A stretch of DNA of 64,000 nt from Candidatus Sulfomarinibacteraceae bacterium. GTDB taxonomy: Bacteria; Acidobacteriota; Thermoanaerobaculia; Thermoanaerobaculales; Sulfomarinibacteraceae. Shown piece by piece: positions 1 to 64,000 of the stretch; position 1 is the first letter of the stretch, and each line of letters starts with the position of its first letter. The stretch is taken from positions 320,001 to 384,000 of the forward strand of contig CAWCLO010000004.1 in NCBI GenBank assembly GCA_963796455.1, given 5' to 3'. A program made the translations under genes and the position numbers. Under the pieces are notes generated by a model, which was given only the letters and a program-made list of their open reading frames with translations, was not told where the DNA came from and ran no database searches.

Positions 1-248
1 GCATCGGCGTCTTCATGGATCCCCTCGATCACGAGCGCCAGTCCGTCGAGCCGACTCTCGACGGACTCATGGCTGCGAAATTTCTGCGCTTCGCCCGGGC
101 CCATGGCGATCCAACCTTCACCGCTCCACTCGCCGACCAGAAATGACATCGCCCGCATGTTTTTTTGTTTCGACGCAAGATCTTCTTGCGCGGCCGCGAA
201 CATGGGGACACAGAGCGCCACAGAGATCGCCAACATTTGCTTTCGCAT
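1..248 (-). CDS. Exported protein, DUF1579-like beta-barrel (partial, runs off the window)
   Basis: Read by hand: AAGGAG RBS, then MRKQMLAISVALCVPMFAAA signal peptide and 'MSFLVGEWSGEGW' motif; open to the window edge. Confidence 0.65.
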   Translation of the reverse strand, partial: MRKQMLAISVALCVPMFAAAQEDLASKQKNMRAMSFLVGEWSGEGWIAMGPGEAQKFRSHESVESRLDGLALVIEGIHEDAD

Positions 249-533
249 GGAATTCTCCTTTGTCAGATTGTACGCATCCGTATAGATTTGATTCCCATTA
301 TCTTTTGACTTCTGTAACATTTTGTCGCGAAGGGCCAAATGCAAAGATGACAATCAGATTTCGCAAGGAAGTGACTGTGGCTTTACGGGTGCCTCTCCGG
401 GGGAAGAAACCCTGGCTTCCATGTTCCGTAGGTTCATGAGAGTCTATCCGCGCGCTTCATCGTTTTCGCGACTCATCGACTTCATGTCGGGGAGCGCGTT
501 TTTCGGGCGGTATCCGCGTTGGTTGTGAGGGAG

Positions 534-2240
534 ATGTTGAAAAAGTTTTTCATCGGGAGCTTCGCGCTCGCGGCCGTCTTGGCCGCTTCGATCGGCGGCG
601 GCCAATTGGTCGCGCAGGATGAAGGCAAGAAGACCTTCGGTACCGCAGTCGATGTCACGGTGGTCAACATCGATGTGTTTGTCCGCGATTCGGAGGGCCG
701 GCCGGTGGATGGGCTCTCGGCCGAGGATTTCAGAATCGTCCAGGGCGGTGTCGAAATTCCGGTGACCAATTTCTCGGTGCTCCAGGAAGGCACCCTTTCC
801 TGGCAGAGCCCTGTCGGCGGTGCCGACGTCCCCGTGGCGGCGGCCCTTCCCGAAGTCGAGCCGGCATATGTGTTGCTCTATATCGACAATGAGTACATCC
901 AGCCGATCCAACGAAAAAGGATGATGCGTCGGGTCCGGGACTTCGTTGAAGAAACGATGCCGCAAGAGGTTCGGATGGGGGTGGCGAGTGCGCGCCGGTC
1001 GTTGGATCTCCGCCAGCCCTTCACGGACGACTCTGAGGCAGTTCTCGAGGCTCTGCAGAAGGTAGGGAAAGAAACCTCTGGTTGGCATACCCGAAACCGC
1101 GAACGCCAGAGGATCCTGGCCGAAATGGACAATTACGCGGCCGACCGGGATTCGCAACGATTCGAGAACGTAGAGACCAACTATGACTTTCTCAACAAAT
1201 TCACCGTCAAAAGCATGATCTGGTCCTATGTCGAGGCGGAGTCCGACATACTGGTCGACTCATTGGCTGCCATGCACCAAGCGATAGAAATGATCGCCGG
1301 AGTCAAAGGCCGGAAGGCGATGGTCCTGATGTCCGGTGGCATGCCGATGACACCCGGCCGCGGTCTGATGGAAGAGTTTGCGGCGGTCTTCAATGATCAG
1401 ACGATCTTCAACGAGATCGGGATTGTCCACAAGGGCGAGAACTATCGATCTCTGGCGACCGCGGCCAACGGCCATCAGGTTCGGATCTACTCGCTCGATG
1501 CCACTGGCTTGAGCACCCCCGATGGCTTCAGCGCCGAGGACAATCTCGCTCCCGAGGCAAGGGCGTCGTGGGCGCGCCAAAAGGATCTCCAGGAGTCCCT
1601 CGGCTATATGGCGGATACCACCGGCGGGTTGGCGGTCTTGAACACCAACGACGTGGCGGTGGGCTTGGGTCTGATCCAGGACGATCTATTCAATTATTAC
1701 TCGCTCGGCTACACCGTTGCGGCGGTCGCTGAGGATGAGGATCACAAGATCAGCATCGAACTGCCGAACCACCCCGAATACACAATCCGTCATCGCCGGT
1801 GGATCACCGAGAAATCTCAGGCGACACAGGTTCAGGATCAGGTGCAGAGCGCCCTCTACCGCGACACCAACAACAACCCGATGGGGCTGGAATTCACCAG
1901 CGGACCTCCAGTGCGGGCTCAGGGAAAACGCTGGCAGGTCCCTTTCGATCTCGCGATACCGATTCGCAATCTGACCATGGTGCGCGAGAACGACACCTGG
2001 GTGGGCTATGTCGATATTCTCCTCAGCGTCCGCGATGAGCGGGGGAGAGAGATGGCGCCGACTCGTCGCGAACACGTGATCATCATTCCGGCGAATGGCT
2101 CCGATACACCGGGAGACGTGCTTTACCGGATCTCCCTGCAGATGTTGTTCAGGAACCAACGCCATACGGTTTCCGTGGGCGTCACAGACCGCCAATCCCA
2201 ACGGACGTCCTTCACCCGTACGGAGATCGAGATCCCCTGA
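534..2240 (+). CDS. VWA-related acidobacterial domain protein
   Basis: Signal peptide; 'VDVTVVNIDVFVRDSEGRPVDGLSAEDF', 'GRKAMVLMSGG', 'ADTTGG', 'YYSLGY' motifs. Confidence 0.85.
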   Translation: MLKKFFIGSFALAAVLAASIGGGQLVAQDEGKKTFGTAVDVTVVNIDVFVRDSEGRPVDGLSAEDFRIVQGGVEIPVTNFSVLQEGTLSWQSPVGGADVPVAAALPEVEPAYVLLYIDNEYIQPIQRKRMMRRVRDFVEETMPQEVRMGVASARRSLDLRQPFTDDSEAVLEALQKVGKETSGWHTRNRERQRILAEMDNYAADRDSQRFENVETNYDFLNKFTVKSMIWSYVEAESDILVDSLAAMHQAIEMIAGVKGRKAMVLMSGGMPMTPGRGLMEEFAAVFNDQTIFNEIGIVHKGENYRSLATAANGHQVRIYSLDATGLSTPDGFSAEDNLAPEARASWARQKDLQESLGYMADTTGGLAVLNTNDVAVGLGLIQDDLFNYYSLGYTVAAVAEDEDHKISIELPNHPEYTIRHRRWITEKSQATQVQDQVQSALYRDTNNNPMGLEFTSGPPVRAQGKRWQVPFDLAIPIRNLTMVRENDTWVGYVDILLSVRDERGREMAPTRREHVIIIPANGSDTPGDVLYRISLQMLFRNQRHTVSVGVTDRQSQRTSFTRTEIEIP

Positions 2241-2769
2241 TCGATTGCCGGGAGCTTATTTTTCCGGTCGATCCGGCGATGTACGGATTCTGAGATGGGT
2301 GCCCGGAAAACCGGACATATCCTCCGGTCCCTTGCACCCTCAAATGGCTGTTCAGCTTGGATGACAACGCGAAATTATTGAAATCTCGCGACTTGCGCAC
2401 GTTTTGCGCCTGAGCTCTTCAGATGCGAAAATCCAGGCATGAAATTTGAATAAAACAGCCAAGTGAAGAAACGATTGCAAGCAAAATATGGAGATGCATT
2501 GGCTGCAGTTTTGAAAAACCACAGCACCTCGGGAGATCAGGCCCCGGCCGACCCGGCCATCGTTCCAGCTTTCTTTACGTCACGTCACAGTTTTTGTTTC
2601 AGAAATCTTAATCGGGGGCTCTTCTGGGGGAGAGTTCCGTTGATTGAAAGGGGGAGGAAAGGACCAGAAGCAGGAGGAGTGATTTTGTTTGTCACTCCGG
2701 CCGGCAGTCGTGTGCCGCGCCCGGTGTGATGTCGTGTATGAATAATTTTTGGATAGAGGAGGATTCGAT

Positions 2770-5700
2770 ATGCGTAGGTTTACGATCGCGGCGCTTGCCG
2801 CCGCAGTTTTGATTCTCGGCGTCTATATCGTCGAGGCACAGGAGACCACCGGTTCGATCGCCGGTACCGTCGTCAATGACGTCGGCACGCCGATCGCTGG
2901 TGCGCTTGTCAATGCTGTTGGAACATCCGGTACGGTCTCGAGTGTTTCGAGTGCCGACGGACGTTTCCGTTTCCCGAGAGTTGCTCCAGGTGGTTACAAG
3001 GTCTCGACGACCTTTGAAGGCTTCCAGCCCGCCGAAACCGACATCACCGTCGTTCTCGGTCAGGCCACCACGGTCAACTTCTCGCTGCAGCAGACCTTCT
3101 CCGAGGAGATTACGGTCTACTCGGACACGGTTTCGATCGATTTCACAGAGAGCCAGACCGAGCTCAGTGTCCGCGAGTGGGAGATCGACTATCTGCCCCG
3201 CGGCCGCGACTTCACCGATGTGGTGAGCTTTGCTGCTGGCGCGACGACCGAGGACCAGGGCGGCGGCATCATGGTTGATGGCGCCTCCGGTCTCGAGAAC
3301 CGCTTCATCATCGACGGCCTCGACACCACCGATCCTCAGATCGGAAACAGCTCGGTGCCGATCCGCGCCGAGATGATGGAAGAGGTCCAGGTCAAGTCGG
3401 CCGGTTACATGGCCGAGTATGGCGGCGCGATGGGCGGCGTGGTCAACGCCGTGACCAAGTCGGGCTCGAATGAGTTCCACGGCTCGGTCTTCGTCGACTA
3501 CGAGAACAACTCCTGGAACGGCGCCCAGCGCCCGGAGATCGAGTACGACCTCGATGATCCGACCCAGGCCGGTTACGAGACCTACAAGAAGGACGACCGC
3601 GTCCGCTACGATCCGGGTTTCTCGATCGGTGGACCGATCCTCCGTGATCGTCTGTGGTTCTTTGCGTCCTACATTCCGGGCATCCGCTCGACCGAGCGTT
3701 ATGTCGACTGGGTGAGCTTTGATCCCCAGACCTACAAGTCAGATTTCCGGGTCGACTATGCGACCGCGAACCTGACCGCCAACATCTCGAGTGCGCTGCT
3801 GTTGAAGGCCGGCCTCAACCTCTCGCCCTACGAGACCGATGGCCTGCTCCCCAACCCTGATGGTCGCGCCGACCTTCCGGGCGATGAGAACTACTCACCG
3901 CTTGGAGTCAAGGGCGAGCGTGAGACCTATTACTTGAACGCCGACTGGATCGCCAGCGACAACTTCGTCGTCAGCGGCCGCGTGGGCTACTACAAGACCA
4001 ACAGCGAAGACACGGGTATCCCGATCTTCCCGTTGATCCACAACTACTCCACCGGGAGCACCGCGGGCTTTGTCGATCGTCACCCCGAGATCCCGGCGCA
4101 GTGGCAGCAGGGCGCGGGCTGGTTGAGCGACAACCTTCAGACCGGTGTGGACATCCGCGACATCTACGAGCGGACCGCATACGCAATCGACGGCACCGCG
4201 TATTTCCGTGGCGCCGGCGACCACTCGCTGAAGTTCGGTTACCAGAACGAGAAGATCGCCAACGATGTGTCCTCGGGCTACAACGCCGACCGGATCCTCT
4301 ACTACTGGGATCGCAACTACACGACGACCTCATCCGAGAGCGTGACCGGTGACTACGGTTACTTCCGTCTGCTCAACATCTCGGCCTTCGGTAATGTCGA
4401 GACCAACAACGAGGCCATCTTCATCCAGGACGCATGGAGCGTGCTGCCCAACCTGACCCTCAACCTCGGCGTCCGTTCCGAGCATGAGGCGATCCCGAAC
4501 TTCGGCGCCACCGGCCCCGATCCGGCGATCGAGTTCAACTTTGGTGAGAAGATTGCCCCGCGTATCGGTTTTGCCTGGGACATCATGAACAACGCCAAGT
4601 GGAAGCTCTATGGTTCCATGGGCAAATACTATGATGTGACCAAGTACGAGATGCCGCGTGGATCCTTCGGCGGCAACAAATGGGTCGACTACTTCTACAC
4701 ATTCGACACAGCCGACCCGGGTCTCAACTCCGATGCCGGCTGCCGCGTCGGAACCAACACCATCAACGAGCGCCCGGTCTGTGGCGCTGGAACCTTCATC
4801 GAGGCGGTTGACCGCCGTCACAATGCCGCCGACCCGGCGGAGTGGGAAGCCATCGGCGTGCCGCTGGTCGATCCCGACATCAAACCGATGGAGAACTACG
4901 AGTACCAGATCGGTGTGGATCATCAGCTGAACTCCGACATCCAGCTCGGAGCCCGCCTGGTTCACAAGGAACTCAAGCGTTCGATCGAGGACATCGGCTT
5001 CCTCTATCCCGGCATCGGTGAGGTCTATGTCATCGGTAACCCGGGCGAAGGCATCACCGCCGGTGCGACCGACGAGGGTCTCTTCTTCCCGAAACCGCAG
5101 CGCGACTACGATGCGCTCGAGTTCACCTTCGACAAACGTTTTGCCGACAACTGGTCGCTGCGGGCGTACTACACCCTCAGCCGCCTCTACGGCAACTACT
5201 CCGGTCTCGCCAACTCGGACGAGATGAACGCCGTTTACAGCCCGCGTGCCGCAGTCGGTGCCGGCGCCCGTCGTTCGCCGAACGTCAGCCGTCTGTATGA
5301 CTCGGTCTTCGGCTACTACGATGAGAATGGCGACCATGTCTATGGCGAGCTCCCCACCAACCGTACCCACCAGATCGGGGCGCAGTTCCTGTACAGCTTC
5401 CCGATCGGTTTCAACGTGGGTGTCAACCAGTACATCGGCAGCGGAACTCCGCTCACGACCTACGGAACCGTGCCGATCGGCAACGAGTTCTATCCCTATG
5501 GCCGTGGCGATCTGGGAACGACCTCTTGGATCACCCAGACCGATCTGTCGTTGTTCTACACGCTGACCTTCGGTCGTGGAATGGGCCTCACCTTCGGGCT
5601 GACCGTGCTCAACCTCTTCGACCAGGACACCGTGACCTCGACCTGGAACAAGACTGCCGAGCAGGATGTTCCGATCACCGCCGACGACGTCATGACCGGC

Positions 5701-5820
5701 TACAGCTATGCTGCGCTGTTGGCGTCTCTCGGTCCGGAAGCCCTGGATGTGCGTTTCGGACTCGACAACGCCCGCCAGGCTCCGCGTGAACTCCGCTTGA
5801 CCGTCAAGTTTGAGTTCTAG
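2770..5820 (+). CDS. TonB-dependent receptor with N-terminal carboxypeptidase-regulatory-like domain (Oar-like)
   Basis: Signal peptide, 'TGSIAGTV', 'LPRGRDF', 'AEYGGAMGGVVNAVTKSGSNEFHG' plug motif, C-terminal Phe. Confidence 0.92.
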   Translation: MRRFTIAALAAAVLILGVYIVEAQETTGSIAGTVVNDVGTPIAGALVNAVGTSGTVSSVSSADGRFRFPRVAPGGYKVSTTFEGFQPAETDITVVLGQATTVNFSLQQTFSEEITVYSDTVSIDFTESQTELSVREWEIDYLPRGRDFTDVVSFAAGATTEDQGGGIMVDGASGLENRFIIDGLDTTDPQIGNSSVPIRAEMMEEVQVKSAGYMAEYGGAMGGVVNAVTKSGSNEFHGSVFVDYENNSWNGAQRPEIEYDLDDPTQAGYETYKKDDRVRYDPGFSIGGPILRDRLWFFASYIPGIRSTERYVDWVSFDPQTYKSDFRVDYATANLTANISSALLLKAGLNLSPYETDGLLPNPDGRADLPGDENYSPLGVKGERETYYLNADWIASDNFVVSGRVGYYKTNSEDTGIPIFPLIHNYSTGSTAGFVDRHPEIPAQWQQGAGWLSDNLQTGVDIRDIYERTAYAIDGTAYFRGAGDHSLKFGYQNEKIANDVSSGYNADRILYYWDRNYTTTSSESVTGDYGYFRLLNISAFGNVETNNEAIFIQDAWSVLPNLTLNLGVRSEHEAIPNFGATGPDPAIEFNFGEKIAPRIGFAWDIMNNAKWKLYGSMGKYYDVTKYEMPRGSFGGNKWVDYFYTFDTADPGLNSDAGCRVGTNTINERPVCGAGTFIEAVDRRHNAADPAEWEAIGVPLVDPDIKPMENYEYQIGVDHQLNSDIQLGARLVHKELKRSIEDIGFLYPGIGEVYVIGNPGEGITAGATDEGLFFPKPQRDYDALEFTFDKRFADNWSLRAYYTLSRLYGNYSGLANSDEMNAVYSPRAAVGAGARRSPNVSRLYDSVFGYYDENGDHVYGELPTNRTHQIGAQFLYSFPIGFNVGVNQYIGSGTPLTTYGTVPIGNEFYPYGRGDLGTTSWITQTDLSLFYTLTFGRGMGLTFGLTVLNLFDQDTVTSTWNKTAEQDVPITADDVMTGYSYAALLASLGPEALDVRFGLDNARQAPRELRLTVKFEF

Positions 5821-5851
5821 GCTTTATTCAATCTGCGCAGCAATGCGCTTC

Positions 5852-5881
5852 AAGGGGCTGCCTTCGGGCAGCCCCTTTTTT
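5852..5881 (+). terminator. Rho-independent terminator
   Basis: AAGGGGCTGCC-TTCG-GGCAGCCCC-TTTTTT just after the receptor stop codon. Confidence 0.9.
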
Positions 5882-6240
5882 ATGGCTATGAAGCTATGGT
5901 CGGCCGCTTCGCGGCCTGGCTATGAAGCGATGAGGGTCTTGCAGAATTGCGGGGATACCTGAAAAAGTTTGGAGTCCGAGGCCCCATTGCCTCACGGCCC
6001 CATAGCCCCAAGGCTCATCGTCTATGGCCGGCTGTTGCGCAGCCTGGATTTGAGGCAGTGAGGCTCTGATCGGTCGCTTTGCTCCCTGGCTATGAAGCTA
6101 TGAGGGTTCTGCAGAATCGTGGTGACACGGGAAAGAGAGTTCGGAGTCCATAGCCCCATTGCCTCACCGCCCCATGCCCCATAGCCCCATAGCCCCATAG
6201 CCCCATAGCTCCATAGCCTCACTGCCCCACTGCCCTCACC
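5882..6240. repeat. Two diverged ~170-bp units built from inverted octamer repeats (GGCTATGA / CATAGCCC)
   Basis: Units starting at 5901 and 6071 share CCTGGCTATGAAGC.ATGAGGGT..TGCAGAAT...GGAGTCC...GCCCCATTGCCTCAC; CATAGCCC tandem array at 6180-6219. Confidence 0.8.
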
Positions 6241-6243
6241 TCA

Positions 6244-7005
6244 TCAAGGAACGAGGCGCCTGCCTTCTTCGGAGAATATGGGCGAAGCAACCACCTTCCA
6301 CTTGTTGAGCCGATACGAAATCGAGGTGCCGAGAACGCCGAGGCCATAGACCACGCTGCGGCCGAGATCGATAGAGGATGCTTCGGGAAAGTAGTGGGCC
6401 GGGCAGGAGACCTCGCCGATGCGGAATCCGAAGTAGGCCGCCTGGGCGAGCATCTGGTTGTCAAATACGAAGTCGTCCGAATTCTCCAAAAGCGGCAGGG
6501 TGGTCAAGACCTCGCGTGAAAATGCGCGATAGCCGGTGTGGTACTCGGAGAGCTTTTTTGCCAACAGGATATTTTCGAAAAGAGTCAATGCCCGGTTGGC
6601 GACGTATTTATACAGCGGCATCCCACCCTGCAACGCGCCTTCCGACAGAATTCGTGAACCGAGCACCAGATCGTATTGGCCGATCGCCACCAGTGAGGCC
6701 AGAGCGACGAGCAGTTTCGGGGTGTATTGGTAGTCGGGGTGAAGCATGATCACCACGTCGGTACCGCGTTCGAGGGCTTCGCGGTAGCACGTCTTTTGAT
6801 TGGCGCCATAGCCCAGATTGCGGTCGTGCACGACGGTGTGGAGGCCAAGTTCACGGGCGAACTCGGCGGTTCGGTCGAGACTGCCGTCGTCGACAAGGAT
6901 CAGATCGTCGACGAATCCTTCTGGTATTTCGTCGACGGTTTGTCGCAGGGTTGCCTCGGCGTTGAATGCCGGAAGCACCACGGTGATTTTCTTGCCATGG
7001 ATCAC
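6244..7005 (-). CDS. Glycosyltransferase family 2 (polyprenol-phosphate glycosyltransferase-like)
   Basis: 'VVLPAFN', 'LVDDGS', 'NLGYGANQK', 'HPDYQY', 'EYHTGYRAF' motifs; GTG start. Confidence 0.9.
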
Positions 7006-7127
7006 GTTGGTGTCCCTCTTCCCCGATTGGTGATCGCAGCTCCTTGAAGATCATAGCCCGGGCTTTGTCGCGCGTCGCCCCGAAAAGACGCCGAAATGGC
7101 CCGAGGTGTCTGTAGAATGCTCGGACC

Positions 7128-9146
7128 ATGGCTCGTTCACGAACCCGCAAACGACCGGCCAAGAAGCCGCAGCTCAGCCGAAAGACGGTGACCAATGCAC
7201 CGCCGGTAACGCCTGCAACGGCGCTGCCGCGCGCGGCGCGGTTGGCTCTGCTCGGGGTTGCCCTGCTCCTCGTGGTTTTCACCGATGACCGTCACGTCGG
7301 CGGGGTAGCGGACGGCCGGCAGATGATCCGAACTGCCATCGCCATCTCGGAAACCGGGGAGATCGGCCAGGCCCGGGATCTCGATTTCAGTATCCCGAGA
7401 AAGCAGGGTGATGCGGTCTCCCGATTCGGCATGGGTTTCAGCCTGCTCCAGGTCCCGGCCGCCTGGCTGGCGCCAAAGGTGGAGTCCATCAGTGGACCGT
7501 CCTCTTCGCAGTTCCTTTTTCTCCTCGTGCCGATCCTCGGTGTGTTGTTGACCGCTTGGGCCGCGGCGCATGCGGCGCTCTTGCTTGGTGCTCCTCCATC
7601 AGCCGCCGCTCCGGCGGTTTTGTTGGCCTCGATCGCGTCTCCTCTGGCGTCGTATGGGGCGATGGAGTTTTCTGAACCGGTGCAGGCGGCCGCCCTAGGT
7701 CTCGCCTTTGCCGCTGCGTTGGCCGCCGCCAAGCGTGCTGATCGGGACGGCGGCCGGCTTGCGGCTGCGGCCGGCGCCGCCGCGGCATTTGCGGTTCTCA
7801 GCAAATCGAGTCTGGTGGTGATCGCGCCGTGGACCCTGCTGCCGCTGTTGGCCGCGGGTGGTTTTCGCAGAGCGCGGCCGAAGATCATCGCCGCCGGTCT
7901 CGGTGCGGCACCGATCTTGGTGCTGTGGCTGGTCTTCGAGTTGATTCGATTCGGTCGTCTGTTCGGCGGCTATCCCGATGACCGTTTCACCAACAATTTC
8001 TTTGACGGTTTCTGGCGCCTGTTGATCGGCCCGAACCGGGGACTGTTGGTGTTCTACCCGGTTGCGATTCTGGCCGGGCTCTGGGCGTGGCGTGCCCTGC
8101 GAAGCGAGTGCCTGTCAAAAAAACTGGCGGCCGTTGCGGTGTGGGTACCAACTATCGGTATGGTTTTCATAGCCGCTCCTTACTGGGGCTGGCACGGCAT
8201 GGAGGGGTGGGGCCCGCGTTTGATCCTGCCGTCGGTCGCCCTGCTGGCTCCGCTGGCGGCATCGATGCTCGCGCAATGGCCCATCCGAGTGGCCTGGGCG
8301 GTCGTGGTGGTCTGTTCGGTGCTGAATGCGGCACCCCTCCTGCAGCATCCGACGCCGGTGGCGACCTACATCATGAACTGCCGCTGGCCGGAGATCCCGG
8401 CCGGGCGCGAAGTCTCTGATTACCCCTTCTACGCACGTTCCGAGGCCGCCGATGGGTCGGCGACCGTCGTGCCGTTCGAGGTCCTCGAGCGGGAGGCGTC
8501 GGCGTCTTCATTTGTCGTCTATCCCTGGTATCTCGGTGCATCAGCACAAACCGGGTCCGAGCTGAAAAAACGATTACAGGCGCCCCCGTGGTCTGATGCG
8601 CGGCCGGACATCGTGCCGGAAAGCGCTCTCCTGCGGCCCGAATCGATCAGGCGTCTGGCTCCGGAGCCCAGGCTCGGTTTTCTCGGCCGTTCGCTGTGGG
8701 CCGGCACCGGATCCGATGCCGGGGGCGTCTACGACGAAGGCCTGCGCGACCAGGTTATTCGGGCCCAACAACTCCGCGAAGATGAACGGGCGGTCGAACT
8801 CGCCGAAAAACTGCTTCGCCTGGTTCCGTCGGGGGAATCCGATGCCCTGCTCCTCGAGAGCTATCGCCTGGCGGGGTGGCGGACCCGGGCACAGGAATAT
8901 ATCCGGTCGGTGCCGCGATCGCGGCGGGATCACCCGAGGATCAACGTCGTGCTTGCCCTTTTCGAGCGTGATGCGGGCAACGAGTCCGGCGCGAAGGCAC
9001 TGCTTGGACCAGTGATCGGTGCTCTTGCAGGGACGCCGGCCTCGGACGCGCTCTATCGGCCGCTTTCCGAGTGGCCCGACGATCTGCACGCGATGACGAC
9101 GACCCCTCGCCGCGATGCGATGGTGGCCGGACCCGGGAACAGCTGA
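7128..9146 (+). CDS. Multi-pass membrane protein, probable GT-C-fold glycosyltransferase with a C-terminal TPR-like region
   Basis: About 10 hydrophobic segments, acidic first loop, 'FSEP', 'RGLLVFYP', 'WGPRLILP' motifs. Confidence 0.6.
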   Translation: MARSRTRKRPAKKPQLSRKTVTNAPPVTPATALPRAARLALLGVALLLVVFTDDRHVGGVADGRQMIRTAIAISETGEIGQARDLDFSIPRKQGDAVSRFGMGFSLLQVPAAWLAPKVESISGPSSSQFLFLLVPILGVLLTAWAAAHAALLLGAPPSAAAPAVLLASIASPLASYGAMEFSEPVQAAALGLAFAAALAAAKRADRDGGRLAAAAGAAAAFAVLSKSSLVVIAPWTLLPLLAAGGFRRARPKIIAAGLGAAPILVLWLVFELIRFGRLFGGYPDDRFTNNFFDGFWRLLIGPNRGLLVFYPVAILAGLWAWRALRSECLSKKLAAVAVWVPTIGMVFIAAPYWGWHGMEGWGPRLILPSVALLAPLAASMLAQWPIRVAWAVVVVCSVLNAAPLLQHPTPVATYIMNCRWPEIPAGREVSDYPFYARSEAADGSATVVPFEVLEREASASSFVVYPWYLGASAQTGSELKKRLQAPPWSDARPDIVPESALLRPESIRRLAPEPRLGFLGRSLWAGTGSDAGGVYDEGLRDQVIRAQQLREDERAVELAEKLLRLVPSGESDALLLESYRLAGWRTRAQEYIRSVPRSRRDHPRINVVLALFERDAGNESGAKALLGPVIGALAGTPASDALYRPLSEWPDDLHAMTTTPRRDAMVAGPGNS

Positions 9147-9580
9147 TCACTCGAGTCCAAGGCGGTGCCTCGGACAGCGTTCAGGGACAGCGACAGGGAA
9201 CGGCAAACAGCAAAAAAAACCGTAGCATCCAGCGATCAGCGGCAGCAAACAGTCGCCAGCGGCAGTGTTCAGTCATCAGCGTCAGCGATCAGCGGCCGGG
9301 ACAGTGAACGGCACTCATTTCTTCGGGACTCCGCCCTTGGGGGTGCGGCCGTCTCGGCCGCACGGTGGGCAGGCGAGACGCCGACACCACAACGGCTGTT
9401 CCTTTTATTGAACGACCCGGAGGTGATCACGCCGTCGCTGCTCCTGATTGCTGCCCCTGATCTCTGCCTCTGATCGCTGATCCTTGTCGCTGCCCCTGGA
9501 AACTGTCGCTGCCGCTGCAATTCGGGCACGGAAGCGGACGCGGACGCGGGCGCGGAGCAACCGCGATTCGGATATGCCAA
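9146..9580 (-). mobile_element. Gene-less copy (E1) of the four-helix-bundle cassette, containing a REP doublet
   Basis: Shares TCACTCGAGTCCAAG end, GAACGACCCGGAGGTG arm, TGTCGCTGCCGCTGCAATTCGG and the last gene codons plus stop with the copies at 15.3 and 25.8 kb. Confidence 0.75.
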
Positions 9581-9670
9581 CAACCAACCGCCAATCCAAG
9601 TGTTGTCGAGAGAGCAACTTTATCGACGAATTGGGGTTGACAGCAATGACAGCTGAGGCCACCTATATAT

Positions 9671-9702
9671 AAAAAAAACCGCCCCGGAGTGGGGCGGTTT
9701 TT
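9671..9702. terminator. Bidirectional intrinsic terminator
   Basis: A8-CCGCCCC-GGAGT-GGGGCGG-T5, directly downstream of the minus-strand gene ending at 9720. Confidence 0.85.
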
Positions 9703-9719
9703 GTGCTCAAATGTATTTG

Positions 9720-10490
9720 TCAGGGTGTTTCGTGGACCACATCCCACAGATAGTCCTGATGTGACCCGCAGATTTCGTTGAACTCTTTGCCGACCGCCTC
9801 GTGCTTTTTCCCGAACTCTTCGAAGATGGCGGCGCGTGCCGCCATGAGTTGTTTCATGTCGGGCGCTGTCATGGTGGCGACGCGTCGCCATTTGCCGCCC
9901 ACATTGTGTTTCAGCCAGCCCCAGGACGAGAGGGATCCGTCTTTGACAAAACTGTTGTAAATGGGAGCCATGATTTCTTCGACGATCTCGTCGGCTCGGT
10001 CTTCTTCGCTCATTTTGCAATGCATATAAACCGAGAGCGCGGCCTCGCCCCGCTCCTGGGCGATGAGCCCGGCTCCTCGCGAGGTGGGGCCAACCTGCCA
10101 AATATAATCGTCGTGGGGACCACAGATCTCGCCGAATTCTCGTCCCGCGTTGGGATTCTCCTCGGCCACCGCAGATCTGACCGCTCCCGCGGAATCGAGC
10201 AGGGCATCCATGCCCTCAGCGGAGTAATAGAGCACGCGGCGCCATTTGCCGCCGGTATGATGGGCCAGCCAGCCCCAGGACTTGATGGTGCCGTCTTCTA
10301 CCGCGGCATCGTAAATAGGCACGTAGACAGATTCGACGATCTCATCGACCCGCCACTGTCGGCTTGTGTCGCACTCGAAATAGGTGGCGTAGACGAACGT
10401 GGTCGGGGTGTCTTCCTGTGCGCCGGCGGGCGGCGCCACACAGACAATAAAGAGAGCAATCGCAACAAAAGTCAGACTCAAACGACGCAT
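9720..10490 (-). CDS. Exported protein with an internal domain duplication (possible dimeric alpha-beta barrel)
   Basis: Signal peptide; 'SWGWLxHxxGGKWRRV' and 'EICGxHxDYxW' each occur twice. Confidence 0.75.
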   Translation of the reverse strand: MRRLSLTFVAIALFIVCVAPPAGAQEDTPTTFVYATYFECDTSRQWRVDEIVESVYVPIYDAAVEDGTIKSWGWLAHHTGGKWRRVLYYSAEGMDALLDSAGAVRSAVAEENPNAGREFGEICGPHDDYIWQVGPTSRGAGLIAQERGEAALSVYMHCKMSEEDRADEIVEEIMAPIYNSFVKDGSLSSWGWLKHNVGGKWRRVATMTAPDMKQLMAARAAIFEEFGKKHEAVGKEFNEICGSHQDYLWDVVHETP

Positions 10491-10797
10491 GCACAACCTC
10501 CAGGAAGTTGGGCGACCGTTTGATGGTGCCCAACCGGCGGGCAGCGTCAACGTTCGCTGGTCAATATTTGCTCCGGGGACGACCACGAGGTGCCGGTGTC
10601 GCCCGTGCGGCACGCTTCGATACGGTTTTTTTGATCCACGAGTGTGAATCGAGGCTAGTGGGGTTGGTGATGTTTGTCAAGAGACTCAATCTCGTAAAGA
10701 GGTGACGCCAGGCGCGGGAAACCGTCGTCGAAGCTTCTCGATTCAGCTATTGCAGCTGGAGTTGACGTGCGTCAGCTCTGGGTGTATCACCGTGAGT

Positions 10798-12846
10798 ATG
10801 AGTCTGGGGCGTCTCTTCGCAGTTGTCGTTTGTGCGTGCTTGATGGCAGTGACCGCGTTTGCGGCGGATGATCGTCCAGAAATCGCCATCGCGATTCTCG
10901 AAACGACACCGGTCGTCGATGGTGAAATCGGCGATTCGGAATGGTCGCAGGCGACAGTCTCGGATGGACCGTTCATCCAGATCGAGCCGGAGGTCGGTCA
11001 ACCGTCGCCTTTTCGAACCCTTGTCCGGGTCGGGCAGAACGGGACCTCCCTCTTTGTGGCTGTGGAAATGTCCGATCCTGATCCGGACCGCATCGCGGCG
11101 GCCATCACGTCGAGGGACGGAAACCTCGACCAGGACGACGCGGTGGCCATCGCGGTCGATACCTTTCTCGACCGCCGCACGGCATACGGTTTTGCCACCA
11201 ATCTGCTGGGCACACAGCTCGACCTGCGGATCGCCGACAACGGGCGGACGGTGGACGACGAGTGGGATGCTGCCTGGCGTAGTGCGGCTCGGCGCACGGA
11301 CGATGGTTGGACCGCAGAATTCGAGATTCCATTGGACATTCTTCGTTTTCGAAGCGGTTCGGATCAATCCTGGGGATTCACCGTGATCCGTACGGTTCCC
11401 AGGCGTCTGGAAACCTCGACATGGTCCGGGCCCACCGAAGACCTCTGGCGGGTCTCGAGCTTTGGTAGCGTCACCGGTCTCGCGTTGCCGCGGGGGCAGG
11501 GAAAACGCTGGATGGCGATTCCTTACGGCCTGGCAGTGGTGGAAAAGGACGGGACCACCGATTTCGAGGTCGGCGGAGACTTCCGTTGGCGGCCGTCAAA
11601 CTCGCTCGGTGTCGATCTCACCGTCAACCCGGATTTCGCCCTGATCGAGGCGGATGTCGAGGAGATCAACCTGACCCGATTCGAACTCTTCATCCCGGAA
11701 AAACGGCCCTTTTTCCTCGAGGGCAACGAGATGTACAACCAGCGGATCAAACAGTTCTACAGTCGCCGGATCGGAGACATCCCGTGGGGCGCCAAATCCA
11801 CGGGCACATTCGGCAAGACCGATTTCTCGGTAATTGCCACGTCCGAGGACATCGAAGCGGAGGAAAGTGCGGACAGCTCGGCGGACTATGGAGTCGCGCG
11901 TTTTCAACACAGTCTACCCGGAGGGTCGACCCTTGGTCTTCTGGGCGCCAACCGGCGGCTCGATGGTGTCGATCAGGGCTCCATCGGTCTCGACACCACT
12001 CTCTTTTTCACCGAGACCCTGGGGATGACCGCCCAGTTGCTGACCGTCCACGGTCCGGCAGCCGATGGCGGATTGGCATGGTTCATACGACCCGCCTACG
12101 ACAGCACCACCACCCACTTTCACATACGATATACAAACCTCGACCAGAATATCCGCGACGATTTCAATGCTGTTGGTTTTCTCCGTGATGACGATCGCCG
12201 CGAGCTCGACACCAATTTCACCCATACCTTCTGGCTGGATCACGGTGCGGTCGAAAAGGTGAAAGCAGAAGTCAACTACAACCGATATACGAGTCAGGAA
12301 AACGTGCTTCGGAGCTGGGATCTCGATGCGGAAGTCAAGATCGTATTTCGCAACGGGTGGGAGGCAGACATCGAACACGTCGATGAGTTCCAGCTCTTCG
12401 AAAAAGAATTCCGAAACAATCTCACGGAGTTCAAGGTGGGTTGGGACGGGCGCGATGGACGATCTGTTTTTGCTTCCTACGGCACCGGTGTCAATTTTGA
12501 CAGCGACCTCACCCTTTACGGCGCCGAGGTCGAGTGGGCTCTTGGTGAAGCCTTCCGCCTCGGTTACTCACTGACGCGCCTCGTCCTCGACCCCGACCCG
12601 GAAAACGAAACAACCTGGATCCACGTCCTCGAGACCAACTACAACTTCAACCCCGATCTTTACATCAAGCTCTTTTTCCAGACCAACTCGGCCATCGACA
12701 AGGTGAACATCCAGGCGGTGTGGGTGTGGCGGTTCATTCCGCCTTTTGGTTCGCTGCAGGTTGCCTACCAGCGGGGAACCTCGGAGCTTGGCGAAGTCTC
12801 CGACCAGGGCGACACCCTTTTTACCAAGCTGTCGTGGGTTTTCTGA
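10798..12846 (+). CDS. CBM9-like domain plus DUF5916 outer-membrane protein
   Basis: 'PVVDGEIGDSEW', 'GWTAEFEIP', 'DLTVNPDF', 'PEKRPFFLEG', 'FYSRRIG'; C-terminal Phe. Confidence 0.85.
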   Translation: MSLGRLFAVVVCACLMAVTAFAADDRPEIAIAILETTPVVDGEIGDSEWSQATVSDGPFIQIEPEVGQPSPFRTLVRVGQNGTSLFVAVEMSDPDPDRIAAAITSRDGNLDQDDAVAIAVDTFLDRRTAYGFATNLLGTQLDLRIADNGRTVDDEWDAAWRSAARRTDDGWTAEFEIPLDILRFRSGSDQSWGFTVIRTVPRRLETSTWSGPTEDLWRVSSFGSVTGLALPRGQGKRWMAIPYGLAVVEKDGTTDFEVGGDFRWRPSNSLGVDLTVNPDFALIEADVEEINLTRFELFIPEKRPFFLEGNEMYNQRIKQFYSRRIGDIPWGAKSTGTFGKTDFSVIATSEDIEAEESADSSADYGVARFQHSLPGGSTLGLLGANRRLDGVDQGSIGLDTTLFFTETLGMTAQLLTVHGPAADGGLAWFIRPAYDSTTTHFHIRYTNLDQNIRDDFNAVGFLRDDDRRELDTNFTHTFWLDHGAVEKVKAEVNYNRYTSQENVLRSWDLDAEVKIVFRNGWEADIEHVDEFQLFEKEFRNNLTEFKVGWDGRDGRSVFASYGTGVNFDSDLTLYGAEVEWALGEAFRLGYSLTRLVLDPDPENETTWIHVLETNYNFNPDLYIKLFFQTNSAIDKVNIQAVWVWRFIPPFGSLQVAYQRGTSELGEVSDQGDTLFTKLSWVF

Positions 12847-12848
12847 CT

Positions 12849-14285
12849 TCAGGGCACCGTGTTCGACCAGGCGCTGGAGTCACCCGATCCAAAGCCGTCC
12901 GCAAAGACCATCCGGTTTTCGATGACGAGGGATACCGCGCGGATGCGGGTGTCGGAATCACTGCCGAGTTCGACCGCCACCTGATAGGTGGCACTCGTGT
13001 TGTCGATGACCTCGGGCGTTACCAGATCGATCCCCGGCTGGGCGGACCCGGGCGTACCGCTGGTGCTGACGGCGGCAACTTCGGAGCATGACGTTGCACC
13101 AACCGGGCAGCGCGAAAAAGAAACCCGAACATCCACGGCATCGTTGTCCCATGAAGAGAACTCGAGCCGCGAGACCGTCGTACCCGAAGCAAGTTCGACC
13201 GGGGCGATGAGAACACAGGCGAGGCCCTGGCAGTAACGATCGCCGCCGAAGGCCTCGACCGCGTCGATGTCGTTGGCGGATCGACCTTCAAATGCGAATG
13301 GATTGATCGCCAGGCGGTCAAAGCGGGGGAAAACCGAGGGGGACTCGAACTCGATTCGTGCCCCAATCAGCCGCGTCGAGTTGGTCTGGCCGAGGGTGAC
13401 CTCGGTGATGTAGGTCGCCGTCGTGTTGTTGACCGTCTCCGGAGAATTCAGATCCACGCCGATCTGGGAAGTGCCTGGAGTTCCGCTCGTGGCGAGAGAC
13501 GCGAGCGGGGCGCACGCCCCGGTGGCGATCTGGCAGCGAGAGAGACTCAACCCGACATCTGCCGAGCCCGTATCAACCGAGTCGAGTTCGATCCGGGTGA
13601 GCCGCGAACCGGAGGGGAGCTCGACTGGAGCGCTCAGTGTGCAGGTCTCGCCGCTACAGTAGCGTTGGATGCTGACGGCTGCGAGTGATGACCTGCCGGT
13701 GGCGGAACGCGCCTCGTGCGCAAAAGGGTTGAGCGCCAGGGTGTCGGTCGTGGGGCGGGATTCCGGCGCTCTGAAAAACACCCTGGCGCCGACGAGACGG
13801 GTCTGCGAGTCGTCGCCCGGAGCCACCTCGAAGAGATAGGTGTAGTCGTCGTTGTTGACCGTTTCCGGTGTCCCGAGATCAATGCCGATCTGGGTGGCGC
13901 CTGCGGCACCGCTGGTCGTAATCTCGGCGAGTGGCTCGTCACACCCCTGGGTCCCCACGGGGCAGCGATAAAAGTTTGCTTTGACGTCGTTGACGGTGCT
14001 GTCATCGACTACATCGAGCTCGATTCGGGTCACGATCGAGCCCGACGGTAGCTCGACCGGCGCTTCCAATCCGCACAGGGCCAACCCGTCGCAGTATCGC
14101 TGTACCCCCGAGACCATGAGGGCGTTCATGTCGATCGATTCGAGGCCCTCAAAGGCAAAGGGATGGATTGCCAGGACGCCGTCCACCGCAGCCAGGTTAT
14201 TGAAGTGTTTGGTGGGTCGCGGTTGCTCGGCCGATGCGGTCCCCAGCATCACCAAAGAGGCCAGTGCGAAGAATTGGAAGGCCAT
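12849..14285 (-). CDS. Secreted protein with three tandem Cys-containing repeats and a C-terminal FADGFGSG motif (start uncertain)
   Basis: Three copies of 'LAxxPFAxE...RYC...C.L.APVELxSG...R.E...RC...C...TSG...GxDLxxPE'. Confidence 0.75.
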   Translation of the reverse strand: MAFQFFALASLVMLGTASAEQPRPTKHFNNLAAVDGVLAIHPFAFEGLESIDMNALMVSGVQRYCDGLALCGLEAPVELPSGSIVTRIELDVVDDSTVNDVKANFYRCPVGTQGCDEPLAEITTSGAAGATQIGIDLGTPETVNNDDYTYLFEVAPGDDSQTRLVGARVFFRAPESRPTTDTLALNPFAHEARSATGRSSLAAVSIQRYCSGETCTLSAPVELPSGSRLTRIELDSVDTGSADVGLSLSRCQIATGACAPLASLATSGTPGTSQIGVDLNSPETVNNTTATYITEVTLGQTNSTRLIGARIEFESPSVFPRFDRLAINPFAFEGRSANDIDAVEAFGGDRYCQGLACVLIAPVELASGTTVSRLEFSSWDNDAVDVRVSFSRCPVGATSCSEVAAVSTSGTPGSAQPGIDLVTPEVIDNTSATYQVAVELGSDSDTRIRAVSLVIENRMVFADGFGSGDSSAWSNTVP

Positions 14286-14463
14286 CAACCGGGCGGGCCG
14301 ACACCTTGGTACTCCGGGACGTGGATTGATGTGCACGGCACAAGAGTAGCGCGACTCTTGTTTTCCGGCGTGACGCGGATCATCCGAGGACCAAAGAAGG
14401 GAATGCCGTCGGCGGTGAATTGTTGCTCTGAGTGTCAAATACCAACCTACGAGGAGTCGACCC

Positions 14464-15240
14464 ATGAAGAGAGCCTCGATCTTGTCTGTCGCGATTGTTT
14501 TTTCAGCGTGTTGTGGGCTCGCCGGCCTGGCGATGGCCGGGGATGAAGCTTCGGCGGAGCGTCTGGCGGGGACCGTGCTGATTACGGGCGCGAACCGTGG
14601 TCTCGGGCTGGAGTTTGCCCGCCAGTTCAAGGATCAAGGTTGGAAGGTCATCGCCACCGCGCGAAACCCAGATAAGGCCGTTGATCTGAAGGCGCTCGAC
14701 GTGGAGGTGTTGCGACTCGACGTGACGGACACGAAGGGGATCGAAGATCTGGCGCAAAAGCTCGAGGGCCGAGCCATCGATCTGTTGATCAACAACGCCG
14801 GGATTTTTCCACGGGTGGACACCCTGGCGGAGACCGATTTCGACGATGTGGCCCGGACCCTGGCCGTCAATGTCATCGGTCCGATGAAGGTGACGAGGGC
14901 GCTCCTGCCGAATCTCCGTCTGAGTGAGGCCAAACAGATCGTCAGTATCACCAGCGGTCTCGGTAGCATCGCCCTCAACACGGGCGGCCGCTTTTACGGC
15001 TACCGGGAGAGCAAGGCGGCGCTCAATATGTTCACCCGTTCCCTGGCGGCTGAGTTGGCCGACGAGGGGTTTACCTGCATCGTCATGAGCCCCGGGTGGG
15101 TACAAACCGATATGGGTGGGCCGAATGCCAACCTGACGCCCGAGCAGTCCATAACCGGGATGCGCAAGGTCATCGGCAGCCTGACGGCGGAAGACAACGG
15201 AAGCTATTGGAATTACAACGGCGAAAAGCTGCCCTGGTGA
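14464..15240 (+). CDS. SDR family oxidoreductase (C-factor/CsgA-like) with N-terminal signal-like extension
   Basis: TGANRGLG, NNAG, YRESK (YxxxK), PGWVQTDMGG. Confidence 0.9.
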   Translation: MKRASILSVAIVFSACCGLAGLAMAGDEASAERLAGTVLITGANRGLGLEFARQFKDQGWKVIATARNPDKAVDLKALDVEVLRLDVTDTKGIEDLAQKLEGRAIDLLINNAGIFPRVDTLAETDFDDVARTLAVNVIGPMKVTRALLPNLRLSEAKQIVSITSGLGSIALNTGGRFYGYRESKAALNMFTRSLAAELADEGFTCIVMSPGWVQTDMGGPNANLTPEQSITGMRKVIGSLTAEDNGSYWNYNGEKLPW

Positions 15241-15246
15241 GTCGCG

Positions 15247-16148
15247 GGATACTCGATGCTGGATTCTGGATGCTGGATCGTGCCGCGTTTCGGAGAAACC
15301 GCAGATAACGCAGATGAACGCAGATCAGGCATCCAGTATCTAGCATCAAGCATCACTCTTATCCAAAACAGTGTCTGGGACAGGGTCAGGGACAGCGACG
15401 GGGAACGGCAGACAGCGAACAGGAGCCAGCGGCAGCATTCAGTCATCAGCGACAGCGCCGGCAACTGCACTTACATTTTCGGGTTCAACAGACGCCAGGT
15501 CATGGCACGGACCTGATCGAAGGCCTTCATCGCATCATTTGCTCCGTTCGGGCTGATCGCCCCGGCGTGGGCGAGGAGCTGCAAGTGGCTGTCGACCTCT
15601 TTCGCCGAGGCGTAGGCGATTCTCCAGTGGTTGGATCGGTCTCTTCCGACTCGGCCGTGCCCTTCTGCCAGATTCGCAGGGACTGAACTCGCTGACCGGA
15701 CGACCTGATCGGCTATGGATTTCAGCGGAGCGGGAACTCTCATCACGAGTTTGATCGCGATTCCTGCTGCTTCGAGGGCTTTCGAGTGGACAACGAGGTT
15801 GGTGTTCGTGGCGGCGTTGGACATGGTCACCTCCGGGTCGTTCATGCGCATATCCACAAGCCGGTGTGGCGGCCGATGTCAAGGATGCCCTGCACCCTGC
15901 CTGTCCTTGACATCGGCCGCCCACCGGCTACCCCTTCTGTTGAACGACCCGGAGGTGGCCATTTCGTCGCATGAAATCCAGACTGCTGCCGCTGCTCTCC
16001 GTCGCTGAACACTGACCGCTGTCCCTGTTCGCTGTAGCCTGTCGCTGACGCTGGACCCTGTCGCTGCCGCTGCAATTCGGGATTGGGAACGGGATCGAAA
16101 AAGATGGAGACGTTTCTCGTCGTTCATCTGCGCGATCTGCGGTTTCTC
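15247..16148 (-). mobile_element. Gene-bearing four-helix-bundle cassette (E2)
   Basis: 28-bp inverted repeats at 15293-15320 and 16121-16148 (26/28 match), CAGCG-rich inverted arms, nested hairpin at 15824-15961; homologous along its length to 25821-26618. Confidence 0.75.
15471..15824 (-). CDS. Four-helix bundle protein (23S rRNA IVS protein / Avd-like family)
   Basis: 'DQVVRSASSVPANLAEGHGR...IAYASAKEV' family motif; GGAGG five nt before the ATG. Confidence 0.88.
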   Translation of the reverse strand: MSNAATNTNLVVHSKALEAAGIAIKLVMRVPAPLKSIADQVVRSASSVPANLAEGHGRVGRDRSNHWRIAYASAKEVDSHLQLLAHAGAISPNGANDAMKAFDQVRAMTWRLLNPKM

Positions 16149-16165
16149 AGGCGCAGGATTGTCGG

Positions 16166-17605
16166 CTAGTCAGAGATCCCCACGAAGCGTAGAAGGTGTT
16201 TCCGGAACTGTGCCGCGAGACCGGCCGGTGAGATGAGGGCTCCGGTCTCGTCGCGCAGTGCTTCGCCTTCAAGACGGCGCACCGCCATCTTTTCAGCCAG
16301 CTGATCGGCGAGTTCGGTGTGGTGTTCGAGGAGATCGTGGAGGCCGGAATCGTCGACTTCGATCACTTCGAGGAATTGGTCGGAGGCCCTGACGGTGGCT
16401 GTTCTCAGACTTCCGGTCAGGAAGGCCATCTCGCCAAAGAGATCACCTTTGGTGAGGGTGGCGAGGTCTCGCCCCTCCTGCTCGACAGCGGCCGATCCGG
16501 CGGCCACCAGGTAGAGGGCGGTGGATTCTTCTCCGGTCTGCACCACCGCTTCCCCTGGCGCATAACGATGCAGGCTCGAGGCCTCCGCCAGAGCGACGAG
16601 GGCCTCCTCGGGGATTTCTGCAAACAGTTCACAGGCCGCCAGGGCTTCTCGCCGTCGGTCCTGGGAGTCTGAGCTTTCGACCCGACGCGGTCGGTGCAAC
16701 GTGCGCTGGGGGAATGGAATCTCCATGCCGGTCCTGGCCAGTGCCGCGTGCGCACGAGTGAGAAAGGCATCGGTCAGATCTTCGCGCCGCCACGGCGTTC
16801 GCGTCCACAACCGGCACTCGTAGACCACCGCACTGTCGGCAAATTCGACGGTGAGGATTCTCGGTGCGGGAGTCGCCAGCACACCGGGAATATCGATCGC
16901 GACCTGGCGGAACACCTCTTTGGCGGCATCCGGCGGCACACCGTAGGCGACACCCAGGCGGACGGCAACGGCTGCCGGGCGTTCACCTGAGCCGAGGATG
17001 GTGACCCGAGCAGAGCCCACATCCGAATTCGGAACCAGCATGCGTTCGCCGAGGCGGGTTCGCATGAGAAGTGACCGCCATCCGGTCTGTTCGATAATGC
17101 CGACCCGGCCGTCGAATTCGACCCAGGTACCGATGGAAAGACGTTGTTCCCACGCCAGGGCGAGGCCGGCGAGCAGGTTGCCGAGAGTCTGTTGCAGAGC
17201 CAACCCGACGACCACCGTAATGACCGCCGAGGTGGCAATCAGACCTGTGATTTCAACACCTAGATTTCGCAACAGAAAAAGGCCCAGCAGGAGATAGACA
17301 GCGAGGGCTACGACTTCGCGTACCAGGCGCGGTGGGGTCACTCCCATTCGACGGATGAGAACCCAGTCGAAGATGATCATCAGACTGCCCCGCGCAACCA
17401 GAAAACCGAGCGACAGCACCAACGCCACCTCGGTCCAACGGATCAGAACTTGGTCGGCGGCGAACTGCGAGGCCAGGAGATGGGCCAGGGCTGCCGCGGC
17501 CGTCAGAAACAAAGGCAAGGTCAAAGCACGGAGCCGTTTGAGCGGTTCGGCGCGCAGCACGATGGCCACGACAACGGTGACGACGATCAGGATGGCATCC
17601 AACAT
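16166..17605 (-). CDS. Mechanosensitive channel MscS with C-terminal cNMP-binding domain
   Basis: 'VVGLALQQTLGNLLAGL', 'GWRS', 'IPFPQR'; 'FGEMAFLTG..RTATVRA'. Confidence 0.9.
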   Translation of the reverse strand: MLDAILIVVTVVVAIVLRAEPLKRLRALTLPLFLTAAAALAHLLASQFAADQVLIRWTEVALVLSLGFLVARGSLMIIFDWVLIRRMGVTPPRLVREVVALAVYLLLGLFLLRNLGVEITGLIATSAVITVVVGLALQQTLGNLLAGLALAWEQRLSIGTWVEFDGRVGIIEQTGWRSLLMRTRLGERMLVPNSDVGSARVTILGSGERPAAVAVRLGVAYGVPPDAAKEVFRQVAIDIPGVLATPAPRILTVEFADSAVVYECRLWTRTPWRREDLTDAFLTRAHAALARTGMEIPFPQRTLHRPRRVESSDSQDRRREALAACELFAEIPEEALVALAEASSLHRYAPGEAVVQTGEESTALYLVAAGSAAVEQEGRDLATLTKGDLFGEMAFLTGSLRTATVRASDQFLEVIEVDDSGLHDLLEHHTELADQLAEKMAVRRLEGEALRDETGALISPAGLAAQFRKHLLRFVGISD

Positions 17606-17713
17606 GGGGCCATAGTACCCAAACACCGATGCGGAATCACTCGTTTGGCCTTATCGCTTTCGGCCGGAAATGAGTTTGACGGCCTCGCCATTCACATTTC
17701 AGGAGGCCGGGAG

Positions 17714-17851
17714 ATGGGCATATTCAAGGTGCGGTCGGATTCGGACGAGAACCGCCTTGACACCAGCTTTGGTGGGATTTTCGAGGAGCACGAGTCGGTG
17801 AGCTACGCGGGATCGATCGCCGAAGCGGACGCGATCCTCGACAACCGGTGA
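17714..17851 (+). CDS. Possible small protein (45 aa) or gene remnant
   Basis: AGGAGG at 17701-17706 ahead of ATG; fills the gap between two genes; no recognisable motif. Confidence 0.3.
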   Translation: MGIFKVRSDSDENRLDTSFGGIFEEHESVSYAGSIAEADAILDNR

Positions 17852-17857
17852 GCCCGC

Positions 17858-18526
17858 CTATTTTCTGTAGTTCGAGTTCTCGGTGTCGATTCGCAGCTCG
17901 AGACCCTTCCACGTGGTCACGGTGGATGACCGGGCGACATAGTTCGGGCCGTAGTCCATGCTGCCAAAAGTGACGTCGAGGGTGAGGGGCTGGCCTTCGT
18001 TGCTGGTGGCGACCGACATGCTCAGGGGCCGCTGGCTGGAGCGGACCAGGGTGACCTGGACGGTGTCACCCGCGTTGACCACATCCTTCGCGTTGAGAAG
18101 GATCTCTTCATCTTTTGCGGTTGCGGTCGCCGACGATACGGCCTTCTCCGCAAACAGCGGTCCCAGGTAGACATCGAGTTGCTCCCTGGCTTTTCTGATG
18201 AACTCGATCGCAGCTTCACGGTCTTTTTTTGAAAGCTTCTTTCCGTCGGGAAACCGCACCTTCTCCTTTGTGACTGTGCTCCCGGTCTGGAGTTTTTCGA
18301 GAAAGCCGTTGACGTTGTATCGTGACGAATAGGTGTCGGTCTGTTTCGGGACCCCGTCAACCGAATAGACGATCTTCGAATCCCATGCGTAGAGTCGAAT
18401 CTCTTCCTGGTTCTTTTTCATCTGGGCTGACATAGCTCGAAGATCGAAACCGTCCTGTGCGGGGACGTCGGTAGCAGAGATCATCAGCCCAATCGCGAAC
18501 GCGAACAACATTTTCAATCGATTCAC
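17858..18526 (-). CDS. Hypothetical exported protein
   Basis: GTG start after a purine-rich RBS, signal peptide, about 220 aa open frame. Confidence 0.7.
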   Translation of the reverse strand: MNRLKMLFAFAIGLMISATDVPAQDGFDLRAMSAQMKKNQEEIRLYAWDSKIVYSVDGVPKQTDTYSSRYNVNGFLEKLQTGSTVTKEKVRFPDGKKLSKKDREAAIEFIRKAREQLDVYLGPLFAEKAVSSATATAKDEEILLNAKDVVNAGDTVQVTLVRSSQRPLSMSVATSNEGQPLTLDVTFGSMDYGPNYVARSSTVTTWKGLELRIDTENSNYRK

Positions 18527-18679
18527 CTTCTCACTCCCTTCGCATCCAAGGCCCCTAAGCAGGTGTTGCAGGTTACCATGGGGGGCCGGGGATTCCGGAT
18601 GTTCGGGTTCCCGCTGTACAGAACATACCGTCACGTGAATTTGCTGACTCAACAGCACCAGAATAGCGGTTGAGGGTTT

Positions 18680-19050
18680 TTGGCATATCCGGTTCGCGGT
18701 TGTCCGTGCCCGTGCCCGTGCCCGCGTCCGCGTCCGAATTGCAGCGGCAGCGACAGTGTCCAGCGTCAGCGACAGGCAACAGCGAACAGGGACAGCGGCA
18801 GTGACCAGCGACAGGGAACAGCGGTCGGCGATCAGTAGTCAGCGATCGGCGGCAGCGATCAGGTGCAGCGACGGCGTGGCTCTTCCTCCGACGAGCCTCC
18901 CAAGATTAAGGTGTCACCCATGTCCCTAGAACAAAGTGTTACCCATGTCTCCGGGTCGTACCCTTCTGTTAGCTGACCTTGTCCGCTGTCGCCGTTCCCC
19001 GTCCCCGTCCCCGGTCGCTGTCTGAGACCCTGTCCTGGACGAGAGTGATG
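18680..19050 (+). mobile_element. Gene-less cassette copy (E3) whose core resembles an IS481-family end
   Basis: TTGGCATATCC...CCGAATTGCAGCGGCAGCGACAGTGTCCAGCG left part and GTCGCTGTCTGAGACCCTGTCCTGGACGAGAGTGATG right end match other copies; direct repeat GTGT(C/T)ACCCATGTC at 18911 and 18936. Confidence 0.7.
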
Positions 19051-19120
19051 TTCCATCGAAGACTGCGGTTCCGATCGACGCGAGAGGCGGGGTAGAATGC
19101 GTGTCCGACTGGAGGACGAC

Positions 19121-19747
19121 ATGCGATTGCCCCGCGAATTGGATCCGGTGGAGATCCGGGTCCTCGGCTGCCTGCTCGAAAAGGAGCAGACGACCCCCGA
19201 CGCCTACCCGCTTTCGGTCAACGCCCTGATGGCCGCCTGCAATCAGAAAAGCAACCGTGATCCGGTCATGCAGCTTTCGGAGGCAGATGTCGAGGCGACG
19301 CTGGACCGGCTGCATGGTGAAGTCATGGTGTGGCCGGTGGAAGGTGCCAGGATCCGCAAGTGGCGCCACAGCCTCGATCGAAAGTGGGAACTCGACGGCC
19401 GTGTCAAAGCCGTCATCACGGTTCTTCTTCTCCGCGGCGCCCAGACCGCCGGCGAGATCCGGACACGAACGGCGCGCATGCATGATTTTGCTTCCACCTC
19501 TGAGGTCGAGGGCGCGTTGGCTGAACTGGCGGGCGGGGAAGAACCTTTGACGGTCCACCTCGAACGACGGCCGGGTCAGAGGGACGCCAGGTGGACCCAC
19601 CTCTTAAGTGGCGCTCCGACCGAGGCGACTGCGCCCTTCCTACCATCGGCTCCCGAAGATTCAGCCGCCCCTCTCTCGGAACGCCTCGCCGAACTCGAGG
19701 CACGGGTCACCCGTCTCGAGGAAGCCATGGCCCGACGAGAAGATTAA
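19121..19747 (+). CDS. YceH family protein (DUF480)
   Basis: 'RVLGCLLEKEQTTPDAYPLSVNALMAACNQKSNRDPV', 'LLLRGAQTAGEIR'. Confidence 0.92.
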   Translation: MRLPRELDPVEIRVLGCLLEKEQTTPDAYPLSVNALMAACNQKSNRDPVMQLSEADVEATLDRLHGEVMVWPVEGARIRKWRHSLDRKWELDGRVKAVITVLLLRGAQTAGEIRTRTARMHDFASTSEVEGALAELAGGEEPLTVHLERRPGQRDARWTHLLSGAPTEATAPFLPSAPEDSAAPLSERLAELEARVTRLEEAMARRED

Positions 19748-20268
19748 TCCGAAGGCGAGGGTGGCGGGAAAAACCCGAGCTGGCTCAGAAAAGCTACGTT
19801 GTCCCAGCTGACCCAGGTTTCGGCGACTTTCCCGTTCTCCAACCGCTGGATGATGATGTTGACGAGAGTGAATTCCTTGCCGGTGGCGGGCAAATCGCCC
19901 ATGGGTCCGGTCTGAACTCCCTTCATCGTCGACACATAGGCGACCATGTCGCCCTGCGCAATCATCTGGGTCAGGGTGTCTTCGTAAACCGGGACGGCGA
20001 TCAAGAAGTCCTCGATGAAGGCGAGAAATTCCGCGGTCCCTTCGAGCTCCTGGAACTCGGGCGGCATGGCCTGGCAATGACGGACGTAGTTCGGAGCCAG
20101 TGCCGTTTTGAAGGCCTCGATGTCGCCGCGGGCCAGGGCCGCGTGGGTACCCCGCACCGCCGCGATATTCGATTCTTCGATCGATTGTGTGGCAGGTTGT
20201 ACACCGCATCCGGCGAGTGCCGCCGACATCCAAAGAACGAAGCAGCCGCAGCAGATCAGACGATTCAT
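19744..20268 (-). CDS. SnoaL-like ester cyclase family lipoprotein
   Basis: LAGC lipobox; 'IAQGDMVA', 'PATGKEF', 'ENGKVAETW'. Confidence 0.8.
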   Translation of the reverse strand: MNRLICCGCFVLWMSAALAGCGVQPATQSIEESNIAAVRGTHAALARGDIEAFKTALAPNYVRHCQAMPPEFQELEGTAEFLAFIEDFLIAVPVYEDTLTQMIAQGDMVAYVSTMKGVQTGPMGDLPATGKEFTLVNIIIQRLENGKVAETWVSWDNVAFLSQLGFFPPPSPSD

Positions 20269-20429
20269 GAAACACCTCCGGGCCTTTTCGATTTCGTTCT
20301 TGTCGTTGATTGCTCCTTTGGATCATATCCTGCCCTTTCGGCCGTGTCGGAATCGAAAATGGTAGATTTTGTTGCATCTGGTGTTATGAATGCCCGGCGT
20401 TCAAAAAATCAACCAACGGAGATAATTTC

Positions 20430-21230
20430 ATGAAAACGTTTCGGACTGTGTCTGCCATCATTTTGACCATCGTCCTGGCTGCCGGAACGGTCGCGGCCCA
20501 GGAGGAGTCCAAGAAGAACACAGGTCGCCGCAAGGGAGCGAAGGGCGGGGCCATCGTGGGTCTGACCCTCGGTGCCCTGACCGGTGACGCCAAGATCGCC
20601 GTTGCCGGTGCCGCGGCAGGCGCCGTGGCAGGGGGGGTAAGCGGAGACTTTTATGATTACGATCAGAGTCGACAGGATGATCGCACCCAGATGCTTGCCG
20701 ATGGCATCGCCGGGTCGAAGGCGGGCAGCCCCCAACCTGGCGAAACCGTAGGAGAAACGGGCAAGCGCCATTTCCAGGAGCTTTCGGGCGAGTGGAAGGT
20801 CGACATGTGGTACATGGGCAATGAGGGCAAGGGCCAGACGGCGTCGGGCACGGCCCGAGGTCTCCAGGCGGGCGACAACGCCATTCGGATCGTCTACCAG
20901 GATATCGCGGTCGAAGGCTACGAAGAAAAAGTCGGTGGATACACGCTTCTGAGCTACGAACCGGGTCAGGGTTTTTCTATCGAGAACATTTTTTCGGTCT
21001 CGGACGATGTGGTCAAAGGAGTCGGCGAATACCTGGCGGATCGTAACCTCTACAACTTTTACATGGTCGACCCGACAGCCGGTGAGATGCTCGCCGGCGG
21101 TCTGATCCGTTCAAATGTGCGCACAGAGGTCCGGATCGTCGGGTCTACCATGTGGATTGCCGAGGCCTTTACCATGATCGACGGCGAAGAGACAAAGGTC
21201 CAGACATACCGGTTTACTCGACCGCAGTAG
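20430..21230 (+). CDS. Exported hypothetical protein with glycine-zipper segment
   Basis: Signal peptide, 'KGAKGGAIVGLTLGALTG...GAAAGAVAGG'. Confidence 0.7.
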   Translation: MKTFRTVSAIILTIVLAAGTVAAQEESKKNTGRRKGAKGGAIVGLTLGALTGDAKIAVAGAAAGAVAGGVSGDFYDYDQSRQDDRTQMLADGIAGSKAGSPQPGETVGETGKRHFQELSGEWKVDMWYMGNEGKGQTASGTARGLQAGDNAIRIVYQDIAVEGYEEKVGGYTLLSYEPGQGFSIENIFSVSDDVVKGVGEYLADRNLYNFYMVDPTAGEMLAGGLIRSNVRTEVRIVGSTMWIAEAFTMIDGEETKVQTYRFTRPQ

Positions 21231-21256
21231 CGCTTTCGGTTGATCGGCAGGCGGTT

Positions 21257-22375
21257 TCAGCCTCGCAATCTCGCGATTGCTTCCCGCTCCTTTTCCCGAG
21301 AAATCCATCCGCGCGGATTCGCACGGCGCTCGTCGGTTTGCGCGCGCCACCACTCAAGGGTGCCCTCAACCGACTCGGCGAGCGAGCGGTAGTCGAGCCC
21401 GGTGCGCATGGAGGCCTCGTTCGAGAAGACGACCGGGTCGCCACCCTCGTCTCCCCGGGCATTCCAGTCGAGCATTGGTGGAGAGATCTCGAGTTCGTCC
21501 AGCAGGGCCTGTTCGGGCCACCAGAATCGAACCGGGGCGTTGGTGGTGGCCCGGATGCCCCACATCAATCCGGCGCGGGAGACCTCGGACGATGGTCCGG
21601 CCGCGTTGTAGATGCCGACGGCGTCGCGCTCGACGAGATCGATCACCCAGGGGCAGAGATCGCGAGCATCTACCCACTGGATGACGTCGTCGGGTCGGTT
21701 CGACGTCAGCACGTCGCCGCCTCGATGGATTCGGTCGGCCCAATAGGTGAAACGATCGGTACGATCGCCGGGGCCGACGATATAGCTCGGGCGAACGATG
21801 GTCGCCTTGTCGCCGAGTTCGGACTGGATGATCCGGTCGCATTCCGCCTTGAGCGGACCGTAACTCTCTCCGGTGACCTCTTCGAGGGTCGGATCGTTCA
21901 AGGGTGCGAGCGGTCCGTCCTCGGGGAAATGCGGGCCTTTACTGAAGTCGTAGACCGCCACCGTCGAAATGTAGAGATATCGACCGACCCGTCCCTTGAG
22001 CAATTCCACTGAATCGCGGACGTGACGCGGCACGTAGCCTGAGTTGTCGATCACCGCGTCCCAGGTGCGGTCACCCATGAGTGGGTCGAGCCCATCATCG
22101 ATCTTCGAATCGCGGTTGCCGACAAGTTCTTCGACGGCGCTACCAAAGAGACCGGACTTCCGCCCACGATTGAAGACCGTCACCTTGTGTCCGCGTTCGA
22201 GGGCGTAACGCACCTGGTGCGGACCGATAAAACCGGTGCCACCGAGAAACAACAGATCGAGCGAAATCCCGGCCCTCGGGACTGCGGCGGTTGCGCTCCG
22301 GAGACCGGCGGCGCCGAGGCTGACGGCACCCGCGGTGCCGGCGGCAATCTTCAAAAAATCGCGACGAGTCGTCAT
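21257..22375 (-). CDS. NAD-dependent epimerase/dehydratase family protein with Tat signal
   Basis: TRRDFLK twin-arginine motif; LGGTGFIG; YGPLK. Confidence 0.88.
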   Translation of the reverse strand: MTTRRDFLKIAAGTAGAVSLGAAGLRSATAAVPRAGISLDLLFLGGTGFIGPHQVRYALERGHKVTVFNRGRKSGLFGSAVEELVGNRDSKIDDGLDPLMGDRTWDAVIDNSGYVPRHVRDSVELLKGRVGRYLYISTVAVYDFSKGPHFPEDGPLAPLNDPTLEEVTGESYGPLKAECDRIIQSELGDKATIVRPSYIVGPGDRTDRFTYWADRIHRGGDVLTSNRPDDVIQWVDARDLCPWVIDLVERDAVGIYNAAGPSSEVSRAGLMWGIRATTNAPVRFWWPEQALLDELEISPPMLDWNARGDEGGDPVVFSNEASMRTGLDYRSLAESVEGTLEWWRAQTDERRANPRGWISREKEREAIARLRG

Positions 22376-22584
22376 GAAATCCTCCAGCTTCAGATTGTCG
22401 AGAAGGGGAGATCTTAGCAAATTCACATGTTCGTTTGATGCGGACTGATTCTTTCGATCGGGCTCTCGATGTCAAGAAACCCGGTGCCGGATGTGATCTT
22501 TCGCACAGGTCGTGGCTGAATATCGAGAAACCGGGGTTACGCCTGATGGGATTGCTGCGTCCTTGCGCGTGGAGGGCGTGAAAA

Positions 22585-23259
22585 ATGAATTGCAGACCAA
22601 TTGCTATTGTTGTGGTGCTCTTTTCTTGTTGCATGATCGGCTCGGCTGGAGCGGGAGACGTAACCCTGACCGGCACCGCGGCCCACAACAGTTTGATGGG
22701 GGTCGAATTCTCGATCGACGGCAAAAACGACAAATCCTATATCGAGGACATACACCCCGAGGCCGAGGCCACCTACCGGGCGGGTTTCTGGTTCAACCCG
22801 AGCGGACTCGTTCTGGAAAATAAAACCGGGCACATCATCTTCGAGGGAGTCGGTCCCAAACCGGCCGGCGCAAAGGGCGACACCCGGGTCATCCATATTC
22901 AGTTGTGGCGCAACAACAGTGGTGTTCTCAAGGTCAAGGCCTATGCCCATCAAACTCCGGGTCTCGGATTGAAGAGGGTCGGCACGAAGATGATCAAGAT
23001 CGACGATCAAGGGTGGAACCACCTCACTTTGGAGTGGCGGGCGACATCGAGCAACAGCTCGCCCAACGGTTTGCTGCGCCTTTCCGTCGACGGCGGATCT
23101 CGGGCCGGTGGGACTTCCGAAATCTCAGGAGTCGCGCTGAATGAAGGGCTGGTGATCGAAAAGGCCCGGATCGGTGCCGTCCGAGGAGTCGATGCGACAA
23201 CAAGTGGGTCTTTTGCGATCGATACCTTTGAATCCTTCAGAAGCCTGACGAATCAGTGA
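22585..23259 (+). CDS. Hypothetical exported protein
   Basis: Signal peptide; beta-rich 224-aa ORF ending 'IDTFESFR'. Confidence 0.65.
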   Translation: MNCRPIAIVVVLFSCCMIGSAGAGDVTLTGTAAHNSLMGVEFSIDGKNDKSYIEDIHPEAEATYRAGFWFNPSGLVLENKTGHIIFEGVGPKPAGAKGDTRVIHIQLWRNNSGVLKVKAYAHQTPGLGLKRVGTKMIKIDDQGWNHLTLEWRATSSNSSPNGLLRLSVDGGSRAGGTSEISGVALNEGLVIEKARIGAVRGVDATTSGSFAIDTFESFRSLTNQ

Positions 23260-23366
23260 ATTCCTGTTCGGGCACCAACGCTTCATTTCCGGGCGCCTGA
23301 AATGCCGGAGATAGGCCTGGGTTAGAATGCCTCACGATGCTGTCGGCCGGCTGGAGGTATTCGACC

Positions 23367-25079
23367 ATGAACGATTTCGATCTGGGTCCCGGGTTTTGTC
23401 GGTTTCTTGTTGTCCTCGCGATTTCGGGTGGCCTCGCGGCCTGCTCGGCGCCGCAGCACTACGATGTGATCGTTCGCGGAGGCACGATCTACGACGGGAC
23501 CGGATCGAGCCCCTTTGTGGGCGATCTCGCCATCGACGGTGACGCGATCGTCGCCATCGGTTTACTCGAAAACGCCAAAGCAACGACGGAGATCGAAGCG
23601 GCGGGTCTCGCCGTGGCTCCGGGCTTCATCAATATGATGTGCTGGGCGAACGAGTCTTTGATCGAAGACGGCCGTTCTCAGAGCGACATTCGCCAGGGCG
23701 TGACTCTCGAGGTTCTCGGCGAGGGTGACTCGATGGGTCCGCTCAACGAGCGGATGCGGGCTGAGATGCTGCGCCGTCAGGGTGATATCACCTATGACGT
23801 CGAATGGACGAGCCTCGACGAATATCTCGTTTTCCTCGAACGACGGGGCGTTTCGCCCAACGTCGCATCCTTCATCGGTTCCGCCACGCCCCGCGACTAC
23901 GTGATCGGTTCCATCGATCGCCCTCCCACCCCCGAGGAACTCGACGAGATGAAGGCCCTGATCCGGACAGCGATGGAGGAGGGAGCGCTCGGAGTCGCCT
24001 CGGCCCTGATCTATCCACCGGGCAGCTTTGCCGAGACCGACGAGTTGATCGCGCTCGCCGAGGTCGCTGCCGAGTACGACGGAATGTATATATCGCATGT
24101 CCGGGACGAGGGCGCCCGCCTGATCGAAGCGATTGACGAACTCATCACCATCGCCCGCGAGGCTGGCGTTCGGGCGGAGATCTATCATCTCAAGGCATCG
24201 GGACATGCGAATTGGCCTCTCTTCGATCGGGCAGTCGAGATCGTCGAAGAGGCGCGCGCCGAGGGTCTGGCGATCACCGCGGATGTCTATACCTATCCTG
24301 CGGGTGCGACCGGACTCAACGCGAGCATGCCTCCGTGGGTACAGGAGGGTGGTTTCGATGCGTCGCTCGAACGGCTCTCGGACCCGGCCACGAGGCAACG
24401 CATCGCCCGAGAGATGCTCCAGCCATCCGATGAATGGGAGAACATGTACCTCGGCGTCGGCACGTCTGAGAATATTCTGCTTGTCGGTTTCAAGACCGAG
24501 GCGCTCAAACCCTTGACCGGCAAGACCCTGGCCGAGGTCGCGGCCATGCGCGGCACAAGCCCCGAAGAAACCGCCATGGATCTGATCGTCGAGGACGGGT
24601 CGCGGATCGGGACCATCTATTTCAGTCAATCGGAGGATGTCCTGAAACGGGCCATTGCCTTGCCGTGGGTCAGCTTCAACTCGGACGCGGCCTCGTTGTC
24701 GCCCGAAGGCGTGTTCCTCAAGAGCAACCCCCACCCGCGGGCCTACGGCAGCTTTGCGCGTCTGTTGGGCAAGTATGTGCGGGAGGAGAACCTGATTTCG
24801 CTCGAGGAGGCCGTGCGCAAACTCACCGGCCTCCCCGCTGCGAATCTCAAGCTTGACCGGCGTGGGCTTCTTGACGAGGGTTTTTACGCCGATGTGGTGG
24901 TCTTTGACCCGGCCACGATTCAGGACCACGCGACATTTGTCGAACCCCATCAATACGCGACCGGCGTGAAACATGTTCTGGTCAACGGTGTCCGGGTCCT
25001 TGCCGACGGCGAGCACACCGGAGCGAAGCCCGGACGCGTGGTGCGCGGTCCGGGATGGACCGGGCGGGCGAAGCACTGA
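23367..25079 (+). CDS. N-acyl-D-amino-acid deacylase (amidohydrolase) lipoprotein
   Basis: LAAC lipobox, 'GGTIYDGTG', 'VAPGFIN', 'HPRAYGSF', 'ADVVVFD'. Confidence 0.88.
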   Translation: MNDFDLGPGFCRFLVVLAISGGLAACSAPQHYDVIVRGGTIYDGTGSSPFVGDLAIDGDAIVAIGLLENAKATTEIEAAGLAVAPGFINMMCWANESLIEDGRSQSDIRQGVTLEVLGEGDSMGPLNERMRAEMLRRQGDITYDVEWTSLDEYLVFLERRGVSPNVASFIGSATPRDYVIGSIDRPPTPEELDEMKALIRTAMEEGALGVASALIYPPGSFAETDELIALAEVAAEYDGMYISHVRDEGARLIEAIDELITIAREAGVRAEIYHLKASGHANWPLFDRAVEIVEEARAEGLAITADVYTYPAGATGLNASMPPWVQEGGFDASLERLSDPATRQRIAREMLQPSDEWENMYLGVGTSENILLVGFKTEALKPLTGKTLAEVAAMRGTSPEETAMDLIVEDGSRIGTIYFSQSEDVLKRAIALPWVSFNSDAASLSPEGVFLKSNPHPRAYGSFARLLGKYVREENLISLEEAVRKLTGLPAANLKLDRRGLLDEGFYADVVVFDPATIQDHATFVEPHQYATGVKHVLVNGVRVLADGEHTGAKPGRVVRGPGWTGRAKH

Positions 25080-25100
25080 GACAGGACAAACGGAGAAAAA

Positions 25101-25805
25101 ATGGCCACACCACACATCAATGCCGAAGCGGGGGATTTTGCGTCGACGGTTCTGATGCCCGGCGATCCCTTGCGGGCGAAATACATCGCTGAGAAGTTCC
25201 TTGATGAAGCCCGCCTCGTGACGGATGTCCGAAACATGTTCGGTTTCACCGGCGAGTACAAGGGACAACCCGTATCGGTCATGGCCCATGGGATGGGGAT
25301 CCCGTCGGCGTCGATCTACTGCACTGAGTTGATTCAGGATTATGGTGTTCAACGTGTGGTCCGGGTCGGTAGTTGTGGGGCCGTACTCGATTCGGTTTCG
25401 GTTCGCGACCTCGTGATCGCGATGGCTGCTTCCACCGATTCGGGCGTCAACCGAACCCGCTTCGGCGGTCACGATCTTGCTCCGGTGGCAAGCTTCAGCC
25501 TGCTTCGCAGCGCCGTGGCCACGGCCGAAGAACGAGGTTTCAAATATCATGTGGGGAACATCTTTTCGGCCGACCTCTTCTACTCGCCCGATCCGGCGCA
25601 GTTCGAATTGATGCGGAAGTACCAGATCCTCGGTGTCGAAATGGAAACCGCAGGCATCTACACCATCGCCGCTGAACTCGGCGCGGAGGCGCTGGCGATC
25701 TGTACTGTTTCGGACCACATCATGACCGGCGAAAAGCTCTCGTCCTCGGAACGCCAAACCACCTTTGACGAGATGATCGAGGTGGCCTTGGAAGCGGTTA
25801 CCTGA
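25101..25805 (+). CDS. deoD: Purine-nucleoside phosphorylase
   Basis: 'MATPHINA', 'PGDPLRAK', 'HGMGIPS', 'GVEMETAG', 'TVSDHI'. Confidence 0.96.
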
Positions 25806-25820
25806 TTTCCCGTCCGTCTC

Positions 25821-26618
25821 AAACCGCAGACAAAGCAGAAAAAATTCGCTCCCGATCCCGAAATGCAGCGGCAGCGACAGTGTCCAGCGACAGGGACAGG
25901 GATCAGGGATCAGGGACAGCAATCAGTTTTCAGCGGCAGCGGTCAGGAGTCCATGCGGCGAAGTGGCCACCTCCGGGTCGTTCAAGAGAAAGGGGTAGCC
26001 GGTGGGTGGCCGATGTCAAGGACAGGCAGGGTGCAGGGCATCCTTGACATCGGCCACCACACCGGCTTGTGGGTATGGGCATGAACGACCCGGAGGTGAC
26101 CATGTCCTCAGCCGCCACGACCACCAACCTTGTTGCCCACTCGAAAGCCCTCGAAGCAGCAGGCATCGCGATCAAGCTCGTGATGAGGGTTCCCGCTCCG
26201 CTGAAGTCCATAGCCGATCAGGTGATCCGGTCGGCAAGTTCAGTCCCTGCGAACCTGGCAGAGGGGCACGGCCGATTCGGTAGAGACCGTTTGAACCACT
26301 GGAGAATCGCGTACGCCTCGGCCAAAGAGGTCGATAGCCACTTGAAGCTCCTCGCCCACACCAGCGCAATCAGCGCGAACGGAGCCCGTGAAGCGATGAA
26401 CGCCTTCGATCAGGTACGTGCGATGACCTGGCGGCTCTTGAACCCGAGAAAGTGAGTGCCGTTTGCTGTCGCTGATGACTGAACGCTGCCACTGAACACT
26501 GATCGCGGCTCCCTGTCGCTGAGGCTGATCGGTGTCGCCGTCCCTGATCGCTGTCTGAGGCTCTGTCTTGGACTCGAGTGACCCAGCATCCAGCAACCAG
26601 CATCCAGCAACTGGCATC
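25821..26618 (+). mobile_element. Gene-bearing four-helix-bundle cassette (E4)
   Basis: Same modular layout as E2 in the opposite orientation; nested hairpin at 25964-26102; heptamer repeats CCAGCA(T/A) at 26583-26618. Confidence 0.75.
26102..26455 (+). CDS. Four-helix bundle protein (23S rRNA IVS protein / Avd-like family)
   Basis: 'DQVIRSASSVPANLAEGHGR'; 15 differences in 117 aa versus 15471-15824 (hand count). Confidence 0.88.
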   Translation: MSSAATTTNLVAHSKALEAAGIAIKLVMRVPAPLKSIADQVIRSASSVPANLAEGHGRFGRDRLNHWRIAYASAKEVDSHLKLLAHTSAISANGAREAMNAFDQVRAMTWRLLNPRK

Positions 26619-28219
26619 ACCCGCCGCGGTCGCCCCAGACGCGTCCAGCGCTTCCTGGAGCTTGGCGATCATGGCCTGCCGTTCGGCAGGAGAGATGGAT
26701 TCTTCGAGACGGTCGGCAAGCTTGAGGATAAACACCGCATAGTCCGAGTGCCAGTCCCGTGCCAGGGCCTGGTCATCGATCCGCTCGGCCGCCCGGCCCT
26801 TGGATTCGGCGGTCCCGGCAACCAACTCGAAATGTTCATCAAAGGACGGGATGACGATTTTTTCTCTATCGAGTCCCCGCGTTATCAGGAGATCGCGCAG
26901 GGCTTTCCGGGCGTCGTCCTCGCCGTGGTTGAGAAAAAGTGCGCCTACGACCGGGGAACGTTCCATGATCCAGTCGGCCAACTCGCCCTGATCGGCGTGG
27001 GCCGAGTAGTTGCCGATACGGCGGATCGCGGCCCTGACTTTGAACTCCTTGCCGTGGATCCGAACGTCTTTTTGCCGCTCGTGATCACGTGCCCGAGGGT
27101 GCCGGGCGCCTGATAACCGACAAAAAGCACCGTCGATTCGGGTCGCCAGATATTGTTGATCAGGTGGTGTTTGATGCGGCCGGCATCACACATTCCGCTC
27201 GCCGAGATGATGATCGCGCCGCTCTTGATCCGGTTGATGGCCTTGCTCTCGTCGACCGTTTGCACGAGACGGAAATGGGGGTCCCGAAAGAGATCCTCGG
27301 CCGGAATCTCCACGTCCTCGAGCTCGCCGGCGTGGCGGATGAACACCTCGGTCGCCTTGCGCGCCAGCGGCGAATCGAGGAACACGGTGGCCGGCGGGAT
27401 CTCTCTTCTTGCAATGAGGGTGCCGATGTCGTGCAGCAGCTCCTGGCTGCGTTCGACGGCAAATGAGGGGATGACCACATTGCCGCCCCGCTCGAGACCG
27501 CGAGTCAGCTCGTCACGAAGGGTCGCCCGCCGCTCGATCAGGGTGTAATCGTCGCGATCGCGCCCACCATAGGTGCTCTCGCAGATGATGTAGTCGAATC
27601 CTTCGGGAGCATCGGGCTCGGGGTGGAAGACCTTCTCGTCCGGCCCGAGGTCGCCTGAAAACAATATGCGCAGCGGGTTGCCGGAGCTCGTCTTGTCGAG
27701 CTTGAGTTCTGCCGAGGCTGATCCGAGAATGTGGCCGGCATTCCAATAACGCACGTGAATGCCTTCGGCGGGCTCGAACCACTGCTCGTATTTGACCGGG
27801 CGAATCTGTTTGAGAGCCCGCGTTGCGTCTTCACCCGAGTAGATCGGGTGGATTATCGGCAGATTGCGGCGGCGTCTCTTGCGGTTGATCCGCTCGGCGT
27901 TGGACTCCTGAATCGAGGCGGAGTCAGGCAACATGAACTGGAGCAGATCGGCGGTCGCCTCGGTGGCGTAAATCGGTCCTTCGAATCCCGCCTTGACCAG
28001 CTTGGGCAGGAGCCCCGAGTGATCGATGTGCGCATGGGTCAGAATGACGAAGCCCAGCTCCTCGGCGTTGAAGGGAAAGGGCTGGATATTGAGTTCCTTG
28101 ACGGTCTTGTTGCCCTGATAGAGCCCGCAGTCGACCAGAAATCTCGAGCTGTCGTTCTCCACGAGTGCGCATGAGCCAGTGACCGTTCCGGCTGCGCCAC
28201 AGAAAGTCAGTTTCGCCAT
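26370..28219 (-). pseudogene. Metallo-beta-lactamase/beta-CASP RNA-processing nuclease, frameshifted
   Basis: 'GAAGTVTGS', 'THAHIDH', 'AGHILGS', 'ESTYG', 'SASGMC..GRIKHHL'; the C-terminal 'YSAHAD' and 'LNHGE' motifs lie in another frame after an A5 run (27069-27073). Confidence 0.8.
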
Positions 28220-28381
28220 TTTCACCGTCCGTTGTTTTTTCTCGGCCCCTCATCATAGCGCCGCCGGCCTGCGGGCACGTGTGGCAATTGAAGAGTCGGA
28301 GCTGGCGGGCGGTCGGGTGTAGACTGCACGGCGACTCGGAGCCCGGAACCCACCGGATCGCCGCTCCGACGGGAGGTATTG

Positions 28382-29584
28382 ATGCGTCGTGTTTTTGTTG
28401 GAATCAGCCTTTGTCTCGTCTGTTTTGCGCACCCGGTATTTTCGCAGAGCAAGGATGAACAGTGCACCTCGGCAGTGATCACACCGGCGGGTTCGGCCAC
28501 CGGTGGACCGGTTTTGTGGAAGAACCGCGACACCAGCTTCCTTTCCAACAAGGTGCTCTTTGTTGACGAGGAACCCTACGACTATCTCTGTCTGTCCAAC
28601 GCCCACAGCTCTTCGGGCCGTTCCTGTTGGGTCGGTCTCAACAGCGCCGGTTTCGGCATCATGAACACGGTCGCATACAATTTGCCGAATCCGTCCGACG
28701 AGATGAAGGATCTCGAGGGCATCATCATGGCGGACGCCTTGCGGAGCTGCCGGACGATTGACGACTTCAAAGCCTATATCGAGGCCAACCTCGGTCCGGA
28801 GCTGGGAAGTCTCGCCAACTTCGGTGTCATCGATGGATCCGGGGACGCCATGCTCTTCGAGATCCACAACAACGGTTTCGAGACCGTCGACCCGGCGGCG
28901 GCAAGGAACAGTTGTCTGGTCAACACCAACTACGCCCGGACGGGCACTGAGGGTGCGGGTTCGGGTTATCTTCGCTTCGAGCGGGCGAGCGAGCTTTTCT
29001 CGACGCTCCCGGACGGGCCGGTGGACTTTCGGACCATTCTCACCCGGTTCAGCCGCGACACCGGCCACGTGCTGGTTGATCAGCCGACACCCTTCGAACT
29101 CGATCAAGTTCCCGGTGACGAGGAACTGTGGGTGAACACCCGTGACACCATCAACAAAGCATATACCTCGGCCACCGTGGTGCTGGTGGGCAGGAACCCC
29201 GATGAGCCGGAATCGGTTGCGACCATGTGGGTCATCCCCGGCGAGCCGGTGACGGCTATCGCTGTTCCATTGTGGGTGGAAGCGGGCGCGAGCCCGGAGC
29301 CGATGTGGAAGGGCGACGAGGCCCCCATGTGGGTGGAGTCTCAGCGGCTCAAGACCATGATTCGGCCCTTTGAAGAAGGCGGGAAGGAACACTATCTCTC
29401 GATGACGGTGCTCGACAACGCCGACGGAACGGGTTTTCTCCCGACTCTGCTCGGTGTTGAGGCCGAGATCATTGCCGAGACCGATGGGTTTCTCGCTCGG
29501 GGCCATAGCCCGGAGGAGTATCGAGCGTTTCAGGCCGAGATGGTCCAACGGGCCTACGACACCCTGTTCAGCATGGGCCGGTAG
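28382..29584 (+). CDS. Ntn-hydrolase, C45/C69-like cysteine peptidase family, exported
   Basis: Signal peptide followed by 'CTSAVI' (candidate N-terminal nucleophile), 'WKNRD', 'GLNSAG', 'NTN'. Confidence 0.75.
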   Translation: MRRVFVGISLCLVCFAHPVFSQSKDEQCTSAVITPAGSATGGPVLWKNRDTSFLSNKVLFVDEEPYDYLCLSNAHSSSGRSCWVGLNSAGFGIMNTVAYNLPNPSDEMKDLEGIIMADALRSCRTIDDFKAYIEANLGPELGSLANFGVIDGSGDAMLFEIHNNGFETVDPAAARNSCLVNTNYARTGTEGAGSGYLRFERASELFSTLPDGPVDFRTILTRFSRDTGHVLVDQPTPFELDQVPGDEELWVNTRDTINKAYTSATVVLVGRNPDEPESVATMWVIPGEPVTAIAVPLWVEAGASPEPMWKGDEAPMWVESQRLKTMIRPFEEGGKEHYLSMTVLDNADGTGFLPTLLGVEAEIIAETDGFLARGHSPEEYRAFQAEMVQRAYDTLFSMGR

Positions 29585-29598
29585 TCCCCTTCCCCCCC

Positions 29599-30240
29599 AT
29601 GCCGTTTTTCGATCTGATCATCTTCGACCTCGACGGTACCCTGGTCGACTCGCGGGCCGATCTCGCGGCGGCCACCAATCGGGCCTTGCGCGATCTCGGG
29701 TTGCCTTCGCGGCCCGTCGAGGAAATCGTCGGGTTTGTCGGCGACGGGTTGCTGAAACTTCTGGAACGCGCCCTCGGAGGACCGGATCGGGTGGAGGAGG
29801 CACGCCCCCGTTTCGAGCACCATTACCGGGCCGGGTTGCTCGATCGCACCCTCCCGTATCCCGGCATCGACAATCTCGTTCGTGCTCTCGCTCGAGATCG
29901 GGTGCTCTCGGTGGCCAGCAACAAACCCGGTCCGATGGCGCGGGACCTGGTCGCCGGCCTCGGTTGGAGTTCCTGCATGCCACAGGTGGTCGGCGGAGGT
30001 GACGTCGCCGCACTGAAACCCGCCCCCGATATGGTGGAGCATTTGTGGGAGCGCACCGGGTGTCGAAGGGACCGGACCGTACTGGTCGGCGACATGGAGG
30101 TCGATTTCGAGTTGGCGCGAATTGTCGGCATCCCTTTTGTGGGCGTTGTCTGGGGTTTTGCCGGTGCGGAGCGCCTGCGGGGCGCCGGCGTAGATCGGAT
30201 CGCGACGACAGCCGATGATTTGGCTGACTTTCTAAAATGA
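29599..30240 (+). CDS. HAD hydrolase, phosphoglycolate phosphatase-like
   Basis: FDLDGTLVDS, SNK, KPAP, VGD. Confidence 0.9.
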   Translation: MPFFDLIIFDLDGTLVDSRADLAAATNRALRDLGLPSRPVEEIVGFVGDGLLKLLERALGGPDRVEEARPRFEHHYRAGLLDRTLPYPGIDNLVRALARDRVLSVASNKPGPMARDLVAGLGWSSCMPQVVGGGDVAALKPAPDMVEHLWERTGCRRDRTVLVGDMEVDFELARIVGIPFVGVVWGFAGAERLRGAGVDRIATTADDLADFLK

Positions 30241-31242
30241 GATGATCATCGACAACGAAAAGGTCTTGATGACATCCGAAACATCGAAGCCGAGATCGAG
30301 CTGGAATTTCTTGAACGCGATACCGATACCTGCCGATCCGTGGACTGCACCACTCGTGGAGGAATCGAGCGTGATGGTGCGCCATCTTCCGGATTCGCCA
30401 TTGGGGTCGTACCAGATTCCGGCCCTCAGGGCGACGATGGGCGCGATCGACAAAAACGCCCATTCGCCACCGAGGTGTGGGCGAAACCTGCTGTCGTCGC
30501 CCGAAAAGTATTCGAGTTCGAAGGTCAGCATCGCATCGCCCGATCGGGATCGCCAACTGGTTCCCACGGCCGTGACATCGGGCAGCGAAACGACGACTTC
30601 GTCGTCAAATCGGAACTTTGAACCGCCCCGGTGGGAGAACCCGACCGACCACGACGGTGCAGGTTGCCAGATTCCTCCGAGGACAATTTCCGTGCTGGTG
30701 CTCGTGACCTCGGTTGGCGAGTCGAACGGCATCCCCGAAAGATCGTGTCTGAGAGCATCGTAGGCGGCGGTGACTCCAACCAGACCGGCGCCGAAACTCA
30801 GTTTGTCCGAGACCTTGTAGGCTCCGGAGAGACCGAGGTTTATGACGGCCAAACCGGTTGCAAATTCAATTTCATCCTCTGCCTGGATATTGCCGCCGAA
30901 ATCGATATTGGCCTGCGTCTGCCCATAAATCGCGAGCGCCCATTTGGTCCGCGGAAAAACAAATGACCCGAACCCGACCCCGGATGCATTGGTGACCGAA
31001 TCGTTGTTTTCAAATCCCCATCCCCTGAGCTCGAAAGAGATCTCCGGACGGGTCAGTTGAATCAGACCGGCGGGATTGGAATAGGCGGCTGTGGCATCGT
31101 CGGCGAGAGCCACAAAGGCACCACCGAGACCGAGGCTTCGCGCACCGGGATTGATGACGGGAGGCTCGATGACCTGCTGGCCGTAGACTCTGGCGCTCGC
31201 GGCGAGTCCAAGAACCACAATGAGAGTGATCGTTCGGCGAAT
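30232..31242 (-). CDS. OmpP1/FadL-family outer-membrane beta-barrel protein (probable ATT start)
   Basis: 'GARSLGLGGAFVALADDATAAYSNPAGL', terminal Phe; the signal peptide is complete only from ATT at 31242. Confidence 0.75.
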   Translation of the reverse strand: MRRTITLIVVLGLAASARVYGQQVIEPPVINPGARSLGLGGAFVALADDATAAYSNPAGLIQLTRPEISFELRGWGFENNDSVTNASGVGFGSFVFPRTKWALAIYGQTQANIDFGGNIQAEDEIEFATGLAVINLGLSGAYKVSDKLSFGAGLVGVTAAYDALRHDLSGMPFDSPTEVTSTSTEIVLGGIWQPAPSWSVGFSHRGGSKFRFDDEVVVSLPDVTAVGTSWRSRSGDAMLTFELEYFSGDDSRFRPHLGGEWAFLSIAPIVALRAGIWYDPNGESGRWRTITLDSSTSGAVHGSAGIGIAFKKFQLDLGFDVSDVIKTFSLSMIISF

Positions 31243-31443
31243 GGTTCTGCTCCTCCGAGAATAAACCGATCGGATGCACTGTCGATCCGGTTCTGAAGGT
31301 ACAGGCAGTCACGCGGGTCGACAAGGTCTCTACCGTTTCAGCGGGTGAATTGTTTCAAAGCCAGCGACGGATCGTCGCGCCGGAGCATTCTCGCTGGGTG
31401 GCGCGCCGCAATTATCCCGCCCTCATTCTGGTAGGCTTCGCAG

Positions 31444-32823
31444 ATGGAACTCAGCGTTTTCGATATCTTCAGAATCGGCATCGGGCCTTCGTCGTCTCAC
31501 ACGGTCGGCCCGATGCGGGCGGCCAAATTTCTGCTCGTCAAGCTTCGCAAACACGGTTTGTTCGAACGGGTGGCTCGAATCCGTGTCGACCTCTATGGTT
31601 CGCTCGCATCAACGGGTCGGGGGCACCACACCGACCTCGCGGTGGTCTGGGGTCTTCTCGGAGAAGAACCGGAGACGATCGAGCCGGATCAGCAAGGTCC
31701 GCTTTTCGAGGCGGTTGTTGCGTCGGGAGAGTTGCTTCTCGACGGTGAACGAGCGATTGAATACGTGCCGGATCGTGACATCGTTTTCAAACCCGACGAA
31801 CTCCTGCCATTCCATCCCAACGGAATGCTCTTCACGGTTTACGACACGGCGGGTGCCGAGATCTATGTCAAAGAGTTCTACTCCATCGGCGGCGGATTCA
31901 TCGTCGGGCACAAAACCGCTGAAGCCAACAACCTGATCAAAAACCCGATTCAGGTGGAACACCCCTTCAACTCGGGAGACGAGATTCTGGAGATCTCGGG
32001 GAAGACCGGTAAGAATTTCGCCGAAATCGTCTATGCCAACGAACATGCATGGCGGAACTCGGTGGAGATCGACGCCGGGATCGAACGAATTCGCAGCACC
32101 ATGAATCAGTGCATCGAGCGCGGATTTCGTGAGCGCGGGGAGCTTCCCGGGTCCCTCGGGATCAGACGGCGGGCGCCGGCACTGCACGATACGCTGACCA
32201 GTCAGGATGAAGGGGCGTACGGCGATCCGCTTGGCGCGTTGGATTGGATCGTCCTCTATGCACTTTCGGTCAACGAGGAGAACGCTGCCGGATCGCGGGT
32301 CGTCACTGCGCCGACCAACGGTGCGGCCGGTATTGTTCCGGCCTGTCTCCGATTCCTCGAGCGTTTTGTCAAGAGACCGGGCCCGACCGCCGTTCGTGAC
32401 TATCTTTTGACCGCCGGTGCGATCGGCATGCTCTACAAGACCAACGCCTCGATCTCGGGAGCGGAGGTCGGGTGCCAGGGTGAGGTGGGCGTCGCGTGTT
32501 CGATGGCCGCCGCTGGTCTGGCTTCCGCGGCCGGTGGGACTCCCGAACAGATTGAAAACGCTGCGGAAATCGGGATGGAACACAATCTCGGGCTGACCTG
32601 CGATCCGATCGGCGGTCTGGTCCAGATCCCGTGCATCGAACGCAACGCGATGGCGGCGGTCAAGGCGGTGAACGCGGCCCGCATCGCTCTGCGCGGCGAT
32701 GGCAGCGGGGTTGTGTCGCTCGACCAGGTCATCCGGACGATGCGTCAGACGGGGCTCGACATGCAATCGAAATACAAGGAGACCTCTCAGGGGGGACTCG
32801 CGATCAATATTACGGAGTGTTAA
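31444..32823 (+). CDS. sdaA: L-serine ammonia-lyase (Fe-S, single chain)
   Basis: 'IGIGPSSSHTVGPM', 'SISGAEVGCQGEVG', 'LGLTCDP', 'QIPCIERN'. Confidence 0.96.
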   Translation: MELSVFDIFRIGIGPSSSHTVGPMRAAKFLLVKLRKHGLFERVARIRVDLYGSLASTGRGHHTDLAVVWGLLGEEPETIEPDQQGPLFEAVVASGELLLDGERAIEYVPDRDIVFKPDELLPFHPNGMLFTVYDTAGAEIYVKEFYSIGGGFIVGHKTAEANNLIKNPIQVEHPFNSGDEILEISGKTGKNFAEIVYANEHAWRNSVEIDAGIERIRSTMNQCIERGFRERGELPGSLGIRRRAPALHDTLTSQDEGAYGDPLGALDWIVLYALSVNEENAAGSRVVTAPTNGAAGIVPACLRFLERFVKRPGPTAVRDYLLTAGAIGMLYKTNASISGAEVGCQGEVGVACSMAAAGLASAAGGTPEQIENAAEIGMEHNLGLTCDPIGGLVQIPCIERNAMAAVKAVNAARIALRGDGSGVVSLDQVIRTMRQTGLDMQSKYKETSQGGLAINITEC

Positions 32824-33002
32824 TTGCTGCAGCGGCCATATGCTAAGATCCAACCCTATGATGCGCCATATCGCCGCAACTGTCGCCTGAGGGGCGATCA
32901 CTCGCCGGGCCGACCGGTTTTGAGAGACACCGCCTCGAATTCCACTGGTCAGAAGAATTGATCACGGACCGGGTGCGTCCACGCGCCCCTTAGCCAGGGA
33001 GA

Positions 33003-34070
33003 ATGACAGTGAAACTTCAGCGATATGGTTTGAATGAGAGATTCCAAGCACTCTTCGATTCGATCAACAACGAAGACCTCGTGCCCGCGCGGGTCGTTCG
33101 AGTCGACCGCGGTGCGGCCATCATCGAGACGGGTGAAGCAACGATCAGGGTGACGGTCGCCGGCAAATTGAGCTCGGATGGCGAATCCGGCTCGCCGGCG
33201 GTCGGCGATTGGGTCGGTGTGCAACGCAGCGGAGACTCGGGTGTTATCCGGATCATCCTGCCCCGGGCTGGCGCGATGGCCCGGCGGCGCCCGGGATCGG
33301 CAGAGGTCGAACAGGTTGTGGCAGCCAACGTCGATATGGTTCTTGTTGTCGAGTCCCTCGAACGGGGACCGAACCCGCGCCGGATCGAGCGGGCGGCCGC
33401 ACTCGCCTGGGACGGAGGGGCCTCACCGGTGGTCGTGCTGACAAAGGCCGACACCTGCGCAGATCTCCAGGCCGCGGTCGAAAAGGCCAGGGAGGGTGCG
33501 CCGTACTCGGAGATTCTTCCGGTTTCGGCCCTTTCGGGTGACGGGATGGATTCGGTGGCTGATTTCTTGACGGCGGGATCGACATCGGTTTTGCTCGGGC
33601 CGTCAGGAGTTGGCAAATCAACACTCATCAATTGCCTGCTCGGTGAGGACCGGTTGGCGGTGGGGGAGGTCAGGACCGGAGATCACAAAGGCCGCCACAC
33701 CACCACTCGCCGCGAATTGGTGGTGCTGCCCGGAGGAGGGTGTGTGATCGATACGCCGGGGATTCGGGAGCTCGGGTTGTGGCTCGACCAGCAGGCGGTT
33801 TCTAACGTCTTTCCCGAAATCGAGCAGGCGGCGCTGGGATGTCGATTTGGCGACTGTCGTCACGAGTCTGAACCGGGCTGCGCGGTGCGGGAGGCGGCTG
33901 AAAGTGGTGTCCTCGACCCACGGCGGGTGGAGAGCTTTCTCAGACTGCGGCGGGAGGTGGAAAACCTCGATCTGCGCCGCGACGAATCCAAGAAATACGA
34001 GATTCGAGCTCGTGAACGAAGTTTCGGCAGGATGGTCCGGCAGGCGGTCAAGCTCAAGAAGAATCGTTAG
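33003..34070 (+). CDS. rsgA: Ribosome small subunit-dependent GTPase A
   Basis: Permuted G motifs TKAD, GPSGVGKS, GRHTT, DTPG; 'CRFGDCRHESEPGC' zinc finger. Confidence 0.95.
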   Translation: MTVKLQRYGLNERFQALFDSINNEDLVPARVVRVDRGAAIIETGEATIRVTVAGKLSSDGESGSPAVGDWVGVQRSGDSGVIRIILPRAGAMARRRPGSAEVEQVVAANVDMVLVVESLERGPNPRRIERAAALAWDGGASPVVVLTKADTCADLQAAVEKAREGAPYSEILPVSALSGDGMDSVADFLTAGSTSVLLGPSGVGKSTLINCLLGEDRLAVGEVRTGDHKGRHTTTRRELVVLPGGGCVIDTPGIRELGLWLDQQAVSNVFPEIEQAALGCRFGDCRHESEPGCAVREAAESGVLDPRRVESFLRLRREVENLDLRRDESKKYEIRARERSFGRMVRQAVKLKKNR

Positions 34071-34088
34071 GCGGGTTAGGATGGAACC

Positions 34089-35006
34089 ATGAATGATCCA
34101 ATTCTGGTTTTTTCGACGCCGTCGTACGGCTACCTTGGCGAGGCGGTCTGCGCCTTCGATCATTGTGAGCCCGGTCGGGTCGAGAACCGCCGCTTTCCGG
34201 ACGGAGAGCACTACATCCGGTTCCTGACCGAGTGTGTCGATCGCGACGTGGTCGTGCTGGGAGGCACGGTCACGGATTCGGACACCCTGATGGTCTACGA
34301 CCTCGCGTGCGGGACAGTCGGTCATGGTGCGCGAAGTCTCACGCTGCTGGTTCCTTTTTTCGGTTATCAGACGATGGAGCGGCGGGAAAAAGCGGGGGAG
34401 GTGGTCACTGCGAAAACCCGTGCCCGGCTCCTGTCATCTATTCCTCCGGCCGGTCTCGGGAATCGCGTCGTGATGGTCGATCTCCACAGCGCCGGGATTC
34501 CGCATTATTTCTCGGGAGAGGTCCGCCCCGTCCATCTCACGGCGAGGTCCCTGATGCTCGAGGAGATTCGGCGGATCGGTGGTTCGAGTTTTGTCCTGGG
34601 TGCAACCGACGCCGGTCGCGCCAAGTGGGTTGAGTCCCTCGCGAATGATCTCGGTGTTGAGGGTGCGTTCATTTTCAAAAGACGGCATGACGATGGTCGA
34701 ACCGAGGCGGCGGCGATGACTGCCGATGTGGAAGGCCGGCGGGTCGTGATCTACGACGACATGATCCGGACCGGTGGATCACTCATCGCAGCTGCGAGGG
34801 CGTTTCACGAGGCCGGAGCGCTTTCCACAGCCGCCGTCGCAACCCATGGCGTTTTACCGGGCGACTCGCTCCAGAGGCTGGTTGACTCGGGGCTCTTCTC
34901 CGACATCATCTGCACCGACAGTCATCCGCGGGCGGTTGAACTTGCGGATGATCCCCACCTCAAGGTGGTTTCGATTGCCGAGCTCCTCGCCGGATTTCTC
35001 AGGTAG
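34089..35006 (+). CDS. prs: Ribose-phosphate pyrophosphokinase
   Basis: 'FPDGE', 'DLHS', 'IYDDMIRTGGS', 'ATHGV'. Confidence 0.88.
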   Translation: MNDPILVFSTPSYGYLGEAVCAFDHCEPGRVENRRFPDGEHYIRFLTECVDRDVVVLGGTVTDSDTLMVYDLACGTVGHGARSLTLLVPFFGYQTMERREKAGEVVTAKTRARLLSSIPPAGLGNRVVMVDLHSAGIPHYFSGEVRPVHLTARSLMLEEIRRIGGSSFVLGATDAGRAKWVESLANDLGVEGAFIFKRRHDDGRTEAAAMTADVEGRRVVIYDDMIRTGGSLIAAARAFHEAGALSTAAVATHGVLPGDSLQRLVDSGLFSDIICTDSHPRAVELADDPHLKVVSIAELLAGFLR

Positions 35007-35026
35007 CTGCAACAGAATAATCGTCT

Positions 35027-35357
35027 GCCCAAGATGGAGTCGCGGACAGTGATCAGGGACAGCGACAGGGACCGGCGGACAGCGTCAGCCAACAGGAGTC
35101 AGCGGCGGTTTGCAGCGACAGCGAACGGAATTCTACTTTTTTGGGACCCCGGCTTTTGTGGTGCGGCCGTCTCGGCCGCACGGCGTGCAGGCGAGACGCC
35201 TGCACCACAATGGCTGTTCCTTCTGTTGAACGACCCGGAGGTGGCCACGTCGCCGACTGGACTCCTGACCGCTGCCGCTGCAATTCGGGCACGGACGCGG
35301 ACGCGGACACGGGCGCGGGACAACGGCGAACCGGGTCTATCTGTGCAATCTGCGGGC
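35027..35357 (-). mobile_element. Gene-less cassette copy (E5) containing a REP doublet
   Basis: TTGAACGACCCGGAGGTGGCCA at about 35226-35247, GCTGCCGCTGCAATTCGGGCACGG, REP doublet at 35156-35210; same internal layout as E1. Confidence 0.75.
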
Positions 35358-35365
35358 GGTGATTC

Positions 35366-36334
35366 TCAGCCCTCGGCCTGCTTTTCGAGTTCGTCGAATT
35401 TGGCGGCGTCGGTGACCGCCACATCCACAAGGCTCTTCGGGATATTGCTCTGCTCGCACATCTGCCGGATCTCGTCGGGATCTTCCGAAAACTCCATGAT
35501 CTCGCGGATCGATTCGATGTGTTCGAGCATCTCGTCCGGAGGGATACTGTCGAGGGACGGTCCCTCGGAAGCAGCCTTCTTGGCGGCGGCGGCTTCTTCC
35601 TCGAGCCGTTTCTTTTCAGCGATCTCCGCTTCCATCGACAAGTTGGCGGCGTCGATGGCCGATTGTTCGATTCCGGCGAAACTGATGATCGCATTTTCAG
35701 CGACATCGTTCTGGATCAGGTGCTTGGCCTTTTCTTCGTTTGATTTGCCTTCGACCGCTTCGAGCAGACCTTTGATACGCTCGATCTCGGCGTGTTCGGC
35801 GGCAATGACCTGCTTGATCTCACCGAGCTTCGCGTCGGTGATCTCGAGCTCTTCGACGATGCTCGATTCGGCAACCGAGTGTTCGATCAGGTATCGGATC
35901 CCCTGATCGGCGTCGAGAGCTTTCGCCGCGGCAACCAGGAGGTCGAGTTTTTTCTTGTCCACGACAGCCAGGACGTCAGACCGTCGGTCGAGATCCTGCA
36001 TGCTGGGCCAGGTTTCGCCGAGGCCACCGACCACCTTCAACGTGGCCTTCAGGGTGTCCGATACGTCATCGAGGGTCAGGGCTTCGACGGCGCCTGAGAA
36101 ATCGGTCAACATCGAGCTGCCGACCTCGATCCTCGCGTCGATTGCTCGCCGGAGCAGGAGAAGATTTCCGCCATGCCGGGAAACGTTGTAGTCCGCGGCA
36201 TCCAATGCGCGGGCAACTTTTTGAACTGTCGCCTCTTTTTTTCCTGCATCGAGATCCGATGCATCGAGCTTCTGGATCTCTTCTTCGATCGAAAGCCAGA
36301 GAGGCGTCATGTTGGTCAGAATGTCAGTTGTCAT
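35366..36334 (-). CDS. Hypothetical acidic, alpha-helical cytoplasmic protein
   Basis: AGGAG RBS, 322-aa open frame, no motif recognised. Confidence 0.75.
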   Translation of the reverse strand: MTTDILTNMTPLWLSIEEEIQKLDASDLDAGKKEATVQKVARALDAADYNVSRHGGNLLLLRRAIDARIEVGSSMLTDFSGAVEALTLDDVSDTLKATLKVVGGLGETWPSMQDLDRRSDVLAVVDKKKLDLLVAAAKALDADQGIRYLIEHSVAESSIVEELEITDAKLGEIKQVIAAEHAEIERIKGLLEAVEGKSNEEKAKHLIQNDVAENAIISFAGIEQSAIDAANLSMEAEIAEKKRLEEEAAAAKKAASEGPSLDSIPPDEMLEHIESIREIMEFSEDPDEIRQMCEQSNIPKSLVDVAVTDAAKFDELEKQAEG

Positions 36335-36580
36335 GTTCTCTTCTCCTGTCCCCGAATATTGATCAAAACGACCCAATCAAAGTCGCGACGCAAGAGAGGA
36401 TACCAGTCTTTTTTGCAGACGGAAGACCCTGTTGTGAGGATCACGGTCTGAAGTCGAATACGTGGTCTGTTACTCAATCTCATAATGGCCCGGATTGAGG
36501 CTCCTGCAGGGATCGGGACCGTGATTCCGGTCACTCCTCCGGCCGGCGATCGTCGAATACCGTTGAATGGGAGGCTCCTG

Positions 36581-38053
36581 ATGTCGTTCGGACAAAAGGT
36601 CTTTGTTTTTGCCGTGGTCTGCGTCGGGTCCTTCCAGACCGTACAGGGAACGGCCGCGGATTACGTGGTTGGCGACCTCGCGGGGATGCTTCCGGGAATT
36701 TCCCAGGTTCCGTGGGAAAGTCTCGGTCCGGGTGACCGGGTATTGATCCATTGGCGGGCCGATCCCTACCAGGAGAAGTGGGTGATCTGTCGCCGCGGTT
36801 CGGCCGCTGAACCGATCGTGATTCGAGGCATCGCAGGGCCGGAGGGACAGTTGCCGGTGATCGATGGCCGCGATGCCGTGACGCGTACTGAATTGAGTTA
36901 TTGGAACGAATCGCGCGGGGTCATCAAGATCGGTGGCGCCAGCGTGCCGTCGGACACCCTTCCGGCCCACATCGTGATCGAAAACCTGGAGATCCGTTCG
37001 GGCCGGCCGCCGTACTCGTTCAGCAATGATTCCGGTGGCTCAGAGACCTACGCCGACAATGCGGCATCAATCTATGTTGAAAAGGCCGAGCATCTGGTGA
37101 TTCGGAATTGTGTGCTCCTTGATTCGGGCAACGGGCTCTTCATCGGCGCCTTTGACGGCCAGACGCGAGACATCCTGATCGAACACAATTGGATCTATGA
37201 CAATGGTATCGAGGGCAGTTACTACCAGCACAATACCTACACGGCCGCTCTCGGGATCATCTACCAATTCAACAGGTTCGGGCGGTTGCGACAGGATTGC
37301 GGAGGCAACAACCTCAAGGATCGTTCGGCGGGTCTCGTCGTCAGATACAACTGGATCGAGGACGGAAACCGCCAACTCGATCTGGTGGATGCTGAGGACA
37401 GCACGGTATTGGTCAATCACCCGGACTACCGCCAGACCTTTGTTTACGGCAACGTATTGATCGAATCCGACGGTGAGGGCAATAGTCAGATGCTCCACTA
37501 CGGTGGCGACAGCGGCACTACCGCCGACTACCGGAAAGGTGTGCTCTTCTTCCACAACAACACCGTCATTTCGACTCGAAACGGCAACACGACTCTGATG
37601 CGCCTCTCCACGGGTGACGAGCGCGCCGATGTCCGCAACAACGTGATCTTCACGACTACCGATGGTTGGCGACTTGCTCTCCTGAGCGAGTCGGGTGTGA
37701 TGGATCTCCGCAGCAACTGGATCGTGACCGACTGGGTGGAGAGCCACTCATCCGGTACGGCTTCGGTGGTGGATCATGGCAGCAATATCGGTGGAGCCGA
37801 CCCCGGTTTCGAGGATTTTGTCGGTGGCGACTATTCACCGACCGCCGAGAGTAGCTGCCGGGACGCCGCCGGCGTGCTTGGCGGCCAGGCCCTGCCCGAG
37901 CACGCACCGGCCTTTCAGTACCTGCGGCATCAGCGGGCCACCTATCGCCCGGTGGCGGCTTCGGGAGATCTCGGCGCCATCGAGGCCGGGGTGGTTTTTG
38001 GCGACGGCTTCGAAAGTGGAGCCGCGGGCTGGTGGTCCTCGACTTCACCGTGA
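36581..38053 (+). CDS. Secreted right-handed beta-helix (pectin-lyase-like) protein with C-terminal FGDGFESG motif
   Basis: Signal peptide, 'PGDRVLI', 'GSAAEPIVIRG', Asn-rich repeats (IEHNWIYDN, FHNNTV, RNNVI). Confidence 0.75.
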   Translation: MSFGQKVFVFAVVCVGSFQTVQGTAADYVVGDLAGMLPGISQVPWESLGPGDRVLIHWRADPYQEKWVICRRGSAAEPIVIRGIAGPEGQLPVIDGRDAVTRTELSYWNESRGVIKIGGASVPSDTLPAHIVIENLEIRSGRPPYSFSNDSGGSETYADNAASIYVEKAEHLVIRNCVLLDSGNGLFIGAFDGQTRDILIEHNWIYDNGIEGSYYQHNTYTAALGIIYQFNRFGRLRQDCGGNNLKDRSAGLVVRYNWIEDGNRQLDLVDAEDSTVLVNHPDYRQTFVYGNVLIESDGEGNSQMLHYGGDSGTTADYRKGVLFFHNNTVISTRNGNTTLMRLSTGDERADVRNNVIFTTTDGWRLALLSESGVMDLRSNWIVTDWVESHSSGTASVVDHGSNIGGADPGFEDFVGGDYSPTAESSCRDAAGVLGGQALPEHAPAFQYLRHQRATYRPVAASGDLGAIEAGVVFGDGFESGAAGWWSSTSP

Positions 38054-38177
38054 CGAGCCGTGGCTGACAAACAGAACGGGGTGCTCCGTTGGTCTCGAGT
38101 GCTCCGGGGTGGATGGACCCGCTAAGATACAGGCTCGGACCGATGTCGGTCGGCGGGGATCTGTGAGGTACATCATC

Positions 38178-39146
38178 ATGAGTGTGACCGCGTTCATCAA
38201 TCAGCATTATCGTCACTTCAACGCCGCCGCTCTGGTGGACGCGGCCCGTGCCTATGTCGCGCACATCGAAGACGGCGGGAGGATGTTTCTGGCGATGGCC
38301 GGCGCCATGAGCACGGCCGAGATCGGTCGTTCACTGGCGGAGATGATTCGACAGGGCAAAGTGCACGGCATCAGCTGTACCGGCGCCAACCTCGAGGAAG
38401 ACGTTTTCAATCTGGTCGCTCATGACCATTATGTGAGGGTCCCAAAGTATCGGGACCTGACGGCCGCCGATGAAAAGGCGCTGCTCGATCGTCAGCTCAA
38501 CCGGGTCACCGACACCTGCATCCCGGAGGAGGAGGCGATGCGGCGGATCGAGGACATATTGAAAGGGCTGTGGCTTCGGGCCGAAGAACGGGGACACCGC
38601 TTCTTTCCACATCAGTTTTTTTATCAGGCGCTCAATGAGGGGCTGCTTGCCGAGAGCTATCAGATTGACCCCGCCAACTCGTGGATGGCGGCAGCGGCGG
38701 AAGTCGACCTGCCGATCTTCGTCCCGGGCTGGGAGGACTCGACCCTCGGCAATATTTTCGCCGCCAGCGTGATTGAAGGAACGGTCTCGAGTGCGGCGGT
38801 CGTCAAGAACGGCATCGAGTACATGGTCGAGCTTGCCCGTTGGTATGAAGAGATCACGGATGACGCGGGCCTCGGTTTTTTCCAGATCGGGGGCGGTATC
38901 GCGGGCGATTTTCCGATCTGCGTGGTGCCGATGCTGCATCAAGATCTTCGGCGACTCGATGCCCCGCTGTGGAGCTATTTCTGCCAGATTTCGGACTCCA
39001 CCACGAGCTACGGTTCATACTCCGGCGCAGTCCCGAACGAAAAGATCACCTGGGGCAAGCTCGGTGTCGACACCCCTTCCTTCATTGTCGAATCGGATGC
39101 CAGCATCGTCGCGCCACTGATGTTTGCCTACGTTCTGGGTTGGTGA
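38178..39146 (+). CDS. Deoxyhypusine-synthase-like protein (probable homospermidine synthase, SpeY type)
   Basis: 'YRHFNAA', 'AGAMSTAE', 'IGGGIAGDFPIC', 'YSGAVPNEKITWGK'. Confidence 0.88.
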   Translation: MSVTAFINQHYRHFNAAALVDAARAYVAHIEDGGRMFLAMAGAMSTAEIGRSLAEMIRQGKVHGISCTGANLEEDVFNLVAHDHYVRVPKYRDLTAADEKALLDRQLNRVTDTCIPEEEAMRRIEDILKGLWLRAEERGHRFFPHQFFYQALNEGLLAESYQIDPANSWMAAAAEVDLPIFVPGWEDSTLGNIFAASVIEGTVSSAAVVKNGIEYMVELARWYEEITDDAGLGFFQIGGGIAGDFPICVVPMLHQDLRRLDAPLWSYFCQISDSTTSYGSYSGAVPNEKITWGKLGVDTPSFIVESDASIVAPLMFAYVLGW

Positions 39147-40009
39147 GCAAAGATCATCGACAGGAATCGATAAATGAGTTTGGCGGCGAGAAACTCGCTT
39201 GCCCAGTGGCCCTCGGTCGGCAAAAGCTCGACGACATCGAATCCGATGACTCGCCGCCTCTGCGCCACCGCCTCGAGGAGAAGGATGACCTGGTACCAGC
39301 CGAGCCCGCCCGGCTCCGGCGTTCCCGTGGCCGGCATGATGGAAGGATCGAGTCCATCGAGGTCGATGGTCACCCAGACCGGGTCGCTGAGTCGGGAAAC
39401 GGCCCGGTCGACCCATTCGGTATCGGCACCCGCGGCGGTGATGTCGTGCGCCCAGAAAACTCGATCGAGATCGAGGCCAGCCATCTCCGAGAGGTCCACC
39501 GCGCGGATCCCGACCTGCACCACCGGACACCATTCCCTGGCTCGAGCCATCACACAGGCGTGGTTGAATGGTGAGCCTTGATACTCCTCGCGGGTATCGG
39601 CGTGGGCGTCGATTTGCAGGACCGATGTGCCGGGGTAAGTGCTCGCGGCAGCCCTGATCGCTCCGATCGACACCGAGTGCTCACCACCGAGGACAACCGG
39701 GAGGGCGCCGCGTTCCAAAGTCTGGCGGATCTGTTGGTCGACCAGGTCGGCGAGTCTCTCCGGTCCCTCCTCGCACTCGATGGGTGTGAGGGTGGCGATG
39801 CCCTCTCGACACACTTCGATCCCGGTCGGAATGTCGTACCACTCCACCTGGTGCGAGGCTTCGATGATCGCCTGCGGGCCGCCATCGGCGCCCTTCTTCC
39901 AGGTGCTGGTCCGGTCGTAGGGAACCGGAATGATGACGATTCTTGCGGTTTCCGGATTCGAGTCTTCCGGCCCGAGGTCGCCAAATCCGCGATCGCTCGA
40001 TTGCTTCAT
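39128..40009 (-). CDS. speB: Agmatinase
   Basis: GGEHS, DAHAD, DLDGLDP, TGTPEPGG; overlaps the speA stop codon. Confidence 0.92.
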   Translation of the reverse strand: MKQSSDRGFGDLGPEDSNPETARIVIIPVPYDRTSTWKKGADGGPQAIIEASHQVEWYDIPTGIEVCREGIATLTPIECEEGPERLADLVDQQIRQTLERGALPVVLGGEHSVSIGAIRAAASTYPGTSVLQIDAHADTREEYQGSPFNHACVMARAREWCPVVQVGIRAVDLSEMAGLDLDRVFWAHDITAAGADTEWVDRAVSRLSDPVWVTIDLDGLDPSIMPATGTPEPGGLGWYQVILLLEAVAQRRRVIGFDVVELLPTEGHWASEFLAAKLIYRFLSMIFAHQPRT

Positions 40010-41979
40010 GTCGGCAATTCCAGATAGGTCGAACCGTTGAGGCCCTGTTCGTACGCATCGAGAATCGAACGGGAATCCGCCACGGTCATTAGGTTGTTCC
40101 GCACTGCCCGCTCGCAGTCCCGGCGGATCGCCTGAGAAAGCTCACGTGGATCGTACTCCAGGTACCCGAGGACCTCTCTCACCGTGTCGCCGATGACCAC
40201 CTCGTCGATTTCCCAGCGGCCCTCGGCGTCGGCTCGGATGTGGACGAGATTGGTGTCCCCGAAGAGGTTGTGGAAATCGCCGAGGGTCTCCTGGTACGCG
40301 CCGACCAGGAACACGGCGAGATAGTAGGGCTTGCCCTCCTCGAGGGCGTGAACCGGCAGCACCGGTGCGACGTCTTCGATGGGGTCCACAAATCGGTCGA
40401 TCTTGCCATCGGAGTCGCAGGTGATGTCGGCCAGCGTCGCGCGGCGCGCCGGTTCTTCATCGAGCCGGTGGATCGGCATGATCGGAAAGACCTGTTCGAT
40501 CGCCCAGGAATCGGGGAGCGACTGGAAGACTGAGAGATTGCAGAAATAGGTATCGGAGAGCTTGAGTTCGAGCTCCGCCAGCTCTTCGGGCAGGGGATCG
40601 AGATGTTTCGCCCTCGTGATGATCTCGATACAGGTCGACCAGAAGATCTTGTCCGCTAGACCGCGCTTGGCGAGATCGAGAATTCCGACGTTGAAATGAG
40701 TCAGGGCTTCATGACGGGCCTGCTGGGCATCGTGGTAGGCCTCCAAAAGTGTGTCGTCGGTGACCGACTCATAGGCTTGCAGCAGTTCCCTGAGGACCCG
40801 CGGGTTTCCTTCCTCGGTGACCGCGGCGCGGGCTTCGTCGAGGTCCAGGCGCCACCGGTCAAGGCGGTTGCAGCCCAGAACGTCAAAGACGAGCATGCTG
40901 TGGTGACCGACGACGGCGCGACCCGCTTCGGTGACGATTGTCGGATGGTCGACACCGCTCTCGTCGCAGACCGTCATGATCCGGTTGACGACTGTCGCCG
41001 CGTACTCATCGAGGGAGTAGTTGACCGAAAAATCGGAGTTGGTCTGGCTGCCGTCATAATCGATTCCGAGGCCGCCGCCGACGTCGATGTACTTCAGATT
41101 GGCGCCCATGCCGGCCAGCTCGACAAAGACCCTCGAAACTTCCCCAAGCCCGGTGTTGATGACCTGGATGTCAGTGATCTGTGAACCCATGTGACAGTGG
41201 AGCAGTTTCAAACAGTCGAGCATATCGGCCGCTCGGAGCCGTGAGACGGCCTCGAGGACTCCGGGAATTGTGAGCCCGAATTTGGCCTTGTCGCCGGTTG
41301 AATCGTGCCATTTGCCCGTTGATCGGGTATCGAGCTTGAGACGGATCCCGATCCGCGGTCGGACCTCCATGGTGGAGGCCAGGGCGATGATCAGATCGAG
41401 CTCGTCGATGTTCTCGACCACGCTTACGATTCTCCGACCGAGTTTGGTTGCCAGCAGGATGTGGCGAATATATCGGGCCTCTTTGAATCCGTTGCATATG
41501 ATCAGGCGATCGAAACAGTTCTCCGTCAATCCCATCACGGCCAGCAACTCGGGTTTCGATCCCACCTCGAGGCCGAAATCAATGTCCTGGCCGAAGCTGT
41601 TCACATCCTTGACCAGGTGGCGATGCTGGTTGACCTTGATGGGATAAACGCCGCTATAACCGGCGCGATATCCGTTTTCTTCGATGGCATTGTGAAAAGC
41701 GGTTGTGAGATCCCGCATCCGGCGATTCACGAGTTCGGGAAAACCGATGACCACGGGCGAGCCGATGCCCCGTTCCACGAGACCACTGACTACCTCGTGA
41801 AGATCGATGCCGATCTTCGACGCGCTGTCGGTGAGCACCTGCAGGGTCCCATTTGGACCGATCTCGAAGAAGCCGGAACCCCAATCGGCAATCCTGTAGA
41901 TCTCGGCTGAATCGTTACAACTCCAAGCTGCGGAGACCGGTTCGGCGGTTTGATTCGGGTCTTTGCTGGTCATGGTCAT
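40006..41979 (-). CDS. speA: Biosynthetic arginine decarboxylase
   Basis: YPIKVNQ (PLP lysine), GLEVGSKPEL, DVGGGLG, SLPDSWAI, DITCDSDG, GAYQE. Confidence 0.96.
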   Translation of the reverse strand: MTMTSKDPNQTAEPVSAAWSCNDSAEIYRIADWGSGFFEIGPNGTLQVLTDSASKIGIDLHEVVSGLVERGIGSPVVIGFPELVNRRMRDLTTAFHNAIEENGYRAGYSGVYPIKVNQHRHLVKDVNSFGQDIDFGLEVGSKPELLAVMGLTENCFDRLIICNGFKEARYIRHILLATKLGRRIVSVVENIDELDLIIALASTMEVRPRIGIRLKLDTRSTGKWHDSTGDKAKFGLTIPGVLEAVSRLRAADMLDCLKLLHCHMGSQITDIQVINTGLGEVSRVFVELAGMGANLKYIDVGGGLGIDYDGSQTNSDFSVNYSLDEYAATVVNRIMTVCDESGVDHPTIVTEAGRAVVGHHSMLVFDVLGCNRLDRWRLDLDEARAAVTEEGNPRVLRELLQAYESVTDDTLLEAYHDAQQARHEALTHFNVGILDLAKRGLADKIFWSTCIEIITRAKHLDPLPEELAELELKLSDTYFCNLSVFQSLPDSWAIEQVFPIMPIHRLDEEPARRATLADITCDSDGKIDRFVDPIEDVAPVLPVHALEEGKPYYLAVFLVGAYQETLGDFHNLFGDTNLVHIRADAEGRWEIDEVVIGDTVREVLGYLEYDPRELSQAIRRDCERAVRNNLMTVADSRSILDAYEQGLNGSTYLELPT

Positions 41980-42193
41980 CTCCGCATACGGGATTGGGTG
42001 AGCACTCGGCCCTCGAACCTGCCGTTCGGGCCACTCATCATACAGTTTGGAAGCTGAAAATCCGCCCCTCGGGTTCGGTTGATCTGCCGCAATAGAAAAA
42101 TGCTGAAATGACCGGGAAATGGCAACTCGAAGGGGCGAGGAACGTAAAAGACCGAAAGGCCTCAGCTCCTGTGGCCCGTTTTCGTGGGGGTAG

Positions 42194-43738
42194 ATGATGC
42201 GAACCGTTCTTTTCTCGGTGATTGTTGTGCTAATTGTGTGCCTCTCGACGGCGTCTTGTGGCGGCGATCATTCGGACGGAGACGGGTTGAGCCGGGGTCG
42301 TCCCGATGAAGGTGTATTCGAATCAACCACCTCTTCGCCGGTTGTCACCGACGCCGCCAGCACCGGAGGTGTCAGCTGGGTCGACTTTGATGGCGATGGT
42401 GACGTCGATCTCATGGTCACCAACGGTTACGACGTGAGCGCCGAAAATCCGGTACCGCAAAAGAACCGTCTGTACGAGAACCGGGGCGGCGAGTTTGTGG
42501 ACGTGAGCTCGGGGCCCGTGGCCGAGGACGATGGCTTTTCCTCGGGCAGTACGTGGGCAGATTTCGACAATGACGGCCACATTGACGTCTTTATCGCCAA
42601 CCAACGGGGTCAGGATAACTTTCTCTATCGCAATCTGGGTGACGGGCGATTCGAAAAGATCGCCGATGGACCGCCGGCAACCTGCGCCGGAAATTCCTAT
42701 GGGGCGAGTTGGGTCGATGTGGACAACGACGGTCTGGTGGATCTCTTTGTCGCCAACGGGGGACTGAGCCACCAGAACAAAAATTGTTTCTACCGAAACA
42801 TCGGTGACGGCAGGTTCTCCCCTGTGGTGGAGGGCTCCATCATCATCGAGGAAGGCTCCACCTGCGGTGTCTCATGGGCCGACTACGACAACGACGGCGA
42901 CCAGGATGTTTTTGTGTCCGATCTTCAGCAGGCACAGACAGGGACCGGCGGCCTCTATCGAAATGACGGCGACTGGGTTTTTGTCCGCCAGGGAAGCGAT
43001 GTTGTGCCACTCGGACCGTCAATGCCGTCCGCCGCTGCGTGGGGAGATATGGACAACGATGGCGATCTCGATCTGTATCTGGCCGGGGTCTACGGCATGG
43101 CCAATATTCTGCTGAGCAACAATGGAGTGGGTGGCTTCGACAGGGTGACCGTGGGAGACGCCACAATCGACGGTGGACACTCCTATGGCGCGAACTGGGC
43201 CGATGTCGACAACGACGGCGATCTCGATCTTGCGGTCGCCAACTGGGGCGCGGGCCAGATGCTCTACGAGAACGACGGGACGGGTCGTCTTGATCGCATG
43301 GACGGCGGCGACTTTGGCGCGACCATCGAATACCCGGCAACCATCGCCTGGGCAGATTTCGACGGTGATGGCTTCCTCGATCTCGCCCTCGGGAACTGGC
43401 CCAACGCCCCCGGCCCCGGTGAAATCAATCGTCTGTTTCGAAATCGTGGGGCCGGTGGCCACTGGTTGATCGTGGTGCTCGAGGGCACTGCCTCGAATCG
43501 TTCGGCGATCGGCGCCCGCATCGAGGCCCTTGTAACCATCGGTGGCCGTCCGACAACCCTCATCAGAGAGGTGAGCGCCCACACAGGGTGGCGGAGTCAG
43601 AACGATCTTCGGCAGCACCTGGGTTTGGGCGATGCCGAGACAATCGACGTATTGTTGGTGCGGTGGCCGTCAGGAGCCACCAGTCGCCTTACCGATGTCG
43701 AAACCGATCGCGTGATCGAGGTCGTTGAAACGGGCTGA
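42194..43738 (+). CDS. CRTAC1-family protein (FG-GAP repeats plus ASPIC/UnbV domain), probable lipoprotein
   Basis: Seven 'WxDxDxDGxxD' repeats; 'SNRSAIGAR', 'HLGLG', 'VRWPSG'. Confidence 0.9.
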   Translation: MMRTVLFSVIVVLIVCLSTASCGGDHSDGDGLSRGRPDEGVFESTTSSPVVTDAASTGGVSWVDFDGDGDVDLMVTNGYDVSAENPVPQKNRLYENRGGEFVDVSSGPVAEDDGFSSGSTWADFDNDGHIDVFIANQRGQDNFLYRNLGDGRFEKIADGPPATCAGNSYGASWVDVDNDGLVDLFVANGGLSHQNKNCFYRNIGDGRFSPVVEGSIIIEEGSTCGVSWADYDNDGDQDVFVSDLQQAQTGTGGLYRNDGDWVFVRQGSDVVPLGPSMPSAAAWGDMDNDGDLDLYLAGVYGMANILLSNNGVGGFDRVTVGDATIDGGHSYGANWADVDNDGDLDLAVANWGAGQMLYENDGTGRLDRMDGGDFGATIEYPATIAWADFDGDGFLDLALGNWPNAPGPGEINRLFRNRGAGGHWLIVVLEGTASNRSAIGARIEALVTIGGRPTTLIREVSAHTGWRSQNDLRQHLGLGDAETIDVLLVRWPSGATSRLTDVETDRVIEVVETG

Positions 43739-43863
43739 TTGCCGGCAGCAGGTGTGACCGCGTGGGATATGTGGATGGGCCAAAACCTGATTTCGGGATG
43801 AAATATAGGACGAAAGGGTCCATACTCTTATTCATGTAGGGTTCGAACCCAAGGGGGTAGGTC

Positions 43864-45669
43864 ATGAAACGGACGCCGGTCGACAGTTTCTACAGACGTG
43901 TAATCGGTGGGGGAGCGGCTTTCCTGGTGCTGATCAGCCTTATGACGGGTGGGATCTCGGCCCAGGAATCGGCTGACAACCCGTCCGCATCGTTCTTCCA
44001 GCCGATTCGGGTGCCCCTGGTCAACGTCGAAGTGGTGGCGAACAATGAAAGCGGTGTACCGGTCCGAGGTCTCACCGCTGATGACTTCGAGGTTTTCGAA
44101 GACGGACAACCGGTCGCCATAACCCATTTCTTCGCGGCAGATTCGTCCACCGCGACCGCGGATGACTCTGCTTCGAAATCGACCTACTCCGGCGCCCCCA
44201 GCCAGGATCTCTATCTGACCGTTTTTCTCGACGAAACCACCGTGGATCCCCGTCTCCGGACGGCGGCATTGGCCCGTCTCGATACCTTTCTCAACCAGCC
44301 GGGGGCGGTCAACATGCGGACCATGCTGGTCCGTTTCGACGGCTCGCTCCAGGTGGTTAGCGATTTCTCCAGTCAACCCGAGGAGTTGCGCAGTGCTCTC
44401 GAAGATGTCCGTGGCCGGCCGTCGGTCAGCGGGGTGAACCGGGAAGGTGAAGCGCTCGTGCGCGACATGCAGAGCTATGCTGCGCAACCGCGGATGAAAA
44501 AACAGAGCGCGGCGCCGGTCATTGGTGAATTCCAGACAGGACCATCGCCTTTTATAGAATCCGACACCCCGAACGACTACCACTCCTACTTGCCGGAGAT
44601 CCGGCAATTCACCGAAACCTGCAGGGTCCGAAGCCGGACCAGCATCCAGGCTTTGGGACATTTTGTCGATTATCTGTCCGGGGTGCCGGGTCGAAAGGCC
44701 GTTCTCTGGATCGGCGATCTCGAGATGAGAGCGGGTGAGAATGTGTACCGGACCTGGATGGAGCTCTTTCCCGAACAGGCTCGGAGGCAAGCCGTGAGCC
44801 CGATGATGGCGACGTTCCAACAGGACATTTCCCGCGATCTCCAGGAATTGGTGGACCGCGCGAATTCCGAAAGAGTCAGTTTTTTTACGGTTGGAACCCT
44901 GAACAGCAATTTCGCCGCCAGCGCATCGATGAATACGCGCATCTTCGAAGGAACGGGTGGGCCGGGTCAACAGCGGGTCAGGAGTTCAGGATCGGGGGAT
45001 TTTGCAAAAAGGATGATGTCCGATCAAACCGGCGGCCGTCTGCTGATGAGCGGTCGCGATCTTGACCAGCAGCTGCAGAGGGTGACGGACGATCTCGGGA
45101 CCTACTATTCGCTGGCCTACACGCCACCATCCCCGGGCGATGGTGAGTATCACGAGATCACGGTCAAGGCGAAGCGAGAAGGCGTCATCCTGACTCATCG
45201 TGTCGGCTATCGAGAGAATCTTTCGTACACCGGCGCTGCGGACCGAACCCTGGCCGCAGCCCTTCTCGGGGTCGCCGAAAATCCACTCGGAATTGAAGTC
45301 GAGTGCGAAGAGGCGGAACCAAGGGAAGAAAAAGGTTTTCTGGTTCCAGTGAGGATTCAGATCCCGATCGGGGACCTCGTCCTCGCGCCTCAAGAGGGAC
45401 ACCACACCGCCCATATCTCAGTCTTCTTCGTGATCTCCGACGAATCGGGGCGGGCGTCGGAGGTCTACGAGCGTGCCTACCCGATCGATATCGCCAACGA
45501 TCAACTGCTCGCCGCGGTGGGCCAGAAGGCTGATTTTGTGGTGGGGATGTTACTGAGCGAAGGTCCGCATCGGATCGCGGTCAGCGTTCGCGACGACCAG
45601 TCATCGACCGAGTCGACCACATTCATCGATATGGTGGCCGGAGTCGCGGACGAGCAGGTCGCCCAGTAA
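43864..45669 (+). CDS. VWA-related acidobacterial domain protein
   Basis: 'VPLVNVEVV...GLTADDFEVFEDG', 'PGRKAVL', 'QTGG', 'YYSLAY'. Confidence 0.85.
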   Translation: MKRTPVDSFYRRVIGGGAAFLVLISLMTGGISAQESADNPSASFFQPIRVPLVNVEVVANNESGVPVRGLTADDFEVFEDGQPVAITHFFAADSSTATADDSASKSTYSGAPSQDLYLTVFLDETTVDPRLRTAALARLDTFLNQPGAVNMRTMLVRFDGSLQVVSDFSSQPEELRSALEDVRGRPSVSGVNREGEALVRDMQSYAAQPRMKKQSAAPVIGEFQTGPSPFIESDTPNDYHSYLPEIRQFTETCRVRSRTSIQALGHFVDYLSGVPGRKAVLWIGDLEMRAGENVYRTWMELFPEQARRQAVSPMMATFQQDISRDLQELVDRANSERVSFFTVGTLNSNFAASASMNTRIFEGTGGPGQQRVRSSGSGDFAKRMMSDQTGGRLLMSGRDLDQQLQRVTDDLGTYYSLAYTPPSPGDGEYHEITVKAKREGVILTHRVGYRENLSYTGAADRTLAAALLGVAENPLGIEVECEEAEPREEKGFLVPVRIQIPIGDLVLAPQEGHHTAHISVFFVISDESGRASEVYERAYPIDIANDQLLAAVGQKADFVVGMLLSEGPHRIAVSVRDDQSSTESTTFIDMVAGVADEQVAQ

Positions 45670-45720
45670 CAACGATTCCATAATGACTGCGAGACCGGAA
45701 CCGAAGGTCTTCCCGACCCT

Positions 45721-47085
45721 TCAGCCGCGGCCGAGACCCAGCACCCTGAAACCGGAAGACTGCAGTTCGTCAACCAGCTCGGGGTTGATGCGACGGAGAC
45801 CCGCCAGAAGCTTGTGTGCCTCTGCATCCTCGCCCGAGGCAAGCAGCGCTTCCGCCAGAATCGTTTTGTTGTAGAGCTTGAATGTGCCTTGGCTGACTTG
45901 CATGAAGGTCAGCTGATTGTCCGTCGCCCACAGTTTCTCGGCTGCCTTTCCGTACTCGCCCAGCTTGGCCAGACGGACGCCCTCGAGGTGCGACATGACG
46001 GCTTCGGGCAACGTCGAGTCGCGACCTTCGGAACGGTCCATCAATTCTGTAGTGAAATCTGAAAGCCTGTCTTCGAGAGCCTTTGCGGTTTGCCAGTCGC
46101 CGACCTCACAGGCTGCTCGGTGGGTCATCACTGACGGATAACCCAGCGGCCGATCGGCAATGCAGGGGTCTTCGAAGAGGGCCAGCATCTCCTCCCACTC
46201 TTCGTGTTCCGTCATCTCCGAGTAGCGCGCCCGGCACTCCAGGGCGAGCAGCTGTTCGTCCGGCAACCCGGCCTCGCGGGCGCTGGCGATCGTCTCCCAG
46301 ATCCGTTGCGGATTTCCCGCAAAGGAGTGCAGGACGGCAAGGTGTTCGTATGAGGCCCAAAAATCTCTTTTGATCTCGATGGCTTTGTTGAGAGATGCCT
46401 CGGCCTCTACAAAACGTCCGATCGTGATGTAGAGCTCGCCGAGAGAGTCGTGGGGGTTGGCCTGATCGGGTGCGATGAACCGGTAACTTTTGAAGTGCTC
46501 CTCCGACTCGGCGAATCGGCCCTGCATCATTGCGATGTAACCGAGGGCGTTGTAGGCGGCGACCCAGTTGGAGTCGATCTCGAGGAGGCGCTGGTACAGG
46601 TGTTCGGCATCTCCCAAATCATTGCGGGTCCACGCGATGGCTGCTTTGATGCTCAGAGCTTCGGCATCTGTCGGATATTTTTCTACGTACTCATCGACCA
46701 GACGATCGGCCTCCTCCGGTTGGCGGTTGCGAAGAGCCCGCCAACGCTCCATGAACATTATCTCGCGTGGGCTGACTCGAGCGAGATCGGCGTCCATGAG
46801 TTCGACATAGAGTTTCTCCGCCTCTTCGGGGTCGCTGCCGTGGAGAAACTGTGCGTAACGGAGCTTGGCGATCAAGAAATCGGGATCGAGCTCGTAGGCG
46901 CGTCGGTAGTGCTCATAGGCGTCGTCCAGATAGAACTTGTTCTGAGCTTCGCTGCCGGCTTCGTATGCGGCGAGCGCCTCCGGATTCGAGGTCGTCCACT
47001 CCGATCCCCGGGGTAGTGCAATCAACGTCACTCCGGCCGCGACCACCGTGACAGCCGCCGCCATCATCCACAGAGTATGTTTCAT
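45721..47085 (-). CDS. Membrane-anchored tetratricopeptide repeat protein
   Basis: N-terminal hydrophobic anchor; 'TTSNPEA..AY', 'AYNALGY', 'NPHDSLGE' TPR motifs. Confidence 0.82.
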   Translation of the reverse strand: MKHTLWMMAAAVTVVAAGVTLIALPRGSEWTTSNPEALAAYEAGSEAQNKFYLDDAYEHYRRAYELDPDFLIAKLRYAQFLHGSDPEEAEKLYVELMDADLARVSPREIMFMERWRALRNRQPEEADRLVDEYVEKYPTDAEALSIKAAIAWTRNDLGDAEHLYQRLLEIDSNWVAAYNALGYIAMMQGRFAESEEHFKSYRFIAPDQANPHDSLGELYITIGRFVEAEASLNKAIEIKRDFWASYEHLAVLHSFAGNPQRIWETIASAREAGLPDEQLLALECRARYSEMTEHEEWEEMLALFEDPCIADRPLGYPSVMTHRAACEVGDWQTAKALEDRLSDFTTELMDRSEGRDSTLPEAVMSHLEGVRLAKLGEYGKAAEKLWATDNQLTFMQVSQGTFKLYNKTILAEALLASGEDAEAHKLLAGLRRINPELVDELQSSGFRVLGLGRG

Positions 47086-47124
47086 TTGGCCCCCGCTCGT
47101 CATACGAAAACGACTGGAGAATGT

Positions 47125-48129
47125 TTACTCGAAAGGCTCTGCGAAGGACCGGTTTGGCTCCACGAAAAGGCGGTTTCGAGAAGCATCGAAGACGAGGTTG
47201 AAACGAGACAGGAGCCCGAGCCCGATCATGACTTCGTGGAATGTGTGATCGCGGTCTTCCTCGAGAACGAAACTGGCAAGAACATCGGACACCTCGAAGC
47301 CTCCGATCTCGATGCCGGCCACCCGTGCGAAATGCCCCCGGGTCTCTTGTCGTTGAATATTGAATCCGAGGCTGCCGGGCACCGCGGTGCGTGGGGTTGT
47401 GAATCCGTGTTCGCCGCCGGTGGCGATCTGGGCCTGGTCGTTGTAGCCGAGGTCCATCATGAATTCGAGTGATTTCGTGTGACCGTCCTCGGTTCGGATG
47501 GTGCCGGGGATCGACCAGGCACCGATCTCGAGCGGTCTCCACCTTACTGCGGCACCCTCACCGCGATAAACGAATGCGGAGGGCTCGATCAGGGTGATCA
47601 TCATCTCGTCGAAGTTGATGTCCACCACAAAGTGTTTGAAAAAGGTCGCGCTGACCTGACCAACGCTGCCCGCCCACATTTTGTCCGTACCGGAACTGGA
47701 GGGGGTGATCACGGCGGTTTGATCGATGAACTCAACCCCCGGGAGCCGGAGGGTGATTCCGGAAGCCGTGTCCGAGGCCAGCGCGGTCTCTTCCTCCGTC
47801 TCTCCGATGAGGATCTGGCCGTCGCGCTCGAGACTGAGAGCGTCCACATCCGGTCCCCCCCAGAACAACAGGGGGTCCCACATGAAACCGTCGTCGAGTA
47901 GCAGGTGGACCTCGCGACCGTTGATTTTGGCACGAAACCGGATATCCCCGCCAAACACGTCGAATGGGAATCGGATGACTCCGTGCTCGTCGAGAATTCG
48001 AAAACTTCCGGGGAGTGAGTTTTTGTCATTCTCCTCGATCACATCCGAGCTGGATGGGGTTGCGACAATCAGGCAGATGGTGCTCGCAATGATGCCGCAA
48101 ATGAACCTGAGGTAGGTGGTGATGTTCAT
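47125..48129 (-). CDS. Two-domain retropepsin-like aspartyl protease family protein
   Basis: 'AKINGREVHLLLDDG', 'FMMDLGY', 'IGLGLLSRFNLVFD'; ATGA overlap with the TetR gene. Confidence 0.65.
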   Translation of the reverse strand: MNITTYLRFICGIIASTICLIVATPSSSDVIEENDKNSLPGSFRILDEHGVIRFPFDVFGGDIRFRAKINGREVHLLLDDGFMWDPLLFWGGPDVDALSLERDGQILIGETEEETALASDTASGITLRLPGVEFIDQTAVITPSSSGTDKMWAGSVGQVSATFFKHFVVDINFDEMMITLIEPSAFVYRGEGAAVRWRPLEIGAWSIPGTIRTEDGHTKSLEFMMDLGYNDQAQIATGGEHGFTTPRTAVPGSLGFNIQRQETRGHFARVAGIEIGGFEVSDVLASFVLEEDRDHTFHEVMIGLGLLSRFNLVFDASRNRLFVEPNRSFAEPFE

Positions 48130-48761
48130 CGGTTTGCTCCCTGGCTGCGGATTCCTCGACTGAAGAGATCCAAAAAATGTTCGGTGTATCGCTCTGGATC
48201 GAATGAAGCGAATGAATACGACGGTGACAGCGCGCGGTGAATGATGATCCTGAGGCTGTAGAGATATTGGCTGATACAAAGATCGATCTCGAGATCGGAA
48301 CGAAGCGAGCCGTCTTTCAGACCCAGATTGAAAATCTCCCGCAGACCGTCCGCAAGCTGATTGTTCAGTACTTCAAATTTTTGCAGCACGTCCCTGCCGA
48401 CCCGGTTCTCGTCGATGCCTCGGTAATCCCAGTAGGCCTGGAGTCGAATCGACTGTGGGCGGGCGCAGGAATAGGAAAAGAGGGTGCGTCCCCAGGTCAG
48501 GATCTTCTCGAGACCCGTCTCGGCGTCGAGCATCCCCGCCAGTTGCGCCTTCCACCGTTCACTCAGGTCGTCGACCAGAACCAGCAGGAGGATTTGGTCG
48601 CGGCTCTTGAAATAGGCGTAGAGGGTTCTGCGGGTGTAGTCCACCGCCGCAGCGATCTCGTCCATCGATGTCGTCTCGATATCTCGTTCGGCGAGCAATC
48701 TCCGGGTGGCGTCGACAATCATCCTGCGCCGGGTGTCGAACTCGATTTCTTTTCGCGTCAT
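48126..48761 (-). CDS. TetR/AcrR family transcriptional regulator
   Basis: 'TSMDEIAAAVDYTRRTLYAYFKSR' helix-turn-helix. Confidence 0.92.
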   Translation of the reverse strand: MTRKEIEFDTRRRMIVDATRRLLAERDIETTSMDEIAAAVDYTRRTLYAYFKSRDQILLLVLVDDLSERWKAQLAGMLDAETGLEKILTWGRTLFSYSCARPQSIRLQAYWDYRGIDENRVGRDVLQKFEVLNNQLADGLREIFNLGLKDGSLRSDLEIDLCISQYLYSLRIIIHRALSPSYSFASFDPERYTEHFLDLFSRGIRSQGANR

Positions 48762-48875
48762 GGTGTTTGAATCTGGGATGTCTCACCTCGAGCAATTTAT
48801 TACACAGTACGTGTAATTATGCCGGAAGTTTCATCCGAAAATCAAATGACGTTTTTATTTGTTCGCCGCGAGTCG

Positions 48876-50540
48876 TCAGTGCCCTCTGGCCAGCCCGGCG
48901 CCCCTGGGATCGGACGCGCCGGTGAATCCATTCGGGAGACCGCCGTCGTCGTAGGAAATCGTCAGACCCTGCGCGTTGCCGATATTCCGGATCCGAAGCT
49001 CGTGCCCCATGGATTCCAGGGTGTCGCGAATATCCCCTGGGAGGCTCTCCTCCACGTCGAGGAAATTGGGCACGTTGAAAGCAATCCGCGGCGCCGCGAT
49101 GGCTTCGAAGATATTCATCTCGAAGTCGACAACGTTCATGATGACCTGGGCGACGGTCTGGGTGATGGTGTGGCCGCCGGGGGTGCCGATCGCAATCCAC
49201 GGCTTGCCGTCACGCAGGACGAACGACGGCGAATCGCTGGACAACTTACGCCGTCCCGGGTGGGCGTCCATCGGATTGCCTTTGGGCTCGAAGGTGCAGT
49301 AGGCGAGCGAGTTGTTGAGCCAGATCCCGGTGCCTTCCGGCATGATGCGGCTGCCGAAAAGATTGCCCAGCGTCACCGTGGCGGACACGACGTTGCCCCA
49401 CTCATCGGCGACCACGAAATGTGTCGTGTTGATGCTCTCCGCCACCTCGCCGATTTCCGGGGCTTGAAATACTGAGGCTCTCGACGGGTCGATCCGCGCT
49501 GCTTCCTGGAGCCAGTAGCTCTCGGAAAGCAGCAGATCGTAGGGCGGCGGCTGGATGTCGGGGTCACCGGAGTAGGCGAGTCGGGTCCAGTACGCGTGTT
49601 TGGTCACCTCGGCAAAGCGGTGGAGGTACTCGATCGAATTATGTCCGAGGGCACGATTTTCCTCGAGCCCCATCATCCCGAGTCGCACCAGCATCGGAAA
49701 GGCACCCGCCGGCGCCGCCGGAGTCACGACCAGGAGACCGCGGTAGGTGATCGAGATGGGTTGCCACCATTCGGCGGTGTCGTTGATGAGATCGTCGATG
49801 GCGAGAAAACCGCCTGCTGCGCCCATTGCGCTGTCGATGGCGTGTCCAATGGTGCCGCCATAGATGACTTTTGGCCCTTCGTCGCGCACCAGGCGGAGCG
49901 ACGAGGCGAGATCGTTTTGAACCAGCACGTCGCCCTCTTCGAGGGGGCTGCCGTCGGAACCGTAGATTGCCTTTGCGTGAGCGGGAAACTCGTCGAACGC
50001 GAGGTCGATGAAAAACGCAGTTCTGGCATCAATGACGAAGCCTTCTTCGGCCGCCTTGATCGCCGGTTCGAGGAGCGTCGGCCAGGCTATGGTGCCGAAT
50101 CGATCGGACATGGCAAACCACGCATTCGCCGCCCCCGGGGTGGAAACCGCCTTCGCGTTGCGGCGATTGGCCTCATAGTCCGGTGTCGGAGCCCGATAAA
50201 CATCGGAGTCGACCGCCATAGGGATCTTGCCGCTGGCGTCGAGGTAGAGCGACTCACCCGTTGCGGCGTCGAAGACGAGAATCGTCCCATAACCCCCCAT
50301 CCCGGACATCATCGGTTCGACGACGTTGAGAGTCGACGCGATGGCGACAGCCGCGTCGAAGGCGTTGCCTCCATCGCGGAGAATCGAGAGCCCGGCTTCG
50401 GTGGCGATGGGGTGGGCGGTGGCTACCATGCCGCGGCTTGCCTCTGCGAGGTCGCCGTCTTCGACTGCGGGTGGCGGCCCGGCAGCGCAGGCCGAAATAA
50501 CGATCAGAAGGGCTGCAATTGAGGTTTTGTTTTGCATCAT
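48876..50540 (-). CDS. ggt: Gamma-glutamyltransferase (lipoprotein)
   Basis: 'GGNAFDAAVA', 'SGMGG', 'TTHF' catalytic Thr, 'GASDPRG'. Confidence 0.92.
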   Translation of the reverse strand: MMQNKTSIAALLIVISACAAGPPPAVEDGDLAEASRGMVATAHPIATEAGLSILRDGGNAFDAAVAIASTLNVVEPMMSGMGGYGTILVFDAATGESLYLDASGKIPMAVDSDVYRAPTPDYEANRRNAKAVSTPGAANAWFAMSDRFGTIAWPTLLEPAIKAAEEGFVIDARTAFFIDLAFDEFPAHAKAIYGSDGSPLEEGDVLVQNDLASSLRLVRDEGPKVIYGGTIGHAIDSAMGAAGGFLAIDDLINDTAEWWQPISITYRGLLVVTPAAPAGAFPMLVRLGMMGLEENRALGHNSIEYLHRFAEVTKHAYWTRLAYSGDPDIQPPPYDLLLSESYWLQEAARIDPSRASVFQAPEIGEVAESINTTHFVVADEWGNVVSATVTLGNLFGSRIMPEGTGIWLNNSLAYCTFEPKGNPMDAHPGRRKLSSDSPSFVLRDGKPWIAIGTPGGHTITQTVAQVIMNVVDFEMNIFEAIAAPRIAFNVPNFLDVEESLPGDIRDTLESMGHELRIRNIGNAQGLTISYDDGGLPNGFTGASDPRGAGLARGH

Positions 50541-50625
50541 GGGGGACACATTAACACGTAGAAAGTGAGCTTTCGGATGACTGGAAGAGAGACATGATCT
50601 CATCGGCGAGCTATGCTTTCGGTGC

Positions 50626-51585
50626 ATGTCTGATTCGAACCAATTTCAGAGTCCGGGTCGAGCAGCGGTCCCGGGAACAGGACGGGAGCCGGATCCGACC
50701 CAGCGCACGTCGCCTGCCCGGGTTCGCACCGTGGTCTTGACCGCTTTGGCCGTGACCTGCTTTGCAGCGAATTCGGTTCTGGCACGGCTGGCGTTGGTTG
50801 ATGGAGCATCCGACCCGACAGGCTTCAGCACTGTACGACTCCTTTCGGGCGCGGTGATCCTGTGGCTGGTGATCGCGGTTCGGGGCCGGTCTGCTTCAGG
50901 GAAACAAGGTGGCTCGTGGATGTCGGCTTGGTGGCTCTTCCTCTATGCGCTGACTTTTGCGTTTGCCTATGTGAGCCTCGCCGCCGGAACCGGCGCACTG
51001 ATTCTGTTTGCCGCTGTGCAAATCACGATGATTGGAGCCGGGCTCATGAGTGGCGAGAAGCCGCGCCCGCTCCGGTGGTTCGGTCTGGGGGTCGCCATGT
51101 CGGGTCTGGTCGTTTTGAGCATGCCCGCGGTTGAAGGACCGACACCGGAGGGTGGGGTATTGATGGCTGTGGCCGGGCTCGCCTGGGGTCTCTATTCAAT
51201 TCGTGGTCGCGGTACCGTCGACCCCTCGGCGGTGACCGCGGGCAATTTCCTCCGCACGCTGCCCATGGTCGGGTTGGCTGCTCTCGTGCTGTCGCAATCG
51301 ATTTCGATGTCGTGGACGGGTGTCGTGCTGGCCGTGATCTCCGGGGCCCTGGCTTCAGGCGCAGGTTACCTGATCTGGTACTCCGCGTTGCGTGGACTGT
51401 CGTCCACCATGGCTGGGATCGTACAGTTGGCGGTTCCGGTCCTGGCCGCGGTGGGCGGGGTGTTCTTTCTCGGTGAAGCGGTGACCGCCAGAGTCGTGGT
51501 CGCCGGTGCTGCGATCCTCGCCGGTGTTGCGATTGCCGGATCGGCCGGCGATCGGGCGGCAACAAAAACCACAGGCGCCCTCTGA
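50626..51585 (+). CDS. DMT/EamA family transporter
   Basis: About 10 TM segments, 'FAANSVLAR', 'GTGALILF', 'VQLAVPV'. Confidence 0.88.
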   Translation: MSDSNQFQSPGRAAVPGTGREPDPTQRTSPARVRTVVLTALAVTCFAANSVLARLALVDGASDPTGFSTVRLLSGAVILWLVIAVRGRSASGKQGGSWMSAWWLFLYALTFAFAYVSLAAGTGALILFAAVQITMIGAGLMSGEKPRPLRWFGLGVAMSGLVVLSMPAVEGPTPEGGVLMAVAGLAWGLYSIRGRGTVDPSAVTAGNFLRTLPMVGLAALVLSQSISMSWTGVVLAVISGALASGAGYLIWYSALRGLSSTMAGIVQLAVPVLAAVGGVFFLGEAVTARVVVAGAAILAGVAIAGSAGDRAATKTTGAL

Positions 51586-51676
51586 TTCGTGTCCTGAGGA
51601 CTTTTTGCAGGGAGATAGACAGCGACGAAATTTTGCGCGATAGTGGCTCGCGATTGATCTGATCCCGGGGGAATTC

Positions 51677-51898
51677 ATGAAGTTGTTGATCGCGGCGGCG
51701 GCGTTGTGTGTGGTGTGTGGTTTTGCGTTCGCGGGCAGCGAGGCGCTTGCGCAGGCGGATCTCGATGCCGAAAAAGCCGGCGGAGCGGCCGTCCCCTCCC
51801 ACCATTCTCCGTACTTTGTGGTCGACCCCGAACCTTCAAGCACGATGGGCGTCCGAGCCAGGACGGTGGCGGTGCTCGAGTTGATGGAAACAAGTTGA
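51677..51898 (+). CDS. Small exported hypothetical protein (possibly a remnant)
   Basis: Clear signal peptide MKLLIAAAALCVVCGFAFA; only 73 aa. Confidence 0.4.
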   Translation: MKLLIAAAALCVVCGFAFAGSEALAQADLDAEKAGGAAVPSHHSPYFVVDPEPSSTMGVRARTVAVLELMETS

Positions 51899-52035
51899 TT
51901 CGCCTCGACGTTGATCGGAGAGTTTCAATGGGACGGTTACGGTCCGTCCGGTGAAAGCTCAAACAGGGATCAATCCCAGAAAAACCAGAGTGTCGTTGCC
52001 GCGTAATTCCAGTGCTGTGATTTGAGGAGGTTGTG

Positions 52036-53805
52036 ATGCGCCGTTTTGTTGTGACCGCTCTGCTTCTCGGGTGCGCTCTTTCCATTTTTGCCGGAGATCG
52101 GGTTCCCACTGATCAATGGATGACGTATTCAAGTCCGGCGGAGGCGGGTTTCGACCCGGTTCGGCTCGAGGCGGCGCGGAAGAGCTGGGAAGAAATGCCG
52201 TCAGCGGCATTCCTGGTGGTATCGGACGGCGCTGTGGTTGCGTCCTGGGGCGATGTGTCGCGTCGCTTCATGTGCCACTCGGTGCGCAAGAGTTTCATGT
52301 CCGCTCTCTATGGAATCTATTGGGACAAGGGAGAGATCAAGCTCAACAAGACCCTCGCCGATCTCGGGATCGACGACCAGGGCGACGGTCTGTTGGAGAC
52401 TGAGAAGCAGGCCCGGATCCTCGATCTGCTCAAGGCACGTTCGGGCGTCTTTCACCCCGCCGCCTACGCCGGGCGAACCGACTCACAGCCCCGTGGAAGC
52501 CAGGGGCCGGGCCGCTATTTTGCCTATAACAACTGGGACTTCAACACGCTTGTGACCATTCTCGAACAGGAGACGGGGGAAAAGGTCTTCGAGGCTTTCG
52601 ATGAGTATTTTGCGGTGCCGCTCGAGATGGAGGATTGGCGGGTCTCGGATGGTTATTATCACTACGAGCGCGACAAATCGATGCACCCCGCCTATCCGTT
52701 CAGGCTCTCGGCGCGCGATGCCGCGCGTTTTGGTCTCGTCTTCGCCCGCACCGGTCTGTGGGGCGACAGCCGCATCCTGTCGCGAGACTGGGTCCAGCGA
52801 AGCTCCGCAATGTACTCGATCGACGACGATCAGATCGGATACGGTCTCTTGTGGTGGGTCTTGCGCGAGCCTCGTTTCAAACAGTATGGGATGTTTGCGG
52901 CCCTCGGAGTGGGCAATCAGATGATCGCGGTGCTTCCCGACATCGATCTGGTCATCGTCAACCGGGCCAATACCTATGAAGGACAGAGAACGCCGATGCC
53001 CGAGCTGCTCGATCTGATCGAGTCGGTGCTCGAGGCGAGGGTCGGGGCCCCGGTTGCCGATCCTGCGCTGAAGCCACTGGAGGTGTCCATCCCCGGTTTT
53101 CGTATGGCGCCGGACTCCAAGCTGGCCGAGTTTGTCGGCGAGTGGGACTATCCTCCGGCGCCCCTCGGGCTGCCGAAAATCACCACCGTCACCATCGCGG
53201 CGGGTGATGGCTGGTTGGAGGCCACTTCCGAGGTGAGCGGGACCTTCCGCGAGTATCTCCAGTCGAATGGCACTCTGGTGGAAGAGGACAGCCTCGATCG
53301 GTACTACCCGATTCGTGATGCGCAAGGTGCATTGGCGGGCATCGCCGATGTCGGCGCCATCGTTCGGGCCGCGATGGCGGAGGCGGTTGCCGGGGATTTC
53401 AGACGGTCGAGGTCTTATCTCTCGGTTGTCGAGAAAGAGCCTGGAGTCAACGTGCCGGCTGCGCGAGCCATGGTGGATTTTCTGGACGGTCATCAGAAAG
53501 AGGCTGAGGATGCGCTTCGGCAGCTCGCCTCCGACCACAGCCCGCAACGGGTCGAGGGTTTTGTCAACAACGTGGGCTACTCGCTGCTCGGCGAAGAGAA
53601 GACCGATGCGGCGCTTGAGGTCCTGGAGCTCAACACGCGGCTTTTCCCCGAGGCCTTCAACACCTGGGACAGCCTCGGAGAGATCAACATGATGATCGGC
53701 AACGACGCCAAGGCGATCCGTTTTTATGAGAAGTCTCTGGAGCTCAATGAAAACAACACCAACGCGGCCGAAATGATCGCGCGAATTCGCCAGGGCGGAG
53801 AATAA
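52036..53805 (+). CDS. Serine hydrolase (beta-lactamase class C-like) with C-terminal TPR
   Basis: SVRK (SxxK), YNN; 'NNVGYSLL', 'NTWDSLGE', 'YEKSLELN'. Confidence 0.88.
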   Translation: MRRFVVTALLLGCALSIFAGDRVPTDQWMTYSSPAEAGFDPVRLEAARKSWEEMPSAAFLVVSDGAVVASWGDVSRRFMCHSVRKSFMSALYGIYWDKGEIKLNKTLADLGIDDQGDGLLETEKQARILDLLKARSGVFHPAAYAGRTDSQPRGSQGPGRYFAYNNWDFNTLVTILEQETGEKVFEAFDEYFAVPLEMEDWRVSDGYYHYERDKSMHPAYPFRLSARDAARFGLVFARTGLWGDSRILSRDWVQRSSAMYSIDDDQIGYGLLWWVLREPRFKQYGMFAALGVGNQMIAVLPDIDLVIVNRANTYEGQRTPMPELLDLIESVLEARVGAPVADPALKPLEVSIPGFRMAPDSKLAEFVGEWDYPPAPLGLPKITTVTIAAGDGWLEATSEVSGTFREYLQSNGTLVEEDSLDRYYPIRDAQGALAGIADVGAIVRAAMAEAVAGDFRRSRSYLSVVEKEPGVNVPAARAMVDFLDGHQKEAEDALRQLASDHSPQRVEGFVNNVGYSLLGEEKTDAALEVLELNTRLFPEAFNTWDSLGEINMMIGNDAKAIRFYEKSLELNENNTNAAEMIARIRQGGE

Positions 53806-53838
53806 TTCTCCGCCCTCGGTTGCACAGAGCTGGGGACT

Positions 53839-56800
53839 CTACGGACGAGCCGCTGGAGTCGGGAACGGCGGCGGTATCACCGATGGCGTGCCCTCTGCCT
53901 CGAGCAATCTGAGCGCTTCCCGGACCCCACGTTCGAGTTGCACATCACGCCCCTCGGAGGCCGACAGGGCGTCGATCTCGACTTCGATGTCCGGCGGGAT
54001 ACCCTGGTTTTCACCGATCCACGCGTTGTTGATCGGGTCGAAGACCGCGTTGTCGGGTGCGGTCAACCCACCGCCGTCCACCAATGGATAGTGGACCGAT
54101 GATTTGACCAGACCGCCCCAGGTTCGCATCCCGATGAGGGGACCGGCCTTCTGTTGCCGGAAGACCCAGGGGAAGTAGTCGCCACCCGACCCGGCCACCT
54201 CGTTGATCAGCAGCACCTTTGGCCCGAGTATGCCTGCCGGAAGCCGGAATGCCTGTCCGTTCGGCACCTCGTTGGTGATCGCTGCGCGGAGTCTGCGCGT
54301 CATGAGATCGACCATGTAGTCGTCGAGCAGTCCGCCGCCGTTGAAACGCTCGTCGATGACCGCACCGAGTTTGTCCTGTTGCGCGAAATAATATCGATTG
54401 AACGAGACCACCCCGCGGGTCGAGGTGTTCGGCACCCACACATAGGCGAGCTTTCCACCGGAGAGCTCGTCGACCTTGCGGCGGTTGTCTTCGACCCATG
54501 CGAGCTGTCGCAGTGAGCCTTCGTTGTCGATAGGCTCAACCGTGACCCGTTCGGCTCCGTCCATGGTCGGTTCGTCGTTGACGTGGAGTACCGTCTGCCT
54601 GCCGGCGGTGCCGTCAAGCAGGCGATAGGGATCGTCGTCGGTGGTCAGCTCCACACCGTTGACGGCGACGATGTAGCGGCCCTCTTCGACTTCGAGACCC
54701 GGTCGGTCGAGCGGCGCAGAGACATCGGGGTTCCAGCTTTCAAAGGTGTAGATCCGGGAGATCTTCCACCGTCCCTGGTCGGGCGCCAGATCGGCTCCAA
54801 GGAGCCCGGCCTTGGACGAGTCCGTCTTGGGAAAGTCGCCGCCAAAGACAAAACTGTGGCCGACCGAGAGTTCGCCATTGACCTGTTCGAGAATGTAGCT
54901 GAGGTCCGTCCGGTGTCGGACAAAGGGAACCAGGGGTTGATAGCGCTCCTTGATCGCTTCCCAGTCTCGACCGTGCAGCGAAGGGTCGTAGAAGAAATCG
55001 CGTTCGTAGCGCCACGCCTCGTCAAAGATCTGTTGCCACTCGGCCCGTCGGTCGAGCTGCATCCGCAGTGCAAGATCGAGTTTGCCGTCGCCGTTTGACG
55101 GCGGACTGTCCGTACCGACCACCGTCCAGGTTTCGCCATGGCGGTAGAGCAGCTTTTTGCCGTCGGCCGAAATGGAGATCCTCGAAGCGCCTTTGAGAAA
55201 CTCCTTTGCCTCACGGTCCTCGACGGTGAATTTGTGGAGTGTCATCCCGGGGCCGTCGGAGTTTTCGCCGATGAATACGCTGTCTTTCGGACCGGCGGCA
55301 GTCATGGTGTAGGAGGCTTCGGGAACCTGCAGCGCCAAGGTCCGGCGGTCGATGCCGTCAAAGTCGATCGTCACTTCGATCTTCGGTTCCTTGTCCGCCT
55401 TGTCATCCTCACCGCCGTTTTCCGAGTCTCCCTCAACTTCCTTTGAATCCTCGTCGCCAACTTCTTCCTCGTCGCTTTCGGGGACAAAGGGAGTGGGTTC
55501 ATCGGCCCGCAGCACGATGACGTAGGCCGCGTAGCTCGGATCGGCCTGCATCGTGCTGGTGTTGGCCCAGCCGGAGGCCAGTGCGAGATCGGTACTGGCG
55601 AGAAAATAGAGGTATTGGCCTCCGCGGTCCCATGATGGGGCCACCGCGTCCGCCAGGGCATTGGTCACCGGAGTCGCCGTGCCGCTGTCAACCGACCAGA
55701 CCATGATTCGATGAAAATTGTTGGGGAAGGCCTTGGCATAGGCCAGCCACTTGGAGTCGGGTGACCACGTCAAACCCATGAATCCACGATCAATGTTGGC
55801 GCCTGACGAATCGGCGGTGGTGATACTGCCCGATTCGAGTTCGATCACCCGGATGCGGGTGTCGTCATCGACAAATGCGATCCGCGAGCCATCGGGCGAC
55901 CACGCCGGTTCCCACGCCATCTTCGACTCGCCGATTTTGATGCGGCGGGCGTCGGAGAGACCGTCCTGGTTGGAGATCAACAGTTCATAACCGTCGCCGC
56001 GATCTGAGAACCACGCGATCTCTCCGCCATCGGGGGACCAGATGGGCGCTCGGTCGGCCGCACCGGAGCTCCGCGTGATGTTGCGGGAGTCTCCCTTTTC
56101 AACCGGTACCGTGAAAATCTCGCCGCGACTCTCGAAGACGGCCCGTTTTCCGGTTGCGGAGAGTGACGAACTTCTCACGTCGCCGCTGACGTCCTCCCAT
56201 CGGGTCTCGGCCCAGGGAAAGTCACCGCTGACGGAGATTTTTATCTTTTCGATTGCTCCCGTTGCGATGTCGAGGGTGGAGATCCAGCCGTCGCGCTCGA
56301 AGACCAGGGTGCCGTCGTGACCCGAGAGCCACTTGATGTCCACATCGTTAAAGTCGGTCAGTTGCTCGAGTGCCCGGGTTGCGGGGTCGTAGGAGAAGAT
56401 ATTCATCGACCAGTCCCGGTCCGAAAGGAAATAGATCCTTCCGTCCAGCCATACCGGAAAGACATCGGTGGTGCGCTGATTCGGCAGCGGTTCCTCGCTG
56501 AGGTCACCGAGGTCGAGGATCACCAATGCCTTGTTCTGACCACCCCGGTAGTGACGCCACTCCGTATCCCACCGGGCAACCCGATCGACAACGATTTTGC
56601 TGCCGTCTCCGGAAAAGGACCCATCATGCCCTCGAGGCGCCTTGATGAGCTCCGAAGGCCCGCCGTTTGGCGACACCGTCCACAGCCGTTGGTAGGCGGC
56701 CGGCGCCGTTTCCCGCGACGACGCGTAAAGAACCCGGCTTCCGTCCGGTGTCCAACCAAGCGCGTATGAGGCCGCCGGATACCAGGTCAGGCGGGTCGGT

Positions 56801-57114
56801 GTTCCGCCCTCGATCGGCAGCACATAGACAGATTCGACGCCGGATCGGTCCGATGTGAAGGCGATCCATCGACCGTCCGGCGAAAAGCGTGGGTTCAGTT
56901 CCACCGCTGGCGTGCTGGTCAGTCTTCTTGCAGCACCACCGGCCCGATCGGCCACCCAGAGATCGCCGCCATGGCTGAAGGCCACGTATTCGGCGCTGAG
57001 GGTCGGTTGGCGGAGCAGGCGAGTGTCCTGGGCGGCGACCGGCGTTGCTGCAGCCAGGAGCAAGGTGAGGACGAGAATCGAGACAAGGTGCCGGTGTGAA
57101 AATATTGAAAGCAT
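53839..57114 (-). CDS. Tricorn protease homolog (S41 family)
   Basis: PD40-type propeller repeats, PDZ region, 'DERFNGGG', 'GSGGD', 'RTWGG', 'ENQGIPPD'. Confidence 0.93.
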   Translation of the reverse strand: MLSIFSHRHLVSILVLTLLLAAATPVAAQDTRLLRQPTLSAEYVAFSHGGDLWVADRAGGAARRLTSTPAVELNPRFSPDGRWIAFTSDRSGVESVYVLPIEGGTPTRLTWYPAASYALGWTPDGSRVLYASSRETAPAAYQRLWTVSPNGGPSELIKAPRGHDGSFSGDGSKIVVDRVARWDTEWRHYRGGQNKALVILDLGDLSEEPLPNQRTTDVFPVWLDGRIYFLSDRDWSMNIFSYDPATRALEQLTDFNDVDIKWLSGHDGTLVFERDGWISTLDIATGAIEKIKISVSGDFPWAETRWEDVSGDVRSSSLSATGKRAVFESRGEIFTVPVEKGDSRNITRSSGAADRAPIWSPDGGEIAWFSDRGDGYELLISNQDGLSDARRIKIGESKMAWEPAWSPDGSRIAFVDDDTRIRVIELESGSITTADSSGANIDRGFMGLTWSPDSKWLAYAKAFPNNFHRIMVWSVDSGTATPVTNALADAVAPSWDRGGQYLYFLASTDLALASGWANTSTMQADPSYAAYVIVLRADEPTPFVPESDEEEVGDEDSKEVEGDSENGGEDDKADKEPKIEVTIDFDGIDRRTLALQVPEASYTMTAAGPKDSVFIGENSDGPGMTLHKFTVEDREAKEFLKGASRISISADGKKLLYRHGETWTVVGTDSPPSNGDGKLDLALRMQLDRRAEWQQIFDEAWRYERDFFYDPSLHGRDWEAIKERYQPLVPFVRHRTDLSYILEQVNGELSVGHSFVFGGDFPKTDSSKAGLLGADLAPDQGRWKISRIYTFESWNPDVSAPLDRPGLEVEEGRYIVAVNGVELTTDDDPYRLLDGTAGRQTVLHVNDEPTMDGAERVTVEPIDNEGSLRQLAWVEDNRRKVDELSGGKLAYVWVPNTSTRGVVSFNRYYFAQQDKLGAVIDERFNGGGLLDDYMVDLMTRRLRAAITNEVPNGQAFRLPAGILGPKVLLINEVAGSGGDYFPWVFRQQKAGPLIGMRTWGGLVKSSVHYPLVDGGGLTAPDNAVFDPINNAWIGENQGIPPDIEVEIDALSASEGRDVQLERGVREALRLLEAEGTPSVIPPPFPTPAARP

Positions 57115-57355
57115 CGAACCCTCCATGAGATCGCTTGCTGTCGTTACGAGGAGGAGCACCACAGGTTACTCCTGCTTGTTCGCAGCAGGCTGCAACAGAC
57201 GAACCATCCGGTTTTGGGCCGCCAATGTATCACCTGCTCACTGTGACGCGCGCCCGGCGTGTTCCGGTCGAGATCGATCTGTGAGCGTCTGGCTACGGAC
57301 ATTTGGCCGGCCAGCAACCATCTCCATCAAAGCTCGTTTATCATCGACAGCGGTG

Positions 57356-59704
57356 ATGAACATCTCGTTTCAACCACGTCGACAGTTTTCGAGAGCAGCC
57401 TGTTGGTTGCTCGGGGTGTCGTTGTTGGCCGGGTCGACGGCGTGCGGTCGAGAAGAACCAACGCCCGTCGAAGCTGTGAAATACAACGTGCTCGTGATCA
57501 CCCTCGACACCATTCGAGCCGATCGTCTCGGGGCTTATGGAAATCGATCCATCCGAAGCGACTTTGTCGACGGTCTCGCCGAACGGGGGGTCCTCTTCGA
57601 GCACTGCATCGTCCCGACGCCGCTGACGCTGCCCTCCCACACCTCCTTGTTCACCGGCACCTATCCCCCGCACCACGGGGTCCGCGACAACGGGAACTAT
57701 GTCGTGCCGGGTGAGTTGACGACCATGGCCGAGCTCTTCCGTGACGCCGGGTACCGGACCGGAGCATTTGTCGGTGCCTTTGTGCTGTCATCAAGGTGGG
57801 GCCTGGATCAGGGTTTCGAGACCTATACCGAGCCTGCGAGCGGCTATGATCCGAGCCTGGCCTCCTTTGCTCAGATTCAACGACGGGCCGACGCAGTCGT
57901 CGACGATGCGACCGCCTGGATTCGAGAGAGCTCGGATCGACCCTTCTTTGCATGGGTCCACGTCTATGATCCCCATCTGCCCTACGATCCTCCTCCGGTT
58001 TTTGCTGCCGAATATGCCGAGGATCCCTATCTCGGCGAGGTGGCCTTTGCCGATGCCGAGCTGGGGCGGCTGCAGGCCTTGCTCGATTTGTCCGGGCTTG
58101 CAGCGAAGACCATCGTCGTTTTTGCCGGTGATCACGGCGAGGGTCTCGGAGATCACGATGAACTCGACCATGGGTTGCTCCTCTACCAGACCACCCTGCG
58201 CGCGCCGCTGATCATCGCTCACCCAGCGGTTGAACAACGAGGGGTTCGCCGCGAAGAGGTGGTCTCGCTGGTCGATATCCTGCCGACCCTTGCTGCGGTT
58301 GTCGACCTCCCGATACCCGAGCGAGTCCAGGGCCAGAGTCTGTTGCCCCTCATGGACGAGACCGGAGAATTCGAAGAGAGACCCGTCTATTCCGAGACCC
58401 ACTACCCCAAGCTCCATTTCGGGTGGAGCCCGTTGACCGCACTCCAGGACCGGCGGTTTCAGTTGATCCAGTCATCCGATCCGGAACTCTATGATCTGGC
58501 GGCCGATCCAAAGCAGCAGAAAAACCTCTTCGACACCAATACGGCAGAGGCGGAGGGAATGGGCCGTGAGCTGGCTCGTCTCACTCAGAGCCTGGCCGAA
58601 GGGGGTGTAAAGGCGGCACAGGCCCCGGATGCGGAGACCATCGCCAAACTGGCGGCCCTGGGGTACGTGACCGGTGGTGGCGTATCGGGTCAGGACCCGG
58701 CCGATGGCGATTTGCCGAGCCCACGGAGCATGCTGTGGATCTACAACATGTTGATGGAGGCGAGCGGCATTCTTGCTTCGGGCGACGAGATCGGGGCCGA
58801 ACGGAAGTTCCTCGAAATCCTCGAGGCCGAAGACAATCTGGTGGATGCCTGGTTGGCTCTGGGTCGTCTCTATCGGCGTCAAGGCAGAATGGCTGAGGCC
58901 CTGGACGCTTTGCGTGAGGCCCACGAACGACGGCCGCTGGATCCCTTCGTGGTGTCCAAACTGGCCGACGCGCTGATATCCACCCGGCAGCCCGCGGAAG
59001 CCGAAGAGCTCTTGCGGGTTGCGCTCGAAGAGCATCCGGACGATCCATACATCGTCTTCGCCCTGGCGCGGGCGTTGGAGTCCTTTGGCCGGTTGGACGA
59101 AGCCGAGACGATGTACCGAAAATCACATGCTCTCGACCCTCGATCGGCGCCGACCCACGTCCGGCTCGCCGCCCTCGCTCTCCGCAGGGGTGATCGGGCG
59201 ACCGCCGAATCCGAGCTTGACACGGCCCTGCAATTGGATCCGAAGGTGCCCGAGGCGAGCCTTTACAAGGGTCAGCTGCTGGAAAGCGCCGGCCGCTTGG
59301 ATGAAGCCGCAGTTGCCTACCGAAACGAGATCCGATCGTCGCCCAATAACCTCCCGGCGGCGATCGCACTGAGTCGCCTCGAGGGTCGTCGTGGCAATCA
59401 GATCGAGCAGGAGCGGGTGCTGCGTGATGCCGTGGCGGCAAATCCTCGCTCGCCCGGACCGTATCTGGTGCTTTCGATGACCTTCTTCCAACGTGGAGAA
59501 CGTTATGAGGAGGCCGTCGAGTTGGCGGAATTGGCGCTGGCACAAAAGCCCGAGGGCCAGGAACTCCAGATGGCATATTTTCTCCTGGCGAATCTTCACA
59601 ATCGTCTTGGCAACGCCAAGAGATCGGCCGAATACGTCGAGCTTGGCGGCGGTCCCGCCAATCCCTTGGAGGGGAACCGGGGCGGGGAGAGCCCGCGCCG
59701 GTGA
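57356..59704 (+). CDS. Sulfatase-like hydrolase/transferase with TPR repeats
   Basis: 'ITLDTIRAD', 'TLPSHTSLFTG', 'YDPHLPY', 'GDHGE', 'ELYDL..DP', C-terminal TPRs. Confidence 0.88.
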   Translation: MNISFQPRRQFSRAACWLLGVSLLAGSTACGREEPTPVEAVKYNVLVITLDTIRADRLGAYGNRSIRSDFVDGLAERGVLFEHCIVPTPLTLPSHTSLFTGTYPPHHGVRDNGNYVVPGELTTMAELFRDAGYRTGAFVGAFVLSSRWGLDQGFETYTEPASGYDPSLASFAQIQRRADAVVDDATAWIRESSDRPFFAWVHVYDPHLPYDPPPVFAAEYAEDPYLGEVAFADAELGRLQALLDLSGLAAKTIVVFAGDHGEGLGDHDELDHGLLLYQTTLRAPLIIAHPAVEQRGVRREEVVSLVDILPTLAAVVDLPIPERVQGQSLLPLMDETGEFEERPVYSETHYPKLHFGWSPLTALQDRRFQLIQSSDPELYDLAADPKQQKNLFDTNTAEAEGMGRELARLTQSLAEGGVKAAQAPDAETIAKLAALGYVTGGGVSGQDPADGDLPSPRSMLWIYNMLMEASGILASGDEIGAERKFLEILEAEDNLVDAWLALGRLYRRQGRMAEALDALREAHERRPLDPFVVSKLADALISTRQPAEAEELLRVALEEHPDDPYIVFALARALESFGRLDEAETMYRKSHALDPRSAPTHVRLAALALRRGDRATAESELDTALQLDPKVPEASLYKGQLLESAGRLDEAAVAYRNEIRSSPNNLPAAIALSRLEGRRGNQIEQERVLRDAVAANPRSPGPYLVLSMTFFQRGERYEEAVELAELALAQKPEGQELQMAYFLLANLHNRLGNAKRSAEYVELGGGPANPLEGNRGGESPRR

Positions 59705-62343
59705 GGCGGCCGCCGTTTTTTGCCGGAGCGTGGTGGCGGCTTGGGGTGTTGGTGTCGCTTTTCTCTGCAGGACTCGTGGCCTGCGCAAACCAAGATGTGG
59801 ACGTTTCCACCGGCGTTCACGGGGATCGGCCCTCGTTCCTTCTGATCACCCTCGATACGACCCGCGCAGACCATTTGCAGCCCTATGGTTCTCAGAATGT
59901 TGAAACGCCCGCGCTCGCCAAACTCGCCACGGATGGAGTCGTCTTTGACCAGGCGGTGGCGACCACACCGGTGACGGCGCCTTCCCATGCTTCCTTGCTC
60001 ACCGGTCTGTATCCGCCGCGCCACGGGGTTCGCAACAACTCCACCCACTATCTTCCCGATCAGGTAACCACTCTCGCGGAGCTATTGAGCGATGCAGGCT
60101 ACCGCACCGCAGCCTTTGTCTCGACCGCGATTCTGGAGCGCCGCTTCGGGCTCGCGCAGGGATTCGAGCTCTACGACGACGAGATTCGAGGATCTGCATC
60201 CCGCCGCGATTCACGGATGACGGTCGAGCGCCCGGCCGCGGCGACCGCCGACCGGGCGCTCGCGTGGCTCGACACGCTCGACGGTTCATATCCGTATTTT
60301 CTCTGGGTCCATTTTTATGATCCTCACATACCCTACCTGCCGCCGTCACCGTGGGCGGAGCAATACGCCGAGCGGCCCTACGACGGTGAGATCGCCTATA
60401 TGGATTCCCAGATCGCCCGCCTGCTGGCCCACCCGAGAGCCGCGGTTGACGAGGTGATCGTGGCGGCGATCGGCGACCATGGCGAGAGCCTCGGGCAACA
60501 CGGAGAAAGGACCCATGGTCTGCTCGTCTACGACTCGACCATCCGCGTTCCATGGATCCTGCGTCTGCCCGGCGGCCCTCGAGGAGTGAGGGTTCAGAAC
60601 ACGGTCAGCCAGGTCGATCTGTTGCCCTCGCTGGCCGATGTTTTGGCGCTTGATATCGATGTTTCGACGTTCGACGGGAAGAGTTTTGTTCCCATGCTTC
60701 GGGGCGAGAAGCCGCCGTCTGAACGCCTGTTTTTTTCGGAATCGGAAGTGCCGTTCTTTGCTTATGGCTGGTCGCGCCTGCGGAGCGCGCGCAAGGGTGG
60801 GTTGAAGTTCATCGACGCTCCGGTCGCCGAGCTCTACGATGTGCAGGCTGATCCCGGCGAGACCCGAAATCTGGCGGCTGATCGTCAGCCGGAGGTGGAT
60901 GCCTTTTCGACGGCCATTGAAGCCTGGCTCGGTGGCGGCGCCGAAGCGGAAAGCGATCTCGCGGTCGATGCCGAAACCGCGCAGATGATGCGGGCTCTGG
61001 GGTACTTCGTCGGCGACCCCGGCCGGCCGGAGGGTGAGGGTCACGGCAACCCTGTGGATTTCATGCCGGTTCACAACGAGCTGCAGATAGTTGGTGAATT
61101 GCTTGCATCCGGGCAGGCCGGGGAGGCGGTGCGGCGGGTTGAGGGTGCACTTGCACAGGATCCGGACAATCTCTCCGCCCTCAGAGATCTGAGTCGCGGG
61201 TTGGCTCAGATGGGCCGGCTGGACGAGGCGGCGACGGTTGCCGCACGGGCGGTCGCGGTGGCGCCGTGGAGCTCTCAGGCTCTGATGGTCGCGGCGGATG
61301 TCGAATTCCAAAGGGCCCGGGTTGAAGAGGCCCTCGAATTGATCGATCGGTCACTCGAACTTGATGACCGCTTTCTTGAGGCGCGGCTCGATCGGGTGCG
61401 ATACCTTGCGGCCCTCGGCCGCGCCGGCGAGGCAGCCGCCGAGCTGCAACCGTTGATCGAATCGTCTCCTGACAACAACTGGGTTGCGCTGCGCTATGCG
61501 GAAATCGTCGAGCTTGGATCGGGAGACCGCGAGGCCGCCGAGCGGCGGCTGCGAGGGGTGCTCGAGCGGAATCCCGATTTTTCTGAAGCCTGGATCTCCC
61601 TCGCGTTGATGTTGGCCGAACAATCGGACCCTTCGGCCGAAGAAGCTCTGCGCCAGGCAATCGCATCGAGTCGGACGGTTCGTGCCGATCTCCACGTGGC
61701 CCTCGCCGAACAGCTGGCGCGGCGCGGGCAGGCTCAGGAAGCCCGTCGTGAGTTCGAAATGGCCGCGGCGGCCCCGGCGAACTCCACAGGCACCCGCAAC
61801 GCGAAGGCCATGGCCTTGATGCAGCTCGACCGGAAAAGTGAGGCGGAGACCCTTTGGCGGAGTCTGATCCGGGATCAGCCCGGTTATTGGCGCGCCTGGC
61901 TGAACATGGCTGCGGTGTCCAGCCAACGCGGTGAGTGGCAGGATGCCGAGCGCTTTGCCCGCGGCGCCGTCGAGCGCGAGCCCTCGTCGGCATCGGCATG
62001 GAACAACCTCGGGATCGCCCTCGAGGAACTCGGTCGCACGAACGAGGCAGAGGCCGCATATCGACGGGGAGGAGAGGTGGACCCTCGTAGTTGGAGGGCG
62101 CTCTTCAATCTCGGGATCCTCCTCCGGACCAGTCAACGATATGACGAAGCCGCGGTGGTCCAGGAAGAAGTCCTCAAACGCTTTCCGGCACATGGTGGAG
62201 CCCACTTCGAACTCGGAGTGCTCTACGCCGGGCCTTTGGACGATCCGCAGCGAGCGAAGATCCACCTGCAGACAACCATCGGCGCCGATCCTTCAAGCCC
62301 CCGGGCGCGTCAAGCCCGGACGATTCTCGACCGACTGCCCTGA
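59701..62343 (+). CDS. Sulfatase-like hydrolase/transferase with TPR repeats
   Basis: 'ITLDTTRAD', 'TAPSHASLLTG', 'YDPHIPY', 'GDHGE'; many TPRs; GTGA overlap with the upstream paralog. Confidence 0.88.
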   Translation: MRRPPFFAGAWWRLGVLVSLFSAGLVACANQDVDVSTGVHGDRPSFLLITLDTTRADHLQPYGSQNVETPALAKLATDGVVFDQAVATTPVTAPSHASLLTGLYPPRHGVRNNSTHYLPDQVTTLAELLSDAGYRTAAFVSTAILERRFGLAQGFELYDDEIRGSASRRDSRMTVERPAAATADRALAWLDTLDGSYPYFLWVHFYDPHIPYLPPSPWAEQYAERPYDGEIAYMDSQIARLLAHPRAAVDEVIVAAIGDHGESLGQHGERTHGLLVYDSTIRVPWILRLPGGPRGVRVQNTVSQVDLLPSLADVLALDIDVSTFDGKSFVPMLRGEKPPSERLFFSESEVPFFAYGWSRLRSARKGGLKFIDAPVAELYDVQADPGETRNLAADRQPEVDAFSTAIEAWLGGGAEAESDLAVDAETAQMMRALGYFVGDPGRPEGEGHGNPVDFMPVHNELQIVGELLASGQAGEAVRRVEGALAQDPDNLSALRDLSRGLAQMGRLDEAATVAARAVAVAPWSSQALMVAADVEFQRARVEEALELIDRSLELDDRFLEARLDRVRYLAALGRAGEAAAELQPLIESSPDNNWVALRYAEIVELGSGDREAAERRLRGVLERNPDFSEAWISLALMLAEQSDPSAEEALRQAIASSRTVRADLHVALAEQLARRGQAQEARREFEMAAAAPANSTGTRNAKAMALMQLDRKSEAETLWRSLIRDQPGYWRAWLNMAAVSSQRGEWQDAERFARGAVEREPSSASAWNNLGIALEELGRTNEAEAAYRRGGEVDPRSWRALFNLGILLRTSQRYDEAAVVQEEVLKRFPAHGGAHFELGVLYAGPLDDPQRAKIHLQTTIGADPSSPRARQARTILDRLP

Positions 62344-62419
62344 GCTACCGGAATCGTCACCCGCAAGGCTGTTGTGTCTCTATTCTCAGTCGTGACGCCA
62401 CCCACCCACCCTCGTCACA

Positions 62420-62635
62420 AACCGCGGAAAACGCAGATGAACGCAGATGACGGGCAGGACGAAAAAGGGCGACACGAAAATGTGCAGCCGGGACGGCTGC
62501 ACCACCATTGTCCACCCGCCTTGGTGGTGCAGGCGTCCCGCCTGCACGTCTCGCCCGAAACCGAAACCGGCCGCAATCCTCCCGTTCGAGCCCCGGAGGG
62601 GCGACATGTTCTAGCGTGGGCCGTGAGCCCCACTT
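62420..62635. repeat. Mosaic of intergenic repeats: CGCAGAT repeat, GTGG-tagged REP doublet, GAGCCCCGGAGGGGCGACA palindrome
   Basis: AACGCAGATGAACGCAGAT as at 15308; TGCAGCCGGGACGGCTGCACCAC (62483-62505) and GTGGTGCAGGCGTCCCGCCTGCA (62524-62546). Confidence 0.75.
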
Positions 62636-62642
62636 GCAAGGG

Positions 62643-64000
62643 CTACCGATTTCCAGCCTCGCGGGCGCGCTCCGCCATGGCGGCGGCATGGTCGCGCTGT
62701 GGTCCGGGTTGGGCGCGGGCCACATAGTCATCGAGATAGGTTGCTGCCTTTGACAAACGCCCAGCCTGGGCGTTGGCGATGCCGAGGTTGAAAATCACAT
62801 CATCGATCGCGGGGTTGATGACGTGGGCTCGCTCCCAGGCATTGATAGCGCCGGTAGTGTCGCCGAGACGGGCGCGGACGGAACCGAGGGCGTTCCATCC
62901 ATCGAAGGACACCGGGTTGAGCGTCACCGCTTCCTCGAGATGGATCGCGGCGTCGGTCAGTCTTTCTTCGCCCATGGCGACGAGACCGAGATTGAGGGTG
63001 ATGGTGGCGTCGCCGGGATCCGTTCGATCGGCGCGTTCGATCCATTCTCTGGCCTCGCTCCACTGCCGGCGCACCATCGCGAGTTTGCCGAAGGCCAACA
63101 GCAGACCGGGGTCCTCCGTTCCTTCGAGTCCTTCGAGCACGTCCCCGGCCCGGTCCGGCTGGCCCATCCGCAGATAGATCATGGCGAGCTGGGTCGTGAT
63201 CGATTCGTCGGCCGTTCCTGCGTCGAGGGTGCGCGACAGAATTTCCGCCGCCTGGGCCGGATCACCGCGCGCGATCAGAACCTCGGCCAGGATCAGCGGT
63301 GCGCCCGGGCGCCGATTACCTTCGATCGAGAGCGCGGTGCGGGCTTCGGTTTCGGCAGCAGCCAGTTCGCCTCGTTTGAATGCGATCTGGGCCAGCAATA
63401 CGTGCGCCGCCACCGGATCGTAGGGTATGGCGTATTCGGCCTGGTACTTCGCCTGGTCCAGCTCACCCATCTGTACGAAGAGGGTCGCCGCTCTCAGGGA
63501 CAGTCTCCTCGATTGCGGCAACTCCTTGGTTGCAGCGCGGTAGGTTGCCGCCGCTTCATGCGGTTGTCCTAACCCTTGCTGAGAAAGCGCCAGGTACTCC
63601 CAGGCGTCCTCGATCCCGGGATCCCGGGTGATGATCGTCCGAAAGGCCGGCACCGCGGCTTCGAGATCGCCGTCGGCGTAGAGGCGGTGGGCCTGTCGGA
63701 TTTGCGCCAGCACTTCGACCCGGGTCTTGGGATCCGGCAGGTTCTCGCCCTCAGCCGTCGTGGCCTCCCCGACATACCCCAGAGCCTCGAGTCGACGCCG
63801 GGTCTCGGCATCGGTGCTGCCAGGACTCTCGAATCCCCGGTCAAAGGCATTCAGAGCATTCCGGAGCTGTGCTTCGAGCGCCGGCTGCGAAGCAATGAGA
63901 TTGTCGAGTTCGTCGGGATCCGCCGATATATCGTAGAGCTCCGGCATCGGCGCCTCGATGAAGTGGTGGCTGCCGAGAATCAGTGCGGCGAGGTTGCTCC
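62643..64000 (-). CDS. Third sulfatase-like/TPR protein (partial; N-terminus beyond the window)
   Basis: 'PELYDISADPDE..NL', 'LEALGYV', 'LPDPK' linker, then TPRs, as in the two neighbouring paralogs. Confidence 0.8.
   Translation of the reverse strand, partial: SNLAALILGSHHFIEAPMPELYDISADPDELDNLIASQPALEAQLRNALNAFDRGFESPGSTDAETRRRLEALGYVGEATTAEGENLPDPKTRVEVLAQIRQAHRLYADGDLEAAVPAFRTIITRDPGIEDAWEYLALSQQGLGQPHEAAATYRAATKELPQSRRLSLRAATLFVQMGELDQAKYQAEYAIPYDPVAAHVLLAQIAFKRGELAAAETEARTALSIEGNRRPGAPLILAEVLIARGDPAQAAEILSRTLDAGTADESITTQLAMIYLRMGQPDRAGDVLEGLEGTEDPGLLLAFGKLAMVRRQWSEAREWIERADRTDPGDATITLNLGLVAMGEERLTDAAIHLEEAVTLNPVSFDGWNALGSVRARLGDTTGAINAWERAHVINPAIDDVIFNLGIANAQAGRLSKAATYLDDYVARAQPGPQRDHAAAMAERAREAGNR

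Follow-up and report, generated by a model that had tools for sequence, protein, structure and literature searches.

The block at 15247-16148 of the window (the whole 64-kb stretch of DNA analyzed) contains a one-ended copy, at 15354-16080, of a family of non-autonomous, inverted-repeat cassettes with about 150 copies in the 5.0-Mb genome. The spread of this family is likely due to a trans-acting IS4-family DDE transposase. The cassette is a mobile insertion cassette (MIC) or MITE of a known IS family and not a new mobility system, as a sequence-only reading of this DNA had suggested, because it has terminal inverted repeats and 9-bp target duplications, and because the same ends are found on an IS4-family IS in the genus. 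The same reading had also described dispersal of the element in both complete and deleted forms, without an enzyme of its own and with dependence on one acting in trans, and this description is supported.

Cassette copies in the window and in the genome

Two units in the window carry a gene (Table 1). Their products, already described as 117-aa paralogs with 15 differences, were confirmed by alignment of the translations (87.9% identity over 116 residues, with the last residue differing too) and by matches above cut-off to PF05635 (57.6 bits, E = 1.7e-15, for unit 1 and 56.4 bits, E = 4.1e-15, for unit 2; cut-off, 33.8) and TIGR02436 (58.2 and 58.3 bits; cut-off, 24). That the paralogs sit in homologous units also holds, with the majority sequence of a 59-copy alignment fitting both of them, at 15352-16093 with 90% identity and at 25851-26605 with 89%. 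Unit 1 breaks off at 16080, where the left inverted repeat and the ∼110-nt subterminal region of complete copies are gone, and the majority sequence aligns with it only from its position 107 on.

Table 1. Features of the cassette copies and neighboring repeats in the window (positions of the window; + and -, strand)
Feature	Position	Strand	Remarks
Gene-less copy, twin-hairpin core	9145-9649	-	Stop codon of the upstream gene immediately adjoins the right end; left end degenerate
GGATGCT-type heptamer array	15255-15279		Just past the stop of the upstream gene; outside the element
CGCAGAT-type dispersed repeat, half	15292-15329	+	Inverted half at 16114-16150; outside the cassette
GGATGCT-type heptamer array	15330-15353		With 15255-15279, of the array type preferred as insertion target; outside the element
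Unit 1, right terminal inverted repeat	15354-15371	+	CACTCTTATCCAAAACAG, read inwards; pattern match with 1 mismatch
Unit 1, right arm	15372-15470	-	CGCTG-rich in gene sense; directly past the stop codon; from the 59-copy alignment
Unit 1, 117-aa four-helix-bundle gene (PF05635/TIGR02436)	15471-15824	-	Intact
Unit 1, hairpin	15828-15957	-	130 nt; basal stem CACCTCCGGGTCGTTC / GAACGACCCGGAGGTG
Unit 1, left arm	15958-16080	-	CAGCG-rich in gene sense; ends in the anchor motif CCGAATTGCAGCGGCAGCGACAG at 16058-16080
Gene-less copy, third kind of core	18613-19047	+	Right inverted repeat at 19030-19047
Unit 2, gene-bearing, without left end	25858-26580	+	
Unit 2, anchor motif	25858-25880	+	
Unit 2, left arm	to 25967	+	
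Unit 2, hairpin	25968-26098	+	
Unit 2, gene	26102-26455	+	
Unit 2, right arm	26456-26562	+	
Unit 2, right inverted repeat	26563-26580	+	
Gene-less copy, twin-hairpin core	35027-35357	-	Both ends eroded

The limits of the unit differ from those first drawn. The TGGA....AGTGA end is the inverted repeat that terminates an IS4-type element on its right side, and it is present in both gene-bearing units and in one gene-less copy. At up to three mismatches, the inverted-repeat pattern has three matches in the window, all of the right type, and the left inverted repeat is not recognizable in any of the five window copies. The three gene-less copies were recovered as relatives, but the statement that they keep both flanks is true of the arms only, because no window copy has a recognizable left inverted repeat. 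Included in the full span from 15247 to 16148 are heptamer arrays of the GGATGCT type that serve as insertion target. The CGCAGA-type repeat, which had been counted as part of the unit, belongs to a dispersed repeat family of its own: 281 matches to its 11-mer were found at up to one mismatch, and most of the 60 matches examined stand without a cassette. Some copies of the CGCAGAT-type repeat are ∼80-nt palindromes.

Five copies in 64 kb, although found as described, understate the family, as 152 copies were anchored genome-wide by a census of the anchor motif. The flank motifs have counts far above chance, both for GAACGACCCGGAGGTG (166 exact matches and 227 at up to one mismatch) and GCTGCCGCTGCAATTCGG (76 and 131, respectively). 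At up to three mismatches, both ends are present in 61 of the 152 copies, just the right one in 46, just the left one in 22, and neither in 23; unit 1 is one of nine copies with a gene and a right end that have no left end. Gene-less cores of the twin-hairpin type are about as frequent as gene cores (47 versus 48 in the census), and the twin-hairpin motif occurs at ∼70 loci genome-wide (140 exact matches, the pattern being self-complementary and hence counted on both strands at each locus). Complete cassettes measure ∼340 to 580 bp without the gene and ∼780 to 890 bp with it, the 117-aa gene is the sole conserved open reading frame (ORF) inside them, and no transposase lies within these 340- to 890-bp units. 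The gene is full length in 59 copies and intact in 58 of these 59, a count that is biased because the 59 were picked as full-length tblastn matches in a single piece; beyond them, at least six loci match in two pieces and about 10 matches start at residue 57 to 59.

In one-ended copies that have lost the left end, the break is always at a hexamer tract. Recombination with outside hexamer arrays was considered as the cause of this loss and rejected, since 16 of 17 such arrays adjoin the anchor and are part of the element, and arrays outside it are too rare to explain the loss. All copies seen so far in this genome (G000) are intergenic, and in a tally from raw ORFs, too noisy to be relied on, the upstream gene has the same orientation in 28 cases and the opposite one in 31. 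Scans with PADLOC and PHROGs gave no match, and no Rfam family was found on the cassettes.

Ends, target duplications, and the candidate partner transposase

Complete copies are bounded by 18-bp terminal inverted repeats (CACTGCTGTCCAAAACAG / CACTCTTGTCCAAGACAG), outside of which lie 9-bp direct target duplications. The inverted-repeat pattern has 81 exact matches in the genome and 223 at up to two mismatches, and 61 adjacent, inward-facing pairs of ends are less than 1 kb apart and fall into two size classes. Flanking identity of at least 8/9 was seen at k = 9 in 35 of the 61 pairs, compared to none of the 61 at k = 8, 10, 11, or 12. The flanks of the matches are mostly GGATGCT-type heptamer arrays, and in 42 of the 61 pairs AT is found on both sides and the array period is kept. 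An origin of the 9-bp repeats in the array period rather than in insertion is argued against by the 16 pairs outside arrays, which have on average 6.69 of 9 identical flanking bases compared to 2.88 for shuffled pairs (maximum of 4.31 in 500 shuffles). Outside arrays, 37 of 144 positions of the duplications are mismatched, a decay which indicates that the cassette copies are old. Taken together, inverted repeats and register-specific 9-bp duplications are the signature of a DDE cut-and-paste transposase.

A matching enzyme exists in the same genus. Locus L018 of genome G017 holds a 1,411-bp IS (positions 1162-2572), one end of which is identical to the left inverted repeat of the cassette, and its 402-aa protein (P0001) matches DUF4372 plus DDE_Tnp_1 (E = 1e-25) and the IS4 family model NF033592 (251 bits; cut-off, 115) and carries the Y-2-R-3-E-6-K motif. 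Further ISs with cassette-type ends are present at loci L017 and L009, and the same ends bound 310- to 390-bp MITEs with unrelated interiors in three other genomes (G034, G032, and G008). Among the traits of the IS4 family given in PMC2266710 are CA ends, repeats of 8 to 10 bp, and, for subgroup IS4Sa, a length of 1.15 to 1.75 kb; the 9-bp duplication of the cassettes falls within the range in Table 1 of that source. In this assembly (90.5% complete, 10 contigs), tblastn with E values up to 0.01 found no P0001-like transposase, and no inverted repeats lie at contig ends. We propose that an L018-type enzyme or a close relative, now missing from the genome or unassembled, cut and pasted the cassettes, and that the window copies, being without a left end, would since have lost their mobility.

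Three other sources of mobility were rejected. The only DDE_Tnp_1 gene of the genome (C7:291107) has no similar ends; the 498-aa DDE_Tnp_1 IS of genomes G006 and G004 has different ends (TAGCCCGCATATCTCAC), an internal sequence in it that looks like the cassette repeat being due to chance; and an origin from Tc1/IS630 elements, suggested by a similarity between the end and the Tc1 repeat, does not fit with the zero matches to DDE_3 in the genome, with a 9-bp rather than a TA duplication, and with the IS4 partner.

A hairpin-armed cargo and its protein

The two arms are complementary and heptamer-rich, and the prediction is that they form a stem about 100 bp long; in the predicted fold of unit 2 (-358 kcal/mol, z = -6.7) they are paired. 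No copy-specific covariation of the arms was detected, arms of the same copy pairing with -115 kcal/mol and those of different copies with -116 kcal/mol. The hairpin of 130 to 145 nt is conserved, with majority frequencies of 0.93 to 0.98 for its blocks versus 0.68 to 0.78 for the arms in the 59-copy alignment. In an alignment of the hairpin (A1), compensatory changes affect 13 of 43 pairs, and the outer 16 pairs are identical in all 18 sequences. The ribosome-binding site and start codon are predicted to be buried in this hairpin, whose basal stem in unit 1 includes the Shine-Dalgarno sequence at a distance of 3 nt from the ATG, and this arrangement would keep translation of the small protein low. 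Where transcription reads through from a neighboring gene, RNase III may cut the arm stem, as in the intervening sequences (IVSs) of rRNA, and the cut would detach the cassette RNA and limit the harm to the host transcript. The 17-mer TGAACGACCCGGAGGTG has one to three matches in each of 76 of 401 genomes of the phylum (G040 included in the count), which mostly reflect ordinary strong ribosome-binding sites.

The gene product is a basic protein. The model of that from unit 2 (26102-26452; pLDDT, 93.8) is a bundle of four helices (residues 3-27, 35-56, 60-86, and 92-113) that superimposes on the solved structures 2GSC (TM score, 0.82; rmsd, 1.5) and 2RLD (TM score, 0.82 to 0.84). A profile match supports the former (XCC0516; E = 5.5e-22), which is reported to form a homopentameric ring, as cited in PMC4990558. 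The model also matches Avd (4DWL_D, TM score of 0.77 and rmsd of 1.6; 8UB7, TM score of 0.76), at an identity of 7 to 9% and with no profile match to Avd at E values up to 1; a relation between PF05635 and Avd is stated in PMC10053308. The gene is under purifying selection (pS = 0.28, pN = 0.055, dN/dS = 0.16, and 0.156 over 49 nearest-neighbor pairs). Among copies, linkage falls off over tens of bases (r2 drops from 0.17 to 0.02, and all four gametes are seen at 593 of 780 site pairs), and the copies show signs of gene conversion. As to the role of the protein, binding to the structured nucleic acid of the cassette itself is a tentative guess.

Across this genome and its sister genomes, the same cargo (64 to 87% protein identity) is found between different ends: IS4-type ends in G000 and G006 but ISL3-type ends (GGYTCATCCGGAAWT, with an 8-bp duplication) in G014 and G008 and, by coordinates, also in G016 and G017. 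The ISL3 assignment is based on a 1,303-bp IS (L073) with a 407-aa frame matching PF01610 (E = 2.6e-69); single-ended ISL3-type matches in G014 were MITE ends only, and the autonomous partner was reached via PF01610 instead. The IS4 ends are therefore not a defining part of the module. This raises the question of whether the cargo module (arms, hairpin, and gene) is itself the true unit of spread and selection, repeatedly picked up by non-autonomous derivatives of different IS families, and perhaps even moved or copied when heptamer arrays recombine or undergo gene conversion with each other, the protein aiding its own persistence. Besides the two types of ends, such an explanation would account for the 91 of 152 copies in this genome without one or both IS4 ends and for the rapid decay of linkage, and it is in line with the sequence ATCCCGAATTGCAG on the inner border of the cassettes' left part, a sequence similar to the inner portion of the ISL3-type end and suspected to be an ISL3-end relic. 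Yet, this 14-nt resemblance may be due to chance, no mechanism for movement independent of the ends was seen, and the 9-bp duplications in this genome flank the IS4-type ends and not the arms, so that transposition by those ends is the route shown there. Moreover, copies that have the same ends but no gene are as frequent as those with it, indicating that the gene is dispensable for spread. On balance, we consider spread by the cargo itself to be rather unlikely. With a similar degree of reserve, we speculate that rRNA IVSs descend from the hairpin-armed module as a free-living, selfish unit, and that this module could recruit any available DDE ends (IS4 or ISL3), neutralize its insertion through an RNase III-cleavable stem, and be kept under selection by a nucleic-acid-binding pentamer acting on heptamer-array hairpins.

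A second alternative to IS4-driven transposition, which we regard as improbable, is that the cassettes are a host-domesticated intergenic module, with arm hairpins serving as terminators or stabilizers of mRNA ends between convergent genes, proteins forming an ordinary multicopy host family, and mobility having ceased. Of the five copies in the window, four do lie between convergent gene ends (judged from the ORF list and the sequences), the gene has been kept although the copies are old, the copies are homogenized in sequence, and the assembly has no partner transposase. However, this placement is explained by the preference for heptamer arrays as target, a simple consensus scan of unit 2 found neither a promoter-like nor a terminator-like site, and about 58 near-identical genes would be an odd answer to a host need. 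Sister genomes also differ greatly in copy number, with 0 to 70 PF05635 matches and 0 to 161 IS4-type ends per genome.

The RNA or ssDNA intermediate of the sequence-only reading, in which the Avd-like protein would bind RNA as the partner of a reverse transcriptase, RAYT, or IS200-type TnpA acting in trans, is consistent with the fold, the many hairpins of the cassette, and six Y1_Tnp matches in the genome, but it is largely refuted, and very improbable in our view, given the inverted repeats with their register-specific duplications, the IS4 partner with the same ends, the zero matches to RVT_1 in the genome, and the fact that HUH Y1 transposases are not known to make a target duplication.

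Relation to known elements

The closest relatives of the cassette in terms of mobility are MICs such as MIC231, which are built on IS231/IS4-family ends. Like these, the cassettes have shared IS4-family ends around a passenger without transposase (both ends in 61 of the 152 copies, with the left one missing from unit 1), a target duplication of the length typical for the family, and many copies, with gene-less miniatures beside gene-bearing forms. They differ in that the passenger is an IVS-type hairpin plus S23p module instead of a metabolic or resistance gene, in their very high copy number, in the purifying selection on the passenger in dozens of copies, and in the occurrence of the passenger within ISL3-type ends in sister genomes. 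Literature searches returned no paper that describes this family or PF05635 genes carried by MITEs or MICs.

The cargo, on the other hand, resembles the ORF-bearing IVSs of 23S rRNA known from Coxiella burnetii, Leptospira, Xanthomonas, and Brucella, for which PMC4990558 describes a 28-bp stem, excision by RNase III, and the old idea of a transposon remnant. The comparison with IVSs and Avd made from the sequence alone holds for the cargo with respect to the predicted stem, the ORF family, and the fold. Both IVSs and cassettes encode the S23p family with its fold, have complementary termini that form a long predicted stem around the ORF and a poorly accessible ribosome-binding site, and measure 0.4 to 0.8 kb. 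In contrast to IVSs, the cassettes are multicopy, intergenic, and outside rRNA, have IS-type inverted repeats and target duplications outside the stem, and carry an intact gene under selection, whereas the ORF of Coxiella is reported to be decaying. The 23S rRNA gene of this genome (C10:140644-143654) has 3,011 nt compared to 2,925 in the model and contains no ORF-sized insert. Avd shares the four-helix-bundle fold but, as described above, neither recognizable sequence nor, in this genome, a reverse transcriptase, and no pair of template and variable repeats as in diversity-generating retroelements was seen. REP/RAYT and TIRYT systems are similar in their abundant intergenic palindromic DNA and in the presence of Y1 transposase genes but differ from the cassettes, which have DDE-type inverted repeats and 9-bp duplications.

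The cassette is thus a free-standing, testable relative of gene-bearing rRNA IVSs: it combines the gene-in-stem design, outside rRNA and in about 150 copies, with transposon ends, a partner transposase in the genus, and a selected protein. It bears on the origin of ORF-bearing IVSs and on the role of S23p/Avd-like proteins outside diversity-generating retroelements and provides sequence evidence in support of the idea from the 1990s that IVSs are transposon relics. In addition, the two unrelated types of IS ends and the preference for heptamer arrays link the module to the enigmatic heptamer repeats found between bacterial genes.

No insertion polymorphism or empty site was seen in the sister species, where the two sites compared are not collinear, or in sediment metagenome contigs; none of the relatives compared has the pair of genes flanking unit 1, or the pair flanking the copy at C4:405317, next to each other. 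The sediment contigs from four runs contain the organism or a near relative at about 2 to 4× over 8000-27500, and none of them bridges an element or shows an empty site in that region. They share a single recurrent joint, present in all four runs, from 26006 to 26269 (262 bases skipped), which fits a deleted subfamily present elsewhere in the genome.

Cassette family and element anatomy

The majority sequence of 59 gene-bearing copies of the cassette in the window's own genome matches the window at 15352-16093 (90%) and 25851-26605 (89%), and also matches parts of 9145-9649, 18613-18839 and 35045-35306. The five homologous copies described in the sequence-only reading are therefore real, but they are a small part of a large family, with 152 anchored copies genome-wide. 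The genes of the two gene-bearing copies, unit 1 (15354-16080, minus strand) and unit 2 (25858-26580, plus strand), both score above the curated cut-offs of PF05635 and TIGR02436, and their products are 87.9% identical over 116 residues, the final residue differing too. Three inverted repeats, all of the right type, are recognizable in the window and no left-type repeat is, so that the window copies, unit 1 included, are one-ended or eroded. The "CGCAGA-type repeat" earlier assigned to the cassette unit is part of a different dispersed repeat, GGAGAAACCGCAGATCACGCAGATGAACGCAGAT, two inverted halves of which flank unit 1; its 11-mer has 281 genome-wide matches at up to 1 mismatch, most of the 60 matches listed stand without a cassette, and it sometimes forms a ∼80-nt palindrome (e.g., C1:722940 and C1:751579).

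Features of the window and parts of the gene-bearing element (parts ordered in the gene's sense)
Feature	Window position or order	Copy or context	Source
117-aa gene	15471-15824 (-)	unit 1	Pfam, TIGR02436
117-aa gene	26102-26455 (+)	unit 2	Pfam, TIGR02436
Right-type inverted repeat	15354-15371	unit 1	pattern search
Right-type inverted repeat	19030-19047	gene-less copy	pattern search
Right-type inverted repeat	26563-26580	unit 2	pattern search
GGAGAAACCGCAGATCACGCAGATGAACGCAGAT repeat half	15292-15329	flank of unit 1
GGAGAAACCGCAGATCACGCAGATGAACGCAGAT repeat half, inverted	16114-16150	flank of unit 1
GGATGCT-type array	15247-15353
GGATGCT-type array	26581-26617
Twin-hairpin core	9300-9400
Twin-hairpin core	35140-35215
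Acido-Lenti-1 RNA (RF01687)	62589-62634 (-)
Left inverted repeat CACTGCTGTCCAAAACAG	part 1	element	59-copy alignment
Sub-terminal stretch, ∼110 nt	part 2	element	59-copy alignment
Short hexamer tract	part 3	element	59-copy alignment
Anchor CCGAATTGCAGCGGCAGCGACAG	part 4	element	59-copy alignment
CAGCG-rich arm	part 5	element	59-copy alignment
130-nt hairpin	part 6	element	59-copy alignment
117-aa gene	part 7	element	59-copy alignment
CGCTG-rich arm	part 8	element	59-copy alignment
Right inverted repeat, CACTCTTGTCCAAGACAG read inwards	part 9	element	59-copy alignment

Counting the flank motifs across the 5.02-Mb genome (10 contigs), as had been proposed, gives 166 exact matches to GAACGACCCGGAGGTG (227 when one mismatch is allowed) and 76 to GCTGCCGCTGCAATTCGG (131), which bears out a large family. 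A tblastn search with the window protein gives 103 pieces, 59 of which span residue 1 to at least 114 unbroken at 86-95% identity, and an alignment that includes 700 nt to either side of each of these copies outlines an element of ∼850 bp. The inverted-repeat pattern has 81 exact matches (223 at up to two mismatches), among which 61 adjacent pairs face inwards at a distance below 1 kb and form a gene-less (341-580 bp) and a gene-bearing (about 780-890 bp) size class. In a census anchored on a 23-nt motif, with ends counted as recognizable at up to 3 mismatches, 61 of the 152 copies have both ends, 46 the right end only, 22 the left end only, and 23 neither; the core is an intact 117-codon gene in 48, a "twin-hairpin" in 47, a hairpin without intact gene in 10, and of another kind in 47. 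Where the left end is missing (69 copies, 46 of them retaining the right end), the break point always lies at or just outside the short hexamer tract (CCCGAT / GTCCGC), and arrays of these hexamers are nearly confined to the cassette (16 of 17).

The twin-hairpin core, GTGCGGCCG-NNN-CGGCCGCAC with another small hairpin behind it, replaces hairpin and gene in gene-less copies and is found at about 70 loci genome-wide; no Rfam family matches the cassettes, this core included. Elsewhere in the window, Acido-Lenti-1 RNA scores 37.9 bits (gathering score, 37). In a deletion subfamily, a common stretch of 262 bases from between the hairpin and codon 56 (window equivalent 26006-26269) is gone, and GGCCGAT stands at either break point; of the tblastn pieces, about ten begin at residue 57-59, and the joint is present in contigs of all four metagenome runs.

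Ends, target duplications and partner elements

The flanks of the 61 pairs carry direct duplications of 9 bp, with at least 8 of 9 bases identical in 35 pairs, and the register is exact, as no pair shows comparable identity at k = 8, 10, 11 or 12. In 42 pairs, AT stands on either side of the repeats, within GGATGCT-type heptamer arrays, which lie right behind stop codons and are the preferred target of IS4-type insertion for most copies. The 16 pairs outside arrays share a mean of 6.69 of 9 flank bases, compared to 2.88 with shuffled partners (500 shuffles, maximum 4.31). Examples of the 9-bp duplications are TCTTTGCGT on either side at C4:224392 and ACGCTGGAT at C7:250697. The duplications outside arrays are themselves decayed (37 mismatches in 144 positions), which argues that the insertions are old and that the frames have been kept since insertion.

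Allowing one mismatch, the cassette inverted repeat is present in 28 of the 401 genomes sampled in the class; it is often found 34-81 nt away from a contig end, a placement expected of a multicopy IS that breaks assemblies. A same-genus relative (G017) holds, in L018, a 1,411-bp IS with one end CAGTCTTGTCCAAAACCG and the other identical to the cassette left repeat. Its 402-aa protein has DUF4372 and DDE_Tnp_1 domains, scores 251 bits against NF033592, "IS4 family transposase" (cut-off, 115), and carries the Y-2-R-3-E-6-K motif; further autonomous elements with cassette-type ends lie in L017 and L009. The traits agree with the IS4 family in PMC2266710, where CA ends, 8-10-bp repeats and, for subgroup IS4Sa, 1.15-1.75 kb are tabulated. 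In three other relatives (G034, G032 and G008), cassette-type ends enclose MITEs of 310-390 bp whose interiors are unrelated. An IS of 1.73 kb that has a DDE_Tnp_1 frame of 498 aa (L006 and L007 in G006, L008 in G004) was discarded as a relative, its ends, TAGCCCGCATATCTCAC, being unrelated to those of the cassette.

Taken together, the ends, duplications and partner suggest that a DDE transposase supplied in trans mobilized the cassettes. In the window's own genome, tblastn with the L018 protein (E up to 0.01) finds no partner transposase, no inverted repeats were found at contig ends, RVT_1 and DDE_3 have no match, and the one DDE_Tnp_1 gene is unrelated. Y1_Tnp (HUH) has six matches (including C4:1144044-1144370, C4:1147021-1147347 and C8:150867-151193), three of which lie within open reading frames 336-346 aa long. 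A REP/RAYT-like element is ruled out by the target duplications and DDE-type ends, and a diversity-generating retroelement (DGR) by the lack of any RT found in this genome. An rRNA intervening sequence was likewise rejected, the 23S gene (C10:140644-143654) having 3,011 nt compared to 2,925 in the model.

At the two sites set against sister species, 14400-17000 and C4:403800-407200 (L064), the cassettes sit at gene-order breaks: the flanking genes are conserved (∼70-80% DNA identity in the genus for those compared) and adjacent in no relative. No empty allele was found at these sites or in the contigs of the four metagenome runs compared with 8000-27500.

Shared cargo, hairpin and protein

The cassette gene is amplified to very different degrees within the genus, with 54 window-protein matches in G006, 45 in G004, 18 in G008, 13 in G014 and 3 in G034, and between 0 and 70 PF05635 matches per genome among 31 genomes. 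The G006 copies are bounded by IS4-type ends. In G014 and G008, it is GGYTCATCCGGAAWT ends that enclose the shared cargo of arms, hairpin and gene, with AACGTTC arrays around them and an 8-bp duplication; judged by coordinates, G016 and G017 also have this cargo between GGYTCATCCGGAAWT ends. Such ends are abundant in at least 10 genomes of the genus, are nearly absent from the window's genome, G006 and G034, and bound a 1,303-bp IS in G017 (L073), whose 407-aa frame matches DDE_Tnp_ISL3 (E 2.6e-69); AACGTTC-type arrays are the preferred insertion target of ISL3-type elements in sister genomes, as GGATGCT-type arrays are for IS4-type ones. Judging from these sequences, two unrelated IS families have thus each given rise to non-autonomous derivatives that contain the arms-hairpin-gene module. 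The left part of the window genome's cassettes has ATCCCGAATTGCAG at its inner edge; the likeness of this sequence to the inner portion of the ISL3-type end may go back to an ISL3-type ancestor or be due to chance. In the literature, we found no description of PF05635 genes within MITEs or mobile insertion cassettes.

The RNA of unit 2 (25840-26600) has a predicted fold of -358 kcal/mol (z -6.7), in which the two arms pair over roughly 100 imperfect bp and enclose hairpin and gene, a layout shared with ORF-bearing 23S rRNA intervening sequences as presented in PMC4990558. The arms are generic: in 39 of the 59 copies (20 were skipped, having no anchor or no right-end match), own left-right pairs give -115 kcal/mol and foreign pairs -116, and copy-specific covariation is absent. 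The hairpin, with majority frequencies of 0.93-0.98 compared to 0.68-0.78 for the arms in the 59-copy alignment, is at least as conserved as the coding blocks. Among 18 hairpins from 8 genomes (leaving out three copies in G006, whose hairpin is a variant, and four near-duplicates of G014 and G008), 13 of 43 pairs stay paired despite changes on both sides, and all 18 share the same outer 16 pairs (CACCTCCGGGTCGTTC / GAACGACCCGGAGGTG). The variant (L020, L022 and L024) is a 186-nt structure between two conserved 16-mers, where the usual hairpin has 130-145 nt. The basal stem holds GGAGG three to five bases upstream of the ATG, and in many copies the palindrome extends across the ATG itself. A simple consensus scan of unit 2 found no sigma-70-like promoter and no intrinsic-terminator-like site; expression of the gene, if any, would therefore be by read-through.

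The AlphaFold model of the protein (pLDDT 93.8) has four helices and resembles the solved PF05635-type structures 2GSC and 2RLD (TM 0.82-0.84) and the DGR accessory protein Avd (4DWL_D; TM 0.77, rmsd 1.6). A profile of 24 relatives matches 2GSC (E 5.5e-22) and 2RLD (3.3e-21) and does not match Avd at E up to 1; PADLOC and PHROGs give no match for the protein. The 117-codon frame is intact and free of indels in 58 of the 59 copies, a set limited to loci that tblastn covers in one piece; at least six further loci are split in two. Over all copy pairs, pS is 0.28 and pN 0.055, giving a dN/dS of 0.16 (0.10 in the core, 0.45 in the loop at residues 86-100), and differences at third codon positions are four to five times those at second positions; 49 nearest-neighbor pairs differ at a median of 24 of 351 bases, with a dN/dS of 0.156. 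All four gametes are seen in 593 of the 780 informative site pairs, and r2 drops from 0.17 for sites less than 10 nt apart to 0.02 beyond 60 nt, which argues that copies exchange short tracts. The unit of selection may be the whole family instead of the single copy. Four distant PF05635 paralogs in this genome (C4:1278094-1278408, C1:983149-983445, C9:2726-3031 and C10:733004-733315), outside cassettes and outside rRNA, are 19-30% identical to the cassette protein and score higher than it against the Pfam model (75-110 bits).
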